Below are positions 1-64,000 of a stretch of DNA of 64,000 bases, one piece after another (positions within the stretch are counted from its first letter, which is position 1; each line of letters opens with the position of its first letter). This stretch comes from Nannocystis sp. SCPEA4 (GTDB lineage Bacteria > Myxococcota_A > Polyangia > Nannocystales > Nannocystaceae). The position numbers and the translations under genes were made by a program. The notes beneath the pieces were generated by a model. That model was not told where the DNA came from. It did no database searches and saw only the letters and a program-made list of their open reading frames with translations. Where the stretch lies: positions 233,329 through 297,328 of the forward strand of contig NZ_JAPNJX010000021.1 of assembly GCF_026626685.1 (NCBI RefSeq), given 5' to 3'.

Positions 1-942
1 CCGCGGCCGCGGAGCGCGGCCCAGCTCGCGGACGTGCTGTGGTCGGCGCTGTCGCTGCTGCCCGGCCACGGGCACGAGGTGCTCGGCAGCTTCGTCGCCG
101 ACGACGTCGCCGCTCGCGCGCGCGTCGGCGGGTTGCGGGTCGAGGCGACCACGCTGCGCAGGTTGTCGCGGCTCGAGTTGCGCGGCGCCCGGCTCGACGT
201 CGACCTCGACTTCTTTCACGACGGCGGTCCCGACCTGACCCATGAGCCAGCCGGTGTCGCCGCCGAGCTGGCCGCCGCCGGCCTGCTCGACGACCCGCCG
301 GCGATGACCCATTCGATCGCCAGCGGCTTCATGCCCGAGCGCCTGCGGCCGCTCGGCGCCCGGCTGGCCGCGGCGATGGGCTTCGCGTTCGCCCCCTCGA
401 CCCCGCGGCCGCAGCAGGCCGCGCGCAGCCTCGCCGTCGTCGCTCGCGCCGCGCCGGCGTCGCACGCCGAGCTCGCCGAGCTCACCGCGAGCGAGCTGGA
501 CCCTCTGGGCGGCCCCGGAATGGCCCTGCGCGCCGTGTTGTGCGCCCGCGCCGATCGGCTGGGCGAGGCGGCGGAGGCCCACGCCGAGGCGCGCAGGCTC
601 GGCGACCGCGCGACCTGGCCGGCCTACGAGCTCGGCCTTCGCCACCTCGCGCGGCGCGAGCCGGGCGCGGCGGCCGAGTGGTTCGCTCGCGCCGAGGGCG
701 ACCTCGTCGACACCATGCAGGCCCACAGCCTCTCCCTGCGCGCCCTCGCCGAGTGCCGGCGTGGCGACTTCGCGGCCGGCCTGGCCGCCGCGCTGCGCTG
801 CCTCGAGCGGATCCCGCTGCGGGCCGAGCCGTACCAGCTCGCCAGCATCGCCGCGGCCCGCCTCGGCCGCGCCCACGAGCTCGACGAGGTCCGCGCGCGG
901 CTCGAGCGATTGCAGGCGACACGAAAGGACGCAGGACTGTGA
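1..942 (+). CDS. TPR-like hypothetical protein, probably 5'-partial. The frame is open from nt 1; the first in-frame start is GTG at 34.
   Basis: ORF track 34..942. No stop lies upstream in this frame. The C-terminal half has TPR-like helical repeats. The stop TGA (940-942) overlaps the GTG (939) of the next gene. Confidence 0.5.
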   Translation, partial: PRPRSAAQLADVLWSALSLLPGHGHEVLGSFVADDVAARARVGGLRVEATTLRRLSRLELRGARLDVDLDFFHDGGPDLTHEPAGVAAELAAAGLLDDPPAMTHSIASGFMPERLRPLGARLAAAMGFAFAPSTPRPQQAARSLAVVARAAPASHAELAELTASELDPLGGPGMALRAVLCARADRLGEAAEAHAEARRLGDRATWPAYELGLRHLARREPGAAAEWFARAEGDLVDTMQAHSLSLRALAECRRGDFAAGLAAALRCLERIPLRAEPYQLASIAAARLGRAHELDEVRARLERLQATRKDAGL

Positions 943-3068
943 GCACCTGGCTGCCCGACGAATTCTTCGCCACGCACTGGCGCCGCCGCCCGCTGTTGAT
1001 CCGCGGCGGCGCCTCGCGCCTGCTCACGCCCGGCGTCACGGAGGACGAGCTCGACGACGCCATCGCGCGGCTGTCCCGGCTCGACCCCGACCGCGTCAAG
1101 CGCTCGGGCGACGACGTCGTGTTCGCCCAGCGCATCGACGCCGTGGTGCCGCGGCTGCGGGTGCTCGCCCAGCGGCTCGTGCCCCTGTTCGGCAGCGCGA
1201 ACGTCGGCTTCGACGGCTCGACGATGCGGGACGGGCACAGCATCGGCAGCCACTACGATTACAGCGACAACTTCATCCTCCAGCAGTCCGGCGCCAAGCT
1301 GTGGCGACTTCACCCGCCCGACATCATCCCGCGCGATCAGCAGCGCCTGCGCATGCTGAAGCACCCGGAGCTCGGCCCGGTGCCCATGCCCGCGGGCGCG
1401 ATCGAGTACACGCTCGAGCCGGGCGATCTGCTGTACATCCCGATCTTCTGGCCGCACTGGGGGCTGTCGCGCGGCCCGTCGACGAGCGTCTCGCTGCTCG
1501 TCGACGCCGAGTCGGCGCACGGCGAGATCGTGCCGACGCTCGCGGCCCTGCTCTCGGAGGACGAGCGGTTCTGGTCGCCGCTGCCCGCGGTCCCCGTCGA
1601 TCTCGCGTCCGCCGAGGCGGCGCTGCCGGACGCGCTCGCCCAGGTCCTGTCCGACCTCGGCGAGGCCCTGCGCGACCCCACGGTCGCGCGCACGCTGGCG
1701 CGGCGGTGGTGGCAGGCGCGGGTCGCCCGCTTGCGGCAGGCCGCCGGCGTCGCTCCGCCGCGCGACGCCTCGTCCGCGGACGCGCTGCCGATCGACATGG
1801 CCCGCGTGCGGACGCTGCTGCAGGCCCCGCTGCCGCCGCTCGACCCGAGCCGGCTCGCGCTCCCCGAGCCCGACGGTGCGGCCCACCGGTTGCTGCGCGA
1901 CTACGCCTGGCGCCCCTACCTCAAGCGCCTGCTCGTCCTCTGCAGCCGCGCACACGCGAAGCTGCACGACGAGGCCCACCGGCGCTCGCTGGCCACTTTG
2001 GTCGTCGGCGTGCAGCGGCTCGCCCCCGACGTCCTGCGCGACCTCCTGCTCCGGCCCGAGCTCACCTCCTGGATCTGGCGCATGGCCGAGGCGCTCGAGT
2101 TCGCCTTCCCGCCGCAGCTCGAGCTGCTCGTGCGTCACCTCGGCGTCGCGCTGCTGCCGGCGTTGTTCGTCCACGACGCGCTCCCCGCGGGCGAGCCCGT
2201 CTTGCTCGCCCCCACCGATTCGACCGAGCTGCACCTGCTGTCGCTGACATGCGCGCTGCGGACCCGCGAGCCGCTGCCCGAGGTCGTCACCGCCGTGGCC
2301 GCGGGCGACGAGCTCCGCCTCGGCGAGGCGCTGGCGATCCCTCGCGCAGCGCTGCGTGAACCGGCCAGGGGCGACGGCTGGGAGGTCGTGCCGCTGGCGA
2401 CGGCGCCCGGCTCCCGCGTGCTCCTGCTGCGGACCAGCCGCTGGTACACCGAGTTCTTCCCGGCGCGCGAGGACGTCGAGGGCCGCGTCAGCCCGTTGTT
2501 CCTCGACATCGACGACGCCGCGCTGGCGGCGTGGCGGGCCGCGATGACCGAGGGCTTGCAGCGCGTCGGCCACCACTGGCCCGCCGCCCGCGCCGAGCTC
2601 GAGGACAGCGTCGCGGTCCTGCTGCCCGTACGCTCGCACGGCCTGCGCCCGCACAACGCCAGCGTCGCCGGCTTTCGCGGCCTCATCACCGCCAGCGCAC
2701 GCCCGGACTACATGACCGCGCAGACGCTCGTCCACGAGGCCGCGCACAACAAGCTCAGCACGCTGCTCGACGTCTACCCGGTCGTCACCAACCCCGACGA
2801 CGAGCTCCACCCCTCGCCCTTCGTCGCCATCCCGCGGCCGCTGACGGCGCTCGTCCACGGCGTGTACTCGTTCCTCCACGACATTCAGCTCACCCGCCGC
2901 ATGCTCGCGGCCGGCGTCCCCGCGCTCGCCGAGGCGCCGATGGATCGCTATCTGCGAAAGATCGAGGACCGGGTCGCCGCCGCGATGTCCACCCTGCGGC
3001 AGCACGCCCGCCTCACGCCCGCCGGAGAGGCCCTGCTCGCCGGCGTCGAACGGGCCCGCGAGACATGA
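939..3068 (+). CDS. Two-domain fusion: an N-terminal JmjC/cupin-4 Fe(II)/2-oxoglutarate oxygenase and a C-terminal HExxH-motif domain ('aKG-HExxH'-type putative peptide-modifying enzyme).
   Basis: Same frame as ORF 540..3068, but the start is taken as GTG 939 overlapping the upstream stop (GTGA). The N-terminus has 'THWRRRPLLIRGG' and 'HYDYSDNFILQQSGAKLWRL ... PHWG' (cupin His/Asp/His ligands). The C-terminus has 'LVHEAAHNKLS' (HExxH). The antisense ORF 624..3281 is rejected. Confidence 0.75.
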   Translation: MSTWLPDEFFATHWRRRPLLIRGGASRLLTPGVTEDELDDAIARLSRLDPDRVKRSGDDVVFAQRIDAVVPRLRVLAQRLVPLFGSANVGFDGSTMRDGHSIGSHYDYSDNFILQQSGAKLWRLHPPDIIPRDQQRLRMLKHPELGPVPMPAGAIEYTLEPGDLLYIPIFWPHWGLSRGPSTSVSLLVDAESAHGEIVPTLAALLSEDERFWSPLPAVPVDLASAEAALPDALAQVLSDLGEALRDPTVARTLARRWWQARVARLRQAAGVAPPRDASSADALPIDMARVRTLLQAPLPPLDPSRLALPEPDGAAHRLLRDYAWRPYLKRLLVLCSRAHAKLHDEAHRRSLATLVVGVQRLAPDVLRDLLLRPELTSWIWRMAEALEFAFPPQLELLVRHLGVALLPALFVHDALPAGEPVLLAPTDSTELHLLSLTCALRTREPLPEVVTAVAAGDELRLGEALAIPRAALREPARGDGWEVVPLATAPGSRVLLLRTSRWYTEFFPAREDVEGRVSPLFLDIDDAALAAWRAAMTEGLQRVGHHWPAARAELEDSVAVLLPVRSHGLRPHNASVAGFRGLITASARPDYMTAQTLVHEAAHNKLSTLLDVYPVVTNPDDELHPSPFVAIPRPLTALVHGVYSFLHDIQLTRRMLAAGVPALAEAPMDRYLRKIEDRVAAAMSTLRQHARLTPAGEALLAGVERARET

Positions 3069-4189
3069 GCGACGTCCGCCTCCACCGCAGCGTCCTGCTG
3101 GCCGTCGGCGCGGCCCCGCGGTGGTTCGGAGCGACATGCGAGCACCCCGGGCTGCTCGCCTGGTCCGAGCTCGCCGCTGCTGCCGAGGCGCTGCAGGTCG
3201 CGCTCGCCGCCACGCTCGGCCCGGAGGTCCTCGCCCACGAGCTCTCGCTCGAGTCGCGCGCGCGGCTCCGCGGCGACGCATGCGTCGCGCACACCGCTCT
3301 CGTGATCCGGCTCGTCGTCGCCGGGCCGCGCTCGCGGATCCCCGTCGTCTGGCACACCTGCGTCCCCGAGGCCGGCACCGACGCGCTGGCTCGCCAGCTC
3401 CACGCCACGCTCGCGGGCGACGCGATCGCCGGCGAAGTGCGCGCCGCCGTCGACGGCGTCCCGCTCGCCGAGGTCACGCGCTGCCCCGTGGTCCTCGATC
3501 CATGGCTCGCGTCCACGCTGGTGCACGAGTGCATCGGCCACAGCTCCGAGGCCGACAATTACGCCGCGTACATGGCCCCGGCGGGGATCCGGCTCGGGCA
3601 CCGCTGGACCGAGCTGCCGCTCCACGTGGTCGACGACCCGCGCCTCCCGGGTCGCGTCGGCGGCTATGACGTCGACGACGAGGCCGTCCCGGCGCGCGCC
3701 ACCCCGCTCGTGCGGGACGGCGTCTGGTGCGGCCTGCTGCACAGCCGCGCCAGCGCCCGGCAGCTCGGCGTCGACAGCTCCGGTCACGGTCGCCGGGTCG
3801 ACGACGCGCCCGCCATCCCGCGCATGGCCGTCACCTACGTCGAGCCCGGCGGGCAGTCGCCCGCGGCTCTGCTCGCGGACCAGGCCGACGCCATCTATTG
3901 CCGCGGCGTGATCGGCGGCGGCTCGGTCGGCCGCGAGTTCGTCCTCCGGCCCGCGTATGGCGTGCGGATCCGCCACGGCCGGCCGACCGGCGAGGTGCTG
4001 CGCCGCTTCGACCTCGTGGGTGACAAGCTCGCCACGCTCGCCCGGCTCGCCGGCATCGCCGACGACCTCACCTTCTTCGACTCCGCGCTCGGCTGTAACA
4101 AGGACGGCCAGAACAACCTGCCCGTCAGCCAGGGCGCTCCGCACCTCGCCCTGAGCGCCGCCTCGCTGCGCCCGATCGCCCGCCCTTGA
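3065..4189 (+). CDS. TldD/PmbA-family metallopeptidase (peptidase U62-like), short form.
   Basis: ATG 3065 overlaps the upstream stop (ATGA). It carries 'LVHECIGHSSE', an HExxxH motif like that of TldD, and 'GGGSVGREFVLRPAYGVRIRHGRPTGE', typical of the TldD/PmbA C-terminal domain. Confidence 0.7.
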   Translation: MSDVRLHRSVLLAVGAAPRWFGATCEHPGLLAWSELAAAAEALQVALAATLGPEVLAHELSLESRARLRGDACVAHTALVIRLVVAGPRSRIPVVWHTCVPEAGTDALARQLHATLAGDAIAGEVRAAVDGVPLAEVTRCPVVLDPWLASTLVHECIGHSSEADNYAAYMAPAGIRLGHRWTELPLHVVDDPRLPGRVGGYDVDDEAVPARATPLVRDGVWCGLLHSRASARQLGVDSSGHGRRVDDAPAIPRMAVTYVEPGGQSPAALLADQADAIYCRGVIGGGSVGREFVLRPAYGVRIRHGRPTGEVLRRFDLVGDKLATLARLAGIADDLTFFDSALGCNKDGQNNLPVSQGAPHLALSAASLRPIARP

Positions 4190-4782
4190 CAGCCTCGCTC
4201 GACCACGCCTCCATGTCCTCCATGTCCTTCGCGCCCGTCACCGTGCATCTCTCCGACGGTCGTCGCTGCACCCTCCGGGCCGCCGCCGAGGGCGACGACG
4301 CGGGCCTGTACGCGCTCGAGCAGGCCATCGTGCGCGCCCGCGACGGCGTCGTGAAGTACCCCGACGAGCTCCCGCCCGACCTCGCCGCGTACGCCGAGAA
4401 GCGCGCCAATTCCGGGGCCGCCTTCGCCCTCGTCGCCGCCCAGGACGACGGCGAATTGCTGGGCGAGGCGTCGCTGGTGCGCCTGCCGTTCCGCATGCTC
4501 CACCACGTCGCCGTCCTCGGCATGGGCGTCCATCCGCGCGCTCAGAGCCGCGGCCTCGGGCGCGCGCTGCTCACCCATCTCCTCGCCTGGGCCCGCGACC
4601 ACCGCGACCTCGACGGCGGCCGCGTCCTCCGCGTCGAGCTCTACACCCGCGCCGACAACCACCGCGCCCTCGCCCTGTACCACGCGCTCGGCTTCCGACT
4701 CGAGGGCACCCGCCGCGCGTTCGTCCTCCGCGACGACGGCGCGCTCGTCGACGACCACATGATGGCCCTGCTCTTCGCATGA
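4186..4782 (+). CDS. GNAT-family N-acetyltransferase.
   Basis: TTG 4186 overlaps the upstream stop. Alternative ATG starts are at 4213 and 4222. It has a GNAT motif, 'HHVAVLGMGVHPRAQSRGLGRALLTHLLAWAR'. Confidence 0.7.
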   Translation: MTASLDHASMSSMSFAPVTVHLSDGRRCTLRAAAEGDDAGLYALEQAIVRARDGVVKYPDELPPDLAAYAEKRANSGAAFALVAAQDDGELLGEASLVRLPFRMLHHVAVLGMGVHPRAQSRGLGRALLTHLLAWARDHRDLDGGRVLRVELYTRADNHRALALYHALGFRLEGTRRAFVLRDDGALVDDHMMALLFA

Positions 4783-5065
4783 GCGAAGCCCTCGCCGCGC
4801 GGCCGCGCCGGTCGAGATGACGATCGCCCGCGGCACGTCGGCGCCCTGGATGTCTCTTTCGCCATGTTTCCATGAACATGTCTGAATAGCCATGTCCAGG
4901 GGCGCGGGCACGACTCCGCGCGACCCCCCAGGGCGCGACCCCCGCGCGATTTCGCCCCGCCCGACCCCGCCAAACCTCGCCCAGGCCCGCGCGAGCGGCA
5001 ATTTTCGGCTCCCGCAATTTTTCGGCCGGCTGCGGCGACTCCAGGTCCGCACGGTGACGCCCATC

Positions 5066-5980
5066 ATGTACAGCACAGCGAACATCTCTTCGACGACGCG
5101 CGCGCGAGTCCTGGCCGGGCTGGCCTGCGCCGCGCTGTTCGTCCTGCCGGAGCGGCCCGCGGCGGCGCTCTCGTGCGATGGCCCGGCGTGGGAGGACGAG
5201 TGGGCGATGCCCGGCTCGCTGCGCAACTCGTTTGAAGAGTTCCCGCTCGACGCCCAGTTCTGGGAGCTGCGCAGCTGCGCGTACGACTTTGCCCCTCCCT
5301 CGGAATGCCGGCTGGAGCGCGGCGACGACGTCATCCCGGTCGCGGTCGAGGTCGACGGCGCGGAGCACTGCAACGTCGAGCCCTCGTACGTCGGCGGCGA
5401 CAATGACCCCGACGCGATCGTCCGCTACGTGCCCGAGCGCCCCCTCCTCCCCGAGCGCTCCTACGTGCTCGTGTGCGACGCCAACGGCCCCGCGCCCAAC
5501 GACGAGCAGGGCCAGTACACCTTCGTGCGCTCGCGCCTCGACCCCGCGCCGGCCGCGACGCCGGGCTCGCTGGACGACATCGGGCTCGAGTTCAAGCGCG
5601 GCGACGAGGGCTGCTGCGAGAGCGGCAGCTACCTCGACCTGCGGCTCGACCTCGAGCAGCCGTGGCTGCTCGAGGGCGGCTACGTCGAGGTGCTCTACGA
5701 CGACGGTCAGGTGTTCGCCGTCCGCGAGCCCGACAGAAATTGGTCGAGCGCGATCGAGATGCCGCCGACCGAGGGAGGCCTCGAGCTCACGCCGGTCGCC
5801 GCCGACGGCACCCGCGGCGAGACGCGCCGCTTCGACCGCGGCGACTACGACCGCGAGCTCATCTACACGCCCTGCGCCGTGACCGGCCACGCGTCGCCGC
5901 TGGCGCTGTGGCTGTTCGCGCCGCTGCTGTGGATCGGCACGCTCGGCCGCCGCCGTCGCGCCGCCGGAGGTGCGTCATGA
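5066..5980 (+). CDS. Secreted protein with a MYXO-CTERM-like C-terminal sorting tail.
   Basis: ATG 5066 sits in the frame of ORF 4892..5980. It has an N-terminal signal peptide. Its C-terminus reads 'TPCAVTGHASPLALWLFAPLLWIGTLGRRRRAAGG', which is Cys, then a hydrophobic stretch, then RRRR. Confidence 0.65.
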   Translation: MYSTANISSTTRARVLAGLACAALFVLPERPAAALSCDGPAWEDEWAMPGSLRNSFEEFPLDAQFWELRSCAYDFAPPSECRLERGDDVIPVAVEVDGAEHCNVEPSYVGGDNDPDAIVRYVPERPLLPERSYVLVCDANGPAPNDEQGQYTFVRSRLDPAPAATPGSLDDIGLEFKRGDEGCCESGSYLDLRLDLEQPWLLEGGYVEVLYDDGQVFAVREPDRNWSSAIEMPPTEGGLELTPVAADGTRGETRRFDRGDYDRELIYTPCAVTGHASPLALWLFAPLLWIGTLGRRRRAAGGAS

Positions 5981-6678
5981 TTTCCCATGTTCTTTTACAC
6001 ATGTCTCTTGCGACAAGTCTTTTCGGGCAGGCCCCGGCCGGCGACGCCGGCGTCGCCGTCCCGCCGCCCGCCGCGCCCGCTCCGGCAGCCGCTCCCGTCG
6101 CGCCCGCCCCTGCGGCCGCGGCCCCCGCGACGGCCCAGCTCGACGGGACCGCCGACCCCTCGCCAGCCCCGCAGCCCGCGCCCGCGCCCGCGTATGTCCA
6201 TCAGGACATGTCTGCTCCGCCAGCCTACCCTCCGGCGCCGGCGCCGGCGAACAAGTCGCGGTTCGTGTTCGCGTTCCTGCCGGGACCGACGTACGGGCTC
6301 CACTACTTCCCCTCCGCGAACCTGCCGTTCTTCTTCGGCGCCCGGCTGAAGCGCAGCCCGTGGGCGCTGGGCTTCCAGTTCACCGTGTCGACCGGCCTCG
6401 CCGAGCGCTACCTCTCCGGCCTCCTCACCCACCGCTATCACGTCACCGGCCTCACGAGCTTCGGCGCGCGCGGCCGCGGCTTCGCCAGCGTCGGCGGCGG
6501 CTTCGCGGTCCGCTTCTTCTCGCCCATGATCGAGGCCGAGGGCCGGGTCGGCCTCCGCTTCGGCTCGCGCCGCCGCGGCATCGTCGCCGGAATGGTCCGC
6601 CTCGGCTACGACTTCGCCCACCGCGAGGGCGCCCCGGTGCCGCAGGTCGGCGTCGTGGTCGGCATCTGCACCTTCTGA
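5977..6678 (+). CDS. Hypothetical Pro/Ala-rich protein with a β-strand-rich C-terminal domain ending in Phe (possibly outer-membrane). An alternative ATG is at 6001.
   Basis: ATG 5977 overlaps the upstream stop (ATGA). Its first ~14 codons are rare, AT-rich codons that coincide with a recurring DNA motif, so the true start may lie downstream. The C-terminal residue is Phe. Confidence 0.5.
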   Translation: MISHVLLHMSLATSLFGQAPAGDAGVAVPPPAAPAPAAAPVAPAPAAAAPATAQLDGTADPSPAPQPAPAPAYVHQDMSAPPAYPPAPAPANKSRFVFAFLPGPTYGLHYFPSANLPFFFGARLKRSPWALGFQFTVSTGLAERYLSGLLTHRYHVTGLTSFGARGRGFASVGGGFAVRFFSPMIEAEGRVGLRFGSRRRGIVAGMVRLGYDFAHREGAPVPQVGVVVGICTF

Positions 6679-6756
6679 AGCATCACCGACCGCCTCGCGC
6701 CATTCACGGCGTGTCACTCCTGACAGGGGGGCACGCGGCACGCCGAACATGCGCCC

Positions 6757-7899
6757 TCACTTCGCCTGCAGCTCGCGCAGCCGCGCCTCGAGCATCTCCT
6801 TCGCCTGCGGGTCCGTCGCCTTCGCCACCTGCTTCTCGAGCAGCTTGACCTGCGCCACGCGCAGCGCGTCGTCGGCCGGCACCGCGACGTCGGGCTTCAC
6901 GCCGACGCCCTCCCAGTTCGTCTTCGAGATCGGGTTGATCGCGCGTCCGGTCGGCACGAACGCCGCGAAGTGGTCGCCGAGGCGGACCATGTCGCCGGGG
7001 TTGGCCCCGCCCCACGTCACCTCGCCGACGATGGTCGCGCGCTTGAGGTTCTGCAGGTTGTAGGCGAACTCCTCCGCCGCCGATCCAGTGTTCTTGCTGG
7101 TGAGCACGTAGATCTCGCGGCCGACGTACGCCTTGCCCGGCACCGGCGCCGTCCAGAACTGGCGCGTCGCATCGGCTGGCCGGAAGTACAGGTCGTTGAG
7201 GTGCACCGGCTCGTCGAAGAAGTAGCTGCAGAGATACGCCACCACCTCGGGCGCCCCGCCGCCGTTGCGGCGCAGGTCGATGATGAGCCCGTCGGTCTCC
7301 GCCAGGAAGTCCATCGCAGCGCTCGCCGCCGTGAAGCCGCGCCCCGGGAACTCGAACGACCGCACCTCGACGTAGCCGAGGTTGCCCGCCAGCCGCTCGA
7401 CCCGCTCGAACCCGCCGTTCACCTGGTTGGAGAACTCCTCGTAGCGCGCCAGATCCTCGGCCGACGGCGGCCCGGGCTGCCGCTGCGGCGGCAACGTCTC
7501 CTTGCTGAACCGCACGTGGAAGTGGGCGTCGAACAGCACCTCGTTGATATGAGCGGTCAGCGCCGTCGCCAGCGCGTGGCCCGTGGTGATGCCATTGTAT
7601 TCGCCGCGCTTCTTGCGGGCCCGGAGCGCGCGCGCCACCTCGGTCGCCTTCTTCGGGAACACGTACTTGTCCGTCAGTTCGCGGGCCAGCGCCTCGATCG
7701 CCTGGTCGCGCTCCGCCGCCGTGATCGGCCCGTCCGGCCCCTTCGGCGGCCGCGGCGGCGGCACGGCCCGCTTGGCTTCGCTGGTCTCGGCGGGCGCCGC
7801 TGCGGCCGGCTTGGCGGCCGCGACCGGCGCGCAGCCGAAAGCGTAAAGGGTGGATATCGTCAGCCAACCGATCAGGCACCTGTACAGTCGCATCACCAT
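6757..7899 (-). CDS. Peptidase S41 family lipoprotein (tail-specific/C-terminal processing protease-like).
   Basis: ORF 6757..8034, with the start placed at ATG 7899 just after a GGAG. It has the signal/lipobox 'ISTLYAFGC' and the S41 motif 'GLIIDLRRNGGG'. Confidence 0.8.
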   Translation of the reverse strand: MVMRLYRCLIGWLTISTLYAFGCAPVAAAKPAAAAPAETSEAKRAVPPPRPPKGPDGPITAAERDQAIEALARELTDKYVFPKKATEVARALRARKKRGEYNGITTGHALATALTAHINEVLFDAHFHVRFSKETLPPQRQPGPPSAEDLARYEEFSNQVNGGFERVERLAGNLGYVEVRSFEFPGRGFTAASAAMDFLAETDGLIIDLRRNGGGAPEVVAYLCSYFFDEPVHLNDLYFRPADATRQFWTAPVPGKAYVGREIYVLTSKNTGSAAEEFAYNLQNLKRATIVGEVTWGGANPGDMVRLGDHFAAFVPTGRAINPISKTNWEGVGVKPDVAVPADDALRVAQVKLLEKQVAKATDPQAKEMLEARLRELQAK

Positions 7900-7993
7900 C
7901 GTCTCCGAATCGTGGGACCCCGGCGCGGGCCCTGTCCTGTCATTCCTGTCTCTGGTCTCTGCGGCGAAACCCCGGCTCACTCCGACCGCCCCG

Positions 7994-8719
7994 TCACGGC
8001 TTCGGTTTCTTCCTCCGCGTCGCCCCTGCCTCACCCGGCCGGGCGCGCGCGCCTGCTTGCACCTTCGTCTGCTTCTTCGCCGCCGCCGCGCCCTTGACTC
8101 GCGGCTCCGACCCCGGCACCACCAGGCTCCTGAGCAGCAAGTCGGCCATGCGCCGGACCTCGACCTCGATCTGCCCCCGTTGCCCGAGCTCGTGCACGCT
8201 CAGGCTGTAGGGCAAGAAAGCATTGGTCGCCTTCACCAGCGTCGACGCCGTCGCCACCGCGTCGTCGAGCGCGAACCGCCCGCCCGCGCGGCCGGCCGCC
8301 AGCACCTTGGCCACCAGCGCCACCTCGCGCTCCATGTGGATCGTCCGGCGGGCCATGTACGCCGGACGCACCGCCTCGAACAGCTCGTCGAGGCTCGTGT
8401 GATAGGCGCTGACGCTGTCGAAGCGCCGCAGCACCCGCTCGACCAGCACCCGGTGCAGCACCGCCGCGACGTCGCCCGTCCCGCCCGCGAGCTCGACCAG
8501 GCGGGCGTACGTCTGCGCCACCACCCGGTCGATCGACGACAACCCCACCTCTTCCTTGCTCGGGAAGTACATGTAGATCGTCCGCCGGCTGACCCCCGCC
8601 TCGGAAGCGATGTCGTCCATCGTCACGCCGCGAAAGCCCCGCGTCGTCAACAGCCGATCGGTGGCGTCGAGGATGGCCTCGCGCGTCTCGCCGTTGCCTC
8701 GCCCCGAATTCACGAGCAC
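7994..8719 (-). CDS. TetR/AcrR-family transcriptional regulator.
   Basis: ORF 7994..8941 trimmed to GTG 8719, which sits just downstream of the palindromic operator. It has an N-terminal HTH, 'TREAILDATDRLLTTRGFRGVTMDDIASEAGVSRRTIYMYFPSKEE'. It sits upstream of, and in the same orientation as, the S41 peptidase. Confidence 0.75.
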   Translation of the reverse strand: MLVNSGRGNGETREAILDATDRLLTTRGFRGVTMDDIASEAGVSRRTIYMYFPSKEEVGLSSIDRVVAQTYARLVELAGGTGDVAAVLHRVLVERVLRRFDSVSAYHTSLDELFEAVRPAYMARRTIHMEREVALVAKVLAAGRAGGRFALDDAVATASTLVKATNAFLPYSLSVHELGQRGQIEVEVRRMADLLLRSLVVPGSEPRVKGAAAAKKQTKVQAGARARPGEAGATRRKKPKP

Positions 8720-8727
8720 ACCCGAGC

Positions 8728-8755
8728 CTTGCACAAAACCAGAACTTTGTGCAAG
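8728..8755. promoter_or_regulatory. Perfect 10-bp inverted repeat, CTTGCACAAA-N8-TTTGTGCAAG. It is a candidate TetR operator.
   Basis: Seen directly in the sequence, immediately 5' of the tetR start on the minus strand. Confidence 0.6.
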
Positions 8756-18047: not shown

Positions 18048-21000
18048 GTGGTACCTTGGGCGGCCCCGCTCGCGGCACCACGCCCCATGCCTGAAACTGC
18101 CGTCGCGCCCAAGCGCCAGCCCTCGCCTCACGATCTGCCTTGTCCGTTGCCGCCTGTGGCTCCTGGAGAGCCGCCGGAGCTGGCCGCGTTTCGAGCCAAG
18201 CCGAGCGACGACGCATTCTTGCGTCTGCGCCGGGCCTTCCGCGAGGCCGAGAACTGGAGCGGGCTCGCCACCTTGCTCGTCGTGCACGCCGCCGCGATCA
18301 CGGGTCCGCCGAAGGTCGGCGAGCTGTGCGTGCAGGCGTACGAGCTCTGGTACGACCGGGTCAAGGACAAGCCGCAGGCCGCCTACGCGCTCGTACGGGC
18401 GCTGCAGGCCGAGCCGCACAACCATCGCGCCTTCGAGCTGCTGCGCAAGGTCTACCAGGAGATCGGCGCGCTGGACGAGCTCGCCACCCTCCTCAAGTTC
18501 CGCCTCGATCATCTGCGTCGGAACGATCGTGGGGCTGTGCCGGCCGCCCTGGTCGAGCTCGGCAAGGTCGACGAGCAGCGCTGTCAGGTCGACGAGGCGA
18601 TCGCTTGCTACAGGGCCGCGCTCGACATCAACCATGGCGAGCGCGACGCCGCCGAGCAGCTGATCCGGCTGCACCTTCAGGCGGGCGCCTGGCTGCGGGT
18701 CATCGATCTGATCAACGCCGAGCTCGCGCGCACCGACGCGGTCCGCGAGCGCGAGCGGTTCGCCGCGCTGCACCTGCGGCTGGCGCGGATCGAGGCCGAG
18801 CAGCTCGAGAACATCCCCTCGGCCGCGCTCCACCTGCAGGCCGCGCTCAAGGCCAACCCTGACGACGTCGCCGCCTTGCGGGCGTTCGGCGCCCTCTACC
18901 TCGGCAGCGGCAAGGCCAGCGACGAGGGCCTGCAGAAGGCCGCCGACGTGTTCTTTCGGGCAGCCAAGCTCGCGCGCAGCCAGGGCGACGACAAGATCGC
19001 CTACAACCTCCTGCGCCGGGCCATGAGCCTGCGCCCCGATCACCACGAGGCCGGCAACGCGCTGGCCGAGCTGTTGATGGCGCAGGAGAAGTGGATGGAG
19101 CTCGACGACCTCTACGGCGCCTGGATCGGCTACGTCACCGAGGCCGACAGCTACGGCCTGTGGCTGTCGCGCGGCGAGCTGCTCGAGACCCGCCTCGCCC
19201 GCCGCGAGGAGGCGCGCGCCTGCTACGAGCAGGCCTCGCGGCTCGAGCGACCCGGCGGCGACGCCTGGCTGCGGCTCGAGGCCCTGCTCGTCGAGCTCGG
19301 CGACAACCACGCCCTCGTCGGCCTGTACGAGCGCTGGTCGGAGCAGGACCCGAGCAGCTTGTCGACCGACAAGCTGCTGTGGGCCGCCCGCGTCGCCCGC
19401 GAGGACCTCGGCGACGAGGAGCGGGCCGCCGTCGCCTTCTACCGCGTGCTCGAGCGCGAGCCCTTCAACCACGAGGCGTTCGAGGGCTACAAGGAGCACT
19501 GGCGGCGCAAGAACAACTGGTCGCACCTCGCCGGCCTCATCCTCTACCAGGTCGACCAGGCGCTGCAGATGGGCGGCGGCCCCGACAGCCCGCTCGCGCG
19601 CAGCGAGTTCGCCGAGCACTTCGTCGAGCTGGCCGAGATCTACGAGCGCCGCCTCGGCGACCTCGCCGGCGCCCTCGACGCGTGGAACCGGCTCGCGCTG
19701 GCCTACCCCAACGACTGGCGCCCGCGCGACCAGATCGCCCGCATCGACAAGCGCGCGCGCATGCTCGACGCCAACCTCGCCACCCTCGAGGCCGAGCTGC
19801 AGCGCACCGTCGATCCGCAGCGGCGCTTCGAGGTGCTGCGGCGGCTGTCGCAGGCCCACCGCGAGCGCATGACCGACCCGCAGCGCACCATCGTCCTGCT
19901 GCAGGAGATGCTGGCGCTGGCGCCCGGCCACGAGGGGGCCCTGCGGGCGCTCGCGGAGATGTACGAACGGACAGGTGCTTACGACCAGGTCATCGACCTG
20001 CTGCGGCGCCAGCACGACGTCACCCGCAGCATCTCGCAGCGGGTGGTCCTGCTGCGGCGCATGGCCGAGCTGTGGCAGCACGAGCTGCACAGCCCGCGCG
20101 AGGCGCTGTGGGCCTGCGAGCAGATCCTCGGCTACAGCCCGTCCGACCTCGACGCCGTCCACCGCATGCAGGGCCTGTCGTCCGAGCTCGGCGACGCCGG
20201 CGGCGAGTACGAGGCCCTCTCGCGCGAGCTGCAGCTGGTCGGCGAACCGGCCCAGCGCACCCGCATCATCCGGCGCATGGCCGACGTCGCCGACCGCAAG
20301 CTGCAAGATCCGCAGCGCTCGGCCCAGGCGTGGACGCAGCTGCAGGCCGCCGACCCGCACAACCTCGAGGTCACCGACAAGCTGATCGCCGCCTACGAGG
20401 CGCTCGGCAACCGCGAGGAGCTGGCCAACCTGCTCGGCAAGGCCGCCAGTTCGGCGCGCACCCCCGCGATCCGCCAGCTCGACTACCTCATGCGCCTGGG
20501 CCACGTCGCCGAGGCCTCGCTCGGCGACGCCGACCTGGCCTGCTCGGCCTTCGAGCGCGCGCTGCGGATCCACCGCGACCACCGCGGCGCCACCGAGGCG
20601 CTGACCCGCCTCTACCGCAACCTCGGCAGCTGGCACGGCCTCGCCGCCTCGCTCGGCACCCTGCAGGAGATGGCCGACAGCGACGAGGAGGCGCTCGGCA
20701 TCGGCTGGGAGCGCGCCGAGATCCTGGCCGACCGCCTCGACAACCCGGCGGCCGCCATCCGCGTGCTCGAGCAGCTCGCCTCGACCTCCGCCGTCGGCCA
20801 CCGCGACGTCGCCCTCAAGCTGCTCGAGCTGTACGAGCGCGCCGGCCAGTACGACCGCCTGATCCGCCAGGCCGAGGTGCTGCTGCTGTCCGCGCTCGAG
20901 ACCGACGAGCGGCGCGAGCTGTTCTCGCTGATCGCCCGCAACTACGTCGTCAACCTCAACCAGCCGCAGAAGGCCATCGCCGCGTTCCAGCGGTTCATGC

Positions 21001-24000
21001 GCGAGGAGCCCGACGACAGCGAGGGCCTCAAGGTCCTCGGCGAGCTGCAGACCATGGCCGGGGACCACCAGGCCACCCTCGACACGCTCGCCAAGCGGCT
21101 CGAGAGCCTCACCGACGCCGCCCAGCAGGTCGTCACTCTCGAGCAGATGGCCGAGGTGTGCGAGTACGGGCTCGGCCACGCCAAGCGGGCGCTCGCGCTG
21201 CTCGGGCGGGCTCTCGGCATCGCCCCCGGCAGCCGCGACCTCAAGACCAAGATCGAGGCGTTCGCCGAGCGCCACGGCATGTACAAGGACCTGCTCGTCG
21301 TCTACGGCGAGCGCTTCACCGAGATGAGCGGCCGGGCCGAGAGCCGCGGCCAGATCGACCTCTGCCTCGGCGCCTCGGCCACCGCCGAGAAGAAGATCGG
21401 CGACGCCGACCTCGCGTTCGCCTGGGCGCGCAAGGCCTACTTCGTGGCCCTGCGCGCCGGCCTCGACGCCGGCCCCGTGCTCGACCGCCTCGAGGGCCTG
21501 GCCCAGGCCCACGGCCTGTGGCCGCAGATGCTCGAGGTCAGCGAGCAGGAGCTCGCCTTCCAGGAGAAGACCCCCAACTACGGCGACTTCGGCACCATCG
21601 CCCTCCTGATGTCCGCCGCCGAGATCGCCCGCGAGCGCCTCGGCGACCCCGCGCGCTCGATCGGCTACCTGCAGCGCGCCTACAAGCTGCGCCCCGACGA
21701 CGAGGATCTCGGGCGCCAGATCGAGGCCCTCGCCGAGGCGCACAAGATGTGGCAGGCGCTGATCGACCTGCACGAGGCCCGGCTCGCCCGCGCCAAGACC
21801 GGCCTCGGCCGCTTCGACCCCTGCACCGCGATCGCCAAGATCTACGAGCGCCACCTCGACGATCCCAGGCGCGCCTTCCAGTGGTTGCGCCGGGCCGAGA
21901 ACGATTTGCGGCCCGCCGATCCGTCGCTCGCCGAGGAGGCCGCCGGCCTGATGACCGAGCTGGCCCAGCGCCATCAATTGTGGCCCGAGCTCGCCGATCA
22001 CCACCGCGGCCTCGCGCTCGCCAAGCTGCAGCGGAGCGAGCGCGGCGGTCTCAATCAGCTCAAGGACTCGGCCCGCATCGACTACGAGAAGCGCCAGGAT
22101 CCGCTGGCCGCCCTGCGGACCCTGCGGCTCGGCGTCGCCTACGACCGCGACGGCGCTGCGCTGATGCCCGCGATCGAGGCGATGGCCGCCAAGGTCGACG
22201 AGAACCGCAGCCCCGACACCCCGCCGACCGGCGCCCTGACCCTGCTGTCGGTCACCCAGCAGATCATCGGCCAGACCGTCGACCCCGCGCTCAAGCTGCA
22301 GCTGCTCAAACGGCGCGCCGAGCTGCGCGCCGGCCTCGGCGACACCGCCGGCGCCATCGCCGAGTGGCTGCGCGCCCTCTCGCTCCACCCCGGCAGCGAG
22401 GAGGCCCGCTTCGAGCTCGACCGCCTGGCCGAGCGCGACAACCTGTGGCACCTCCTCCTGCTCGCGCCCGCCGCCGAGCTGCACTTCGGGACAGGCAAGG
22501 CCCAGCAGGGCAAGCTCCTGACCCAGATCGCCGAGCTCTACGAGAACTGCCTCGGCCGGCCCGAGTACGCCCTGCGGGCCCGGATCGCCGCGTGGAAGCT
22601 GCACGGCGACCTGCCGCCGGAGAAGGGCGAGCTCGGCCCGACCCACGCCAAGATGTGGCACCTCGCCGGCCTGACCGGCACCTACCTCACCCCGCAGCCG
22701 GTGCGCGACCCGCTGTTGTGGCCGCAGATCGCCCCGCCCGAGCTGGCCGACCGCGACCAGTGGCGCAAGCTCGGCCTCGACCCCGACACCCTCGCCCCGC
22801 GGATCGCCAAGAAGGTGCGGAGCAAGGAAGAGTCGAGCGTCGTCGAGCTCGACGACATCGAGGAGGTCTCGCGCCCGACCACCGAGATCCTCCTGTCCGA
22901 GCTCGAGCCGCTCGGCGATTTCCGCCGCGGCGGCGCCGAGGTCGTCGCCCGCCCGGGCAAGGGCGTCGCCTCCGACACGCACACCAACATCGTCGACATC
23001 GCCGAGCTCGAGCCGATCGAGGCCTCGGTGGCCACCACGACCAAGATCCGGCCCGCGCGGCCGGCCCGCGGCGAGACCGACATCGTCGACATCGCCGAGC
23101 TCGAGCCGGTCGAGGCCTCCGTCTCGGTCAGCGTGCGCGCGGCCGGATTGGCGCGCCAGGACAGCGGCGTGTTCGACCTCGCCGACCTCGAGCCGATCGA
23201 GGACAGCCTGGTCGGTCCGGCGCCGAAGCGCCCGGGCGGCGAGACCTCGGGCGTGCTCGACCTCGACGAGATGCTCGAGCTCGACGACGACGTCCCGCGG
23301 CCCACCTCGGCCAAGCCGTCGCTGCCGCGCCCGGCCGCCAAGCCGCTCAAGACGGCCCCGCCGCGCCCGCCCGGCGGCAAGCCGGTCGCCAAGGCCCCGC
23401 CGCCGACGCGCCGGCCCGCCGCCCCGCCGCCGCCGTCGCGCCCGCCGGCCGCGCCCGAACCTGTCCCTGCGGCCAGCTTGCCGCCCCCGCCCCCGGTCGC
23501 CAGCCGCGAGCTGATCGACGCCGTCACCGCCGGCCTGCCGCCGCTGCCCGAGCTCGACGCCCCGGTCCTGCCGGCCCGCCCCTCGGCCAGCTCCGCCTGG
23601 CACGAGCTGGCCCACGCCTACGCCTCGGTGGTCCCCGCCAGCAAGTCCGAGCGCGCCGGCCTCCAGCGCCTGCTCGCCCGCCTGTGGGACGAGGGCGCCG
23701 GCATGCCCGAGGCCGCGATCGAGCGCCTCGAGGAGGCCCTCGCGCTCGTGCCCGACGACCAGACCGCGCTCGCCGGCCTCGTCGACCTGTCCGAAAAGGC
23801 AGGTGACCCCGAGCGCCTGATCGCCGCGCTCTCGCGCCTGCTCGGCGACCTCACCCTGCCCGAGCACATCGTCGCCTATCACCTGCGCCTCGCCGACCTG
23901 TACGAACAGACAGGTCAGCCCGAGCGCGCCGAGGAGCAGTACCGCGGCGTGCTCGCGGTGTCGGCGAAGCACCTGCCGGCGCTGCGCAGCCTGGCCGCGC

Positions 24001-27000
24001 TGCACGCCAAGACCGGCCGCGAGCGCGAGGCCGCCGAGGCGTCGGCGCGTCTCTACGACGCCGAGGCCGACGGCCTCACGCTCGAGGAGCGGATCCCCCG
24101 TGTCCTCCAGCTCGCGCGCGACCTCGCCTACCGCGCCGACCGCTCGCTCGAGGCCATCCGCCGCCTCGACGCGCTGGTCAAGGAGACCCCCGAGACCGCC
24201 GACGTCCACGCCGAGCTGATCGAGATCCTCCAGCGCGAGGGCCTGTGGGTCCGCGCGGTCGAGGCCCTGCGCTGGGCCGCCGAGGTCGTGCCCAACCCCG
24301 ACGCGCGCGTGCGCTGCCTGGCCCGCGCCGCCCTCCTCACCGAGGAGCGCCTCGGCCAGATCGACGCCGCGATCGCCACCTGGTCCGAAGTGCTGGTCCT
24401 CCACCCCGATGACCCCGACGCGCTGGCCCGCCTGCAGAACCTCTACCTGCGCAGCGAGCAGTACGCCAAGCTGCTGCCGGTCCTCGACCGCCGCCTGGCC
24501 CAGGTCGCCCCCGGCGACCGCGACGCCCGGATCGCCCTGCTCGTCGTCAAGGCCCGCGCCCTGCAAGAGGGCCAGGGCGACGAGATCGCCGCGCTCGAGA
24601 CCCTCGAGACCCTCGCCGCCGAGGCGCCCGAGAACGACGACGTCGTGCTCGGCCTGTCCCGCCTCTACCGCAAGGGCGGCCGGCTCGACGACGGCATCGA
24701 GATGCTGCGCCGCCGCCTGGCCGAGATCATGAGCGACATGGAGGCGCGCCTCGAGCCGGTCGAGGACGAGCCGCTGCCGTTCGACATCCCCGAGCCGGTC
24801 TCGCCGGCGCTGGCGGCCCGCCGCCTGCGCGTCGCCGAGGCGCTGGCGACCGCCCTGGCCGAAGAGGCAGGCGACCCGCGCGGCGCGCTCGAGACCCTCG
24901 ACGAGGCGCTCGCCGCCGCCCCGCCGGAGGCCGCCCTCGGCCTGCAGCAGCGCCGCGTCGCCCTCGCCCGCGCCCTCGGCGACGACCGCGTGCTCGCCGT
25001 CAGCCTCGCCGCCGTCGGCGAGCCCGACGGCATCCTCGAGGCCGCCGCGATCGCCCGCGACCGCCTGCGCGAGCCCGAACTGGCGGCCCAGCTGTTCACC
25101 CGCGTGCTGTCCGAGCTGGCCCCCGGCGCCCCGCAGCGCAGCCGTCGGCTGTCGCAGGCGATCGAGGGCCTGGTCGGCCTGCGCCTGGCCGCCGGCGACC
25201 TCGACGGCGCCGACGCCCTGCTCGACGCCCAGCTGGCCCAGATCGACGACCCCGAGATCCGCGCCCGGATCCTCACCGAGAGCGGCCGCGCCCTGCTGCG
25301 CGGCGGCCAGGACTTCGCCCGCGCCCGCCGCCGCTTCGAGGCCGCCCTCGCCGTCGACCCCGACCACGCGCCCGCGCGCCTGGCCCTCGGCTCCGCGCTG
25401 ATCGACGCCGGTCTGCACGCCGAGGCCGAGGCCGCGCTCGAGGCCGCGGTCGAGGCGTTCGGCCTCACCCGCGATCAGCCACGCCTGGTCGAGGGCCTCC
25501 TGCTGCTCGCGCACCTGTTCGAACGGACAGATCGCGCAAACGAGGCCTATCGCCGGCTGTCGATGGCCCTGCGCCACGTCCCCGACGACCTCGAGATCCG
25601 CGCCGCCATGGCCCACAACCGCGCCGCCGCCGGCCGCCACCGCGACGCCGTCGCCGCGCTCGAGCCGGTCGAGCAGCGCCTGGCCGCCGGCACGCCGATC
25701 CCGGCCGAGCGCGCCCCCGTGGTCGCCGACCTGCTGATCCTCGCCGCCGAGTGCGACGCCAAGCAGAACGCCCCCGCCGAGCGGCTCGCCGCCCGCTACG
25801 CCCGCGCGCTCGAGCTGGCGCCGCGCCACCGCAAGGCCCGCGCGGCCCTGGCCCAGCTGGCCCAAGAGTCGGGCAGACTGGTCGATGCGGCCGAGCACAC
25901 CCTCGCCCTCGCCGACCTCGAGACCGACCCCGAGGCGCGCGGCCGGGCCCTGCTCGGCGCCGGCATGCTGTTCCACGAGGCGGCCGGCGCCGCCGCCGAG
26001 GCCGGCGAGGAGACGGTGGCCAGCAGCTCGGCGCAGAAGATCCTCGCGGCCGCCTTCGAGGCCGTGCAGGCCGGCCTGGCGCTGATCCAGGACATCCCGC
26101 ACCCGGTCGTCGAGCGCCGCCAGCTCGAGGCCGCCTTCTGGACCGCCGTCCCGCGCAACGCCGCCATCGCCCTCGGCTGCCTCGACCGCCTGCTGCACCA
26201 CCCCGACCTGCGCGAGGCCAAGCGCGCCGCCTTCCTGCTCGAGGGCGTGCGGATCGCCCTCCAGCGCGGCGAGCCCGGCGACCCGGCGCGCGCCCTCGGC
26301 TACGCCCGCGCCGCCGCCCTGCTCCTGCCCGACGCCGCCGGCCCGATCCACGCCCTCGTGGACGCGCTACGCGCCGCCGGGAACGACGACGAGATCGAGC
26401 CGGCCGTGCGCGCCTTCCTCGGCCGCGAGGCCCTGCAGCAGCCGCCTGGCGACCTCCGCGAGGCCCGCGATCGCCAGCGCCTCCTGGTCTGGCTGTCCGA
26501 CCTGGTCCTCCAGGCCGACCCGCCGGCTGACCCTGCGGACAGCCGCCCCGCCCAGGCCATCCGCCTGCTCGAGCGGGCCGCCGAGCTCGACCCGGCCGGC
26601 CTCGGTCTGGTCCCGCGGCGCCAGCTGGCCAGGCTTTACGCCGACGCCAAGATCCAGGGCCCGCAGGTGCGCAGCAACTCCGACGCGCTGCTGCACCTCG
26701 ACCCGCTCGACGAGGCCAGCCTGGCCGCCCTCGCCCGCCACTGCGCCGAGACCGGCGAGCGCGACCGCGCCCACGCGATCCATCAGTTGCTGCGGATCGT
26801 CAGTCCCGGCCACGCCGAGGCTGGCGCCTTCCTGTCGAGCAACGAGCTGGTGTCGGTGCGCAGCGGCAAGCTCGATCCGGCGACGGTGCTCGACGCGGCC
26901 CCGGCCGACGCCGGCGTCGTTCCGGCCATGACCGCGCTGTGGGAGGGCGCCGCGGAGCTGCTGGCGGAGGAGCTGCCGCGCCCGCAGTTCAGCGAGGCCG

Positions 27001-27713
27001 CCTGGATCGAGGCCGAGACCGACAAGGACACCCTGCTGTGGAAGGTCTGGACCGAGCTCGGGACCCAGCTCCCGGCTCAGGGCGTGCGCCTCGCCGACAT
27101 CGCGCTGATCCCCGACGGCAAGGTCGACGGCGGCTGGGTCAACGTCTCCGCCGTGCATTCGCCGGTGATCCTCGTCGGCCCCGCGGCGCGCGCCGAGACC
27201 ACCGCCCCGCGCCTGCGCTTCGCCCTCGGCCGCGCGCTGTTCTTCACCCGTCCGGCCGCGATCCTGGTCGCCGGCCTGCCGAGGCCGATCTTCGCCGGCG
27301 TCCTCGCGGCCGCGCTGCAGGCCTTCCACCCGCGCCACACCCGGCGCGTGCGGGGCCGCGACGAGGCCGACCTGGCCGCGCGGCTCGGCCAGACCCTCGC
27401 GCGCAAGCTGCCGATCCGGCTCGCGCGCCAGCTCAGCACCCAGTTCAAGGAGCGCGAGCAGGAGGGCTTCGACAGCCGCGACTGGCGCGCGTGGGTCCAG
27501 CGCTCCGGCGATCGCGTCGGCCTGTGCCTGTCGCGCAACCTCGGCGCCGCCCTCGACATCCTCGGCCTGCCCCAAGAGCCAGGTGAACGCAGCGCCGCCC
27601 TCAAGGCCCGCGCCGCCCACGACGGCGACCTCCGCGACCTGCTGGTGTTCGCCGTCAGCCCGGCCTACGTCGCGGCCCGGCGCGGCCTCGGCTTCGAGGT
27701 CAAGACCCGCTGA
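18048..27713 (+). CDS. Giant tetratricopeptide-repeat (TPR) protein, 3221 aa, with a central Pro-rich and acidic-repeat linker. The start may instead be ATG 18087.
   Basis: ORF track. It has TPR-like helical repeats throughout, the recurrent 'YERTG'-type motif, and host-like GC3 codon usage. Confidence 0.85.
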   Translation: MVPWAAPLAAPRPMPETAVAPKRQPSPHDLPCPLPPVAPGEPPELAAFRAKPSDDAFLRLRRAFREAENWSGLATLLVVHAAAITGPPKVGELCVQAYELWYDRVKDKPQAAYALVRALQAEPHNHRAFELLRKVYQEIGALDELATLLKFRLDHLRRNDRGAVPAALVELGKVDEQRCQVDEAIACYRAALDINHGERDAAEQLIRLHLQAGAWLRVIDLINAELARTDAVRERERFAALHLRLARIEAEQLENIPSAALHLQAALKANPDDVAALRAFGALYLGSGKASDEGLQKAADVFFRAAKLARSQGDDKIAYNLLRRAMSLRPDHHEAGNALAELLMAQEKWMELDDLYGAWIGYVTEADSYGLWLSRGELLETRLARREEARACYEQASRLERPGGDAWLRLEALLVELGDNHALVGLYERWSEQDPSSLSTDKLLWAARVAREDLGDEERAAVAFYRVLEREPFNHEAFEGYKEHWRRKNNWSHLAGLILYQVDQALQMGGGPDSPLARSEFAEHFVELAEIYERRLGDLAGALDAWNRLALAYPNDWRPRDQIARIDKRARMLDANLATLEAELQRTVDPQRRFEVLRRLSQAHRERMTDPQRTIVLLQEMLALAPGHEGALRALAEMYERTGAYDQVIDLLRRQHDVTRSISQRVVLLRRMAELWQHELHSPREALWACEQILGYSPSDLDAVHRMQGLSSELGDAGGEYEALSRELQLVGEPAQRTRIIRRMADVADRKLQDPQRSAQAWTQLQAADPHNLEVTDKLIAAYEALGNREELANLLGKAASSARTPAIRQLDYLMRLGHVAEASLGDADLACSAFERALRIHRDHRGATEALTRLYRNLGSWHGLAASLGTLQEMADSDEEALGIGWERAEILADRLDNPAAAIRVLEQLASTSAVGHRDVALKLLELYERAGQYDRLIRQAEVLLLSALETDERRELFSLIARNYVVNLNQPQKAIAAFQRFMREEPDDSEGLKVLGELQTMAGDHQATLDTLAKRLESLTDAAQQVVTLEQMAEVCEYGLGHAKRALALLGRALGIAPGSRDLKTKIEAFAERHGMYKDLLVVYGERFTEMSGRAESRGQIDLCLGASATAEKKIGDADLAFAWARKAYFVALRAGLDAGPVLDRLEGLAQAHGLWPQMLEVSEQELAFQEKTPNYGDFGTIALLMSAAEIARERLGDPARSIGYLQRAYKLRPDDEDLGRQIEALAEAHKMWQALIDLHEARLARAKTGLGRFDPCTAIAKIYERHLDDPRRAFQWLRRAENDLRPADPSLAEEAAGLMTELAQRHQLWPELADHHRGLALAKLQRSERGGLNQLKDSARIDYEKRQDPLAALRTLRLGVAYDRDGAALMPAIEAMAAKVDENRSPDTPPTGALTLLSVTQQIIGQTVDPALKLQLLKRRAELRAGLGDTAGAIAEWLRALSLHPGSEEARFELDRLAERDNLWHLLLLAPAAELHFGTGKAQQGKLLTQIAELYENCLGRPEYALRARIAAWKLHGDLPPEKGELGPTHAKMWHLAGLTGTYLTPQPVRDPLLWPQIAPPELADRDQWRKLGLDPDTLAPRIAKKVRSKEESSVVELDDIEEVSRPTTEILLSELEPLGDFRRGGAEVVARPGKGVASDTHTNIVDIAELEPIEASVATTTKIRPARPARGETDIVDIAELEPVEASVSVSVRAAGLARQDSGVFDLADLEPIEDSLVGPAPKRPGGETSGVLDLDEMLELDDDVPRPTSAKPSLPRPAAKPLKTAPPRPPGGKPVAKAPPPTRRPAAPPPPSRPPAAPEPVPAASLPPPPPVASRELIDAVTAGLPPLPELDAPVLPARPSASSAWHELAHAYASVVPASKSERAGLQRLLARLWDEGAGMPEAAIERLEEALALVPDDQTALAGLVDLSEKAGDPERLIAALSRLLGDLTLPEHIVAYHLRLADLYEQTGQPERAEEQYRGVLAVSAKHLPALRSLAALHAKTGREREAAEASARLYDAEADGLTLEERIPRVLQLARDLAYRADRSLEAIRRLDALVKETPETADVHAELIEILQREGLWVRAVEALRWAAEVVPNPDARVRCLARAALLTEERLGQIDAAIATWSEVLVLHPDDPDALARLQNLYLRSEQYAKLLPVLDRRLAQVAPGDRDARIALLVVKARALQEGQGDEIAALETLETLAAEAPENDDVVLGLSRLYRKGGRLDDGIEMLRRRLAEIMSDMEARLEPVEDEPLPFDIPEPVSPALAARRLRVAEALATALAEEAGDPRGALETLDEALAAAPPEAALGLQQRRVALARALGDDRVLAVSLAAVGEPDGILEAAAIARDRLREPELAAQLFTRVLSELAPGAPQRSRRLSQAIEGLVGLRLAAGDLDGADALLDAQLAQIDDPEIRARILTESGRALLRGGQDFARARRRFEAALAVDPDHAPARLALGSALIDAGLHAEAEAALEAAVEAFGLTRDQPRLVEGLLLLAHLFERTDRANEAYRRLSMALRHVPDDLEIRAAMAHNRAAAGRHRDAVAALEPVEQRLAAGTPIPAERAPVVADLLILAAECDAKQNAPAERLAARYARALELAPRHRKARAALAQLAQESGRLVDAAEHTLALADLETDPEARGRALLGAGMLFHEAAGAAAEAGEETVASSSAQKILAAAFEAVQAGLALIQDIPHPVVERRQLEAAFWTAVPRNAAIALGCLDRLLHHPDLREAKRAAFLLEGVRIALQRGEPGDPARALGYARAAALLLPDAAGPIHALVDALRAAGNDDEIEPAVRAFLGREALQQPPGDLREARDRQRLLVWLSDLVLQADPPADPADSRPAQAIRLLERAAELDPAGLGLVPRRQLARLYADAKIQGPQVRSNSDALLHLDPLDEASLAALARHCAETGERDRAHAIHQLLRIVSPGHAEAGAFLSSNELVSVRSGKLDPATVLDAAPADAGVVPAMTALWEGAAELLAEELPRPQFSEAAWIEAETDKDTLLWKVWTELGTQLPAQGVRLADIALIPDGKVDGGWVNVSAVHSPVILVGPAARAETTAPRLRFALGRALFFTRPAAILVAGLPRPIFAGVLAAALQAFHPRHTRRVRGRDEADLAARLGQTLARKLPIRLARQLSTQFKEREQEGFDSRDWRAWVQRSGDRVGLCLSRNLGAALDILGLPQEPGERSAALKARAAHDGDLRDLLVFAVSPAYVAARRGLGFEVKTR

Positions 27714-27725
27714 CTTCAGGTCCAC

Positions 27726-27742
27726 GCGCACACCCTGTGCGC
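27726..27742 (+). terminator. Hairpin GCGCACA-ccc-TGTGCGC 13 nt after the TPR gene stop. It has no U-tract.
   Basis: Seen directly. It is a weak terminator candidate. Confidence 0.3.
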
Positions 27743-27848
27743 GTACCGGCCTGCGCACGGGCGGCCGCGCCGCGGCCTCGCCGATCGCCGTCGGCGTCAC
27801 GCGGCCCTTGCGGCGCCCGGCGAATCGTGGACAAATCGGTCCCTGCAC

Positions 27849-29042
27849 ATGCACACCGCGTCGCGTCTCTCGCTCTCGCTGTCTGCGGCCCTCGCCCTGC
27901 AGGCTTGCCTCGACCCCAACGCCAACACCGAGAGCGCCTCGACCACGACCGGTCCCGGCACCCCCACCGACACCACCACCGGCGTCCCCAGCGACTCGAC
28001 CACCGACGATCCGACCGGCGGCCCGCCCGTCACCACCGGCGCCGAGGCGATGTGCGGCGACGGCCTCGTCGACGCCGACGAGGAGTGCGACCTCGGCCCG
28101 GCCAACGCCGACGACGGCGACTGCACCACCGCCTGTCGCAACGCCGTGTGCGGCGACGGCCTCGTCAACCCGGCCGCCGAGCAGTGCGACGAGGGCCCCG
28201 ACAACGCCGACGACGGCGCCTGCACCACCGCCTGCCTCCCGGGCGTGTGCGGCGACGGCCTGGTCAAGTCGGACGAGGCCTGCGACGACGGCGTCAACGA
28301 CGGCAGCTACGGCGGCTGCGCCGAGGACTGCAGCGCCGCCGCCCCGGCCTGCGGCGACGGCCAGCTCGACGCCGAGTTCGAGGACTGCGACGACGGCCCC
28401 GACTGCCTGCCGACCTGCAAGTTCGCCCGCAGCTGCCTCGACTGGCAGACCGCCGATCCGGCGGCCGTCAGCGGCATCTTCACGATCCGCCGCGAGGGCA
28501 TCATGGACCCGCTCGACGTGTGGTGCGCGCTCGAGGCCGAGGTCGACGGCGGCGGCTACACCTTCCTCAAGGTCGACGTCTCCGGCATGAACCCGAACGC
28601 GCCGTCGGCCAGCAGCGCCGAGACCACCTGCGCCGACTTCGGCATGCGGCTGTTCGTCCCGCGCAGCCCGGCGCATACCGTCGCCGCCCATCAGTTCGCC
28701 GTCGCCGACAACCTCCCGCCGGTCGGGGGCGGCATGACGGGCAGCGGCGCCGACTACCTGCAGATCCTGGGGATCTATCCGGTCACGCCGGGCGAGAGCT
28801 GCGTCGATCAGCCGCTCAACGCGGAGGCCTGCCCCGAGTGGCAAGCCGGCGACGAGCAGACCTGGTGGGTCAGCGACGCGGCCGTGGGCAGCGGCGAGCC
28901 CGACATCATCGGCGCCTGCTCGGGCTGCTCGATGCTCTACCAGTGGAACCAGGACGGCACCGTGAAGAGCTACAAGGCCCTGCCGCAGCCGGGAGGCTAC
29001 AGCTTCCGCTTCCTGTGCGACGTGGGCGATAAATTGCCCTGA
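27849..29042 (+). CDS. Lipoprotein with four Myxococcus cysteine-rich repeats (CGDG...E.CD.G) and a C-terminal fibrinogen-related-like domain.
   Basis: ORF track. The Cys-rich repeats are 'CGDGLVDADEECDLG', 'CGDGLVNPAAEQCDEG', 'CGDGLVKSDEACDDG' and 'CGDGQLDAEFEDCDDG'. The C-terminal domain has 'SGIFTIRREG...VWCALEAEVDGGGYTFLKV'. Confidence 0.7.
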   Translation: MHTASRLSLSLSAALALQACLDPNANTESASTTTGPGTPTDTTTGVPSDSTTDDPTGGPPVTTGAEAMCGDGLVDADEECDLGPANADDGDCTTACRNAVCGDGLVNPAAEQCDEGPDNADDGACTTACLPGVCGDGLVKSDEACDDGVNDGSYGGCAEDCSAAAPACGDGQLDAEFEDCDDGPDCLPTCKFARSCLDWQTADPAAVSGIFTIRREGIMDPLDVWCALEAEVDGGGYTFLKVDVSGMNPNAPSASSAETTCADFGMRLFVPRSPAHTVAAHQFAVADNLPPVGGGMTGSGADYLQILGIYPVTPGESCVDQPLNAEACPEWQAGDEQTWWVSDAAVGSGEPDIIGACSGCSMLYQWNQDGTVKSYKALPQPGGYSFRFLCDVGDKLP

Positions 29043-29073
29043 CGCGCGCGGCGGGTTGTGTCATTTTTTCGCC

Positions 29074-29937
29074 ATGGCTCGCTTACCTCGCAAAATCGCG
29101 CTCTTCGTCGCTCTGGCGCTCGCGCCCGGCTGCATCATCTCGGGCGGCGACACCACCAGCGAATCCGACACCAGCAGCGAGTTCGTGTGCGACGACCCGA
29201 ACTCCTACCTCGACGGCGAGACCTGCTACTGCGACGACGGCTACGAGTACTGCACCGACGATCCCAACGACCTGTCGTGCTGTCCGATCGACGAGACCAC
29301 CTCCTCGCCGAGCGTCGGCACCACCACCGTCGAGCCGACCTCGACGACCACGCCGACCACCACCGAGCCGACCACCGAGACCGAGGCCACCAGCCTCCCG
29401 GAGACCACCAGCACCAGCACGACCGAGGGCACCGCGAGCACCACCGCCGAGACCACCGAGGGTGAGAGCACCACCACCGGCGGCCCCGAGTGCATGGGCG
29501 CCCAGCCGCCGCCCGACGCCTGCAGCAACGGCCAGTTCTGGTGCACGATGACCGAGGCCTGCGGCCCCGAGGGCAGCGAGGTCTACCGCTGCGAGGGCAA
29601 CGAGTGGGTGCTCGAGCCCAACCTCGCCAAGGACAGCTGCAACTTCGACGGCTACGACTTCGCCTACGGCTGCGTCGACGACGGCAAGAACGTCGAGTTC
29701 GTGTGCGGCGACGGCCCCGGCACCCCGTGCGACAACGCCGACGCCCCCAGCTGCGCCGACCAGACCAACCTCAACACCTGCATCTACGGCAAGCTGGCCG
29801 AGTTCGACTGCTTCGTCCAGTGCACCGAGGTCGGCGACGACATGATGACCCTCTACGACCACGGCTTCTGCGGCGAAGACATGGGCACCTCGGTGTGCCT
29901 CTGCTGCGACATGGGCGAGCCCGGCTGCCCGATCTAA
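29074..29937 (+). CDS. Thr-rich, Cys-rich secreted lipoprotein (hypothetical).
   Basis: ORF 29056..29937 with the start placed at ATG 29074, 'MARLPRKIALFVALALAPGC'. Confidence 0.65.
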   Translation: MARLPRKIALFVALALAPGCIISGGDTTSESDTSSEFVCDDPNSYLDGETCYCDDGYEYCTDDPNDLSCCPIDETTSSPSVGTTTVEPTSTTTPTTTEPTTETEATSLPETTSTSTTEGTASTTAETTEGESTTTGGPECMGAQPPPDACSNGQFWCTMTEACGPEGSEVYRCEGNEWVLEPNLAKDSCNFDGYDFAYGCVDDGKNVEFVCGDGPGTPCDNADAPSCADQTNLNTCIYGKLAEFDCFVQCTEVGDDMMTLYDHGFCGEDMGTSVCLCCDMGEPGCPI

Positions 29938-29999
29938 GCGCGCGACCGAAGACGCGGGGCTGTGGAGGCGCCCGAAGACGCGGGACGGTGGAGATCTGG

Positions 30000-31500
<1,501 letters not shown>

Positions 31501-31943
31501 TTCGCGGACGATGGCGCCTGCGCGCGCTCGCCTGCGGCCCCTCCCGCCTGCGTCCCACTCCGCCGCTCCGTGCCCGCCTGCGGAGAGCGTCGCCGGCCCC
31601 GCTTGTCGCCGTGCGAGAGGCTCAGCGAGCGGCGGCGACTGCGACGCGACCGACTGCGGTCCGCTCGCGGCTCCGGCCCGGGTGCGGCGTTCAACATGAG
31701 TCTTGAGTAATGTCTCATAGGACAGGTCTTTTTCGGCATGTCATCAAAGCCAGGCCGGCCCGCTGTCCTCGGACGACGTATCGTTGCCCTGGCACCAGCC
31801 GGACCCGCAGCTTTTCCGGAGCTCGCGCGGGTCACACTCGTCTCGCGCCTACCCGTGAAGGCTGGCTCCCCGACCCGGTCTTCGCGGGACCCTGTGACCG
31901 ACGAGCGTGTCTTCGCGCCGGTCGATCTGTCCCTGGGGACAGA

Positions 31944-32423
31944 TCATGAGCGGAACCCGGAACGCCGCGCGGCGACCTGGTCGGCCGCCCAGGCGATCCA
32001 GAACGCGTCGTCGGGATCGACACCCGCCCGCACGGCGCTGGCGATCGGCGCGTCTCGGAGCGCCCGCTCGACGAACTCGTCGGGCAAGAGCACGTGGTGG
32101 GCCTCGACGTAGTGGGCCAGGCCTTCCGGCCAGACCCACACGCCGTCCGTGAGGCACCGCGAGCCCATGTGCGCGTCGTCGATCCCGCAGTCGAACCGGC
32201 AGAACGAGAGGCCGCGCCACTCCGCGAAGACCTCGCCGCGCCGCAACCACTCGGCGCTCCGGCGCAGCTGGCCGGGATCTTGATCCGTCGCTACCAGCGC
32301 CTGCGGCTCGGGATAGTCGACATGTCGCTCGTTGTGCCAGTAGCCCACGGCGCGCAACGGAGGCGCGAGGGGAAGCACCGGCTCGACGCGACCCGCTCGC
32401 CCGTCTCGCCGCCTCGCAGGCAT
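31944..32423 (-). CDS. Hypothetical protein (159 aa).
   Basis: This is the C-terminal part of ORF 31944..33119, from ATG 32423. It lies immediately downstream of the esterase gene. The rest of that ORF overlaps the esterase out of frame. Confidence 0.5.
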   Translation of the reverse strand: MPARRRDGRAGRVEPVLPLAPPLRAVGYWHNERHVDYPEPQALVATDQDPGQLRRSAEWLRRGEVFAEWRGLSFCRFDCGIDDAHMGSRCLTDGVWVWPEGLAHYVEAHHVLLPDEFVERALRDAPIASAVRAGVDPDDAFWIAWAADQVAARRSGFRS

Positions 32424-32437
32424 CGTCCGGCCCCGAC

Positions 32438-33283
32438 TCAGCGGCGCGCCAGCAGCTCGGCGTGGTGGCGCAGGTGGTCGCCGATCACCGTCGCCACGAA
32501 GAAGTACCCGTGGTCGTAGCCCGGGTGCCGGCGCACCTCGACCGGCTGGCCGGCCCGCTCGCACGCCGCCGCGAACACCTCCGGTCGGAGCTGCTCGCCG
32601 AGGAACTTGTCGGCCTCGCCCTGATCGATGCGCAGCACGTCGGCGCGACGGTGGCCGTCCTCGATCAGCGCCGTCGCGTCGTATGGGCGCCACAGCGCCG
32701 CGTCCGGCCCGAGGTACGCCGAGAACGCCTTGATCCCCCACGGCACCTGCGACGGCGTGACGATCGGGGCCAGCGCCGACACCGAGCCGAACAGCGCCTG
32801 CTCGCGCAGCCCGAGCACCAGCGCCCCGTGGCCGCCCATCGAGTGGCCCATGATCCCGAGCGCGCCGGGCCGCTGCGGGAAGTTGGCGGCGATCAGCGCC
32901 GGCAGCTCCTCGGCCACGTACGAGTACATGCGAAAGTGCGGCGCCCACGGCGACTGCAGCGCGTCGACGTAGAACCCCGCGCCCTGCCCGAGGTCGTAGG
33001 CCGGGTCGTCGGCGACGTTCGACCCGCGCGGGCTGGTGTCGGGCGCCACCACGATGAGCCCCAGCTCGGCCGCGTAGCGCTGGGCCCCGGCCTTGACCGT
33101 GAAGTTCTCCTCGGTGCACGACAGCCCCGACAGGTAGACGACGACCGGCAGGGCCCGCCGCGTGCCCTCCTCCGGCACGAACACCGACAGCCGCATCTCC
33201 GTGCCCGTCGCCGTCGACGCGTGGCTGTAGGTCCCCTGTACGCCGCCGAAGCAGCGGCTCTCGCTGATCGTCTTCAGTGCCAT
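32438..33283 (-). CDS. frmB: S-formylglutathione hydrolase (esterase D family).
   Basis: ORF 32438..33340 trimmed to ATG 33283. 'KTISESRCFGGVQGTYSHAS' and 'IMGHSMGGHGAL' (the catalytic Ser motif) are typical of FrmB/YeiG. Confidence 0.85.
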   Translation of the reverse strand: MALKTISESRCFGGVQGTYSHASTATGTEMRLSVFVPEEGTRRALPVVVYLSGLSCTEENFTVKAGAQRYAAELGLIVVAPDTSPRGSNVADDPAYDLGQGAGFYVDALQSPWAPHFRMYSYVAEELPALIAANFPQRPGALGIMGHSMGGHGALVLGLREQALFGSVSALAPIVTPSQVPWGIKAFSAYLGPDAALWRPYDATALIEDGHRRADVLRIDQGEADKFLGEQLRPEVFAAACERAGQPVEVRRHPGYDHGYFFVATVIGDHLRHHAELLARR

Positions 33284-33386
33284 CGCCGCGACCGTAGCAC
33301 CCGCCGACCCGCGCGGGAAGCCACGCCCGTCACTCGCCACGGCGACCGCGAGGCGTCGACGTTCGCCTGGCCGATCGGTCAGGTCG

Positions 33387-34547
33387 CTAGAACCGGCCGC
33401 TCAGGCCGATGCCGCCGCCGCCGCGGTTGAGCGTCGGGAACAGCGACAGCTCCGACGCGCGCTCGCGGTTGAGCCGGCGGTGCTTGGACAGCTTGACCGA
33501 GGCCAGGACGATGAGGCCCACGCCAGCGATGGCGACGAACACACCGGCGACGGTGGCCAGGTCGCCCTTGACCTCGGGCCGCAGCTCGACCTGCGTCAGC
33601 ACGCCGGCCGAGTCCCCGCCCGTGTCCCCGCCCGTGTCCCCGGTATCGGTGCCCGTGTCCCCGCCCGTGTCGGTCCCGGTGTCGCCCTCCTCGCGGAAGC
33701 GGACGCGGCCGCGCTCGGCGAGCGTCTCGTCGACCGGGTCGAAGCGCGGGCTGGTGCGGGCCCAGTAGGCCAGCGCCACGCCGCCCGCGGCCATCACCGT
33801 GCCGACGGCGAACGCGGCCCCGATCCACGGCGGCGCCGCCGGCTGCTTGACCATGCGGTTGAACGGCCGCCCGCCCGGCGCCGTGTCGATCTCGGGCGCG
33901 ATCTTCTTGATCTTCGGCTGCGCCTCGTCGATCCGCTTCATCAGTTCTTCGAGCCGCTTGCGGGCGTCGGCGGTCTCGGGGAAGCGGTCGCAGCCGGTGC
34001 CGTAGCGCTTCTTGCAGGCGCGCAAGTAGTCACCGATGATGAGCTGCCCGCGCTTGAGCATCTCGACCTCGCCGGTCTCGACGAACAGCTGCTCGTAGGC
34101 GGTGACCGCGTTGAGCAGCATCGCCGAGCGGACCGTGTGGTTCGACTCGTTCTCGGACAGGGCCTCGAGCGCCTTGACCCACAGGCGGGCCGCCTCGCGG
34201 TAGTTGCCCTCGTCGAAGCGGGCCGACGCCTCGACGTCGAACTGCAGGGCCAGGGTGTCGCTGCCGACGTTCGGCTTGCGCGACATCGTGATGCCCGAGC
34301 CCTTCTGCGGCCCGGCGCCGCTGGTGGCGCGGGACCCGGGCGCGACCTGGCCCTCCTCGAGCGGGGCGTCGGGGATCGCCTCGTCGCCGGCCTCCGGCAT
34401 GTCGGAGTCGATCGGCCTGCTCGTGCTCGCGGTGCCGACCGGCGCCGCTTCCTTGGTCTTCGCCGGCTTGGCCACCACGGGAGGCGCGATCAGCGAGGCT
34501 GCGAGCACGACGCACAGGCCGTGGAGCGGACGACGCGGGAGCTGCAT
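33387..34547 (-). CDS. Secreted/membrane protein with TPR-like helices, a (GDTGTDTG)n low-complexity tract and a C-terminal TM segment.
   Basis: ORF track. It has a signal peptide, 'MQLPRRPLHGLCVVLAASLIA'. Confidence 0.65.
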   Translation of the reverse strand: MQLPRRPLHGLCVVLAASLIAPPVVAKPAKTKEAAPVGTASTSRPIDSDMPEAGDEAIPDAPLEEGQVAPGSRATSGAGPQKGSGITMSRKPNVGSDTLALQFDVEASARFDEGNYREAARLWVKALEALSENESNHTVRSAMLLNAVTAYEQLFVETGEVEMLKRGQLIIGDYLRACKKRYGTGCDRFPETADARKRLEELMKRIDEAQPKIKKIAPEIDTAPGGRPFNRMVKQPAAPPWIGAAFAVGTVMAAGGVALAYWARTSPRFDPVDETLAERGRVRFREEGDTGTDTGGDTGTDTGDTGGDTGGDSAGVLTQVELRPEVKGDLATVAGVFVAIAGVGLIVLASVKLSKHRRLNRERASELSLFPTLNRGGGGIGLSGRF

Positions 34548-34868
34548 GGACGTCCGTGAGGATGACGCGACCCCCCGGCTTCGCGCAAGGCCCCGCCGAA
34601 ATCGTCAAAACGCCTCCGCGCGAGCCCCCTGGCGCCATTTGGGCACGGCCGGAGGTCAAGTTGACACGCCAGTCTGTCAACCTGGCGCTGCGCACCTGCG
34701 CACCCCCTCGGTTTGCGCCGAAAACTCGCCTCGCGCGCGCACATGTGCGAGCCCCTGGGCGTGACCCCGAGCGAGGCAGCGGCCCCCGACTGCGACGGCG
34801 ACCCGATCGCCGAGCCCGCAGAGGGCTCGCCCTCGCCCGTGGCGGACCAGGGCGACGAGCGGCGGGCC

Positions 34869-36095
34869 ATGGACCCGTGGCTGTTCTTCGCCGCCATGTC
34901 GCTGGCCTGCCTCGGCCTCGTCATGGTCTACAGCGCCAGCGTCTACACCGCGCGGGTGCGCTACCACGACTGGGAGTACTTCCTCGGCCGCCAGAGCGTG
35001 CTGTTCGCGCTCGGCACCGCCGTCATGGTCCTCACCTCGCGGCTCGACTACCGGCTGTTCCGCCGCTTCGCCCCCCACCTGATGGGCATCGGCCTGCTCG
35101 GCCTCCTCCTCGTGCTCGCCGTCGGCGACGAGGTCAACGGCGCGCGCCGGTGGATCCGCGCCCCCGGCATCAACATCCAGCCGAGCGAGCTCGCCAAGGT
35201 TTTCTTGGCGATGTTCCTCTCGTCCGTGCTGGCCCGCCAGGGCGAGCGCGTGCGCCGCTTCAAGGCCGGCTTCCTCCCGCCGCTCCTCATCGCCTCGATC
35301 ACCATGCTGCTGGTCCTGCTCGAGAAGGACCTCGGCACCACGATCCTCCTCGGCGCCGTGACCCTCACCGCGCTGTTCGTCGCCGGCACGCGGATCACCT
35401 ACGTGGTCGCCGCCATGATGCTGGCCGCGCCGCTCGCCTGGTCGCAGATCGTCGGCGTCGGCTTCCGCAAGGGCCGCCTGCTCGACTTCCTCTCGGGCGA
35501 GCAGTCGTACCAGATCCAGCAGTCGCTGATCGCCGTCGGCTCGGGCGGCACGTGGGGCCTCGGCCTCGGCGCCGGCCGGCAGAAGCTCGGGTTTTTGCCC
35601 GAGAACCACACCGACTTCATCCTCGCCAGCATCGCCGAGGAGCTCGGCCTCGTCGGCGTGTGGACCGTCATCGGCCTGTTCTGCCTGCTGGTGTGGCGCG
35701 GCCTCGTGGCCGCCCGCGGCGCCCCGGACCGCTTCGGCACCTACCTCGCCGTCGCCCTCTCGGCCCTGTTCGGCTTCCAGGCGCTGATCAACATCTCCGT
35801 CGTCCTCGATGTGATCCCCGCCAAGGGCATCACCCTCCCGTTCCTGTCGTACGGCGGCTCGTCGCTGCTCGTCAGCATGGGCGCCACCGGGATCCTCCTC
35901 TCGATCTCCCGCCGCCCGCGCCCGTGGCGGATCAGCGATCAGCGCAACCGCGCCCCCGCGCCCGAGCGCCCGTCGCGGACGGATCGCCTCGCGCGCACCG
36001 CCGAGCCGCCGCGCCGCTCCTGGTGGCCGTGGAAGCGCGCCCCGGCCGCTGCCGCCGCCGGCGCCCGCCGCAACACCCGCGTCGCGCGCCCCTGA
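34869..36095 (+). CDS. SEDS-family peptidoglycan glycosyltransferase (FtsW/RodA/SpoVE). The start may be ATG 34743 or 34869.
   Basis: The frame of ORF 34713..36095. It has multiple TM helices and 'GINIQPSELAK' and 'LPFLSYGGSSLL' motifs. The out-of-frame 802-aa ORF 34556..36964 is rejected. Confidence 0.75.
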   Translation: MDPWLFFAAMSLACLGLVMVYSASVYTARVRYHDWEYFLGRQSVLFALGTAVMVLTSRLDYRLFRRFAPHLMGIGLLGLLLVLAVGDEVNGARRWIRAPGINIQPSELAKVFLAMFLSSVLARQGERVRRFKAGFLPPLLIASITMLLVLLEKDLGTTILLGAVTLTALFVAGTRITYVVAAMMLAAPLAWSQIVGVGFRKGRLLDFLSGEQSYQIQQSLIAVGSGGTWGLGLGAGRQKLGFLPENHTDFILASIAEELGLVGVWTVIGLFCLLVWRGLVAARGAPDRFGTYLAVALSALFGFQALINISVVLDVIPAKGITLPFLSYGGSSLLVSMGATGILLSISRRPRPWRISDQRNRAPAPERPSRTDRLARTAEPPRRSWWPWKRAPAAAAAGARRNTRVARP

Positions 36096-36317
36096 GCCAG
36101 CAGGCGCATCCGCTCGCGGACGCGAGCATCTGCCGCAGGACCTCCGGGCCCCGGGCGCACCTCACCGTCGCGCGGCTCCCAGCCCACGGCCTCGCGCGGA
36201 CGTTCGCCGCCGATCCATCGGCAAGCGCACAGCTCACGGTTCTCCGGCGCACCCGTCCTCGCCTCCGGCGCCGAGCCGCTGGCGAGCGCCCAAGAAATCG
36301 CCAATACTCTCGCGCAC

Positions 36318-36899
36318 GTGCCCCTGCGCGCCCTGCCCGAAGCGCTCACCTATCGCGTCGACCTCGCGCCCGGCGAGGTCCTCGCACGGCTCCGCGGCGA
36401 CGCCGACGTCCAGGTCGTCGAGGGTTTTCCGGCCCGCAGCCGCACCCGGCGCAAGTTCCTCGCCGAGCTCGGCCCGCGCAAGTTCCGCGTCTGTCAAAAT
36501 CAGACCGCCGGCGTCGTCGACACCGGGCCGGCCATCATGCGGCGCATGACCCTCGAGGCCGAGCTCGTGCCCATGCCCCAAGGGACAGCCGTCCAGGTCC
36601 GCTTCACGCGCGGCCCGTTCGCCCGCCAGGCCAGCTTTTGGATCATGTGGGCCACCAGCTTGGCCTGGCTCGGCCTCACCGGCATCACCGGCGCCAAGCT
36701 GGGCCTCGTCGCCATGTTCATGGCCCTCACCGTCCCCGCCTTCTTCTACGACCTCGCCCGCGCCCGCGGCACCGACGAGGAGCGCCTCGAGCTGCTCAAC
36801 CTCATGGAGCACCTCCTCGGGCCCTCGCTGGTCGGCGACAACCCGCTGGAGAACACCCCCTACCGCCGCCCCCGCCGCCTCCCGCAGGCCACCAGCTGA
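36318..36899 (+). CDS. Hypothetical membrane protein.
   Basis: ORF track. Its C-terminal half has hydrophobic helices. Confidence 0.45.
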   Translation: MPLRALPEALTYRVDLAPGEVLARLRGDADVQVVEGFPARSRTRRKFLAELGPRKFRVCQNQTAGVVDTGPAIMRRMTLEAELVPMPQGTAVQVRFTRGPFARQASFWIMWATSLAWLGLTGITGAKLGLVAMFMALTVPAFFYDLARARGTDEERLELLNLMEHLLGPSLVGDNPLENTPYRRPRRLPQATS

Positions 36900-37077
36900 G
36901 GTCCGCGAGCGACCGCGACGGCCTCGCGCGGCTCCGGGCGGTCCACCCCCGCACGCGTTCGTGAATCGCCGGCCGCGATCGCGGTGCGGCGTCATTGCCC
37001 TCGGACGCCGCCCGAGACGGCGCCGCGCCGACCCGCGCCTCGACACTCGTTGGCCGCGCGGCTAGCTTTCCCGGGCC

Positions 37078-38052
37078 ATGTTCCGCGTCGTCGTCGCGTC
37101 GTTCGCCCTGGCCGTCACCGGCTGCATCTTCTTCCCGCCGGCGGGCGGCACCGACAGCGACGGCGGCACCGCGGGCGAGCCGCCCAGCGAGCTGTTCATC
37201 GCCGTGGGCGACGGCGGCAGCATCGTGCGCTCGGAGAACGGCGCCGACTGGACCATCTCCACCTCGGGCGTCACCGTCGCGCTCAACGACGTCGCCTACG
37301 GCGCCGAAATGTACGTCGCCGTCGGCCAGGCCGGCAAGATCCTCCACTCCGAGGACGGCGTCGAGTGGAACGCCTCCTCGAGCCCGTCGACGCGCGACCT
37401 CTACGCCGTGCGCTATCACGGCACCCGCTTCGTCGCCGTCGGCGGCGATTACAGCGTCGGCGCCGAGACCCTCGAATCGGAGGACGGCATCACCTGGACC
37501 CGGCCCGACCTGCCGATGCCCAAGCACATGCTCGTCGACCTCACCGGCGACGGCGTCACCCTGGTCGCCATCGGCAATTACCAGGCCGAGGCCATGAACT
37601 TCGGCGCCTTCAACTGGCAGGACGGCGTCGGCTGGGTCCAGCGCATCGACGGCAGCCCCACCGGCGATCGCTACAGCGCCATCGGCCACGGCGCGCCGAA
37701 CTTCGCCATGATCGGCCCGAGCAAGAGCGCCTATTCGGGCGACGGCCTGACCTGGAATTACACCCCGCTGTTCAATCTCGCCGCCGACCCGCGCGGCCTC
37801 ACCTACGGCCCGGGCGGCTGGGTCGCCGTCGGCGGCGGCGGCCAGATCCTCGGCTCGAGCGACGCCATCACCTGGCTCGTGCGCGCCTCTCCGTTCATGA
37901 CCACCCTGCTCGACGTCGCCAGCGACGGCCAGCGCCACGTCGCCGTCGGCGCCGGGGGCAACATCGCCTACAGCCCCGACAGCCTCACCTGGACCGCCGT
38001 CACCCCGCCCGTCACCGCCGACCTCCGCGGCATCGCCCACACCCGCCAATAG
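37078..38052 (+). CDS. β-propeller-like lipoprotein with repeated 'G.I..S.DG..W' blades (BNR/Ycf48-like).
   Basis: ORF track. Lipobox 'LAVTGC'. Confidence 0.65.
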   Translation: MFRVVVASFALAVTGCIFFPPAGGTDSDGGTAGEPPSELFIAVGDGGSIVRSENGADWTISTSGVTVALNDVAYGAEMYVAVGQAGKILHSEDGVEWNASSSPSTRDLYAVRYHGTRFVAVGGDYSVGAETLESEDGITWTRPDLPMPKHMLVDLTGDGVTLVAIGNYQAEAMNFGAFNWQDGVGWVQRIDGSPTGDRYSAIGHGAPNFAMIGPSKSAYSGDGLTWNYTPLFNLAADPRGLTYGPGGWVAVGGGGQILGSSDAITWLVRASPFMTTLLDVASDGQRHVAVGAGGNIAYSPDSLTWTAVTPPVTADLRGIAHTRQ

Positions 38053-38130
38053 CGGCACGGAGTTCGCCGACGTCGATGAGCACGTCCTGCTCGTCGCCCT
38101 GTCGGTGAGTTTCGCGTAACCTCGCGCTCC

Positions 38131-38703
38131 ATGAGCCGCGAATCCGCGATCGACATCTGGCGGAGACTGGAAGCAAAAGGCGCACGCGTGCGGTACCGGC
38201 CCGTGACGCGTGCAGACATCGAGAAGGCGGAAACTCAGCTCAAGGTGCGGCTGCCGCCCTCGTACGTCGAGCTCGTCACGACGTTGGGAGCGCCCGCGGT
38301 GCTGCCTCGGCTGCCTCCCGGCGCCGATCCGAAGCGCGCGGAGAACCTCGACTTCACCGTGCTGATCCCGCGAGAGATCGTGAAGTGGACGAAAGAGCTG
38401 CGCCGGTCCCTCGATCCCGACATGTTCGAGGAGCCCGAGTCGCTCGAACGCGTGCGCAAGCAGCTGGCCAACGCGATCTTCTTCCAGTTCGGCGTCGACG
38501 CCGGCGAGGGATTCGTCTTTCTCGTCGATACCGCCGATGCGTCCGGTGAAATGAAGGTCGCCGACTACAGCCACGAATACATCGAAGAGCTCGACTGGGG
38601 TCCGGATTCCGCCGTGGTCTTTGCCTCGCTCGCGGCCGCCACGGCGAACGCGGCGACGCAGATCGAGGATTCGTGGGACGAGTACTGCGATCGCCCGGCA
38701 TGA
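38131..38703 (+). CDS. SMI1/KNR4 (SUKH-1) family immunity-type protein.
   Basis: 'IEKAETQLKVRLPPSYVELVTTLG' is the hallmark. Its GC is lower than its surroundings. Confidence 0.75.
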   Translation: MSRESAIDIWRRLEAKGARVRYRPVTRADIEKAETQLKVRLPPSYVELVTTLGAPAVLPRLPPGADPKRAENLDFTVLIPREIVKWTKELRRSLDPDMFEEPESLERVRKQLANAIFFQFGVDAGEGFVFLVDTADASGEMKVADYSHEYIEELDWGPDSAVVFASLAAATANAATQIEDSWDEYCDRPA

Positions 38704-38722
38704 GTCGTCCTGAGTCACCCAA

Positions 38723-39082
38723 ATGAGCGAGAGCACCGAGTATCATTTCCTCGATCTCTTGATCGATGACTGCGAAGATGGCCTGCGCCAGGTCGCCCTG
38801 GCGTCGGACAACCTCACCATTCAGTGGCGTGCCCTTCCCGCGGGCGGGCTGCGCGAGATGCTCAATCTCCTGAGAGATCGGAACGGAGACTATCTGCAGT
38901 TGAATGTGGGGCGCCTGTTCAGCGATGCCGCCGTGTTCCTGGTTCGACGGGAGACCATCATCAGTTTCAAGGTGACATCCGAGCAGCGCCCGGGCGATCT
39001 TGTGCTCATGCATCTCACAGAGGCCACGATTTCCAGACTCGAGGATGCGTTGGTGGACGCCATTGAAGATTGGGGGCCATAG
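38723..39082 (+). CDS. Hypothetical small protein (119 aa), ~56% GC.
   Basis: ORF track. It lies 20 bp after the SUKH gene. Confidence 0.5.
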   Translation: MSESTEYHFLDLLIDDCEDGLRQVALASDNLTIQWRALPAGGLREMLNLLRDRNGDYLQLNVGRLFSDAAVFLVRRETIISFKVTSEQRPGDLVLMHLTEATISRLEDALVDAIEDWGP

Positions 39083-39265
39083 AGCGCCGGACGTTCGCCA
39101 AGGGCCGGGCGGGGTCGTCCTCGCCGATGCGGGCCGCGACGGGCTGGGCCGACCTCGCGCGGGTGCGATGGCCGGAGCTCACAGGGTGGTCGTTGAGCGC
39201 GGAGGGCCGCTCGGAACGCCGCTTCCTCGACCTGACCGTCGCGTCCTCGCCCGGCACTCGCTACC

Positions 39266-40618
39266 ATGCGCCTCATGTCCTCGCCGCTCGTCGCCCGGTC
39301 CCCGCGGCTCCTCCTCGCCGCGCTGCTCGGCTGCGGCGCGCGCGTCGACTCGCCTCCCGCCGATCCGACCGCCGCCGCGCCTCCCGACGCTTCGCCGCCC
39401 GCGCCGGCCGTTTCCGCCACCTGTCCGATCGACCAGCCGACCGCCGAGGAGCTCCGGCTCGCCGCGGTCGTCGACGTCGGCGACGCCGCCGGCAAGCGCT
39501 GGCTGGTCGCGCGCGAGGGCGACGTCCCCGTCCTCCTCCACCTCGACGCTGCCGGTGCGCTCGCGCGGACCCGCCTCCCCGACTGGACCGAGGACATCGC
39601 CGTCGAGCGCGACAGCGGCCTGCGCCTGTTCTTCACCGACGAGCCCACCTGGGCGGCCGTCGACCTGCGCGACCGCGACGCCCCCGTCGTCGCCGACCCC
39701 GTCGCCGTCCCGGGCCTCGTCCCTGGCGAGTACCCCAAGGGCGTCGCCAGCGACGGCGCCCGCGCCCTCGTCTCTCTCTACCGCGAGGCCCGGCGCCCCG
39801 GCGGCGAGCGCCACGAGGGCGACACCTTCCTCCTCGACGTCGCCACCGGTGGCCGCCTCGGCCCGCGCGCCGGCATGACCGTGTGGGCCGCTCACTGCGA
39901 CGCCGGCCGCTGCCTCGGCGTCGCCACCCCCAACGGCGACCGGAAGTCGCGCACTCTCGTCGAGATCGGCGACGGCGGCGCCGTCCGCCTCGGCGATCTC
40001 GGCCGCTGGGACTGCAACGGCGTCGTCACCTGGCTCGAAGGCCAGGAGTGGCGGATCGCCTGGTCGGAGCGCAAGACCATCGGCCTCGCCGCCTACGACC
40101 TCGAGGCCGGCAAGCTCCGTCAGGACTCCTTCCCCACCGCCGACCCCGACTGCGCCGACCTCGCTCACCTCGCCCTCCCCGACCGCCACGGCCTCGTCGT
40201 CACCGCTGCCGACGGCCGGCGCGCCTTCGTGGCGATCGGCCCGGACCTGCGCCCCGGCGCCCCCGAGTTGCTGCCGAAATTCGAGCACGACCGCCAGCGC
40301 TTCCTCGCCGTCGGCGACGGCGTCCTCCTCGTCGACTTCGCCGCCTCCGCCAACCTGCGCCACGGCCCCGAGGATGCCGAAGGGGTCCGCGAGTACCACG
40401 ACGTCTGGCAATTCGCGGGCCGGCGACAGTACGCCCGTCCTGCCCCCGGCGAATGGAAGACCGAGCCCGCGGTCGCGCTCCCGCACGACGGCGAGCACGG
40501 TGATTTCGCCCGCGGCTACGACGTCCACCTCCTCGCCCGTCCCGGCCACGCCGGCGTCCTGCTCGCCGGCGACGGCCTAGCCAGCACCTGGCTGCCGCTG
40601 CGCCGGACCTGTCCTTGA
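39266..40618 (+). CDS. Hypothetical lipoprotein (lipobox LLGC). The start may be ATG 39275.
   Basis: ORF track. Confidence 0.6.
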   Translation: MRLMSSPLVARSPRLLLAALLGCGARVDSPPADPTAAAPPDASPPAPAVSATCPIDQPTAEELRLAAVVDVGDAAGKRWLVAREGDVPVLLHLDAAGALARTRLPDWTEDIAVERDSGLRLFFTDEPTWAAVDLRDRDAPVVADPVAVPGLVPGEYPKGVASDGARALVSLYREARRPGGERHEGDTFLLDVATGGRLGPRAGMTVWAAHCDAGRCLGVATPNGDRKSRTLVEIGDGGAVRLGDLGRWDCNGVVTWLEGQEWRIAWSERKTIGLAAYDLEAGKLRQDSFPTADPDCADLAHLALPDRHGLVVTAADGRRAFVAIGPDLRPGAPELLPKFEHDRQRFLAVGDGVLLVDFAASANLRHGPEDAEGVREYHDVWQFAGRRQYARPAPGEWKTEPAVALPHDGEHGDFARGYDVHLLARPGHAGVLLAGDGLASTWLPLRRTCP

Positions 40619-41046
40619 GGACAGATACCAACATTAGGATACGTCGGCTCGCCGGTCCTCTACGTGTCGTGCGTCGACGAGAGCGAGCAACCGCTGCTGG
40701 CGGCCGACATCTCCCGGCACACGCAGATCCGCCTGTACGACGTCGCGGCGTCACTGCTCGCGCCGGAGCTGCGCCGCCGGATCGTGCTGCTGACTGTGGC
40801 GCTGTCGTCGTGGTGGGAGCACGTCTCGTAGCCCGATCGACACCCCCCTCGTGAAGGTGCCCTCGTCGTTGCCGCGGATGCGCAGGGCCACGCCGAGCAG
40901 ATCGGGTCGGCCGCGCCCCTGCGGCCAGGTCAGCCGTTCGACCTCGGTCCGTCCCTTACCCACTCAGGTGTGATTCGTCATGGATGGAGTTTCGCTATCG
41001 GGTCCGGGGCCGTGCGACCCTACCCTTCAAGGCGAACGGACACGAT

Positions 41047-43119
41047 ATGACGACGACGCGTGCGCTGATTCTCCCCGGCAAGACGCCCCGGATCTGGAAG
41101 GCCGAGCTCGACGGCGGGCGCCTCACCATCACCAGCGGGACGATGAAGAAGCCGGCGACCAAGGAAGAGACCTTCGAGCGGCCGCACGAGGCTGAAGAGA
41201 AGTACGTCGCGGAGCTGCTCAAGAAGCTCCGGGGCGGTTACGTGCTCGACGGGGCCCAGGAGGGGCTCGTGGCGCAGTTCCTCGTATCGGACGAGAACGG
41301 CGCGAGCAGCGTGTCGCCCGACGGCGAGACCGTGTGGGACGTCGAGAATCGCGGTCTCGTGCCGACCGCGAAGGTCTATGCGCGCAGCGGCGAGCTGCTC
41401 GCCACGCACGACCTCCGCGCGCTCGGCATTCCGCAGGACATCGTGTCCGACGTCGTGGCCCTCTCGCGCGACGCGGCGCTCATCGCCTGCGCATCGACCG
41501 AGGTCTGGAAGCTCGACGCCTCGGGGCTGCGCGTGTTCGCAAGGGCCGAAGGCTGCACCGGGCGCCTGCGCGTGGGCGGAGACCGCGTGCTGCTGCGGGG
41601 CCACCGTAACCTCGCCACGCTGTTCGACCTCGACGGCAACGTCATCGTCACGCTCGAGAACGTACAGCACTGCGCGCTGGGCGACGACGGCCGCTACCTC
41701 GCCACCTGCGCGGAGGGTGCGGGCGAGCTCATCGTGTGGGACGCGAAGGACGGCACGGAGGTGCGGCGGTGCTCCTTCGGCGCAGGGCGCGGCGTACACG
41801 ACCTCGCCATCAACGGCGAGCACGTGGCCGGCCTCTCCATCTACTTCCCGGGCTCGGGCCGGCGCTCGATCCAGGCCTTCTCCATCGCCACCGGAGAACC
41901 CGCGCTGACGAAGCTGTTCGCCGACACGCGCAGCGTCGGCGGCGTGGAAGCGTTCACCACCACCGGCTTCGTCGTCGGCTCCGGCTCGTTCTACGCGGGC
42001 GACGACGACACGCCCGTGCAAGAGAACGTCGAGCTCTCACGCCTGGCGAGCTGGCGCTCGGCGCATGTCGCATCGGGTGGACGCTTCGTGCTCGAGCGGC
42101 TCACGAAGGGCGTCGTCGCGGTGTGGGACACCACCCAGCTGCCACGAGAGGCGCCGAAGGTGGAACCGCCGCCGAAGCCGAAGCTGCCGGCGCCGGGGAC
42201 CGACTGGGTGGTACCGAAGACGCCCGCGCCGCAGGTCACCGACGACGCGCTCGTCATTCCCTTCGAGAACGAGCCGGTGGGGACCCGCGTGGTGCCCGGC
42301 GGCATCATCTACAGCTCGTACGTCGACGATGTGTCGACCTTCGTCGACCTGACGTCCTGGCCTCCGCGCACGTCGTCGCGCATGGTGGTGTTCGGTGCGG
42401 CGCGCTCTCCGAGCGGAATGTTCGCGCTGGAGCACCGCGACGGCTTGTGGCTCACGCGCGACTTCTCCGAGCGCGGCGAGCACCTGCCCACGCCCCGCTA
42501 CGCCGATGTCGTCGGGTTCCTCGGCGAAGCGCCGATGCTGTTCGACCTGGACGGTCAGGTGGCGCCGCTCATCTGGCAGGGCGGCGCGTGGAAGGAGGTC
42601 ACCGGGCTCCACGCCATCGACGCCACGGGCGGCACCGGCGCGCACAACCTGAGCGATGGCGTCGGCTTCATCACCTTCCGCGACGCGGCATGGCACGTCG
42701 ACGCCCAGGCACGCGCGACGAAGCTGTTCGACATGACCGGGGTCAACCCGTCGTGGACCTTCCCCACGATCGACGGCCGCGTGGTATGCCCGCTGCCCGC
42801 GGGGAAGCTCGTCTTCTATTCGCGCGACGGCCGGAAGAGCGTCGTCGACGTCACCGAGAAGAAGAAGGTGAGCCTCGGCGTGCAGCCGATGCCGGGCCCG
42901 AACCGCTCGTTGCTGGTGACGTTCAATGGCACCCTCGGGCGCAACAAGACCGAGTTCATCGGCGCACAGGTGCCGCTGTCCGGGGGCAAGCCGACGCTGC
43001 TGACGCGCGCCGACTTCGGCATCACCGCCGACTGCGTGGCGGAGCTGTTCATGTGCGGCGACGAAGTGCTGGCCCACGTCGAGGGCCCGGTGTTTCACCG
43101 GTTGAAGAAGCGGAGCTGA
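41047..43119 (+). CDS. WGR-domain protein with a C-terminal β-propeller-like region.
   Basis: ATG 41047 sits in the frame of ORF 40984..43119. 'RIWKAELDGGRLTITSGTMKKPATKEETFERPHEAEEKYVAELLKKLRGGYV' fits the WGR domain pattern. Confidence 0.65.
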   Translation: MTTTRALILPGKTPRIWKAELDGGRLTITSGTMKKPATKEETFERPHEAEEKYVAELLKKLRGGYVLDGAQEGLVAQFLVSDENGASSVSPDGETVWDVENRGLVPTAKVYARSGELLATHDLRALGIPQDIVSDVVALSRDAALIACASTEVWKLDASGLRVFARAEGCTGRLRVGGDRVLLRGHRNLATLFDLDGNVIVTLENVQHCALGDDGRYLATCAEGAGELIVWDAKDGTEVRRCSFGAGRGVHDLAINGEHVAGLSIYFPGSGRRSIQAFSIATGEPALTKLFADTRSVGGVEAFTTTGFVVGSGSFYAGDDDTPVQENVELSRLASWRSAHVASGGRFVLERLTKGVVAVWDTTQLPREAPKVEPPPKPKLPAPGTDWVVPKTPAPQVTDDALVIPFENEPVGTRVVPGGIIYSSYVDDVSTFVDLTSWPPRTSSRMVVFGAARSPSGMFALEHRDGLWLTRDFSERGEHLPTPRYADVVGFLGEAPMLFDLDGQVAPLIWQGGAWKEVTGLHAIDATGGTGAHNLSDGVGFITFRDAAWHVDAQARATKLFDMTGVNPSWTFPTIDGRVVCPLPAGKLVFYSRDGRKSVVDVTEKKKVSLGVQPMPGPNRSLLVTFNGTLGRNKTEFIGAQVPLSGGKPTLLTRADFGITADCVAELFMCGDEVLAHVEGPVFHRLKKRS

Positions 43120-43164
43120 GCCCCGGCGGATCGGGGACGACGTACCGGACGACGGAACGTACTA

Positions 43165-44381
43165 GTGCCGAGACCGGGTGTTACTGATCAGGTTGAGGCG
43201 CGAATTTGCGCCTCGCGCAAAAACCTGATCTACAGGCTTCATGAGGCAGAAGAAGCCGACCCGGCCGTGGTTCCCCGGGCTCAAGCTCAAGCAGGAAGAT
43301 CGAGAGCTCCTGCGTCGTAAGGCGCGGGAGCGGCTCACCGAGAGGACCTGGAAGCGGATCCGTGCGCTTCAGATGCTGGACGAGGGGTACTCGCTTGCAG
43401 CCACGGCGGCGGCGATCGGTTCGGCCGTTCCGTCGGTGCGTCGTGTCGGGGAGCGATATCTCGCCTCTGGCGTCGAGGTAGCGCTGAAGGATGCGAAGCG
43501 ACCACTTCGGCCACGAAGGCTCGACACGCGACAGGAGGCGGCGATCATCGCCATGGTCTGCGGGCCTGCCCCCGAAGGCCGCGCTCGATGGACGCTCATG
43601 CTCATCGTCGAAGAGAGCATCAAACGCGGGATCGTCGACGAGGTCGGTCGGGAGACGATCCGCGTGCTGCTCAAGAACCACGAACTGAAACCGTGGCGGG
43701 AAAAAAATGTGGTGCGTCCCACGACTGGACGAGCACTACGTGGCGCGCATGGACGACGTACTCGACACGCTCGCGCAACCGCAGGACGCGGCCGAGCCAG
43801 TCGTCGCACTCGATGAGCGGCCAGTCGTCCTCCGTGACTCTGCGCGGCAAGGCCGCTGCGCGTCACCCGGCCGGTTGGCGCGCATGGACTACGAATACGT
43901 ACGTCGCGGGACCGCGAACATCTTCTGCATCGTCGAACCGAAGGCCGGCCGTCACATGACCTTCGCCACGCCGAACCGCAAAGGCTGCGAGTTCGCGCGT
44001 GCGCTCCGGAAGATCGCCCGCCGATACTCCTCTGCGAGGACGATCCACCTGGTCATGGATAACCTCAGCACGCACAGCCAGAACTCCTTGTGCACAGCCT
44101 TCGGAGATCAAGCGGGACGTGCGCTGTGGAATCGCTTCACGGTGCACTACACACCGAAGCACGGCAGCTGGCTCAACCCCGCCGAGATCGAAGCGAGCCT
44201 GTGGTCACGCGAGTGCCTCGGGCGCCTGCGCATCGGCTCGCTCGCAGAGCTTCGCCGTCGAACGTCTCGATGGAACGCCGACGCTCACCGGCGACGCCGG
44301 AAGATCACCTGGCGGTTCACGAAAGAACGTGCCCGCTCCGTGTTCAAGATCGACCAGATCGATACGGCCCGGTCGCGGCAC
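43165..44381 (+). mobile_element. IS630-family (Tc1/mariner superfamily) insertion sequence, 1217 bp, flanked by TA (43163-64 and 44382-83).
   Basis: Its terminal inverted repeats are GTGCCGAGACCGGG... on the left and ...CCCGGTCGCGGCAC on the right, matching at 15 of 16 positions. It has nested subterminal inverted repeats. The transposase stop TAG is completed by the flanking TA. Confidence 0.8.
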
Positions 44382-44384
44382 TAG
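43241..44384 (+). pseudogene. IS630-family transposase (an HTH N-terminus plus a DDE_3 catalytic domain) split into two frames at an A7 tract (43701-43707). It is either a frameshift mutation or slippage-dependent expression.
   Basis: orfA 43241.. reads 'KPWREKNVV'. orfB 43707..44384 has 'IFCIVEPKAG', 'HLVMDNLSTH' and 'YTPKHGSWLNPAE' (a DD34E-like motif). orfB's frame is open from 43689. The two frames differ by +1, which a 1-nt deletion in the A-run would fix. Confidence 0.7.
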
Positions 44385-44543
44385 TGCCGCGACCGGGGCA
44401 TTTCGAGTAGTCCTCGCGCCGGGATCCGACAGGCTGGCAAGGCGCGAGGAGGGCGCATATCGGGCAATATGTAACCGACGAGCAACGCAGCCAGCGTGGC
44501 GGAGAACAAGCGAGGGCTGCTCGAAATGTCCCGGTCGCGGCAC
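44384..44543. mobile_element. MITE-like 160-bp element. Its 24-bp terminal inverted repeats are near-identical to the IS630 ends, and it is flanked by TA.
   Basis: GTGCCGCGACCGGGGCATTTCGAG ... CTCGAAATGTCCCGGTCGCGGCAC, with 1 mismatch. It shares the TA at 44382-83 with the IS630 copy. Confidence 0.7.
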
Positions 44544-44653
44544 TAGGAGCACGACTGGGGCTTGAAGGACGCCGAGTCGCTCTCGGCTCCAGCTTGCGTT
44601 TGCTCGGGGGAGAAGCCCGCAGGGACCCGCCTTCGCCGCCCCCTCGACGATCT

Positions 44654-46555
44654 TCACGGCCCCGCGTCTTCGGCCGCGCTCTGTCGCGACGACAGCACCG
44701 CCGCCCGCGAGCGCGCCGCCCAGTCGAGCAAATCGCTCTCACACGCCCGCGCCCACTCCGCCCGCACGGCAGCCACGTCCCTCGTCTCGCCCGGATCGTC
44801 GACCACGTCGAACACGCGCACCAGCCCGCGCTCCGGCTCGACGATGCACTTCCAGCGGCCCGTCCGCAGCCCCAGGAGCACGCTGTTGTAGTCGCTGAAG
44901 AAGCGGGCCACCCCCGGCGCCGGCGTCAACAGCGAGCGTCCGGTCCACGACGCCGGGGCCGGCACGTCGAGCAGCGCCGCGATCGTCGGCGCCACGTCGA
45001 TCGCCCCCGCCACCTGCGGCGCGCGGACCGACGAGGCGAACGCTCGCGGCGGCACGATCACCAGCGGCACGTGCACGTTCTCCTCGTAGACGAACAACGA
45101 ATGGGCGAAGTTGCCCGGGTGTTGCTGAAAAGCCTCGCCGTGGTCGCCCTGGATCACCCACAGCACGTCGTCCAGCCGCCCGCGATCCGCCAGCCCGTCG
45201 ATCAGGCGCCCGAGCGCCTCGTCGCCGGCGAACAGGTCGTTGCGGTAATGGTCGAGGTCCGTCTCGGCCGCGAACGGCCGCGTCCCCGCGCCCGGGCTGC
45301 GGTACGGGTGATGGCCCGCGATCGGCATGTACAGCGCGAAGAACGGCTGCTGCGGTGATTCGTCGATCCACCGCAGCAAGCGCGTCGCCGTCGCCGCGTC
45401 GTCGGTGCCGAAGCTGACCGCGTGCTCGCCCCCGATCGTCTGCGCGTCGTGCAGCGCCGCCAGGCCGCGCTCTGCGATCATGTGGCGCATCCCGAGGTAC
45501 ACGAACCGGCCCGAGTGGAACAGCCCCGTGCGGTAGCCCTGCTCCTGCAGCAGCTGCGGCAGCGGCTCGCACGGCGCCTTCCCGGCCGCGTAGTCGGCCG
45601 CCGCGGTGTCCGGCGCCGGCGCGCGCCCGCACAGCAATGCGTACAGGCTCTTGATGCTCTCGGGGTAGCTCGTGTACGCCGATTCGAACACCACCCCACC
45701 GCGTGCGAGCCGCGTCAGCCGCGGCGTCGCCTCGACCTCCGCCCCGTGGAGCGTCAGGTAGCGCGCCCCCGTCGATTCCAGCACCACCCAGATCACGTCG
45801 CGCCCGCGCGCCGCGCCCGCCAGGTGCGTCAGATCGATCGCCAGGCCCTCCGCCGGCACCGTCACTATCTGTCCCTTCGAACCTGACCTTTCAGTCATTC
45901 GTGCCAGGCGCGTCGTCACCAGCGCCGCGATCGCGTTGCGGTGCAGCCCCAGCGTCTCGCAGCGGCGCGCTCCCGCCGGCCCGAGCGCGATCACCAGCGC
46001 CGCCGCGATCGCCAGCGCCCGCACGCGCCGGGGCGGCCGGCGCACCAGCCACGGCAGCGCCGCCGCCCACGCCAGCGTCACCAGCACCGCCGCCACGTTG
46101 CCGGGCGTCACGTATGCCGCGATCGAGTCCCCCAGCGCCCCGCCGGTCGCCTCGACGAACGCCCACGTCAGCGGCGTCCCGAACTGCCGCGCGATCGGCA
46201 CGTTGGCCGCCATGTACAGCGCCGCCGCGGCGTAGATCGCCCACCCGGCCCGCTGCGCGCCCGCGCGGGTCAGCCCGAAGTCGAGCGCCAGCGCGCCGAG
46301 GGCCACCCACACCTCCTGGTAGAGCAGCGCCGGCACGGCCCACGGAGTCGCCAGGCCCGCGGCCACCCCGTCGAGCGCGCGCAGGGCCACCAGCACCAGC
46401 TTCGCGCCCGCCCCCGCGAGCAGCAGGCACAGCGCGCGGCGGAGCGACGGCACGGCCGACCCTACCACGTCGAGCCCGCGCAGCAGCGCCCCGCGCGGCC
46501 ACGCCCTCGGCGGCCCCCCGACGAGGTCCTCGCGCGGCAGTTGCCCCCCGGGCAT
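44654..46555 (-). CDS. Sulfatase-family membrane protein (LTA synthase/phosphotransferase-like) with an N-terminal multi-TM domain. The start is ambiguous: 46555 or 46606.
   Basis: ORF 44654..46714. The alkaline-phosphatase-superfamily motifs are 'VIWVVLESTGARY', 'GHHPY' and 'VIQGDHGEAF'. Confidence 0.7.
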   Translation of the reverse strand: MPGGQLPREDLVGGPPRAWPRGALLRGLDVVGSAVPSLRRALCLLLAGAGAKLVLVALRALDGVAAGLATPWAVPALLYQEVWVALGALALDFGLTRAGAQRAGWAIYAAAALYMAANVPIARQFGTPLTWAFVEATGGALGDSIAAYVTPGNVAAVLVTLAWAAALPWLVRRPPRRVRALAIAAALVIALGPAGARRCETLGLHRNAIAALVTTRLARMTERSGSKGQIVTVPAEGLAIDLTHLAGAARGRDVIWVVLESTGARYLTLHGAEVEATPRLTRLARGGVVFESAYTSYPESIKSLYALLCGRAPAPDTAAADYAAGKAPCEPLPQLLQEQGYRTGLFHSGRFVYLGMRHMIAERGLAALHDAQTIGGEHAVSFGTDDAATATRLLRWIDESPQQPFFALYMPIAGHHPYRSPGAGTRPFAAETDLDHYRNDLFAGDEALGRLIDGLADRGRLDDVLWVIQGDHGEAFQQHPGNFAHSLFVYEENVHVPLVIVPPRAFASSVRAPQVAGAIDVAPTIAALLDVPAPASWTGRSLLTPAPGVARFFSDYNSVLLGLRTGRWKCIVEPERGLVRVFDVVDDPGETRDVAAVRAEWARACESDLLDWAARSRAAVLSSRQSAAEDAGP

Positions 46556-46577
46556 CCTCGGTTCGGAGGTGTGGGCG

Positions 46578-47570
46578 ATGCGAGGCACGACGGCGGCGAT
46601 CGGCATCTTCACCACGGCGCTCGCGGGCGCCTGTCTGTTCCACGACGATCCCACCGATCCCACGACCTCGACCGGCAGCACCAGCGGCACCACCACCGAC
46701 GACACTCCGACCACCGGCGCCGATCAGTGTCCCAACAATTGCCCGCTCCCCGGGCCCTGCCGGCAGATCACCTGCACCGACGGCGCCTGCGGCGTCGCCG
46801 ACCTGCCCGCGGGGACAGTCTGGCCCGGCACCGTCGGTGATTGTCGGCAGGACGTGTGCGACGGCAAGGGCGGCCTGCAGAGCGAGCTGGCCGACGATCC
46901 GCCGCCGCAGGTGCCTGGCGACTGCGAGCGCTACGTGTGCGACGCCGGCGACGTCGTCACCATGCTCGACGCCTCCGACGTCCCCGACGACGCCAACGAT
47001 TGCACCGACGACACCTGCGAGGGCGCCACGCCGCTCAACACCCCCAGGCCGATGCACACCGCCTGCGGCCCCGGCCTGAGCCAGTTCTGCCACACCGACG
47101 CCGCCTGCCGCCCGTGCAAGCAGGTCACCGACGCCTGCGAGGATTACGGCGCCGAGCCGCACGACAATCAGGAGACCGCCCTCGACCTCGGCACGATCAG
47201 CGACAACGACGGCGACGGCTCGTTCGCCTGCGGCACGATCAAGGGCGCCAACGACGTCGACTGGTTCACCTTCGCCGGCGACGACGCCTTCCTCAACTAC
47301 GTCGACCCGGTGCGCAGCCTCGTCACCCAGAATGGCGGCGGCGGTCGGGTCTGCGTCTACCTGCAGTGCAACGGCGGCGGCACCAGCATCAATTGCGGCA
47401 GCGCCACCGACGACATCGCCCCGCTGGGCCAGAAAGGCTGCTGCAGCGCCAGCAGCGTGGCCCCCAAGCTCAACTGCGACGGCCTCGACGACAGCGCCAA
47501 GATCTGGATCCGCGTCGACACCCCGCAGGACCTCGCCTGCGTGCCGTACCAGCTCGACTATCACTTCTGA
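46578..47570 (+). CDS. Cys-rich secreted lipoprotein with a C-terminal pre-peptidase C-terminal (PPC)-like domain.
   Basis: ORF 46569..47570 with ATG 46578, lipobox 'ALAGAC'. 'DNDGDGSFACGTIKGANDVDWFTFAG' fits the PPC pattern. Confidence 0.6.
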   Translation: MRGTTAAIGIFTTALAGACLFHDDPTDPTTSTGSTSGTTTDDTPTTGADQCPNNCPLPGPCRQITCTDGACGVADLPAGTVWPGTVGDCRQDVCDGKGGLQSELADDPPPQVPGDCERYVCDAGDVVTMLDASDVPDDANDCTDDTCEGATPLNTPRPMHTACGPGLSQFCHTDAACRPCKQVTDACEDYGAEPHDNQETALDLGTISDNDGDGSFACGTIKGANDVDWFTFAGDDAFLNYVDPVRSLVTQNGGGGRVCVYLQCNGGGTSINCGSATDDIAPLGQKGCCSASSVAPKLNCDGLDDSAKIWIRVDTPQDLACVPYQLDYHF

Positions 47571-47728
47571 GCGCGCACCCGCGCTCCTGCGAACCGGACC
47601 GTTCGGTCCGCAGGGGTCCCGCGGCCGGAATGTTTCACGCGAACACGAACACCCCCATCACTCCCGAGCGGTCGCGCGATGCAGCGAGCGGCTCCCGCCT
47701 GCCGCGGCGACGCGCTACGCTCGTCCGC

Positions 47729-48238
47729 ATGCCTAACATTACACCTGCACGCCTCTCGCTCGTCCTGGCCGCTCTGCTCGCCTGCAAGCCCGGCACGGGC
47801 GACACCGCCAGCGACACCGACCCCTCGACCGGCAGCACCGCCACCGAGGGCAATACCTCGACCGGCGACCCGGCGACCTCGACCTCCACGAGCGAAGGCG
47901 CGAGTACGACCGCCGAGCCGACCACGAATGCCACCACCGACCACGGCACCACCAGCACCGGCGTGGTCTCGTGCGGCGGCGGCTGGTGTGCGGCCAAGGA
48001 CTCGCTCAACATCATCATCAAGGACAACCACGAGCCCCCGCACGAGCTCGTGATCCCCGCCTTCGACGCCGACGCCTGCGTCGAGCGCACCTACGAGTTC
48101 ACGGGCGCCGCCGATCACACGCACACCGTGACCTTCACGCCGACCGACTTCGCCATCATCGACGCGGGCGGCCAGATCGAGATCGAGTCGAGCGAGGCGG
48201 AGGGCCACACGCACCTCGTCTGGAGCGACTGCGAATGA
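47729..48238 (+). CDS. Small lipoprotein (hypothetical, 169 aa).
   Basis: ATG 47729 sits in the frame of ORF 46841..48238, 'MPNITPARLSLVLAALLAC'. Confidence 0.6.
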   Translation: MPNITPARLSLVLAALLACKPGTGDTASDTDPSTGSTATEGNTSTGDPATSTSTSEGASTTAEPTTNATTDHGTTSTGVVSCGGGWCAAKDSLNIIIKDNHEPPHELVIPAFDADACVERTYEFTGAADHTHTVTFTPTDFAIIDAGGQIEIESSEAEGHTHLVWSDCE

Positions 48239-48397
48239 CGGCAGCGCGCTCCTGCCGTCATTCGTGAACGACGCGCGGCGGGGCCCGGCCACCACGGCGC
48301 ACCTCACTGCGCTCGAACTCCCGGCCGCACGAGCGAGATTCGGCGCACCCGCGCGCCTTGACAACTGTGGGCACAGTTCGGTCTCCTGCCGTCCACC

Positions 48398-50086
48398 ATG
48401 CGCGCGCCGAACGTCCCATTGTGCGACCTCCTGCTCACCGTCTCGCTCGTCGCGGCGTGCGGCGACGGCAGCGCCGGCAGCACGTCGACCGCCGGGACCG
48501 CGAGCACCACCGACTCGGCCACCACCGACTCGGCCACCACCGATTCGGACACGGCGACGCCGACCACCACGTCGTCCGCCGCGACCACGGCCGAGCCGCC
48601 CACCACCACCGCGACCACGACGTCCACCGACGGCACCGCGACCACGGACGCGAGCACCGGCGAAACCACCGGCGCTCCCATCGACGCCACGCCGTGCTGG
48701 CCGTTCGACGCCCCACCGCTGAGCGAGCTGCGCGACTCGCCGAAGAAGGTGTTCGCGCATTACTTCTCGCCCTACCCGCTGTCCCTCGACAACAAGGATC
48801 CCGCCGAGGATTACTACGCCAAGAACTACCTGCGGCCCGAGGGCGAGAACGGCAAGTTCGCCTACTGCGGCGGCTTCATCAAGGAGCGCCCGCTCCCGCA
48901 GCCGCCGCGGCCGCAGGACGTCGACTACGAGCTGGCCAACTTCGAGCAGGAGGTCCGCCGCGCCGTCGCGCTCGGGCTCGACGGCTTCACCTACGACATC
49001 CTCAACACCAGCGGCACCCACTGGGACCGCCTGCTCAAGCTGCTCGACGCCAGCAGCAACGCCGACCCCGACTTCCGCATCGTCCTCATGCCCGACATGA
49101 CCTCGACCTACGAGGGCAGCGACATGGAGGCCCAGGTCGCCTTCGTCGCCTCGATCGCCGAGGTCGCCGCGCACCCCGCGGTGTTCCGCGCCGAGGGCGG
49201 CGAGCTGCTGCTCGCCCCGTTCGCCGCCGACAAGCGCAGCCCCGCGTGGTGGGCGTCGACGATCGACGCCCTCGCCGCCGAGGGCATCGACGCCGTGCTG
49301 TGGCCGGTGTTCGTGTCGCCGTGGAGCGCCGCGACCACGAGCTTCCAGGCCGAGCTGCCGCTCGTCGGCACCTCGTCGTGGGGCCCCGCCACGGTCTCCG
49401 GCGCGACCGGCTACGCCAGCAACGCCGAACAGGCCCACGCGCTCGGCGTGAAGTGGATGTCGCCGGTGCGCCCGCAGGACTCGCGGCCGAAGGACCTCAT
49501 CTTCAGCGAGGCCGGCAACACGCAGACCATGCGCCTGCTGTGGGACGCCGCCGTCGACGGCGACGCCGAATGGGTGCAGCTCATCACCTGGAACGACTAC
49601 TCCGAGGCCTCCGAGGTCTCGCCGTCGAGCGGCACGCAATGGGCCCTGTTCGACCTGACCGCCTATTACGTCACCTGGTTCAAGACCGGCCAGCAGCCGC
49701 CGATCGTCCGCGACGCCCTCTATTATTCACACCGCCTGCAGGCGACCACCGCCATGCCCGATCTATCGCAGCAGGAGTCGGTCTACGAGGCGGTCAACGG
49801 CGGCGAGCCACTCGACGAGATCGAGCTGCTCGCGTTCCTGACGGCCCCCGCGACCCTCGAGATCGAGGTCGGCGGCGAGGTCCAGACCACCGCGGCGGAG
49901 GCCGGGATCCAGTCGTTCCGCGTCCCGCTGGTCGAGGGCACGCCGAGCTTCCGCGTCGTCCGCGACGGCGAGACCGTGGCCGAGGCCGTGAGCGCCTTCT
50001 CGATCGACAACACCATCGTCTATCAGGACATGCTCTACCGCTCGGGCGGCAGCCTGCCCTGCGACCGCAGCCCGCTCATGCAGTAG
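48398..50086 (+). CDS. Glycoside hydrolase family 71-like (α-1,3-glucanase/mutanase-like) lipoprotein with a Thr-rich linker.
   Basis: Lipobox 'LVAAC'. 'KKVFAHYFSPYP', 'LGLDGFTYDILN' and 'RIVLMPDMTS' resemble GH71 motifs. Confidence 0.6.
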   Translation: MRAPNVPLCDLLLTVSLVAACGDGSAGSTSTAGTASTTDSATTDSATTDSDTATPTTTSSAATTAEPPTTTATTTSTDGTATTDASTGETTGAPIDATPCWPFDAPPLSELRDSPKKVFAHYFSPYPLSLDNKDPAEDYYAKNYLRPEGENGKFAYCGGFIKERPLPQPPRPQDVDYELANFEQEVRRAVALGLDGFTYDILNTSGTHWDRLLKLLDASSNADPDFRIVLMPDMTSTYEGSDMEAQVAFVASIAEVAAHPAVFRAEGGELLLAPFAADKRSPAWWASTIDALAAEGIDAVLWPVFVSPWSAATTSFQAELPLVGTSSWGPATVSGATGYASNAEQAHALGVKWMSPVRPQDSRPKDLIFSEAGNTQTMRLLWDAAVDGDAEWVQLITWNDYSEASEVSPSSGTQWALFDLTAYYVTWFKTGQQPPIVRDALYYSHRLQATTAMPDLSQQESVYEAVNGGEPLDEIELLAFLTAPATLEIEVGGEVQTTAAEAGIQSFRVPLVEGTPSFRVVRDGETVAEAVSAFSIDNTIVYQDMLYRSGGSLPCDRSPLMQ

Positions 50087-50089
50087 CGG

Positions 50090-50557
50090 TCATTCGTAGC
50101 CGTACGGCGTCAACGCGGCGTCGATGAGGACATTCAGCTTGTTGGCCGGATCGACGCGCACGTCGATCTGGGTGTCGGGCTGGACCCGCGGGATCGCCAG
50201 CTTCGACACCAGGCTGGTGACCTGCACGCGATAGGGCTCCTGACCCGGCAGCGTCACCTCGAGGTCGAAGTCGATGTTGGGGTGACCATTGATGCCCCCC
50301 CCCTTCGTGCCGATCGTGACGATGCGGGCGCGCCCCGGCGTCCCGCCCTGCCACACGCGCAGCCGCTCGGCGTTGCGGGCCGAGCTCGCGCGCGCCTTGA
50401 TGGTGAGCGCGCCCACGGCGGTGACGACGAACAGCACCACCGCCCCGCCGATCATGAACGTGTTCTTGGTGAAGATCCCCGCCAGCACCAGGACCCAGAA
50501 GAGCGTCCCGGGGATGAAGAGGAGCGCGAGCCCGGGGTTCGTGGACGTGCCGGTCAT
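50090..50557 (-). CDS. Small membrane protein (2 TM) at the distal end of the vgrG operon.
   Basis: ORF 50090..50602 trimmed to ATG 50557, 'LALLFIPGTLFWVLVLAGIF'. Confidence 0.5.
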   Translation of the reverse strand: MTGTSTNPGLALLFIPGTLFWVLVLAGIFTKNTFMIGGAVVLFVVTAVGALTIKARASSARNAERLRVWQGGTPGRARIVTIGTKGGGINGHPNIDFDLEVTLPGQEPYRVQVTSLVSKLAIPRVQPDTQIDVRVDPANKLNVLIDAALTPYGYE

Positions 50558-50611
50558 CGCCGGCGAGTATCGCACAAACTCCGCGCCCCGGGCCGCGCGC
50601 ATCCTGCTTCG

Positions 50612-51007
50612 TCAGGGCGCCAGCACCAGCACCTTGACCTGGCTCGGCACCACGCGCACGCCCGGGCAGTTGGTCGAGTTCTGCAGCGCCATGCTGGTCA
50701 CGCGCGTCACCGGCAGGCCGCCGACGAGGCACGTGAAGGCGCCCGTCAAGTGACGCGACGGGCCCATCACCGTGCCCGAGGCGACGCCCGTGGCGAGGCC
50801 CGCGTTGTCGCCATTGGTCATCGGGATCGTCGTGGCCATGTTGTGCGCCGGGGCGCACATGAACAGCACGTTGTAGACGGCGGGCACGCCCATCGGCCCG
50901 GCGGTGATGTTCGGGTACGGGACCGGCACCGGCCCGGCCGGCGAGGGTGTCAGGCAGACATCGGGGAAGCCGGTGTCGACGCCCATCATCTGTGTATTGG
51001 CGAACAT
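50612..51007 (-). CDS. DUF4150 (PAAR-like) domain protein, a 131-aa minimal form with no C-terminal toxin extension.
   Basis: 'FPDVCLTPSPAGPVPVPYPNIT' is the DUF4150 hallmark. Confidence 0.75.
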   Translation of the reverse strand: MFANTQMMGVDTGFPDVCLTPSPAGPVPVPYPNITAGPMGVPAVYNVLFMCAPAHNMATTIPMTNGDNAGLATGVASGTVMGPSRHLTGAFTCLVGGLPVTRVTSMALQNSTNCPGVRVVPSQVKVLVLAP

Positions 51008-51023
51008 GAAGGCTCCTGTCGTT

Positions 51024-51680
51024 CTAGCCGAGGTGGATCTGGCCGCCGTCGATCTTGACCAGTTCGGCGCCGGTGACGAGCGCGTGCTCGGCCCCGATCT
51101 GGGCGCTGCACGTCGCGCGGTAATCGATGGTGCCGGCCTTGACCTGATCGATCTGCTCGACGGTGCGCTGCGAGATCTTGCTGTGCTGGCTGATCCGGTC
51201 GGCGAGAGTCTCGACCACCTTGCCGACCACCGTCACCTTGCTCGCGTGGGTGAACAGCGTGCGCAGCACCGACGAGCACTCGTCGAGCACCACCCGCGCG
51301 AGCCGGCCGCGCGCGCGCAGCTCGTCGGCCTGCAGCTCGAGCTGCGCATCGGCGCGGAGCGTCAGCCGGGCCGCCTCCACCCGCAGCTCCGGCGCCCCCG
51401 CGACGCCGATCCGGGCCGCCTCGTCGCTCTCGCGCTCGAGCACCGCCGTGACGAAGCTGCGCTGCTGCCCGGGCGCGCCGGCCTCGACCACGAACCACAC
51501 GCGATCGCCCACCTCGGGCGCGAGCAGGCAGCTGGCCGCCCGGCGTGCGCTCCACGGCTCGCCGCCCGGCTCCTCGCTCAGCACGATCGACTGTTCGCGC
51601 AGCTCGCGGACGATCGCGCTGCCCTGATGCGCGGGCGCGGTCGCGGGGACACGGAGACGCTGGAGATCGTGGACTTGCAT
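51024..51680 (-). CDS. DUF3540-like T6SS-associated hypothetical protein.
   Basis: It sits between the pentapeptide and DUF4150 genes, as in known DUF2169/pentapeptide/DUF3540/DUF4150 modules. This is an inference from context and from family recall. Confidence 0.5.
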   Translation of the reverse strand: MQVHDLQRLRVPATAPAHQGSAIVRELREQSIVLSEEPGGEPWSARRAASCLLAPEVGDRVWFVVEAGAPGQQRSFVTAVLERESDEAARIGVAGAPELRVEAARLTLRADAQLELQADELRARGRLARVVLDECSSVLRTLFTHASKVTVVGKVVETLADRISQHSKISQRTVEQIDQVKAGTIDYRATCSAQIGAEHALVTGAELVKIDGGQIHLG

Positions 51681-51683
51681 TCG

Positions 51684-52793
51684 CTACTCCTTGGGAGGGG
51701 GCATGGTCGGGCGCCAGCCCTGGGCGGCGGCCAGCTCGGGGTCGGTCCCGAGGGTGACGGCGCGGTTCGGGATCTTCGCCCCCTCGTCCGCGACGGCGTG
51801 GAGGTTGGCGCGGAACATCGAGGCGCCGGTGAAATCGGCGCCGGCGACGATCGCCTGCGAGAAGTCGGCGTAGACCAGGTCGGCCCCGCGGAACGTCGCC
51901 TCGCGACAATTCGCCCGGTGCAAGATGCACTGATACATCGTCGCCCCGGCGCATTGGGCCCGCTCGAGCTGGGCGTCGACGAAGATCGCCTGCGTGAGCT
52001 CGGCTCCCTGCAGATCGGCGCCACGCAGGTCGGCCTCGACGAACAGCGCGTTCGTCAGCCGCGCCCGCCCCGCTTTCAGCTTCGCCAGCTTCGCGCCCTT
52101 GAAGTTGCAGTTGCGCAGATCGGCGCCGCTCAGGTCGCAGCCCTCGAGCGCCGCGTCGGTGAATTGCGTGAACGGGAAGCGCATGCCGGCAAGGCGCATG
52201 CCCGACAGCGTGGCCTTGATCAGCGTGCAGCGCTCGAGCTCCGCGCCCTCGATCAGCGTCGTCCGCAGATCGGTCGCCAGCAACGTCACCGAGTCGAGCC
52301 GGCACGACCGCAGGTCGGCGCCGGCCAGCTCGCACTCGAGGAACGCGCAGCGCACCAGCTTGGCCCCGCCCAGGCGCGCCCGGTCGAGTCGACACTTGAC
52401 GAATGACGACACCCGCAGGTCGGCGTCGCCCAGATCGATCTCCGTCGCCACCAGCTCGTGCACCTTGGCGCCGGTCAGCGTCGCCCCGCGCAAGCTGGCG
52501 CCGACGAGGCTGCATTGGCTCAGCACCGCCTGATGCAGGTTGGCGCCGACGAGGCTGGCGCCGTCGAGGCGACACTCGGTCAGGCACGCCTCGCGCAGAT
52601 CGGCCCCGTCGAGCGTGCTCCCGGAGAAATCGACCTCGTGGAAGATCGCGCCGCCGAGCTTGACCCCGCGCAGGTCTCGCTGCGACAGATCGATCTTCCG
52701 CAGCTCGCGACCCTCGTGCACCTGCCGCGCCAGCTCGTCGGCGTCGGCCGGCGGCCGCCACTGCGTCGGGTCGTCCATGCGCAGCGACGTCAT
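51684..52793 (-). CDS. Pentapeptide-repeat protein.
   Basis: Long runs of A(D/N)LxG-type pentapeptide repeats. Its start overlaps the upstream stop (ATGA). Confidence 0.8.
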   Translation of the reverse strand: MTSLRMDDPTQWRPPADADELARQVHEGRELRKIDLSQRDLRGVKLGGAIFHEVDFSGSTLDGADLREACLTECRLDGASLVGANLHQAVLSQCSLVGASLRGATLTGAKVHELVATEIDLGDADLRVSSFVKCRLDRARLGGAKLVRCAFLECELAGADLRSCRLDSVTLLATDLRTTLIEGAELERCTLIKATLSGMRLAGMRFPFTQFTDAALEGCDLSGADLRNCNFKGAKLAKLKAGRARLTNALFVEADLRGADLQGAELTQAIFVDAQLERAQCAGATMYQCILHRANCREATFRGADLVYADFSQAIVAGADFTGASMFRANLHAVADEGAKIPNRAVTLGTDPELAAAQGWRPTMPPPKE

Positions 52794-55513
52794 CGGCGGC
52801 GCTCCTCCCGGGGCTGCTCGACGTGCTTCGGGTGCACGCGGACCTTCGTCATCAACGCCTGGTCGAGCCGCAGCTTGTCATCGGTGCGCACGCGGGCCAT
52901 GTCGGCGCCGTGGAGGTTGGCGCCGCGCAGATCGGCGCCGTAGAGGGCCGCACGCGCCAGGCTCGCGCCCATGAGGTTGGCCGCCAGCAGCTCGGCGCCG
53001 CGCAGGTCGGCGACCTCGAAGCGAGCCTCGCGGGCGCTCGCCTGGTACAGCCGCGCCCCGGCCAGGTCGCACTCGCTGAGGTCGGCGCCGTCGAGCAGCG
53101 CCTTGCGCAGGTTGGCCGCGGCGAGCGAGGTGCCGCGCAGGTTGGCCCGCTTCAGCGTGGCGCCGCCGAAGTCGGCCCGGTCGAGCGCGCAGCCGCCGAC
53201 GAAGCGCGACTGCTCGAGGTTTGCGCCGGTGAATTCGACGCCCTCGGCGTCGCACTCGAGGAACGTGCACGACTGGAGCCCCGCCTGGGCGAACCGGGCC
53301 CCGCGCAGCCGCAGCTTGATGAAGGCCGAGCCGGCCAGCCGCGCCCCGCCGAAGTCGACGCTGACGATCGTCATCTCGAGGAAGTTGAGCTTCTCGCCCA
53401 CCATGCCGCGCGCGTCGACCTCGCACAGGTACGCGCCCATCCACGTCGCCCCGGTGGCGCAGGCGCGCTGCAGGTCGGCGCCGTCGAACCGGGCCTCGGT
53501 CAGGATCGCGTCGCGCAGGTCGGCGTCGGCGAGCACGGTGCGCGTCAGCCTGGCCTTGCCGAGGTTCGCGCGCTGCAGACAGGCGCCGTCGAGCCGCGTG
53601 TCGGTCAGATCGGCGTGGGCCAGGACCACGCGGTTCAGTTTGCAATCGCGCAAATCGGTGCCCTTCAGGTTCGCGCTTTCGAAAAGCCCGCCCGTCAGGT
53701 CGGCGCCGCGCAGGTCCATGCCTGCCAGGTCGGCCCCGGTGAAGTTGAGGGTCGAGAGGTCCTCCTTCTGCTCCAGCGCCAGGCGCAGCCGTTCGCGGGT
53801 CGGCTCGCGCCACTCCGGCGTCATCGCCGGGGCCGGGTGCTGAACATGAGCGACGAGCCGGTAGCTCTCGCGCATGTTGTGCTCGGTCTCCTGCCACTGC
53901 GCGTAGAGGGCCTTGTCGACGATCATGTCCTCGATCTCGTCGACGATGGTGTCGCGGCGCCGGCAATCGACGGCGATCGCCACCAGCGCCGCGTGCGTCG
54001 CCGCGGCGGTGAACGTCGGCGGCCCGACCTGCTTGGCGTCGATCTCCGCGCGCAGCGATTTGCCGTCGAAGCCCGGGATGTTGGCCGCGTCGGCGTCGCG
54101 CTCGGCCTCGGCCAGCTTGGCCGCGTAGGTGGCCTCGTACTCGGCCTGCTTCTTCTTGCAGTCGGCCTGGATCCTGGCGATGAGGTCCGGCAGCTCGTGC
54201 AGCTTCGGCGGCGGCGGCTGCGGCGGCGGAATCTCGGGGCCGTGCACATCGGGATCGAGGCCGTAGCTGGCGACGATGTCGCGCGCCTTCTGCGACTCGG
54301 CGACCATGCGCCGGTGCAGGTTCTGCTGGGTCAGGCCCTCGACCTGGCTGAGCTGCTCGTCCTCGTCGGGCGGCTGGTCGGGCAGCAGCGCCAGCTCTTC
54401 GGGCAGCAGCTCGCCGTCCATCAGCGCCGCGAGCGTGCCCCACTCCGGATCGAGGCGGGCGGCGAGCGTGGTCACGTAGTGCTCGAGCGGCTTGGCGCGC
54501 CCCTCGTGCTCGCCGGCGACCATCAAGTGCACGACGTCGGCGCCGTCCTCCTCGGCCACGTGCACCTGACCCTGCCACACGAGCACCGCTCGCTCGGCCT
54601 CGGGGAAGAACCACAAGGTCTGCAGCGCCAGCTCGACCTCGTCGATCGCCGCGGGCGCCTGCCTCGCCGCCTTCTTCACCGCCGCGAAGCTCGCTCGCGG
54701 CTCGCCGGGCGCGTGCGAGCGGCTGATGAACGCGCGGGCGCGGACCTTCGGCAGCGCGCCCGCGATCATCCGGCCGGGGTGCATGTTGTCGAAGCGATAC
54801 GGCTCTCGGCCGGTCCAGAAGCCCTCGACCTGCTGATCGCGCGCGGCGATGTTGTGAAGGCCCCAGTCGATGTCGCGGGCGAAGCCCGGCATGAGGTTCT
54901 CGAGCCAGTCCTGATCGTAGGTGCCGGCCAGCGCGGCCCGCTGCGGCCAGGTGATGTCGATCGGCCCGAAGCCGATCGGCTCGGGTCGGTCGCGCGGCGA
55001 ACCGATCCGCTGCAGCGGCGACTCGAGGTTCGGCAGCGGCCGCACCTTGGCCCCGCCGGCCTCGACCTCGGCGTGCCCCTTGCCGAGCGGGTTGTATGGA
55101 AACTCGGGGCCGCCGAACGCGCGGGTCCAATCGAGCGGCATCTCGGTGATCGGCGCCGGCGACGTCATGGTCGAGCCGCGCCAGCTGCGATCGCCGAACA
55201 CCTCGACGGTCTTCTTCAGCGCGCCGACCTGCGCCGAGGCCGAGAACCTCGGTTGGGCCGCGCCGCCCGGCGCGTACGCCTTGCCGATCACCAGGTACTC
55301 GCCGCGGCGCTTGGGGATCCCGACGTCGAGCGACCCGCCGCCGAGCTGCTTGGCGGCGAACTTCCACATGTCGACCTCGCTCAGCAGGATCGGCGCCGGC
55401 GCGTCCAGCCCGAGCGGGATGAACGCCAGCACCGACACGCCCATGTAGTAGCGCCGCTCGTGCTCGTAGCAGCGGGTCAGCACGCCGAGTTTGCCGGGCT
55501 TGACGACGCGCAT
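52790..55513 (-). CDS. DUF2169-domain protein (T6SS effector-loading adaptor family) fused to C-terminal pentapeptide repeats, 907 aa.
   Basis: The N-terminus 'MRVVKPGKLGVLTRCYEHERRYYMGVSVLAFIPL...SEVDMW' fits the DUF2169 pattern. The C-terminal ~330 aa are pentapeptide repeats. It starts 3 bp after the vgrG stop. Confidence 0.75.
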   Translation of the reverse strand: MRVVKPGKLGVLTRCYEHERRYYMGVSVLAFIPLGLDAPAPILLSEVDMWKFAAKQLGGGSLDVGIPKRRGEYLVIGKAYAPGGAAQPRFSASAQVGALKKTVEVFGDRSWRGSTMTSPAPITEMPLDWTRAFGGPEFPYNPLGKGHAEVEAGGAKVRPLPNLESPLQRIGSPRDRPEPIGFGPIDITWPQRAALAGTYDQDWLENLMPGFARDIDWGLHNIAARDQQVEGFWTGREPYRFDNMHPGRMIAGALPKVRARAFISRSHAPGEPRASFAAVKKAARQAPAAIDEVELALQTLWFFPEAERAVLVWQGQVHVAEEDGADVVHLMVAGEHEGRAKPLEHYVTTLAARLDPEWGTLAALMDGELLPEELALLPDQPPDEDEQLSQVEGLTQQNLHRRMVAESQKARDIVASYGLDPDVHGPEIPPPQPPPPKLHELPDLIARIQADCKKKQAEYEATYAAKLAEAERDADAANIPGFDGKSLRAEIDAKQVGPPTFTAAATHAALVAIAVDCRRRDTIVDEIEDMIVDKALYAQWQETEHNMRESYRLVAHVQHPAPAMTPEWREPTRERLRLALEQKEDLSTLNFTGADLAGMDLRGADLTGGLFESANLKGTDLRDCKLNRVVLAHADLTDTRLDGACLQRANLGKARLTRTVLADADLRDAILTEARFDGADLQRACATGATWMGAYLCEVDARGMVGEKLNFLEMTIVSVDFGGARLAGSAFIKLRLRGARFAQAGLQSCTFLECDAEGVEFTGANLEQSRFVGGCALDRADFGGATLKRANLRGTSLAAANLRKALLDGADLSECDLAGARLYQASAREARFEVADLRGAELLAANLMGASLARAALYGADLRGANLHGADMARVRTDDKLRLDQALMTKVRVHPKHVEQPREERRR

Positions 55514-55516
55514 GGG

Positions 55517-57745
55517 CTACAGAATCGACAGGAGGCCGAAGGTGTGCAGGCTGGCGTAGCCCTGCATCAGCGCCGCGCCGACGGACTTCACGTCGGCGCC
55601 GTCGTGCGAGAACGAGGCGGTCTTGTACTCGATGGCCATGCCGACGTGCTCGAGCTTGATGTTCGTGTGCGCCATCGAGATCCCGATCATCTCGAGCTTG
55701 ATCCCCGTGATCCCGAGCGCCCACGCGAACGCGTCGCCCTGGCCGCCGCCGAACTTCCAGAAGTCCTGATCGATGGTCTTGGTCCCGCCGGGCGCGATGA
55801 CGGTGAAGCCGGCCGGCGCGATCATCTTGATCCCGCCGGTCGCGGTCATCGTCACGCCGCCGACCGCGGTCACGTCGTAGGTCGACGGCGTGGTGACGGT
55901 GACCCCGCCGGTGATCGTCTGCGACAGCGAGCCGGTGATCGACTCGGTCACGCTGCCGGTGATCGTGCGCGTGACGCTGCCGCCGATCGTCTCGCTCTGG
56001 TCGCTGGAGATGTTGCGCGTCTCGCTGGCCGAGAACGTCTCCTCGACCGCGCCGGTGACCGTGCGCGTCTCGGTCCCGTCGATGGTCTCGGTGAAGTTGC
56101 CCTTGACATGCATCGTCCGGTCGGCGCCGACGGTGGTGGACTGGTTGCTGCCGATCGTGATCGTCTCGTCGCAGCCGACGTCCTCGGTGTGATTGTTGAG
56201 CACCACCTCGTCGAGGTCGCGCTGCGCGTGGAGGAAGACCTGCTCGGCGCCCTTGTTGTCCTCGAAGCGCAGCTCGTTGAAGCCGCCGCCGCCGCGCGAC
56301 GACTCCGACTTGATCGTCGACTTCGTCTTGTCCTCGGGCAGCGGGTACGGCGGCAGGTTCTGGCCGGTGTAGACGCGCCCGGTGATCACCGGTCGGTCGG
56401 GGTCGCCCTCGATGAAGTCGATCAGCACCTCGTGGCCGATCCGCGGGATGAACATCGCGCCCCAGCCGTTGCCCGCCCACATCTGGCTGACGCGGACCCA
56501 GCACGAGCTGGTCTCGTTGAACGGCTCGTCGCGGTCCCAGTGGAACTGCACCTTCACGCGCCCGTGCTCGTCGGTGTACACGTCCTCGCCCTCGGGGCCG
56601 ACCACCGTCGCGGTCTGCAGCCCGCGCATCACCGGCCGCGGGGTCGACTGCGCCGGCCGGAACGGCGCGTCGAGCTCGGTGACGGTGAAGCTGTTCTCGT
56701 AGTGGAACGCGCCCGACGCGTCCTGCTCGAGCGCCTGCGGCTGCTGCCCGGTGTGCTTGACCTGGAGGATCCGGTACGACGCGTCGAGCTCCACGCGCGG
56801 GTGGCCGACCAGCGACAGCGTGTGCCCCGCGGTCAGCCGCGGCGAATCGCTGGTGGCCGAGCCGACCCGGCGGTGAGCCTCGTGGGCCTCCAGCCGCAGC
56901 TTGGCCAGCGTCTGCCCCTGGTGCGGCCCTGCCCGGCCCGGGTCCTGATATTCGCCGGGGTATGTATAGACCTCGAGGTCGGTGTGCCGCTTGCCGAGCT
57001 TGCGCACCTCCATGGGCTCGCTCGGCTTGTGAAGGTTGTAGTCGCGCAGCGTGACCGCCCCCGGACGGATCCGCTCGCCGAAGCGGAAGCTGTGGATCGC
57101 CTCGCTCTGGCTGACCTCGCCGTCGGGCGGCCGGAACCACACGCTCGGGTCACCCGGGATCGGCGGGTGTGCGCCCGCGTGGTCGGCGAACACGAGGGTG
57201 TGCGCGTCCTTGGCGTGCTCGAAGAAGAAGAAGATCCCGTCCTCCTCGAGCAATCGGCACAGGAACGTCAGGTCGTCCTCCTGGTATTGCACGCAGTAGT
57301 TGCGGGGCGCGTACGTCTCGATCAGGCTGAAGCGGAACCCGTCGCTCTCGATCCCGGCGTCCTTCAGGACCTTGCGGGCGATGTCCGGCGTGGTCATGTC
57401 CTGGAAGATCCGGCTGTTGCGGCGGAACTGCAGGCGCCACAGCGCCGGCACGATCAGCGCCTCGTACAGCTGCAGCTCGCGCGTGTGACCGACGTAGTCG
57501 AACGAGGCGCAGATGCCCGAGAGATAGCGCGGGGTGTCGATGCCGGCGATCTCCAGGGTCATCGGCGCGTCGATCACCCCGGCGAGGTCGACCTCGGGCC
57601 CTGCCAGCTCGACGCTGACCTCGAACAGGCTCGACAATCCCTCCGTGGCGGTGAACCGGACGACGCGGAGCTCCTTGCCTGCCGTCGTCAGCGTAAACAG
57701 CGGATGGTTGCCCAGGAGCGCCTTCAACGTCGACAGGTGACTCAT
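55517..57745 (-). CDS. vgrG: Type VI secretion system spike protein VgrG.
   Basis: ORF 55517..57796 trimmed to ATG 57745. It has VgrG N-terminal gp27-like and gp5-like regions, 'MSHLSTLKALLGNHPLFTLTTAGKELRVVRFTATEGLSSLFEVSVEL'. Confidence 0.85.
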   Translation of the reverse strand: MSHLSTLKALLGNHPLFTLTTAGKELRVVRFTATEGLSSLFEVSVELAGPEVDLAGVIDAPMTLEIAGIDTPRYLSGICASFDYVGHTRELQLYEALIVPALWRLQFRRNSRIFQDMTTPDIARKVLKDAGIESDGFRFSLIETYAPRNYCVQYQEDDLTFLCRLLEEDGIFFFFEHAKDAHTLVFADHAGAHPPIPGDPSVWFRPPDGEVSQSEAIHSFRFGERIRPGAVTLRDYNLHKPSEPMEVRKLGKRHTDLEVYTYPGEYQDPGRAGPHQGQTLAKLRLEAHEAHRRVGSATSDSPRLTAGHTLSLVGHPRVELDASYRILQVKHTGQQPQALEQDASGAFHYENSFTVTELDAPFRPAQSTPRPVMRGLQTATVVGPEGEDVYTDEHGRVKVQFHWDRDEPFNETSSCWVRVSQMWAGNGWGAMFIPRIGHEVLIDFIEGDPDRPVITGRVYTGQNLPPYPLPEDKTKSTIKSESSRGGGGFNELRFEDNKGAEQVFLHAQRDLDEVVLNNHTEDVGCDETITIGSNQSTTVGADRTMHVKGNFTETIDGTETRTVTGAVEETFSASETRNISSDQSETIGGSVTRTITGSVTESITGSLSQTITGGVTVTTPSTYDVTAVGGVTMTATGGIKMIAPAGFTVIAPGGTKTIDQDFWKFGGGQGDAFAWALGITGIKLEMIGISMAHTNIKLEHVGMAIEYKTASFSHDGADVKSVGAALMQGYASLHTFGLLSIL

Positions 57746-58370
57746 CGTCCTCCTCGGCCAGCACCATACAACGAGCCGGGTCTCCCCTGCGAACAATCTC
57801 TCACCGCTGTCTCACCGGCGATTTTCGCCCATACGCCGCTTTCGGCGCAGGCCGGTTCCGAGCGCATCACCGACGCTTGCGCGCAGACTGGACGTCCGCG
57901 CCGGATCGGCGGGCACGAGCATTCGCCGAGGCCGCGGCGACGAGCGACAATCGCGGCCACCGTGACTCGCGCCAGGGTCTCCTCACCACATTTGAGGTAT
58001 GGCGTCCGCATGACGCCCTGCGCGCAATCACGGCCCCCTGCCCGGCCTTGGGCGGCTTCGCCCTCGTCCTCTGAACTCGAGTTCGCCGCGGTGAATGCAC
58101 GCGGCCCGCGGGCCGGCAGCCGTCCATTCGCGGCAGGTCGCGCTGTATGGCCTTTCTGCGGTCGCAACATCGCGGTCCGGCGAATGAGCGTGGTCGGCGC
58201 GACAGTCCGCGCGGGAGAATTGGCCGGGACCACTGCGCCGCTCGGGCAGCGACGAGCGGTTCCCGTGAACCATCAGTGATCGGCGCTCGCGGTTCAATTG
58301 CCCGCTGGCGAAAAAATTGTGCGAGCGGCCCGGCAGGCGCGGGCATCGCGCGCCTCGGCGAGCTCCTCTT

Positions 58371-58425
58371 TAAGACATGCCCTGGCGGACATGTTCTTGC
58401 GAGCATGTCGTCACGGACATGCTCG
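58371..58425. promoter_or_regulatory. Four tandem GACATG-core repeats with 14-15 bp spacing in the ~715-bp leader upstream of vgrG.
   Basis: gACATGccctggcgGACATGttcttgcgagCATGTCgtcacgGACATGctc. It is related to motifs at 4848, 5999 and 63053. Confidence 0.45.

Positions 58426-64000: not shown

What the first reader, a model, noticed from the sequence alone, without database searches (positions are those of the whole stretch)
1..4782. Translationally coupled cupin-HExxH / TldD / GNAT cassette, a candidate peptide (RiPP-type) maturation module with no precursor in view
Four ORFs are joined by ATGA/GTGA overlaps (939, 3065 and 4186). The central gene fuses a JmjC/cupin Fe(II)/2OG oxygenase to an HExxH domain. 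This architecture is named 'aKG-HExxH-type peptide β-hydroxylase' in protein-family databases, as I recall. It is followed by a TldD/PmbA-type peptidase, a family used for leader removal (e.g. microcin B17), and a GNAT, which could do N-terminal acetylation. The first gene is a TPR-like protein, possibly a scaffold. No small precursor ORF lies inside the cassette, so it is probably upstream of nt 1. Alternatively the enzymes may modify a larger protein.
Basis: partly seen in the sequence, partly recalled or inferred. Interest (0 to 1): 0.65.

Follow-up and report, generated by a model that had tools for sequence, protein, structure and literature searches.

The report
Tail of a biphenomycin-type peptide-antibiotic cluster
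These four genes are the downstream half of a biphenomycin-type ribosomal peptide-antibiotic gene cluster in the myxobacterium Nannocystis, a pathway worked out in 2025, so this is a new member with a few local twists, not a new system.

Summary
Four co-directional ORFs (open at nt 1 to 942; 939-3068; 3065-4189; 4186-4782) share stop/start overlaps. They encode a TPR protein, a JmjC + aKG-HExxH fusion, a TldD-like peptidase and a GNAT.

The RiPP guess is right and can now be named. The window (Nannocystis sp. SCPEA4) starts at codon 100 of a bipC/pbsE-type peptide arginase. In N. radixulma (97% nt identity) the upstream genes are a precursor with the diagnostic FHAFRF motif, a B12-radical SAM enzyme, an MNIO and its partner. 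The identical 97-aa precursor is recorded for SCPEA4, four accession numbers before ORF1.

This is the biphenomycin (bip/bpm/pbs) pathway published in 2025.
- ORF1 is the Arg-to-Orn arginase, not a scaffold.
- The fusion joins BipG (Orn gamma-hydroxylase) to BipH (aKG-HExxH beta-hydroxylase).
- The TldD-like protein is the self-sufficient protease BipI.

The GNAT occurs only in the Nannocystis clusters. Its closest relatives are stand-alone myxobacterial genes, so its role is unproven.

Local twists are the fused hydroxylases (recurrent elsewhere), a 65-residue follower peptide and a Gram-negative host. Interest is modest.

The parts
1..942 (+). 3' part (codons 100-412 plus stop) of a bipC/pbsE-type peptide arginase with a C-terminal TPR domain. 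The arginase-fold part runs to about nt 440 and includes DVDLDFF (nt 196-216) and SIASGF (nt 313-330). The TPR part is about nt 463-939.
939..3068 (+). Fused double oxygenase (709 aa). N-terminal JmjC/cupin domain (about aa 1-260, nt 939-1718), BipG/BpmG/PbsQ-like. C-terminal complete aKG-HExxH oxygenase (about aa 280-709, nt about 1776-3065), BipH/BpmH-like.
   Evidence: Pfam JmjC_2 E 2e-15 and NCBIfam TIGR04267 86 bits. A PDB profile search hits ribosomal oxygenases YcfD/NO66 for the N-half, and ChlH 8s5f and 22nu for the C-half. Foldseek of the model matches 8s5f at E 5.6e-11, TMt 0.74, over about 430 columns. In Streptomyces loci the two halves are separate genes (L008), as are BpmG (288 aa) and BpmH (351 aa).
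1251..1457 (+). JmjC 2-His-1-carboxylate motif: H105-x-D107 (nt 1251-1259) and H173 (nt 1455-1457).
   Evidence: These residues are invariant in all six full-length homologs.
2733..2747 (+). HEAAH motif (aa 599-603) of the aKG-HExxH domain. Downstream His residues lie in LVHGVYSFLHD (nt 2850-2882).
   Evidence: The motif aligns to HEHRH of ChlH 8s5f, as does the following PSP...RP...H...H block. It is intact in P0001-P0004 and lost in P0005 and P0006.
3065..4189 (+). BipI/PbsP-like TldD-related metallopeptidase (374 aa). Only the C-terminal TldD domain is detected. The HExxxH motif HECIGH is at nt 3524-3541.
   Evidence: PmbA_TldD_3rd E 1.8e-36; motif position. It is syntenic and 39-58% identical to the peptidase gene of the related clusters. 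No TldE/PmbA partner or paralog lies in the 64-kb window.
4186..4782 (+). GNAT N-acetyltransferase (198 aa from TTG 4186, or 189 aa from ATG 4213). The acetyl-CoA motif QSRGLG is at nt 4543-4560. It is probably co-transcribed, but its membership of the pathway is unproven.
   Evidence: Acetyltransf_1 E 2.3e-17. Among the 13 bip-type and related loci it is found only in the N. radixulma locus L002. Its closest relatives (57-60% identity) in Pyxidicoccus and Myxococcus sit outside any RiPP cluster. No terminator-like site lies in nt 1-6200.

Best explanation
Window 1-4782 is the distal half of a biphenomycin-type (bip/bpm/pbs) RiPP biosynthetic operon of Nannocystis sp. SCPEA4.

Proximal half. 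It lies just upstream of nt 1 and is seen in the near-identical N. radixulma locus. It encodes a 97-aa precursor (...ELKVGNAFHAFRF followed by a 65-aa follower), a B12-radical SAM enzyme, an MNIO and its partner protein.

Inferred pathway, by orthology to the characterised Streptomyces and Peribacillus systems.
1. MNIO plus partner ortho-hydroxylate both Phe of the FRF core to ortho-tyrosines.
2. ORF1, a peptide arginase with a TPR tail, converts the central Arg to ornithine.
3. The B12-rSAM makes the biaryl C-C cross-link.
4. The JmjC half of the fusion gamma-hydroxylates the ornithine.
5. The aKG-HExxH half beta-hydroxylates the C-terminal ortho-tyrosine.
6. The TldD-like peptidase, working without a TldE partner, trims away leader and follower to release a biphenomycin A-like cross-linked tripeptide.

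The GNAT may acetylate a free amine of the product (tailoring or self-protection), or it may be an unrelated neighbour.

Shown here: gene content, domain identities, folds, catalytic motifs, synteny and the precursor motif. Inferred: every chemical step, since none was assayed for this organism.
For: Link to the upstream genes.
- The window is 97% identical over 12 kb to N. radixulma L002, and window nt 1 corresponds to L002 nt 9063.
- L002 carries, upstream and on the same strand, a precursor ORF with FHAFRF (4685-4996), a B12-rSAM, an MNIO (PF05114) and a partner protein.
- The identical 97-aa precursor WP_267689146.1 is a MULTISPECIES Nannocystis record. One of its accessions, MCY1062659.1, lies four numbers before SCPEA4 ORF1 (MCY1062663.1) and five before the fusion (MCY1062664.1).

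Conserved gene set. The same set, with FHAFRF or FHSFRF precursors, surrounds every homolog of the fusion whose upstream region was read for the motif: Sorangium, Thermoactinomyces, Salinithrix, an Actinomycetes MAG and Streptomyces. Two further contexts, the 8.8-kb metagenomic (Logan) contig L062 and a Thermoactinomycetaceae MAG contig (L063), show the same rSAM, MNIO, partner, arginase, fusion and peptidase order; their precursor motif was not read.

Literature.
- PMC12257519 defines the family by the FHAFRF precursor plus MNIO, partner, TPR-arginase, B12-rSAM, cupin Orn-hydroxylase (PbsQ/BpmG), aKG-HExxH (BpmH) and TldD-type protease.
- PMC12707348 gives the same set as BipA-I and shows BipG is a gamma-Orn hydroxylase and BipI a TldE-independent N- and C-terminal protease.

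Folds and motifs.
- The fusion C-half matches ChlBH aKG-HExxH oxygenase 8s5f, E 5.6e-11.
- The JmjC HxD...H triad, HEAAH and HECIGH are all intact.
Against: The SCPEA4 DNA upstream of nt 1 could not be read directly. The link rests on a 97%-identical sister genome and on consecutive GenBank protein accessions.

No characterised Bip, Bpm or Pbs protein sequence could be aligned directly, because the supplement text was OCR-damaged. Orthology is therefore argued from synteny, the precursor motif and domain content.

In the main texts of both papers, BipH/BpmH activity is itself inferred from presence/absence correlation, not from reconstitution.

The JmjC core of the structural model is of low confidence, with pLDDT below 50 at aa 99-180.

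The 65-aa follower is far longer than in the characterised precursors, so the released product could differ.
Confidence: 0.88

Rival explanations
1. A generic, uncharacterised RiPP module. A cupin-HExxH enzyme beta-hydroxylates Asp/Asn residues of an unknown precursor, TldD removes the leader, the GNAT acetylates the new N-terminus and the TPR protein acts as a scaffold.
For: The domain calls are correct. Characterised aKG-HExxH enzymes such as ChlH do hydroxylate Asp and His (PMC12636437). There is a weak sub-threshold GNAT hit to the RiPP N-acetyltransferase HaaN, 17 bits against a cutoff of 250.
Against: The precursor is now known and has an FRF core in an FHAFRF motif, with no Asp/Asn-rich core. 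The TPR protein has a peptide-arginase fold. The whole gene set matches the biphenomycin pathway. The GNAT is absent from all other clusters of the family that were examined.
Confidence: 0.04
2. It is a biphenomycin-type cluster, but the C-terminal HExxH domain of the fusion is a non-catalytic peptide-binding or docking module for the JmjC domain. The product would then be a biphenomycin B-like compound with no beta-hydroxyl.
For: Of 35 fused homologs with a detectable C-terminal domain, 11 have lost the HExxH motif yet keep the domain. A further 15 proteins, mostly of fusion length, have a C-terminal part too diverged to detect. The domain is therefore retained without catalysis in many lineages. 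BipH activity has not been reconstituted in the main texts of the two papers.
Against: In the window protein HEAAH and the downstream conserved His/Pro/Arg block are intact and align to the ChlH active-site region. TIGR04267 scores twice its cutoff. The closest homologs (Sorangium, the metagenomic Logan-contig protein P0003, Thermoactinomyces) also keep the motif.
Confidence: 0.12
3. The JmjC fusion and the GNAT act on a large protein, for example a ribosomal protein as YcfD/RoxA and RimI/J/L do, and not on a small peptide.
For: The best solved-structure sequence matches of the JmjC half are the ribosomal oxygenases YcfD, NO66 and MINA. The GNAT has weak similarity to RimI/RimJ-type models.
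Against: All examined homologs of the fusion lie in clusters with the same rSAM, MNIO, arginase and peptidase genes, and an FHAFRF or FHSFRF precursor was found wherever the upstream region was read for it. The stand-alone JmjC orthologs BipG, PbsQ and BpmG were shown to hydroxylate peptide-bound Orn. All RimI/J hits are far below the model cutoffs.
Confidence: 0.02

Closest known systems
Biphenomycin BGC of Streptomyces griseorubiginosus / S. filipinensis (bipA-I / bpmA-I; PMC12707348, PMC12257519)
   Same: Same precursor motif (FHAFRF with an FRF core). Same enzyme set: MNIO plus partner, TPR-arginase, B12-rSAM, JmjC hydroxylase, aKG-HExxH hydroxylase and a TldD-related peptidase with no TldE. 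The presence of a BipH-type domain predicts the beta-hydroxylated (biphenomycin A/C-type) series.
   Different: BipG and BipH are separate genes in Streptomyces (288 and 351 aa in S. filipinensis) and are fused into one 709-aa protein here. The gene order differs. The precursor has a 65-aa follower, against 2 residues (RS) in Sg_BipA. A GNAT follows the peptidase, where the other clusters have an MFS transporter. Two ABC-exporter genes lie upstream in N. radixulma. The host is a Gram-negative myxobacterium.
pbs cluster of Peribacillus simplex BE23 (PbsA1-4, B, C, D, E, P, Q; PMC12257519)
   Same: FHAFRF precursors, MNIO/partner ortho-hydroxylation, arginase PbsE, B12-rSAM cross-link, cupin Orn hydroxylase PbsQ and the TldD-type HExxxH protease PbsP. 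Overlapping hydroxylase and protease genes also occur there.
   Different: The pbs cluster has no aKG-HExxH (BpmH) homolog and has four precursor genes. Its cupin gene is stand-alone and lies after the protease gene.
ChlBH / rSAM-fused aKG-HExxH oxygenases (Morishita et al. 2024 Nat Chem, cited in PMC12452194 ref 56; PDB 8s5f) and PflC/PosC (PMC12636437)
   Same: The C-terminal 430 residues adopt the same zincin-like aKG/Fe oxygenase fold, with an HExxH motif.
   Different: The fusion partner here is a JmjC cupin oxygenase, not a radical SAM domain. The predicted substrate is a cross-linked oTyr, not Asp/His/Gln. Sequence identity is only about 16-18%.
Peptide arginase OspR (landornamide pathway; PDB 8brp)
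   Different: ORF1 carries an extra C-terminal TPR domain. By analogy with PbsE, it acts on a single Arg flanked by ortho-tyrosines.

Membership tests
Biphenomycin-type (bip/bpm/pbs) RiPP BGC | A precursor peptide with the conserved FHAFRF motif (FRF core) | tested here: met
   The motif is not in the window itself. It is present in the 97%-identical N. radixulma locus, 4.38 kb upstream of the position equivalent to window nt 1. The identical 97-aa protein is recorded for SCPEA4 as MCY1062659.1.
Biphenomycin-type (bip/bpm/pbs) RiPP BGC | [quoted passage not shown] | tested here: met
   They lie outside the window. In L002 the rSAM is at 5107-7020 (Radical_SAM plus B12-binding), the MNIO at 7032-7976 (PF05114) and the partner at 7969-8769. 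All are 57-76% identical to the Sorangium cluster genes.
Biphenomycin-type (bip/bpm/pbs) RiPP BGC | TPR-containing peptide arginase (BipC/PbsE) | tested here: met
Biphenomycin-type (bip/bpm/pbs) RiPP BGC | JmjC/cupin ornithine hydroxylase (BipG/BpmG/PbsQ) | tested here: met
   JmjC_2 E 2e-15, with an invariant HxD...H triad. It is 39-45% identical to the stand-alone JmjC genes in the Streptomyces clusters. The substrate was not tested.
Biphenomycin-type (bip/bpm/pbs) RiPP BGC | TldD-related HExxxH peptidase without a TldE partner (BipI/PbsP) | tested here: met
   PmbA_TldD_3rd E 1.8e-36 with the HECIGH motif. No second TldD/PmbA-like gene lies in the window, and none was called in the related contexts whose gene tables were returned.
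Biphenomycin-type (bip/bpm/pbs) RiPP BGC | The product is a biaryl-cross-linked oTyr-(OH)Orn-oTyr peptide | not testable with these tools
   This needs expression and MS/NMR. No report of biphenomycins from myxobacteria was found in the held literature.
[quoted passage not shown] | A match to the family model above its curated cutoff | tested here: met
   86.3 bits against a cutoff of 40, at aa 537-702.
[quoted passage not shown] | An intact HExxH motif and the fold of the solved aKG-HExxH oxygenases | tested here: met
   HEAAH at aa 599-603 aligns to HEHRH of ChlH. Foldseek to 8s5f gives E 5.6e-11 and TMt 0.72-0.75, and also matches 22ob.
[quoted passage not shown] | Fe(II)/aKG-dependent beta-hydroxylation of a peptide residue | not testable with these tools
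   This is a biochemical assay. Even for BipH/BpmH the activity is inferred from product/genotype correlation in the main texts.
Canonical TldD/TldE (PmbA) heterodimeric protease | Full-length TldD (about 480 aa, N-terminal and C-terminal domains) paired with a TldE/PmbA subunit | tested here: not met
   The protein is 374 aa and only the C-terminal domain is detected. The TldD equivalog models score 79-82 bits against cutoffs of 513-635. There is no partner gene. It therefore belongs to the BipI-type self-sufficient branch, not to canonical TldD.
RiPP tailoring N-acetyltransferase (e.g. HaaN) | A GNAT conserved within the RiPP cluster family and matching a RiPP-specific model | tested here: not met
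   HaaN model: 17 bits against a cutoff of 250. The GNAT is absent from all non-Nannocystis bip-type loci. Its nearest relatives are stand-alone myxobacterial genes.

The most novel reading that the evidence does not exclude
The Nannocystis cluster makes a new biphenomycin congener. The single fused BipG-BipH polypeptide would carry out both hydroxylations on the macrocycle in one binding event. The GNAT, recruited from a myxobacterial housekeeping-type family, would N-acetylate the released tripeptide or its Orn side chain, as a final tailoring step or as self-protection. The unusual 65-residue follower peptide would have a role of its own, such as enzyme docking or export.
Probability: 0.2. 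Interest if true: 0.5.

Novelty: new member of a known kind. Interest (0 to 1): 0.3.

Why it matters
Biphenomycins are potent antibiotics against Gram-positive bacteria, and their biosynthesis was solved only in 2025. Known producers and characterised clusters are from Streptomyces and Peribacillus. A complete cluster of this type in Nannocystis and Sorangium extends the family to myxobacteria, which are proven natural-product producers.

The cluster also offers a naturally fused JmjC + aKG-HExxH enzyme. That is a convenient single protein on which to test the beta-hydroxylase activity of the BipH type, which has so far only been inferred.

For genome annotation, the result turns four vaguely named genes ('hypothetical protein', 'HEXXH motif-containing putative peptide modification protein') into a specific pathway assignment. 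It does not reveal a new kind of system.

Tried and rejected
1. Exact-sequence look-ups of the window's fusion and peptidase, and of P0001, in the contig index found nothing. The SCPEA4 contig upstream of nt 1 could therefore not be read. I used the 97%-identical N. radixulma locus and the accession-number order instead.

2. The word-indexed protein search gave only 6 hits for the fusion and 4 for ORF1, which suggested extreme rarity. The exhaustive HMMER search corrected this: 2341 hits, with about 50 fused cluster representatives among the top 154.

3. I tried to extract the characterised Pbs and Bpm protein sequences from the JACS supplement for direct alignment. The held text is OCR-damaged and truncated, so I abandoned this.

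5. The promoter/terminator scan of nt 1-6200 found nothing, which is uninformative at 75% GC.

6. I considered the GNAT as a conserved part of the pathway and rejected that: it is absent from the other clusters, and its homologs sit in non-RiPP contexts.

7. I considered downstream genes as possible cluster members: a hypothetical secreted protein at 5066-5980, a convergent S41 peptidase and a TetR regulator. Nothing ties them to the cluster.


Full report
**Observation**

Window 1-4782 (75% GC) holds four co-directional ORFs.
- ORF1 has no in-frame stop in nt 1-33 and is cut by the window edge.
- The junctions are GTGA at 939-942, ATGA at 3065-3068 and TTGA at 4186-4189.
- The third junction uses a TTG start. 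In-frame ATGs lie at 4213 and 4222, and a 98%-identical database protein of 189 aa corresponds to the 4213 start. Coupling of the last gene is therefore the least certain.

- Third protein: PmbA/TldD C-terminal domain (E 1.8e-36).
- Fourth protein: a GNAT (E 2.3e-17).
- ORF1: no family hit.

**Source and the missing upstream half**

The fusion is 100% identical to a protein of Nannocystis sp. SCPEA4. That contig could not be fetched.

A scan of species-representative genomes returned N. radixulma locus L002. It is 97% identical to the window over the 12 kb compared, and window nt 1 corresponds to L002 nt 9063. Upstream on the same strand L002 encodes:
- a small ORF (4685-4996) reading ...LDVIESNELKVGNAFHAFRFAVVQ...;
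- a B12-binding radical SAM enzyme;
- an MNIO (PF05114);
- a 266-aa partner protein;
- the full 412-aa homolog of ORF1.

An exact-sequence look-up shows that the 97-aa form of this precursor is a multispecies Nannocystis protein. One of its accessions, MCY1062659.1, lies four numbers before SCPEA4 ORF1 (MCY1062663.1) and five before the SCPEA4 fusion (MCY1062664.1). The same genome therefore encodes the precursor, with three genes between it and ORF1. The full-length SCPEA4 ORF1 (P0155, 412 aa) starts 99 codons before the window.

**Identification**

Two 2025 papers define exactly this gene set.
[quoted passage not shown] It links them to the biphenomycins.
- PMC12707348 describes BipA-I in the original producer. 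It shows BipG to be a gamma-ornithine hydroxylase and BipI a TldD-like protease that needs no TldE and trims both ends.

Every relative of the fusion that I examined sits in such a cluster. An FHAFRF or FHSFRF precursor was found in each of the seven loci searched that carry the rSAM-MNIO-arginase core: Sorangium, Thermoactinomyces, Salinithrix, a Thermoactinomycetaceae MAG, an Actinomycetes MAG and two Streptomyces. The metagenomic (Logan) contig L062 shows the same gene order, but its precursor motif was not read.

**Gene-by-gene tests**

ORF1.
- Family alignments show invariant EEHG, DxHLD and DxDLDxF motifs.
- ORF1 is therefore the BipC/PbsE arginase, not a scaffold.

Fusion.
- The HxD...H triad (H105, D107, H173) is invariant.
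- Residues about 280-709 form one complete aKG-HExxH oxygenase. Foldseek gives E 5.6e-11 and TMt 0.74 to ChlBH 8s5f, and also matches SjiH 22ob. HEAAH aligns to the ChlH motif.
- In Streptomyces locus L008 the two halves are separate genes. In S. filipinensis BpmG is 288 aa and BpmH 351 aa.
- The name 'aKG-HExxH' refers to the HExxH domain, which is itself an iron/aKG enzyme. The protein is thus a double oxygenase.

Peptidase. It carries HECIGH (HExxxH) and has no TldE-like partner anywhere in the window. This matches BipI/PbsP.

**How common is the fusion?**

The word-indexed search suggested only six such proteins. An exhaustive HMMER search of 1.84 billion representatives found 2341 relatives. 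The top 154 proteins comprise:
- about 50 fused, about 670-720 aa;
- 64 JmjC-only, median 283 aa;
- 40 HExxH-only, about 400-440 aa.

The fusion is a recurrent form, not a singularity. Of 35 fused proteins with a detectable C-domain, 11 have lost HExxH. This keeps alive the rival that the C-domain can serve a non-catalytic role. In the window protein the motif is intact.

**The GNAT**

Among the 13 bip-type and related loci it occurs only in the N. radixulma locus L002, besides the window itself. Its nearest relatives (57-60% identity) are stand-alone genes in Pyxidicoccus and Myxococcus, in a conserved non-RiPP neighbourhood. It is probably co-transcribed, being on the same strand with a gap of 23 nt or less. 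Its participation in the pathway is only a hypothesis: N-acetylation of the free N-terminus or of the Orn amine, as tailoring or as self-protection.

**Mechanism, inferred by orthology**

1. MNIO plus partner ortho-hydroxylate both Phe of FRF.
2. ORF1 converts Arg to Orn.
3. The B12-rSAM forms the biaryl bond.
4. The JmjC half gamma-hydroxylates Orn.
5. The HExxH half beta-hydroxylates the C-terminal oTyr.
6. The TldD-like enzyme removes the leader and the 65-aa follower.

The two papers differ on whether Orn hydroxylation precedes or follows cross-linking. BipH activity is inferred in their main texts, not reconstituted.

**Boundaries**

Downstream of 4782 lie a hypothetical secreted protein, then a convergent S41 peptidase and a TetR regulator. 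These are not obviously part of the cluster. In N. radixulma two ABC-exporter genes lie upstream of the precursor.

**Verdict**

This is a correctly spotted RiPP module, and it can now be assigned to a family that was already characterised. It is a new, myxobacterial member with fused hydroxylases, a long follower peptide and an adjacent GNAT. No paper in the held library links biphenomycins to myxobacteria. Interest is modest.

Noticed in passing
L003 14017-14223; L005 11304-11510: In Thermoactinomycetaceae clusters the precursor ORF carries two leader-core units in one reading frame (...ELQVGNAFHAFRF...ELKVGNAFHAFRF). This is a tandem two-core precursor, where other clusters have several separate precursor genes.
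   Followed up: no
L002 4685-4996 (equivalent to about 4.4 kb upstream of window nt 1): The Nannocystis precursor has a 65-residue follower after the FRF core, with no family hit. Followers in the other precursors examined are 0-13 residues. GC3 of the ORF (0.87) is consistent with coding throughout.
   Followed up: partly
P0005, P0006 and nine other fused homologs: About a third of the fused JmjC-HExxH homologs have lost the HExxH motif while keeping the domain, for example IETAR in Salinithrix. This suggests repeated decay to a non-catalytic role.
   Followed up: partly
window 939-3068: NCBI also holds a 614-aa N-terminally truncated annotation of this protein (WP_276599785.1). It would remove conserved residues 1-95 of the JmjC domain. 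Homolog conservation supports the 709-aa form.
   Followed up: yes
window 1-4782 against its flanks: Third-position GC of the cluster genes is 0.85-0.89 (ORF1's frame reads 0.94), against 0.91-0.97 for most flanking genes. This is a mild hint of horizontal acquisition, consistent with the cluster's patchy spread across Actinomycetota, Bacillota and Myxococcota.
   Followed up: no
L066 6888-8579; L067 6849-8594: The stand-alone myxobacterial homologs of the GNAT sit divergently next to a weakly Vgb-lyase/phytase-like gene in a conserved neighbourhood. Their function is unknown.
   Followed up: no
window 18048-27713 (+): A giant 3221-aa ORF rich in TPR repeats (TPR_19 E 2.6e-32, with many other TPR families).
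   Followed up: no
window 11156-12747 (-): Two adjacent DUF2589 proteins (E 7e-32 and 2e-6).
   Followed up: no
L007 1233-2441, 9996-11033, 11071-12288: An Actinomycetes MAG cluster carries several HExxH-domain copies around its FHAFRF precursor and JmjC gene. This is a different arrangement of the same parts.
   Followed up: no

Follow-up and report, generated by a model that had tools for sequence, protein, structure and literature searches.

A family of phased 14-bp palindromes in Nannocystis with candidate REP/BIME-like character at gene 3′ ends

The AT-rich islands in a 64,000-nucleotide stretch of the Nannocystis sp. SCPEA4 genome (hereafter the window) share, as their recurring feature, a 14-bp palindromic unit with the consensus AAGGACATGTCCTT and the core GGACATGTCC. 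The balance of our analyses, which cover the repeat units, their folding and their placement, leans towards these islands being a REP/BIME-like extragenic palindromic repeat family that marks the 3′ ends of genes. The family is apparently specific to Nannocystis and, within the genus, dispersed, very abundant, high-copy and genus-wide. It also appears to be undescribed so far; the searchable literature held nothing relevant on this repeat, on REPs in myxobacteria or on palindromes in Nannocystis.

Repeat unit, abundance and taxonomic range

The conserved part of the unit is the 10-bp palindrome GGACATGTCC, which recurs every 14 bp. Units follow each other head to tail in a strict 14-bp register, usually two and at most six per array, and since the unit is its own reverse complement, every adjacent pair is an inverted repeat as well. 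Doublets account for 189 of 274 arrays, and arrays of four units are nearly as common as those of three (33 and 38, respectively), an even-number bias which suggests that the doublet may be the module. Copies have only the 10-bp core in common; spacers and flanks are unrelated, and outside the AAGGACATGTCCTT unit the flanks show a weak A/T preference only. With the flanks alone held fixed, what stands between them is CATG or a tetramer one step away from it, not an arbitrary complementary pair, and isolated single units are over-represented in intergenic DNA (21 versus 1.4 expected). Both observations point to sequence-specific recognition and not to pure structure. The initial annotation had taken 'CCATGTTCT...CTCTT(G/T)CG' as the recurring motif of low-GC islands in a genome of ~70% GC. 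The window has a GC content of 71.6%, and the motif does recur, far more often than by chance; that string, however, is not the conserved part, and most of its 'CTCTTGCG' tail is variable spacer. A MITE, whose copies would be of uniform length and share internal sequence, with terminal inverted repeats and target-site duplications, was rejected as a candidate, since the copies have the core alone in common.

Allowing at most three mismatches, GACATGTC-N6-GACATGTC matched 11 times in the window against 0.20 expected, a number that none of the dinucleotide-preserving shuffles reached (0/100). The string TGTCTCTT occurs three times on the plus strand of the window and not on its minus strand. CATG-to-CATG distances within the window peak at 14, 28 and 42 bp, and across 92 loci (830 kb of Nannocystis DNA) the counts at 14, 28, 42 and 56 bp were 345, 142, 97 and 48 over a background of ~10. 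Based on base composition, ~0.9 occurrences of GACATGTC would be expected in 148 kb, where 27 were found, and the density of this exact 8-mer is ~1 per 5.5 kb. Array density in unbiased DNA amounts to ~200–220 per Mb, which is an upper bound, as the unit threshold is permissive. Tandem Repeats Finder (score 30) did not report the arrays in the window because their copies are too diverged, and Rfam at gathering thresholds gave no match within the window.

A scan of 185,579 species genomes returned at least 120 stretches; among the matches listed, 87 of 120 fall within Nannocystis or Nannocystaceae. An outgroup metagenome contig of 21.7 kb, whose encoded protein is 68% identical, lacks the 14-bp periodicity, and viral contigs contained 5 matches only, which we estimate to be roughly at chance level. 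The same core is present at many hundreds of independent loci in species whose orthologous proteins are 62–85% identical. In three species, orthologous gaps retain arrays in which the cores are conserved and the spacers and unit numbers differ.

Sites in the window and placement relative to genes

Sites A and C are clear arrays, B and D are degenerate, and E and F are weak (Table 1). Five of these sites (A, B, C, E and F) had been listed in the initial annotation as related, and the strings quoted for them were all found in place. They are members or decayed members of the repeat family: A and C stand as clear four-unit arrays and B as a degenerate three-unit array, whereas E and F, with indels in their cores or units, fall below the 3-mismatch threshold. 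The in-phase arrays at 31692–31743, 15702–15883 and 6190–6213 had been missed.

Table 1. Repeat arrays and weaker sites in the window, with their units, gene context, folding and conservation.
Feature	Positions	Units	Gene context	Matches, folding and conservation
Array A	4846–4897	Four in-phase 14-bp units; core tetramers at 4849 (GATG), 4863, 4877, 4891 (CATG)	66 nt past GNAT gene stop (4782); 163 nt ahead of MYXO-CTERM start (5066)	GACATGTC-N6-GACATGTC at 4861 and 4875; RNA fold −24.5 kcal/mol, z = −2.1; CCCTGG/CCAGGG flanks at 4844–4902 close a long nested hairpin; conserved in N. radixulma, 2 units remain in N. punicea
Array B	5983–6020	Three degenerate in-phase units CCCATGTTCT, ACACATGTCT, CGACAAGTCT	Begins 5 nt past MYXO-CTERM gene stop (5980); doubles as N-terminal signal peptide code (MISHVLLHMSLATSLFGQ) of next gene (5977 or 6001 to 6678)	Match at 5998 with 2 mismatches; no significant hairpin (z = −0.85)
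Unit pair	6190–6213	GTATGTCC ATCA GGACATGTCT	In-gene, Pro/Ala-rich linker of gene 6001–6678; reads YVHQDMS	Orthologous copies at L001, L002 and L003
Unit groups	15702–15883	Three in-phase groups: 15702–15725, 15765–15788, 15846–15883	Upstream of a gene or within its proline-rich 5′ part; N. radixulma counterpart annotated PAP2	Orthologous pair at L001:20843
Array D	31692–31743	Four degenerate in-phase units; CATG 31695, AATG 31709, CAGG 31723, CATG 31737	Convergent gap; 297 nt past IS110-family transposase stop (31396); ~200 nt from stop of minus-strand gene 31944–32423	GACATGTC-N6-GACATGTC at 31707 and 31721
Array C	58373–58424	Four in-phase units; CATG at 58376, 58390, 58404, 58418	31 nt downstream of stop of minus-strand metallophosphoesterase gene (58461–60122); ~580 nt upstream of vgrG start (57796)	Minus-strand RNA: two adjacent hairpins, −34.2 kcal/mol, z = −5.6; at the orthologous position a degenerate pair in N. 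bainbridge, nothing in N. punicea
Site F	61277–61299	Diverged pair CATATGTCC-CGAA-GGACATTGT; 1-nt indel in each core	Starts ~15 nt past stop (61263) of gene 60439–61263	ATGTCC/GGACAT 6-bp hairpin retained; overall z ~0; fails 3-mismatch threshold
Site E	63041–63061	Good unit TGACATGTCT (63052–63061) and degenerate partner CCATTGTTCT with 1-nt insertion	156 nt past Kelch-like gene stop (62887)	No significant fold; fails 3-mismatch threshold

Array B is a member of the repeat family that has been absorbed into a coding region. Its conservation is of the coding kind, as in a five-species alignment the third-position changes are synonymous and a 15-nt insertion keeps the frame. The transposase beside array D carries the Pfam IS110 domains DEDD_Tnp_IS110 and Transposase_20, and blastn against all sampled Nannocystis loci found no second copy of this IS110 region.

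Homologues of the MYXO-CTERM gene that follows array A are 302–305 aa long, and from these lengths and the alignment its start was placed at 5066 and not at 4892. An exact-sequence look-up of the 362-aa ORF beginning at 4892 gave no match because that start is wrong; gene callers mistake the ATG within CATG cores for starts (e.g., at 4892 and L001:20860). The region upstream of this gene that is conserved in five species holds a different motif, namely GCAATTTT(T)CGG direct repeats at ~4998–5027.

Arrays are 10–40 times denser outside genes than inside them. For the large sample, in which genes were called crudely from GC3 and loci were chosen for holding one perfect pair, we obtained array densities per kb of 3.31 (convergent gaps), 0.7–0.9 (tandem gaps), 0.56 (divergent gaps) and 0.13 (coding sequence). 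After removal of the ascertained gaps, an array was present in 43% of convergent gaps versus 14–16% of the other types. The distances between arrays and stop codons cluster at 0–40 nt downstream of the stop, with medians of 38–51 nt to the stop and 255–260 nt to the next start (38 and 260 nt in tandem gaps). No array was located 0–90 nt upstream of an annotated start in the sampled loci, including six unbiased loci. With the deposited gene calls of these six loci, the trend was the same and less sharp (0.06 arrays per kb in coding sequence, 2.48 in convergent gaps); the contrast between convergent and divergent gaps was weak (2.48 versus 1.49 per kb), the divergent figure being inflated by one repeat-rich gap.

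This placement differs from that proposed initially, when the sites were thought to lie upstream of, or to overlap, gene starts. Each of them follows a stop codon at the distance given in Table 1 (5 nt for B up to 156 nt for E), and array D occupies a convergent gap. Arrays cluster just behind stop codons and not near start codons, and the unit, a perfect palindrome, shows no strand bias. What was upheld is the suggestion of a small dispersed repeat, here a genus-wide, high-copy, extragenic one with ~200 arrays per Mb as an upper bound. A minority of arrays is situated in divergent promoter gaps, ~150 nt from both starts, and these are conserved across three species. They count against a role at transcript ends, since no transcript end is expected there.

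Hairpin formation and possible roles of the arrays

Adjacent units pair to form a 10–12-bp hairpin with a tetraloop on either strand, and the fold of a consensus pair reaches −19 kcal/mol. For intergenic arrays the median fold z-score was −4.3, with 85% below −2. Complementarity across units exceeds independence (odds ratio ~2; 696 observed versus 633 expected over six positions), and covariation for pairing is modest (individual p = 0.004–0.06). A U/T tract 3′ of the arrays was not found (the 8 nt that follow contain 1.35 T on average), nor was there a downstream-versus-upstream T asymmetry at the arrays (Wilcoxon p = 0.17). Having neither a T tract nor polarity, the arrays are not canonical intrinsic terminators; being symmetric, they are usable on both strands in convergent gaps. 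Canonical terminator-like sites were not enriched at positions 1–20000 of the window (4 versus 4.6 in shuffles).

According to the reading that we favour, the arrays would act like REP/BIME (REPIN-type) elements, closing transcription units with strand-symmetric hairpins in a genome that shows no enrichment of canonical terminators, those made of a hairpin and a U-tract. Such hairpins may stop, pause or stabilise transcripts, a termination or stabilisation role being suggested by position only, and further 14-bp units could be added to an array by slippage or duplication. The published REPIN pattern comprises hairpin-forming REP doublets, preferred distances to the next neighbour, and spacers that are less conserved than the cores on either side (PMC3116915). 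The identity of the core GGACATGTCC, and not its pairing alone, appears to be kept, which would imply recognition by a sequence-specific factor.

The latter point leads to a possible, if rather unlikely, alternative, in which the arrays are double-stranded DNA sites of an abundant sequence-specific protein, for instance PadR-type winged-helix dimers bound every 14 bp. Such a protein would be a nucleoid-associated factor, an insulator or a roadblock and not a classical promoter regulator, and the hairpins would arise only because the half-sites are palindromic. PadR operators have the canonical geometry ATGT-N8-ACAT, which is exactly what 14-bp-phased ACATGT produces (PMC3506622). In addition, at ~10 actinobacterial loci a PadR-like gene starts 10–50 nt from a perfect GACATGTC-N6-GACATGTC, and three of the encoded proteins are PadR + Vir_act_alpha_C by Pfam. 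The conserved core identity beside variable spacers at orthologous sites, the CATG-like central tetramers, the enriched isolated units in intergenic DNA and the conserved arrays in divergent promoter gaps also speak for protein sites. The preference for convergent gaps and stop codons and the avoidance of the 90 nt before starts are, however, unlike a transcription-factor regulon, and independent half-sites do not predict cross-unit complementarity above independence. A weak negative is that no PadR-like gene was detected when three PadR proteins were searched by tblastn against the sampled 830 kb (genomes of ~12 Mb), or among the scanned window proteins, and a PadR protein with an estimated few thousand arrays in one genome would be out of the ordinary. 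If a DNA-binding protein recognises the units, its place of action may be the ends of genes, and it would not be the promoter-proximal regulator of one particular regulon. A specific form of this idea, which we deem unlikely, is a genus-specific protein-mediated system whose binder (PadR-like or other) polymerises in 14-bp register on GGACATGTCC arrays at transcription-unit ends. Bound there, in a genome of 12–13 Mb and 72% GC that would lack canonical intrinsic terminators, the protein would work as a roadblock terminator, insulator or supercoil-management site. If true, this would constitute a dedicated, sequence-defined 'gene-end mark' of a kind not described for bacteria.

Neutral growth offers a different and, in our assessment, improbable account: a palindromic seed would expand by replication slippage into functionless 14-bp minisatellites that are purged from genes and promoters. 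Several arrays do contain identical consecutive units including the spacer (e.g., GGACATGTCCTCAC twice at L017 and GACATGTCTATCAA twice at L015), unit number varies between species at the same gap, and array C is absent in N. punicea. Overall, though, the flanks and spacers of neighbouring units are no more alike as direct repeats than expected, and in different species many hundreds of independent loci have the same core with free spacers; purging alone does not account for the stop-codon bias.

The initial proposal, that unrelated genes carry ahead of or at their starts a promoter element or operator through which one regulator or alternative sigma factor acts on them all, is very unlikely to hold. 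The islands are AT-rich and intergenic, some precede ORF starts if the longest ORFs are taken (e.g., 4892), and the minority in divergent promoter gaps would fit. The unit is nevertheless a perfect palindrome with no polarity and no −35/−10-type asymmetry, and arrays adjoin stop codons, stay 90 nt or more away from starts and reach their highest density between convergent genes (3.3 versus 0.56 per kb in divergent gaps). For array A, the 4892 start is wrong, with homologues beginning at 5066, and the upstream motif conserved in five species consists of the GCAATTTT(T)CGG repeats instead.

We give a similarly small probability to a DNA-uptake-sequence-like tag, that is, an over-represented genus word whose inverted pairs double as terminators as in Neisseria and Pasteurellaceae. 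Genus-restricted over-representation, hairpin-forming pairs behind genes and the enrichment of single units as well would agree with such a tag. Known uptake sequences occur at ~1 per kb, compared with only ~1 per 5.5 kb for the exact 8-mer (27 in 148 kb), and both the strong exclusion from coding sequence and the strict 14-bp phasing of up to 6 units are foreign to this reading, the phasing being foreign to known uptake sequences in general. To our knowledge, no uptake-sequence-dependent competence is known in Nannocystis. Chance similarity among AT-rich islands, to which the individual weakness of sites E and F would be congenial, is ruled out for the family as a whole and thus next to impossible given the window recurrence (11 versus 0.2), the 148-kb count, the 830-kb periodicity and the genome scan.

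Several narrower candidates were also rejected. For a Sigma-54 promoter, GG-N10-GC spacing was read from the sequence at site C only and is missing from the other sites. Tn5/Nextera mosaic-end contamination would have TGTCTCTT and TACACAT in common with the islands, but their order and genomic context are wrong. CsrA-type GGA sites and a shared 'MSL' mini-ORF (ATGTCTCTT) became superfluous after the 14-bp palindromic phase was seen.

Significance and comparison with known systems

Extrapolated from the upper bound of ~200 arrays per Mb to genomes of 11–13 Mb, up to a few thousand arrays would be present per Nannocystis genome, and ~40% of convergent intergenic gaps are occupied by arrays. Their number and this occupancy make the arrays a major trait of genome organisation, apparently not described before, in a genus that is mined for natural products. 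For myxobacterial engineering, where terminator and insulator parts are scarce, they provide native candidates, and they are possibly a typing or VNTR marker. Furthermore, they offer a clean system for studying how a palindrome resembling a PadR operator turned into a genomic repeat of REP type.

Neisseria DUS and Haemophilus USS are likewise genus-specific, over-represented short words, often in inverted pairs behind genes; the Nannocystis arrays are less dense, nearly excluded from genes and strictly tandem-phased. With PadR operators (ATGT-N8-10-ACAT) they have an identical half-site and spacing, and the perfect double core is a single operator beside PadR genes of Actinomycetota. In contrast, the Nannocystis sites are estimated to number in the thousands, lie mostly at gene ends and are multimerised in phase, and their flanks are GG/CC (GGACATGTCC) instead of the T/A at actinobacterial PadR sites (TGACATGTCA). 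PadR operators are located in promoters of the regulated or regulator gene, whereas no PadR gene adjoins the arrays in the sampled DNA.

Intrinsic terminators are similar in being stable, G+C-containing stem-loops, here placed 0–40 nt past stop codons, and bidirectional terminators share the symmetry that makes the arrays usable from both strands in convergent gaps. Intrinsic terminators, however, employ arbitrary stems together with a U-tract and polarity, whereas the Nannocystis arrays use one fixed stem sequence genome-wide, show neither U-tract nor polarity and are serial with up to 6 units.

The REP, BIME and REPIN elements of E. coli, Pseudomonas and other bacteria are likewise short, palindromic, high-copy and lineage-specific. 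They, too, are extragenic, typically following genes or lying between convergent genes, and occur as doublets and larger clusters. REPINs also have conserved cores flanking variable spacers, with doublets that form hairpins in single-stranded DNA or mRNA (PMC3116915). The Nannocystis unit differs from REPs in being only 14 bp long and a perfect palindrome, so that tandem and inverted arrangements are identical, and the neighbour distance is 14 bp compared with 71 and 110 bp in P. fluorescens REPINs. REPs carry a 5′ GTAG-type tetranucleotide, whereas no conserved 5′ tetranucleotide of this type was found beside the hairpin at the unit-flanking positions of the Nannocystis arrays. Finally, REPs are rare in promoters, whereas a subset of the Nannocystis arrays resides in divergent promoter gaps.

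The 14-bp repeat in the window and across the genus

All five AT-rich strings quoted in the initial annotation (sites A, B, C, E and F) were recovered at their stated positions in the window, which has a GC content of 71.6%. Reading these islands in register revealed a feature absent from that annotation, namely a spacing of exactly 14 bp between CATG cores, and the CATG-CATG distance histogram of the window shows isolated peaks at 14, 28 and 42 bp. Using GACATGTC-N6-GACATGTC as an idealised unit pair, we counted 11 matches with up to three mismatches in the window versus 0.20 expected, and 0/100 shuffles contained as many; sites E and F fall below this threshold, each with a 1-nt indel in its core.

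Coordinates of repeat sites and other features (window positions unless a locus is named)
Feature	Position	Strand	Description
Site A	4846-4897		Core tetramers 4849 (GATG), 4863, 4877, 4891; 66 nt past GNAT gene stop
Site B	5983-6020		Cores 5986, 6000, 6014 (CAAG); 5 nt past MYXO-CTERM gene stop
Site C	58373-58424		Cores 58376, 58390, 58404, 58418; 31 nt past metallophosphoesterase stop (minus-strand gene 58461-60122)
Site D	31692-31743		Additional in-phase array; within convergent gap
Site E	63041-63061		156 nt past Kelch-like gene stop
Site F	61277-61299		~15 nt past stop of gene 60439-61263
In-phase unit pairs	6190-6213; 15702-15883		Inside Pro/Ala-rich, probably disordered segments, coding for the first and putatively coding for the second
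Direct repeats	~4998-5027		GGCAATTTTCGGC and CGCAATTTTTCGG, then CTGCGGCGACTCCAGG; conserved sequence runs on to ~5047
AT-rich palindrome	8729-8768		TTGCACAAA-N10-TTTGTGCAA, then a third TTGCACA; at or immediately before the 5' end of TetR-family gene 7994-8869 (minus); likely TetR operator (predicted)
24-bp tandem repeat	10188-10338		6.3 copies, 94% identity, inside gene 9781-10431; unit appears to encode an 8-residue repeat
65-bp tandem duplication	10646-10800		Just downstream of gene 9781-10431
TPR-repeat-rich protein	18156-27713		3,185 aa
26-bp direct repeat	29942-29993		GCGACCGAAGACGCGGGACGGTGGAG, 2 copies; right after gene 29074-29937, left of IS110 element
~39-bp internal repeat	30090-30128; 30249-30287		IS110 upstream non-coding region
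IS110 transposase gene	30425-31396		Adjoins site D
vgrG-headed gene cluster	51684-57796	minus	vgrG (Phage_GPD, Gp5_C) first; the large genes next may be effectors
Word similar to direct repeats	58308-58324	minus	CGCACAATTTTTTCGCC; upstream of vgrG
Higher-order repeat, N. punicea	L002 9190-9650		Unit pairs at 9191, 9342, 9486, 9630
IS110 transposase gene, N. exedens	L003 11942-13165		Adjoins an array

Four other Nannocystis genomes, fetched by way of MYXO-CTERM orthologues, showed the identical 14-bp peak in unrelated regions, the typical form being GGACATGTCC-N4-GGACATGTCC. In 148 kb, GACATGTC occurred 27 times versus ~0.9 expected from base composition and was the top over-represented 8-mer once G+C-rich, codon-usage-type words were set aside. 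Across 92 Nannocystis loci (830 kb), CATG-CATG distances of 14, 28, 42 and 56 bp were counted 345, 142, 97 and 48 times over a background of ~10, and the units give a palindromic 14-bp logo, AAGGACATGTCCTT. The signal was present in two further unbiased Nannocystis loci and absent from a 21.7-kb metagenome contig of equal G+C encoding an orthologue with 68% identity. The perfect pair was found in at least 120 stretches among 185,579 species genomes, with 87 of the 120 matches listed belonging to Nannocystis or Nannocystaceae, and gave five matches among 2.9 million viral contigs. Upstream of the MYXO-CTERM gene of N. punicea, the 14-bp element lies within a higher-order repeat of four tandem copies (unit ~145-151 bp), each holding a ACATGTCTCCAAGGACATATC unit pair.

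Position, folding and turnover of the arrays

The initial annotation had placed the islands upstream of gene starts or overlapping them, but a stop codon precedes every site in the window. The gene start at 4892 proved to be an over-extended ORF opening at the ATG of a core, and alignment sets the true start at 5066. The annotated start of the N. radixulma PAP2 gene (L001:20860) is likewise the ATG of a core. In a large sample, with genes called by our own GC3-based method and arrays defined as two or more units, density was 3.31 arrays per kb in convergent gaps, 0.7-0.9 in tandem gaps, 0.56 in divergent gaps and 0.13 in coding sequence. After removal of the gaps that had prompted locus fetching, 43% of convergent gaps carried an array versus 14-16% of the other types. 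Within tandem gaps, the median distance is 38 nt from the upstream stop to the array and 260 nt from the end of the array to the following start. Deposited gene calls for six unbiased loci point in the same direction (0.06 per kb in coding sequence vs 0.8-2.5 in gaps), with array-to-stop distances clustering at 0-40 nt and no array 0-90 nt before a start in these loci apart from two annotated starts at a core ATG; the convergent versus divergent contrast is weaker in this small sample (2.48 vs 1.49 per kb). The proposal of a sigma-factor or promoter element is thus disfavoured by this position and context as well as by the palindromy of the unit.

Each unit reads the same on both strands, so that neighbouring units can pair; for the consensus doublet this gives a 12-bp stem with a tetraloop (-19 kcal/mol). 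Compared with shuffles, intergenic arrays had a median folding z of -4.3, and 85% fell below -2. The transcribed (minus) strand of site C folds into two adjacent hairpins (-34.2 kcal/mol, z = -5.6) and site A into a nested hairpin (z = -2.1), while sites B, D, E and F gave no significant fold. Facing halves of neighbouring units are complementary above independence (e.g. 139 vs 125, 124 vs 110 and 105 vs 90; p = 0.004-0.01); identity at equivalent positions of neighbouring units showed no such excess, and within-unit palindromy is depleted. Array sizes are biased towards even numbers, with 189, 38, 33, 10 and 4 arrays of two, three, four, five and six units, respectively. The arrays have no T-tract and no asymmetry between upstream and downstream flanks, and sites resembling hairpin-plus-T-run terminators were not enriched in window positions 1-20000 (4 vs 4.6 in shuffles).

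In orthologous gaps of three species arrays are kept, with conserved cores, unalignable spacers and differing unit numbers. Examples lie in an ECF-sigma divergent gap, in the gap before a serpin gene and in the 3' flanks of three genes, namely one for a Ser/Thr kinase, one for an FAD-oxidase and the one that follows the MYXO-CTERM gene. With only the flanks GA....TC fixed, the central tetramers were CATG or one substitution away and arbitrary complementary pairs were not seen, so that the core appears conserved in sequence, beyond pairing alone. Units standing alone are likewise over-represented between genes (21 vs 1.4 expected). This enrichment and the conserved arrays in divergent gaps would suit binding sites for a protein on double-stranded DNA, a reading that we consider viable but less likely. 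Arrays can be lost, the position of site C holding no array in N. punicea and a degenerate pair in N. bainbridge. Some contain freshly duplicated identical units, spacer included, which indicates growth by slippage.

In a five-species alignment, the site B stretch is the beginning of the next gene and encodes MISHVLLHMSLATSLFGQ; its third codon positions show synonymous changes, and N. bainbridge carries an in-frame insertion of 15 nt. Site B is therefore a decayed 14-bp-phased array and a coding signal peptide at once, and its conservation is no evidence for a regulatory site. The unit pairs inside genes read ..YVHQDMS.. and ..SGH(A/V)P(Q/A)DI.. in translation and are retained in orthologues; either these linkers tolerate inserted arrays or the local gene starts are mis-set.

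The metallophosphoesterase encoded at 58461-60122 matches the protein of Nannocystis sp. SCPEA4 at 100% identity, which assigns the window to that strain. The MYXO-CTERM protein shares 95% identity with its N. radixulma orthologue, and its homologues are 302-305 aa long. The conserved element upstream of its gene is distinct from the 14-bp array and consists of two direct repeats, GCAATTTT(T)CGG, that hardly vary among five Nannocystis species while the remaining upstream region diverges. Situated 20-70 nt ahead of the true start, they are probably the real promoter or operator. The word GCAATTTTTCG occurs twice in the window with up to one mismatch (0.16 expected).

Candidate binders and adjoining IS110 elements

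The canonical PadR operator is ATGT-N8-ACAT (PMC3506622), the same pattern that ACATGT forms in 14-bp phase in Nannocystis arrays. Matches outside the genus support this link: among the matches listed, about ten actinobacterial loci (L026, L029, L038, L043, L056, L058, L067, L080, L100 and L103) carry a single TGACATGTCA-N4-(T)GACATGTCA site beside a PadR-like gene, in several cases with a carotenoid-oxygenase (RPE65) gene across from it. Pfam assigned PadR and Vir_act_alpha_C to three of these proteins and RPE65 to one neighbour. The perfect site lies 10-50 nt from the PadR-like gene start, with the oxygenase partner, where present, divergent. It resembles a conserved operator for PadR autoregulation. 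Neither the neighbourhood of the arrays, nor the 830 kb of sampled DNA, nor the set of window proteins scanned yielded a PadR gene, which is a weak negative.

Three Pseudomonas genomes (L040 6975, L062 7197, L095 703) share the perfect double core, GACATGTCAGTATAGACATGTCA, a short distance before a large regulator gene; judged from its sequence, this gene appears to encode a sigma-54-dependent activator of the AcoR type. In Lautropia (L041, L070) and a Planctomycetaceae locus (L077), the matched pair is surrounded by clusters of words resembling CGACATGTCGA and ATCGACAT, which may represent distinct repeat or iteron families local to those genomes.

IS110-family elements are known to target REP sequences elsewhere. 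Genes for IS110-family transposases (DEDD_Tnp_IS110 + Transposase_20) directly adjoin arrays in two genomes, and the N. exedens element fills a gap whose counterparts in N. punicea and N. bainbridge have an array alone. No second copy that could mark the ends of the element was found in the sampled DNA.

Comparison with known repeat families

The arrays fit best as a REP/BIME or REPIN-like family. They would serve at 3' ends as strand-symmetric hairpins that contribute to pausing, termination or the protection of mRNA, with the core maintained by a putative sequence-specific factor. We found no description of this 14-bp repeat in the searchable literature. As in the published REPIN pattern (PMC3116915), the Nannocystis repeats are short, lineage-specific palindromes at very high copy number, extragenic and mostly behind genes. 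The doublet is the probable module, cores are conserved around free spacers, and hairpins can form on both strands. Lineage-specific REP-like repeats are already known; the Nannocystis repeat has an unusual architecture, which combines a 14-bp perfect palindrome, a strict tandem phase and the geometry of a PadR operator.

Follow-up and report, generated by a model that had tools for sequence, protein, structure and literature searches.

Pairs made of an IS630-type element and a MITE are textbook, and for this reason the value of the locus described here is descriptive: it is an ordinary, well-known type of arrangement.

Among the closest described systems, ISY100 needs only its own transposase for cut-and-paste transposition into TA (PMC2170065), and IS630 itself is stated to prefer the target CTAG (Tenzen and Ohtsubo, 1991, as cited in PMC2170065). 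For the small repeat RUP, a preference for insertion in IS elements or in their vicinity has been proposed (PMC3049150). Cases of frameshifting as well as of transcriptional slippage have been described for IS630-family elements (PMC5009743). Here we describe an IS and a MITE that lie in tandem in the genome of Nannocystis sp. SCPEA4. As far as the literature shows, this pair is undescribed, and our literature search returned no relevant paper combining MITEs with myxobacteria. We consider it very probable that the locus consists of an autonomous IS and a separate MITE of one IS630-type system, which became neighbours in an intergenic spacer of SCPEA4 by regeneration of the CTAG target.

Organization of the locus

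The window, that is the whole 64-kb stretch of DNA that was analysed, contains upstream of the elements a 711-aa ORF that is 100% identical to a protein of Nannocystis sp. SCPEA4. This isolate belongs to the same species as NCELM, the N. radixulma type strain, to which it was found 'highly similar' in its description (PMC10435759), which is why the collection of species-representative genomes contains NCELM and not SCPEA4.

The order of the features (TA, 1217-bp IS, TA, 160-bp element, TA; Table 1) was read directly from the sequence, gtaC-TA-(GTGCCGAGACCGGG ... CCCGGTCGCGGCAC)-TA-(GTGCCGCGACCGGGGCATTTCGAG ... CTCGAAATGTCCCGGTCGCGGCAC)-TA-Ggag, in which every TA sits within a CTAG and the target before insertion is gtaC-TA-Ggag. 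All coordinates, sizes and TA positions given in a preliminary description of this DNA were exact, and the placing of both insertions at TA, which it also proposed, holds here and for most of the other copies considered below. The end motif GTGCCGNGACCGGG has four exact matches in the 64-kb window, all of them at predicted element ends, as compared to 0.01 expected on the basis of shuffled sequences; when two mismatches were allowed, nine matches were found in the window with respect to 11.4 expected, which is uninformative. Both the IS and the MITE are real and probably recently mobile. The sequence of the right flank, GGAGCACGACTGGGG, was also considered as an element end and rejected as a coincidence, a related native sequence being present at the same place in NCELM.

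Table 1. Features of the IS-MITE locus, with positions counted from the first nucleotide of the window
Feature	Position	Strand	Basis or remark
Left TA of the target duplication	43163..43164		Inside CTAG 43162-43165; direct reading
IS630-family insertion sequence, 1217 bp	43165..44381	+	Inverted repeats and TA bounds; end-to-end alignment with L037, L052 and L053
IRL GTGCCGAGACCGGG	43165..43178	+	Followed by weaker resemblance to IRR up to about nt 40 (25/40)
ORF1, 191 aa, transposase HTH DNA-binding part	43241..43816	+	Pfam HTH_32, E = 3.8e-12; dN/dS 0.07-0.12 vs. the three other lineages
Recoding site GGGAAAAAAA (G3A7)	43698..43707	+	Same in four IS lineages
ORF2, 225 aa, DDE catalytic part	43707..44384	+	Pfam DDE_3, E = 1.5e-21; dN/dS 0.08-0.12
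IRR GTGCCGCGACCGGG	44368..44381	-	Identical to both MITE termini
TA common to IS and MITE	44382..44383		Inside CTAG 44381-44384
Non-coding MITE, 160 bp	44384..44543	+	Terminal inverted repeats 44384-44417 and 44510-44543, 34 nt
Right TA copy	44544..44545		Inside CTAG 44543-44546

The insertion sequence and its relatives

The IS is a member of the IS630 family, as the preliminary description had it. In fact, the fused transposase (380 aa) matched the NCBIfam equivalog model NF033545 (transpos_IS630) with 203.1 bits, the cut-off being 100 bits, in a single stretch that runs over both ORFs (residues 38-344), and the Pfam models gave 77 bits for DDE_3 (model positions 2-145 of 146) and 47 bits for HTH_32. 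Motif inspection points to D36 (ALDERP), D118 (VMDNLS) and E160 (LNPAEIE) of ORF2 as putative catalytic residues. IRL and IRR match at 13 of their 14 positions. ORF2 reads through IRR to the final base of the IS, so that its stop codon TAG (44382-44384) is made of the duplicated TA and the next G.

The ORF2 protein is 100% identical to an IS630 family transposase of Nannocystis sp. SCPEA4 (P0001), and in this strain it is represented by at least four identical accessions on five contigs; exact-sequence look-ups of the window ORF1, of ORF2 and of P0001 gave no match. Relatives of the IS (the metagenomic L037/L041, L052, and L053 on a contig of 1223 bp) could be aligned to the window copy end to end with 76-89% nucleotide identity, the range over all pairs of the four lineages being 75-89%. 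These relatives end precisely at GGCAC-TAG, and the TA flanks lie within CTAG both in the window IS and in the three other lineages. The L053 contig corresponds exactly to CTA, the 1217-bp IS and TAG, with no MITE, which indicates that the IS moves on its own.

A split transposase with a conserved recoding site

The division of the transposase into two frames at G3A7 was absent from the preliminary description. With respect to ORF1, the frame of ORF2 is +1, and for the fusion ORF1 is read as far as the G3A7 run; one nucleotide fewer at GGGAAAAAAA joins the two ORFs and gives ...LKPWREKMWCVP... at the junction. Unsplit homologues (50-59% identity) read LKPWR(K/E)KMWCVP or ...MWCVA at this point, and one of them (P0020) reads REK, exactly as the fusion predicts. 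The G3A7 run is kept together with 40 nt of context in the four IS lineages, in which only three synonymous positions differ. All four lineages keep both ORFs intact and free of extra stops, with dN/dS values of 0.07-0.12 for each ORF in all six lineage pairs and dS values of 0.4-1.4. Since the split is kept in four lineages and both halves show a dN/dS of about 0.1, it is, as judged from these alignments, programmed recoding and not decay.

The fact that ORF1 and ORF2 lie in different frames might also mean that this copy is a dead, frameshifted pseudogene and that the locus holds nothing autonomous, all the more so as the variant L047 and the distant relative L065 have one G fewer and carry the ORFs in frame, and such in-frame copies could be the active masters. 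We consider this highly improbable, given that the extra G is kept in lineages separated by dS values of up to 1.4, that both ORFs are intact and under constraint, that at least four identical ORF2 records occur in SCPEA4, and that recoding is established in the IS630 family (PMC5009743). With programmed recoding as the preferred reading, L065 and L047, being one G shorter and in frame, suggest that the split clade carries a fixed one-base insertion that needs to be bypassed.

The fusion protein would be obtained if RNA polymerase dropped one nucleotide at G3A7 or if the ribosome shifted by +1 at AAA-AAU. We regard polymerase slippage on the A-run and the +1 ribosomal shift as equally good candidates; at 71% G+C, AAU would be expected to be seldom used as a codon. 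If neither event took place, the sole product would be the 191-aa DNA-binding protein encoded by ORF1. A 5-bp stem (CCACG/CGUGG) is predicted upstream of G3A7, with arms that are invariant but also constrained by the codons they form. Its stability was no greater than that of shuffled sequences (z from -0.4 to +0.5) and thus lends no support to a stimulatory stem-loop at this position.

The MITE and its copies

The 160-bp element is a true MITE. Its terminal inverted repeats match at 31 of 34 positions; the 24-nt termini reported beforehand are indeed separated by a single mismatch, located at position 15 (G vs. A), and are the outer part of this longer repeat. The 160 nt fold as one long hairpin (-62.3 kcal/mol, z = -11.3 with DNA parameters). 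The ORFs that lie wholly inside the MITE are mechanical only (at most 42 aa), and the longer frames that cross it are without coding support. A search of Rfam with the MITE gave no match at E ≤ 1, and a scan for promoters and terminators found nothing in it, the hairpin having no T-run.

Copies were searched for in 185,579 species genomes with a pattern common to IRR and to the MITE ends, which revealed 23 loci in N. radixulma NCELM, spread over many contigs. According to BLAST and alignment, 14 of the NCELM copies are full-length (160-161 bp) and 92-99% identical to the window copy; three are shortened derivatives that retain both ends (56, 79 and 87 bp), and several others are one-ended fragments. 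None of the NCELM loci adjoins an IS. These 14 stand-alone copies, together with the shortened ones, in a conspecific strain bear out the earlier reading of the element as a MITE. Flanks of the cTA...TAg type were found in 7 of the 14 full-length copies, and TA is present on at least one side in 12 of them; the remaining flanks read GA, TG, AA, TC, TT or CC. The orientation of the MITE with respect to the adjoining gene showed no bias (3 vs. 3).

A different MITE of 95 bp with the same termini was found in a Myxococcales MAG (L026, identical to the metagenomic L059). When metagenomes were scanned with the MITE repeat pattern no match was obtained, and a looser pattern gave only coincidences in coding sequences and the 95-bp MITE. 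The end pattern was also matched in Rhizobium and its relatives, but these matches were rejected, as they correspond to a conserved coding sequence, THMVRVPGPGRFELRLPDG, and not to the ends of a mobile element. We take this sequence to resemble a glutamine-synthetase-type gene.

The adjacency of the two elements in the window, and nothing more, speaks for one longer IS that would include the 160 bp and repeat its end sequence internally. The preliminary description had itself named the contrary case of a 160-bp segment that is unique in the genome and always part of the IS. In NCELM the 160 bp occur as lone copies with TA flanks of their own, in L053 the IS occurs alone, and the other relatives of the IS stop at the same terminal motif, which refutes a longer IS to the point that we find it hardly conceivable. 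The 160-bp element is thus treated in the following as a separate MITE.

Comparison with the sister strain NCELM

The orthologous locus of NCELM (L067) shows the same gene order, with 98% nucleotide identity in the 690-aa gene and 95% in the convergent sulfatase gene, and its 216-bp spacer contains neither the IS nor the MITE. The absence of both elements from this site indicates that the two insertions are specific to the SCPEA4 lineage. The preliminary description had suggested that related strains be examined for empty sites, and this expectation was borne out only as far as the absence of the elements is concerned: the NCELM spacer has diverged by indels and has no CTAG, and is therefore no clean empty site. 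The upstream gene also has metagenomic orthologues (L048-L051, 78-92% nucleotide identity), which were considered as empty sites and set aside, as homology is lost at the stop codon and the downstream genes differ.

The only trace of the IS in NCELM is a rearranged fragment with 91% identity (L032), and the 90% cluster of ORF2 contains no NCELM protein. NCELM thus contains many MITEs and no intact copy of the window IS lineage, which suggests that most of the spread of the MITE did not need the IS as it is now found in SCPEA4. The IS and the MITE are a source of differences between NCELM and SCPEA4, two strains of one species.

Shared ends and probable mobilization of the MITE

The ends of the MITE match the adjacent IS at 14 of 14 positions of IRR and at 13 of 14 positions of IRL; over 23 positions the match with IRR is 19. 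Sharing is confined to the outer 14 nt and to scattered positions up to nt 23, and the rest of the 34-nt repeat is the MITE's own. The near identity between the 24-bp termini of the MITE and those of the IS, as first proposed, consequently stands for the outer 14 nt and in a scattered manner up to nt 23, but it does not apply to the rest of the repeat, and the interior is unrelated. In fact, the alignment of the MITE interior with the IS gave a score of 21, as compared to a mean of 21.2 for shuffled sequences; derivation of the MITE from the IS by deletion was rejected on these grounds. The window IS and L053 have an IRR to which the MITE termini are identical; the ends of L037 and L052, which are more distant lineages, resemble these termini less.

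If supplied in trans, the transposase of the IS could cut and paste the MITE. Judging from the terminal sequences, recognition of the MITE ends by this transposase is plausible, and we hold it to be likely, with moderate confidence, that the MITE is mobilized in trans by the window IS.

The narrow extent of the similarity would also suit a MITE that was moved by a different IS630-type transposase and lies next to the window IS by coincidence. NCELM, with its approximately 20 MITE copies and no intact IS of this lineage, fits such a history, and the other MITE with the same termini in a Myxococcales genome suggests that the terminal sequence is common to several elements. On the other hand, the search of the 185,579 species genomes with GTGCCGNGACCGGGNCNTNTCGA revealed no element whose MITE-like ends are longer, but only MITEs, one IS fragment and unrelated coding sequence. 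Moreover, the MITE termini are closest to precisely the window IS and L053, and the MITE copy of the window is newer than the split from NCELM and resides in a strain with at least four identical copies of the IS. We therefore regard a different transposase as unlikely, and retain the IS of the window as the probable source of the transposition activity.

Variation in the MITE hairpin

In the 34-bp stem of 13 distinct MITE copies, 99.3% of the cells pair, the corresponding values being 94.4% for shuffles and about 40% when the partners are slid, but these copies are related and the pairing test is not decisive. Changes in both arms were observed in four stem pairs (positions 15, 24, 26 and 27). 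The one-sided differences comprise about ten G:U-type events, in one orientation only, vs. two of the A·C type and one C·U. This variation could reflect a constraint at the RNA level, arm-to-arm correction of a quasi-palindrome, or descent from few founders, and we present it as a lead only. If the first were true, the stem pattern would be consistent with a structural module that is transcribed, for example a stabiliser of mRNA ends or a target of RNase III. A broader reading, in which the MITE hairpin is kept by RNA-level selection or arm-to-arm correction and the IS clade is in addition a second, mechanistically distinct (G3A7) case of recoding by loss of one nucleotide besides that of the Roseiflexus IS630 element, appears quite doubtful to us.

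Proposed regeneration of CTAG and the tandem arrangement

CTAG is found ten times in the window, where 63 occurrences would be expected, and three of the ten are element junctions. In the IS as in the MITE the first base is G and the last is C, and all four IS lineages and most of the MITE copies sit in CTAG. We propose that the IS and the MITE would each insert into the TA of 5'-CTAG-3', with duplication of TA. Insertion into C-TA-G would rebuild CTAG at both junctions, owing to these terminal bases of the elements. The second element would then land in the TA beside the first, since the junction CTAG is rebuilt and CTAG is otherwise rare, and this would give the arrangement IS-TA-MITE-TA with one TA shared by the two elements. 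We infer the order of the two insertions, and insertion beside a resident element would be an expected occasional outcome of this process; as no second tandem was present among the 23 NCELM loci, we offer it as an explanation and not as a demonstrated hotspot.

Alternatively, the IS and the MITE might form one composite unit of 1379 bp that moved in a single transposition by means of the left end of the IS and the distal end of the MITE. These outer ends do match as a valid inverted repeat (17 nt, 94% complementary), TA within CTAG is found on either side of the entire block, and the NCELM site lacks the IS as well as the MITE, a comparison that does not separate the order of their arrival. 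However, the IS is a unit by itself on the L053 contig and the MITE is found alone at at least 14 loci, whereas the junction CCCGGTCGCGGCACTAGTGCCGCGACCGGG, searched for with a matching pattern in the species-representative genomes and in the JGI metagenomes, was found nowhere else. The internal TA is also what two successive insertions leave. A composite unit is for these reasons decidedly unlikely, and two successive insertions into a regenerated CTAG remain the reading that we prefer.

A related observation concerns the ends of genes. At approximately ten junctions, the TAG stop codon of the neighbouring ORF consists of the duplicated TA and the first G of the element. Four of the ten ORFs with such regenerated stops are supported by Pfam, and the others were accepted on the basis of length and GC3. 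In L026 the stop is regenerated on both sides, between convergent topoisomerase IB and alcohol dehydrogenase genes. Since an insertion into a TAG stop preceded by C restores TAG, the gene stays intact. The regeneration of target and stop codon therefore leads both to tandem insertions and to harmless insertions at the ends of genes, and the locus is a tidy example of a CTAG-specific element whose G...C termini remake its own rare target.

Comparison with known systems

IS630 of Shigella sonnei and ISY100 of Synechocystis share with the Nannocystis IS a transposase with HTH and DDE parts, short terminal inverted repeats, duplication of TA and a length of about 1.2 kb. Unlike them, the Nannocystis IS has a split transposase that needs recoding at G3A7 and a stop codon beyond the end of the element, which the duplicated TA and the target G provide; its host, moreover, is a myxobacterium with 71% G+C in which CTAG is scarce.

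With respect to the split, the most similar case is an IS630 element of Roseiflexus, in which the transposase is likewise encoded in two frames and the transcript, through slippage stimulated by a stem-loop, is one nucleotide short at a 10-nt XmYn motif (PMC5009743; PMC6211511). The direction of the shift is the one needed in the Nannocystis IS. The motif differs, being T5C5 with a strong GC stem-loop immediately upstream in Roseiflexus, and G3A7 with a stem no more stable than shuffled sequences here. With the conserved G3A7 split, low-level recoding of IS630 transposases could conveniently be studied in a second system.

As regards the MITE, the 107-bp RUP of Streptococcus pneumoniae and IS630-Spn1 are a comparable pair, made of a small non-coding repeat whose ends are like those of a resident IS630-family element, by which mobilization in trans has been hypothesised (PMC3049150). 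RUP belongs to another sequence family and another host, and the Nannocystis MITE was seen in only tens of copies, as counted in one sister genome (NCELM). The MITEPlu5 and ERIC-like MITEs of Photorhabdus, which accompany ISPlu3, ISPlu8 and ISPlu19, are also similar in size (about 120-160 bp), in the duplication of TA and in a very strong predicted hairpin, and their likeness to IS630-type ends is confined to the terminal bases, as it is here (PMC6267812). The Photorhabdus MITEs differ from the Nannocystis MITE in their hundreds of copies and in their unrelated sequence.

Leader region and relatives of the IS630-family element

Between the left terminal inverted repeat (IRL) of the IS630-family element (IS) and the transposase start codon, we observed an inverted repeat (GATCAGGTTGAGGCGCGA / TCGCGCAAAAACCTGATC) at window positions 43186-43230. 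Its core, GCGAATTTGC, is kept in all four IS lineages (the window copy, L037/L041, L052 and L053), as is CTGATCTACAGG, which lies directly 5' of the transposase ATG. The repeat may represent a leader hairpin or inner binding site.

A relative of the IS, with 76% nucleotide identity, was found in soil metagenome contigs (L037-L047), at a single site that is identical in many samples. This site belongs to a type VI secretion locus, where the element is flanked on one side by a gene encoding a PoNi_C domain and on the other by a small ORF that precedes vgrG. In one sample (L047), the deletion of one G fuses the two transposase ORFs.

Comparison with the sister strain NCELM

The sole trace of the IS in the N. 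radixulma strain NCELM is found at positions 7800-7957 of locus L032, where the final 90 bp of the element (91% identical) adjoin an inverted piece of ORF1 corresponding to IS positions 261-339. This sequence is a rearranged relic.

At the insertion site, the intergenic spacer of SCPEA4 (window 43120-43162 plus 44546-44653) was compared with that of the orthologous NCELM locus (L067, 8074-8289). The spacer has diverged far more than the two genes that flank it (95-98% identical) and shows indels, its length differing by about 60 nt between the two strains.

Nine NCELM copies of the 160-bp MITE (L001, L003, L013, L015, L017, L019, L021, L023 and L027) have an atypical left flank, the side being defined by the orientation of the window MITE. 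In place of cTA, they carry cGA (five copies), cTG (three) or cAA (one). The right flank of the same copies is TA, except in L017 (TG), L023 (CC) and L021, which is without a right end. The cTG flanks could derive from CTAG mutated to CTGG.

CTAG sites and a second mobile element in the window

CTAG is strongly depleted across the whole window: shuffles that preserve dinucleotide composition predict about 63 sites, whereas 10 are observed. The IS and MITE junctions account for three of these 10. A second mobile element, of the IS110 family, is present at 30005-31578.

Features of the IS110-family element
Feature	Window position	Description
Transposase ORF	30425-31396	Pfam DEDD_Tnp_IS110 + Transposase_20
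Inverted repeats around the ORF	30005-30029 and 31554-31578	25 nt, 96% complementary

A 95-bp MITE with the same termini

A different MITE, of 95 bp and with the same termini as the window MITE (GTGCCGCGACCGGGGCGTG), was observed at positions 5660-5754 of a Myxococcales MAG contig (L026) and is identical to a metagenomic sequence (L059). In L026 it separates two convergent genes, one for topoisomerase IB and the other for a zinc alcohol dehydrogenase. Each gene ends in a TAG stop codon that consists of the duplicated TA and the terminal base of the MITE.

Follow-up and report, generated by a model that had tools for sequence, protein, structure and literature searches.

What does a vgrG operon deliver when it encodes two pentapeptide repeat (PPR) proteins and a bare PAAR-like protein but no recognizable toxin? 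The question is raised by a minus-strand block (50090–57745) of the 64-kb stretch of Nannocystis sp. SCPEA4 DNA analysed here (hereafter the window), in which a sequence-only reading had described six genes encoding VgrG, a DUF2169–pentapeptide fusion, a second pentapeptide protein, a DUF3540 protein, a DUF4150/PAAR-like protein without an effector extension and a small two-helix membrane protein. An ORF check confirmed all six genes at these coordinates as well as their close packing, the intergenic gaps being 3–16 nt or, where the start of tvpB meets the stop of tvpAB, a 4-nt overlap. With gene names taken from the Serratia (tvp, paar1) and Burkholderia (tag) homologues, the features are as follows:

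48398–50086, plus strand: GH71 gene, convergent with the operon end
50090–50557, minus strand: small membrane protein, 155 aa from M16 (start taken from an annotated homologue; the ORF runs to 50602, 170 aa)
50612–51007, minus strand: paar1/tagD homologue, 131 aa, DUF4150 'PIPY' PAAR-like spike tip (Pfam Tox-PAAR-like, 3.3e-37)
51024–51680, minus strand: tvpC/tagC homologue, 218 aa, DUF3540 (Pfam DUF3540, 1.4e-40, 139.8 bits; cut-off 27.9)
51684–52793, minus strand: tvpB/tagB homologue, 369 aa, stand-alone pentapeptide repeats (Pfam Pentapeptide, 4.7e-57, 189.5 bits)
52790–55513, minus strand: tvpAB/tagAB homologue, 907 aa, DUF2169 plus pentapeptide repeats (Pfam)
55517–57745, minus strand: vgrG, 742 aa, T6SS spike (Pfam Phage_GPD, 2.9e-89; Phage_base_V; Gp5_trimer_C)
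57746–58460, minus strand: presumed promoter region, 715-nt upstream intergenic sequence with no Rfam family, containing an 11-bp perfect inverted repeat (repeat search) at 58399–58426, directly after the stop of the gene upstream of the operon

HMM searches back all of the VgrG, DUF2169, pentapeptide, DUF3540 and DUF4150 assignments, with these five main domains scoring far above Pfam cut-offs, and Pfam found no classical toxin domain in the operon proteins, as had been claimed. The operon end at 50090 directly faces the GH71 gene. By Pfam, no tss core gene was found among the confident ORFs of the 64-kb window, the others carrying unrelated domains or none, and tblastn searches of the window with TssG, TssH, TssJ, TssK and TssL gave no match. 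The description of the block as an auxiliary module for a VgrG spike, separate from a core T6SS cluster, is supported.

This gene set is one already described, its components having received their names in 2007 and been catalogued in 2025, with the mechanism worked out in 2026. [quoted passage not shown] The earlier suggestion that a DUF2169–pentapeptide fusion was an undescribed arrangement therefore falls, as the fusion is that of Burkholderia TagA/B-5 (PMC6335564) and of the multidomain DUF2169 proteins of synteny type C (PMC11883445). Gene order is identical to that of annotated clusters in Burkholderia savannae (TagAB-5, TagB-5, DUF3540, DUF4150), Enterobacter cloacae pIMI-6, Escherichia albertii and Variovorax paradoxus, and VgrG, TvpAB, TvpB, TvpC and the PAAR-like protein each match their positional counterpart in the Burkholderia, Enterobacter, E. 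albertii and Variovorax clusters. The island is thus very probably a Class III Tvp module, equivalent to DUF2169 synteny type C and to Burkholderia tagAB–tagB–tagC–tagD, which would serve as a self-contained kit for one VgrG–PAAR spike of the Nannocystis T6SS. Its role is assigned by homology to Serratia, the sequence comparison itself having been made with Enterobacter and Burkholderia homologues rather than the Serratia proteins, and chaperone identity to characterized systems is ~30–35%.

The individual proteins fit this assignment. TvpAB opens with DUF2169, a PAAR chaperone domain (aa 22–313, 1e-77, 261.9 bits by Pfam) that matches the solved structure 8vth (E 6.5e-14), and continues through a helical linker into ~300 aa of pentapeptide repeats (~aa 575–880, 154 bits by Pfam). 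It has full-length blastp matches to DUF2169–PPR proteins of Enterobacter, E. albertii and Variovorax (33–36% identity, E 1e-145 to 1e-157), and also matches a Burkholderia TagAB-5 that NCBI labels 'type VI secretion system accessory protein TagAB-5'. TvpB has 34% identity to its Enterobacter and Variovorax counterparts and 33% to Burkholderia TagB-5, a range of 33–35% for the Enterobacter protein and TagB-5, and at ~31% identity to aa 567–872 of TvpAB (31% over aa 595–872, E 6e-27) is, judged by its sequence, a paralogue of the C-terminal part of that protein. A Qnr/MfpA or PipB2-type identity was rejected for both pentapeptide proteins, all NCBIfam equivalog scores lying below cut-off: the best scores (HetL 120–149 bits, cut-off 260; PipB2 95–114, cut-off 354; Qnr 75–92, cut-off 240) reflect generic repeat similarity only.

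TvpC is of the long DUF3540 type rather than DUF6484, PF12059 being found in 102 of 102 homologues, and DUF3540 homologues occur in many Myxococcota (Enhygromyxa, Paraliomyxa, Pseudenhygromyxa, Polyangium, Sorangium). Its predicted structure has an OB fold, and its structural neighbours include spike proteins of phages and CIS; the monomer model did not recover the beta-prism (pLDDT <50 at aa 139–172), and the profile match to VgrG is weak (E 0.08). TvpC is a putative trimeric VgrG mimic that would template the pre-complex. The PAAR-like protein is indeed bare, with its Tox-PAAR-like domain (127.3 bits) spanning aa 10–116 of 131, no effector extension and a PVPY motif at aa 28–31, i.e. the PIPY form P(I/V)P(Y/F); it is 64–69% identical to enterobacterial and Variovorax proteins and 100% identical to that of N. 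radixulma. Nor is a PAAR without extension an anomaly in Class III, where it is the norm: PAAR-like proteins are 130–131 aa in all five clusters compared, and Burkholderia TagD-5 likewise has no effector domains (PMC6335564).

VgrG itself scores 627 bits against TIGR03361 (cut-off 186), has a ribosome-binding site (GAGGAGGACG) just before its ATG at 57745, and is separated by 3 nt from tvpAB on the same strand. Pseudomonas aeruginosa VgrG1 (PDB 4mtk) covers aa 29–640, leaving ~100 residues beyond, while aa 30–729 align to the Class III-linked VgrG of E. albertii (744 aa) to near its end. Pfam recognized no effector domain in the protein; its last 26 aa are hydrophobic (69% non-polar), and the C-terminal region is putatively extended and beta-prism-like.

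In Serratia, tvpAB, tvpB, tvpC and paar1 are each needed for VgrG1-dependent killing and Hcp secretion, VgrG1 replaces the TvpC pre-complex, and secretion of the chaperones was never detected (PMC13373197). By homology to Serratia marcescens Db10, TvpC in the window would trimerize into a short VgrG-like stub of OB fold and beta-prism, on which the DUF4150 PAAR-like protein would be seated; the tip would later be wrapped and 'belted' by the pentapeptide solenoids of TvpAB and TvpB, and finally TvpC would be replaced by the real VgrG, yielding a secretion-competent spike while the chaperones remain in the cell. Given such a chaperone role, the pentapeptide proteins would therefore be assembly factors and space-fillers rather than cargo. 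Toxicity, if any, would most likely be tied to the spike itself, the alternative being Hcp-borne or distantly encoded effectors; in Serratia, toxicity is linked to the VgrG spike and the VgrG1-linked effect is membrane depolarization. The least certain step concerns the terminal small membrane protein, which would most plausibly be a protective or accessory partner.

This small protein, 100% identical to an annotated hypothetical protein of Nannocystis sp. SCPEA4, consists of two N-terminal transmembrane (TM) helices and a DUF3592-like beta domain of ~85 aa, modelled by AF2 as a helical hairpin plus beta domain (pLDDT 82); a basic stretch following helix 2 suggests that the beta domain is cytoplasmic. 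It has no Pfam match at E up to 0.01, DUF3592 included, and none of its 23 homologues has a Pfam domain. Sub-threshold matches to DUF3592 (PF12158) occur in 11 of these 23 family members (E 0.025 or worse), and the cluster-embedded homologues score 20–24 bits (gathering cut-off 25.3); the protein can be called 'DUF3592-like' only, below the Pfam cut-off. In Serratia, the immunity gene vai1 lies between vgrG and tvpAB, as does a second small gene, SMDB11_2246, without detectable role. Identity with Vai1 was rejected, as DUF3192 is absent from the weak matches of all 23 family members and the layouts differ: the window gene is last in its operon and encodes two helices, whereas Vai1 is encoded directly after vgrG and has one helix and a periplasmic beta-rich body.

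The family nevertheless recurs in Class III clusters. The gene follows the PAAR gene in loci L001–L003 and L006–L008, and the family profile also matches ORFs between vgrG and tvpAB in L015, L076 and L042, where these distant homologues have one helix. Profile matches fall in six Class III clusters (the window, L014, together with L001, L006, L015, L076 and L042) from Nannocystaceae and one betaproteobacterium (Pigmentiphaga). The small protein may be an immunity or accessory partner of the module. More tentatively, and with the balance of probability still against it, the DUF3592-like family could be a previously unremarked, recurrent sixth Class III component, encoded after PAAR in islands of the Nannocystis type or between vgrG and tvpAB in other Nannocystaceae and a Pigmentiphaga, and possibly an immunity partner for spike-borne toxicity as a non-homologous analogue of Serratia Vai1.

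Two readings would instead place a cargo in the operon. That the pentapeptide proteins (the C-terminal part of TvpAB and/or TvpB) are secreted and, once in target cells, mimic DNA or bind in grooves, could draw on the secreted T3SS effector PipB2 and the DNA mimics Qnr and MfpA in the same class, on weak NCBIfam similarity to the PipB2 and Qnr types and on the lack of a classical toxin domain in the operon. We nonetheless consider this scarcely credible: the TvpAB and TvpB homologues of Serratia are required for Hcp secretion and firing through VgrG1 and were not seen among secreted proteins (PMC13373197), TagA/B-5 of B. pseudomallei is essential for Hcp-5 secretion and acts 'not as an effector protein' (PMC6335564), the PPR module is fixed throughout Class III rather than a variable cargo slot, and NCBIfam scores of 95–120 bits compare with cut-offs of 240–354 (Qnr, PipB2, HetL). 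That the small two-helix protein (50090–50557) is itself the effector on the bare PAAR, a toxin that inserts into membranes and has no immunity or accessory role, would suit its position as the last gene, right after PAAR, a common place for effectors, as well as its faster divergence (54% identity to its L001 homologue vs. 65–88% for the other operon genes) and the membrane depolarization linked to VgrG1 in Serratia. However, there is no adjoining candidate immunity gene because the operon ends at the convergent GH71 gene; homologues stand alone, with neither T6SS genes nor a partner, in unrelated, syntenically conserved neighbourhoods (L004/L077, L009/L010, L078); other Class III clusters place the homologue between vgrG and tvpAB, the position of Serratia vai1; and Pfam found no Eag-type chaperone for TM helices in the operon. 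A toxin role for the small protein is therefore unlikely.

Two further readings detach the small protein from the module, or the module from a working machine. It is possible, though rather doubtful, that the small protein is a general membrane protein of DUF3592-like type, present as an unrelated passenger, and that the module offers an alternative spike to effectors that are Hcp-borne or encoded far away: in the contexts sampled for close homologues, about half are non-T6SS, the Variovorax annotation shows nothing comparable either downstream of the PAAR gene or between vgrG and tvpAB, and in Serratia the second small gene, SMDB11_2246, had no detectable role. Weighing on the other side are the family matches inside six Class III clusters spanning Nannocystaceae and a betaproteobacterium, the 9-nt gap between the small-protein ORF and paar on the same strand, and a dN/dS of 0.06 for this gene (vs. 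N. radixulma). Finally, the whole island could be a silent or decaying remnant in a host without a working T6SS. The searches of the 64-kb window found no core genes, a pattern scan of the N. radixulma genome found no VgrG locus other than this one, a TssK search returned no Nannocystis protein, and within 57746–58460 a script search found no sigma-54 consensus and no sigma-70 consensus site was seen. Yet consensus sigma-70 scans are uninformative here because the host is a 70% GC myxobacterium; the six ORFs are intact and closely packed, with GC3 of 0.89–0.96 in the five that passed the ORF filter (all but the PAAR-like gene); dN/dS is 0–0.13 across all six against N. radixulma, to which the window DNA is ~97% identical, and all six genes are under purifying selection; and orthologous islands are kept in several Nannocystaceae lineages. 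For the core machine in Nannocystis, the support comes from the literature, which records T6SS genes for Nannocystis/Nannocystales and, in N. exedens, a cluster of the vgrG2 type (PMC11821767, PMC10196010, PMC5801462). Decay is thus very improbable.

A Class III Tvp module, probably functional as a spike-assembly kit, remains our preferred reading. Its value is confirmatory, namely a complete kit kept as a stand-alone island under purifying selection in a predatory or social myxobacterium, in agreement with a published note of TvpA in Myxococcota; it has little import for new biology, the module being a textbook T6SS accessory system, and the small co-travelling membrane protein is its only mildly new point. 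Were that protein an immunity partner, it would offer an independent, cross-phylum handle on how an effector-less VgrG–PAAR spike intoxicates cells, a question left by the Serratia work, and 'the spike is the toxin' would hold generally for Class III systems, whatever their phylum.

Compared with named systems, the window shares with S. marcescens Db10 all five protein types and their order (VgrG, DUF2169–PPR, PPR, DUF3540, bare DUF4150 PAAR), a long VgrG (742 aa, against 786 aa in Serratia) that lacks a toxin domain and has a mostly hydrophobic C-terminal tail, and, encoded in the operon, a small protein that is anchored in the membrane and carries a beta-rich domain; this likeness is indirect, via Enterobacter and E. 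albertii (TvpAB/TvpB ~33–35%, TvpC ~29–31%, PAAR 69%). In contrast, the Serratia module opens the main cluster whereas that of the window lies away from tss core genes, in a host of another phylum (Myxococcota), lacks genes like vai1 (DUF3192) or SMDB11_2246 between vgrG and tvpAB, and has the DUF3592-like two-TM protein after the PAAR gene. In Burkholderia, gene order after vgrG is identical (TagA/B-5 with DUF2169 and PPR, TagB-5 with PPR, TagC-5 with DUF3540, and TagD-5 as a 130-aa PAAR-like protein without effector domain), and the window proteins have matches in their B. savannae orthologues. The Burkholderia tag genes, however, are flanked by tssI and tssJ within the core cluster, VgrG-5 (994 aa in B. 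savannae) has at its C-terminus a fusogenic domain absent from the window VgrG, and identity is lower (27–40%), with only the PPR part of TagAB-5 aligning by blastp. Synteny type C comprises a multidomain DUF2169–PRP gene followed by PRP, DUF3540 and DUF4150 'PIPY' genes with vgrG upstream, and nothing in architecture separates the window from it. A parallel in setting is Variovorax paradoxus VAI-C (CP063167.1), where the same five-gene block has metabolic flanks and no tss genes within 7 kb on either side, although its VgrG, at 982 aa, is extended at the C-terminus and an HTH regulator follows the PAAR gene where the window has the small membrane protein. Because the Variovorax block likewise stands apart from tss genes, the 'orphan island' layout is not unique to the window.

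Six co-directional minus-strand genes occupy 50090-57745, as resolved by a codon-position GC filter together with the ORF list, and they are separated by gaps of 3-16 nt or overlap by 4 nt in a window of ~70% G+C. Domains were assigned with Pfam, and both the six-gene operon and the domain assignments proposed in the sequence-only reading are borne out by the ORF list and these searches. The genes, with the plus-strand genes that GC3 supports beyond them, are:

55517-57745, minus strand: VgrG, 742 aa; Phage_GPD (2.9e-89), Phage_base_V and Gp5_trimer_C (Pfam); TIGR03361, 627 bits
52790-55513, minus strand: DUF2169-pentapeptide fusion (TvpAB), 907 aa; DUF2169 at aa 22-313 (1e-77), repeats at ~aa 575-880
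51684-52793, minus strand: pentapeptide protein (TvpB), 369 aa; Pentapeptide (4.7e-57)
51024-51680, minus strand: DUF3540 protein (TvpC), 218 aa; DUF3540 (1.4e-40)
50612-51007, minus strand: PAAR-like protein, 131 aa, without extension; Tox-PAAR-like/DUF4150 (3.3e-37)
50090-50602, minus strand: small membrane protein with two hydrophobic helices; no Pfam match
48398-50086, plus strand: GH71 gene
46323-47570, plus strand: ORF

The operon stops against the convergent GH71 gene, and therefore the minus-strand ORFs at 47561-49639 and 45891-47564 are not operon members; as candidate downstream effectors they were rejected, having no Pfam match and lying where the real genes, by GC3, are on the plus strand. 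At the other end, a 715-nt intergenic region separates vgrG from an unrelated metallophosphoesterase gene, and GAGGAGGACG lies directly 5' of the vgrG ATG at 57745. The only consensus sigma-70 site in our scan falls inside tvpAB, with none upstream of vgrG; the same scan gave two weak terminator-like sites, both inside genes, a sigma-54 consensus was absent upstream of vgrG by script search, and no RNA element in the region matched Rfam. Some 35 nt past the metallophosphoesterase stop, upstream of the vgrG operon, is an 11-bp perfect inverted repeat (GCGAGCATGTC / GACATGCTCGC, 6-nt loop), overlapping a 21-nt direct repeat (CATG..N..GGACATG.TC) whose two copies are 28 nt apart; these repeats (58376-58426) may form a T-less terminator or serve as a binding site for a regulator.

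The island shares ~97% DNA identity with a contig of Nannocystis radixulma (NZ_JAQNDN010000024.1). Against this relative dN/dS is 0-0.13 for all six genes, which are under purifying selection and not decaying. Directly abutting the island is a strain-level indel: N. radixulma carries an extra ~4.06-kb block separating the small gene from the GH71 gene (17665-21723 of its locus, L014) that is absent from the window junction at 50086-50090. By the look of its sequence, this block encodes on the opposite strand a ~1300-aa protein with a Ser/Thr kinase-like (STAND-type) part, an NTPase-like region and a repeat-rich C-terminus; as an unrelated, opposite-strand protein of this type it was rejected as an effector.

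The arrangement in the window is already well known, under three names. The Burkholderia gene order is vgrG-5, tagA/B-5, tagB-5, tagC-5 (DUF3540) and tagD-5, the last encoding a PAAR-like protein of 130 aa that lacks an effector domain, and Hcp-5 secretion needs TagA/B-5, 'not as an effector protein' (PMC6335564; PMC13584744). In the catalogue of DUF2169 neighbourhoods by Sachar et al. 2025, synteny type C comprises a multidomain DUF2169-pentapeptide protein, a pentapeptide gene, DUF3540 and a DUF4150 'PIPY' protein, and accounts for ~37% of DUF2169 genes (PMC11883445). Finally, the Serratia marcescens proteins of this kind were given the new names TvpAB, TvpB, TvpC and Paar1, the Class III Tvp set, by Monlezun, Earl and Coulthurst 2026, who already list Myxococcota among the phyla with TvpA (PMC13373197). 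The fusion is therefore not the undescribed arrangement it had been taken for, being described as TagA/B-5, synteny type C and Class III Tvp.

In Serratia, VgrG1-dependent killing, and Hcp secretion with VgrG1 as the sole spike, need each of TvpAB, TvpB, TvpC and Paar1; TvpC, Paar1, TvpAB and TvpB form a pre-complex from which VgrG1 then displaces TvpC, secretion of the chaperones was never detected, and the authors propose that the complex occupies a baseplate cavity otherwise taken by effector domains (PMC13373197). By homology, the window module is a Class III Tvp set that most likely works in the same way. TvpC trimers would offer a VgrG-like tip on which the PAAR-like protein docks, the hydrophobic PAAR face would be shielded by the DUF2169 domain of TvpAB, and the tip would be enclosed by the pentapeptide solenoids of TvpAB and TvpB; replacement of TvpC by VgrG would then yield a spike acceptable to the T6SS baseplate, with the chaperones staying in the producer cell. 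On such a pathway the pentapeptide proteins would not be cargo, and a PAAR protein without an effector domain is the normal state of the class. Of the earlier interpretation, the auxiliary spike module stands, while its novelty and the suggested cargo role for the pentapeptide proteins do not survive comparison with the Burkholderia, synteny type C and Serratia literature.

Toxicity in the Serratia pathway takes the form of membrane depolarisation, could be assigned to no separate protein and co-purifies with VgrG1, whose hydrophobic last 26 residues were suggested by those authors as a possible cryptic peptide (PMC13373197). The window VgrG extends ~100 residues past its alignment with P. aeruginosa VgrG1, its last 26 residues are 69% non-polar, and the tail is conserved in metagenomic orthologues, a pattern that fits the Serratia idea and is no proof of it.

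The small membrane protein is the sole part of the module absent from the searchable literature. Identical (100%) to a Nannocystis sp. SCPEA4 protein annotated as hypothetical, it matches nothing in Pfam or NCBIfam, and none of its 23 homologues carries a Pfam domain, with 11 of the 23 giving sub-threshold matches to DUF3592. Its AlphaFold model (pLDDT 82) pairs a helical hairpin with a small beta domain C-terminal to it, and a fold search was uninformative. In two further metagenomic lineages (loci L001-3 and L006-8) close homologues come after the PAAR gene, and others are solitary in three unrelated neighbourhoods (L004/L077, L009/L010 and L078). The family profile also finds small ORFs lying in the vgrG-tvpAB interval of three further Class III clusters, from a Nannocystaceae MAG (L015, E 2e-12), Pseudenhygromyxa (L076, E 5e-11) and the betaproteobacterium Pigmentiphaga (L042, E 6e-9), each with one transmembrane helix and a sub-threshold DUF3592 match.

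This vgrG-tvpAB interval is the very site of the immunity protein Vai1 in Serratia. Vai1, however, is a DUF3192 protein, and membership of that family was rejected for the small protein since neither it nor its relatives match DUF3192. Moreover, a basic stretch after helix 2 suggests that the beta domain is cytoplasmic, a poor match for a periplasmic, Vai1-like role in immunity. That the protein is an immunity or accessory partner of the spike is rated as possible though less likely than not, that it is a passenger as slightly less likely still, and that it is an effector as improbable. The literature searchable for DUF3592 and T6SS yielded only a report in a T7SS context, and a DUF3592-like partner protein is the one modest lead left.

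No T6SS core domain was found among the other confident ORFs of the 64-kb window, and tblastn with TssG/H/J/K/L gave no match in it, which confirms the earlier remark that tss core genes are missing here. A VgrG scan of genome contigs returned for N. radixulma the orthologous locus only, with no paralogue adjoining tss genes, and a TssK query from a Myxococcota MAG (L017) found no Nannocystis protein, only Gemmatimonadota-like relatives. A putative T6SS core in Nannocystis has support in published surveys, where T6SS genes are recorded for Nannocystis bins and for Nannocystales, and a vgrG2-type cluster for N. exedens (PMC11821767, PMC10196010, PMC5801462). Elsewhere in the window, a single plus-strand ORF of 3223 aa (18042-27713, GC3 0.96) is rich in TPR repeats with no catalytic domain detected; two adjacent minus-strand DUF2589 genes (11156-12747 and 13842-15242) lie near a 466-aa protein with a weak, below cut-off C-terminal SMI1_KNR4 (SUKH-1) match; and the 75% G+C stretch opening the window encodes a 940-aa protein with a JmjC/cupin domain (246-3068, E 3.2e-15).

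Several related loci vary around the module. In the closest metagenomic relative (L001, 329-5044), one tvpAB-tvpB-tvpC-paar-small set is preceded by two vgrG paralogues in tandem (750 and 752 aa), whose C-terminal tails are nearly identical. In another metagenomic locus (L006, 13620-15985), two more DUF2169 genes, one of 404 aa and one incomplete at the locus end, lie on the other strand ~8 kb from the Class III island, and one organism may carry two Tvp classes. In Pseudenhygromyxa sp. WMMC2535 (L076), a 960-aa protein with PARP-type zinc fingers at its N-terminus comes after the Class III block, and ~3 kb upstream of vgrG is a 762-aa protein, perhaps from another contractile system, with a weak phage-sheath C-terminal domain match (flanking-protein coordinates 1-61 and 11256-14138).

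At the level of single proteins, the DUF2169 domain of TvpAB matches a solved DUF2169 structure (8vth, E 6.5e-14), TvpB is paralogous to the TvpAB C-terminal region, and residues 28-31 of the PAAR-like protein read PVPY, a motif of the PIPY type. Among Myxococcota, DUF3540 homologues are common and occur in N. radixulma, Enhygromyxa, Paraliomyxa, Pseudenhygromyxa, Polyangium, Sorangium and Sandaracinaceae. The TvpC model (AlphaFold, 72 homologues) has a confident OB fold at aa 18-110, and profile comparison weakly aligns TvpC 47-91 with the VgrG OB region 426-469 (E 0.08), both consistent with TvpC as a possible structural mimic of VgrG. The TvpC C-terminal end, ELVKIDGGQIHLG (51024-51059), in which K209, H216 and G218 are invariant in the 72 homologues, is close in sequence to the final residues of Burkholderia VgrG-5, SVKIDGQLIQLG (B. 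savannae, L005 7940-7975), a likeness that fits TvpC as a mimic of the PAAR-binding VgrG tip. The window VgrG ends differently (ASLHTFGLLSIL), with a His kept at a similar distance from the end.

Full-length TvpAB homologues occur in annotated clusters (tblastn against plasmid records), and each window protein pairs with its positional counterpart there: TvpAB at 33-36% identity over its full length (E 1e-145 to 1e-157), TvpB at ~34%, TvpC at 29-34% and the PAAR-like protein at 64-69%, and the VgrG alignment extends almost to the end of the 744-aa Escherichia albertii VgrG, stopping a few residues short. In Burkholderia savannae, tssI, TagAB-5, TagB-5, DUF3540 and DUF4150 lie between tssH and tssJ, and the same block follows tssH and tssI in Enterobacter cloacae pIMI-6 and E. 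albertii pEA5_1. In Variovorax paradoxus the same five genes are flanked by metabolic genes, and the 'orphan' version of the module is therefore already in public records.
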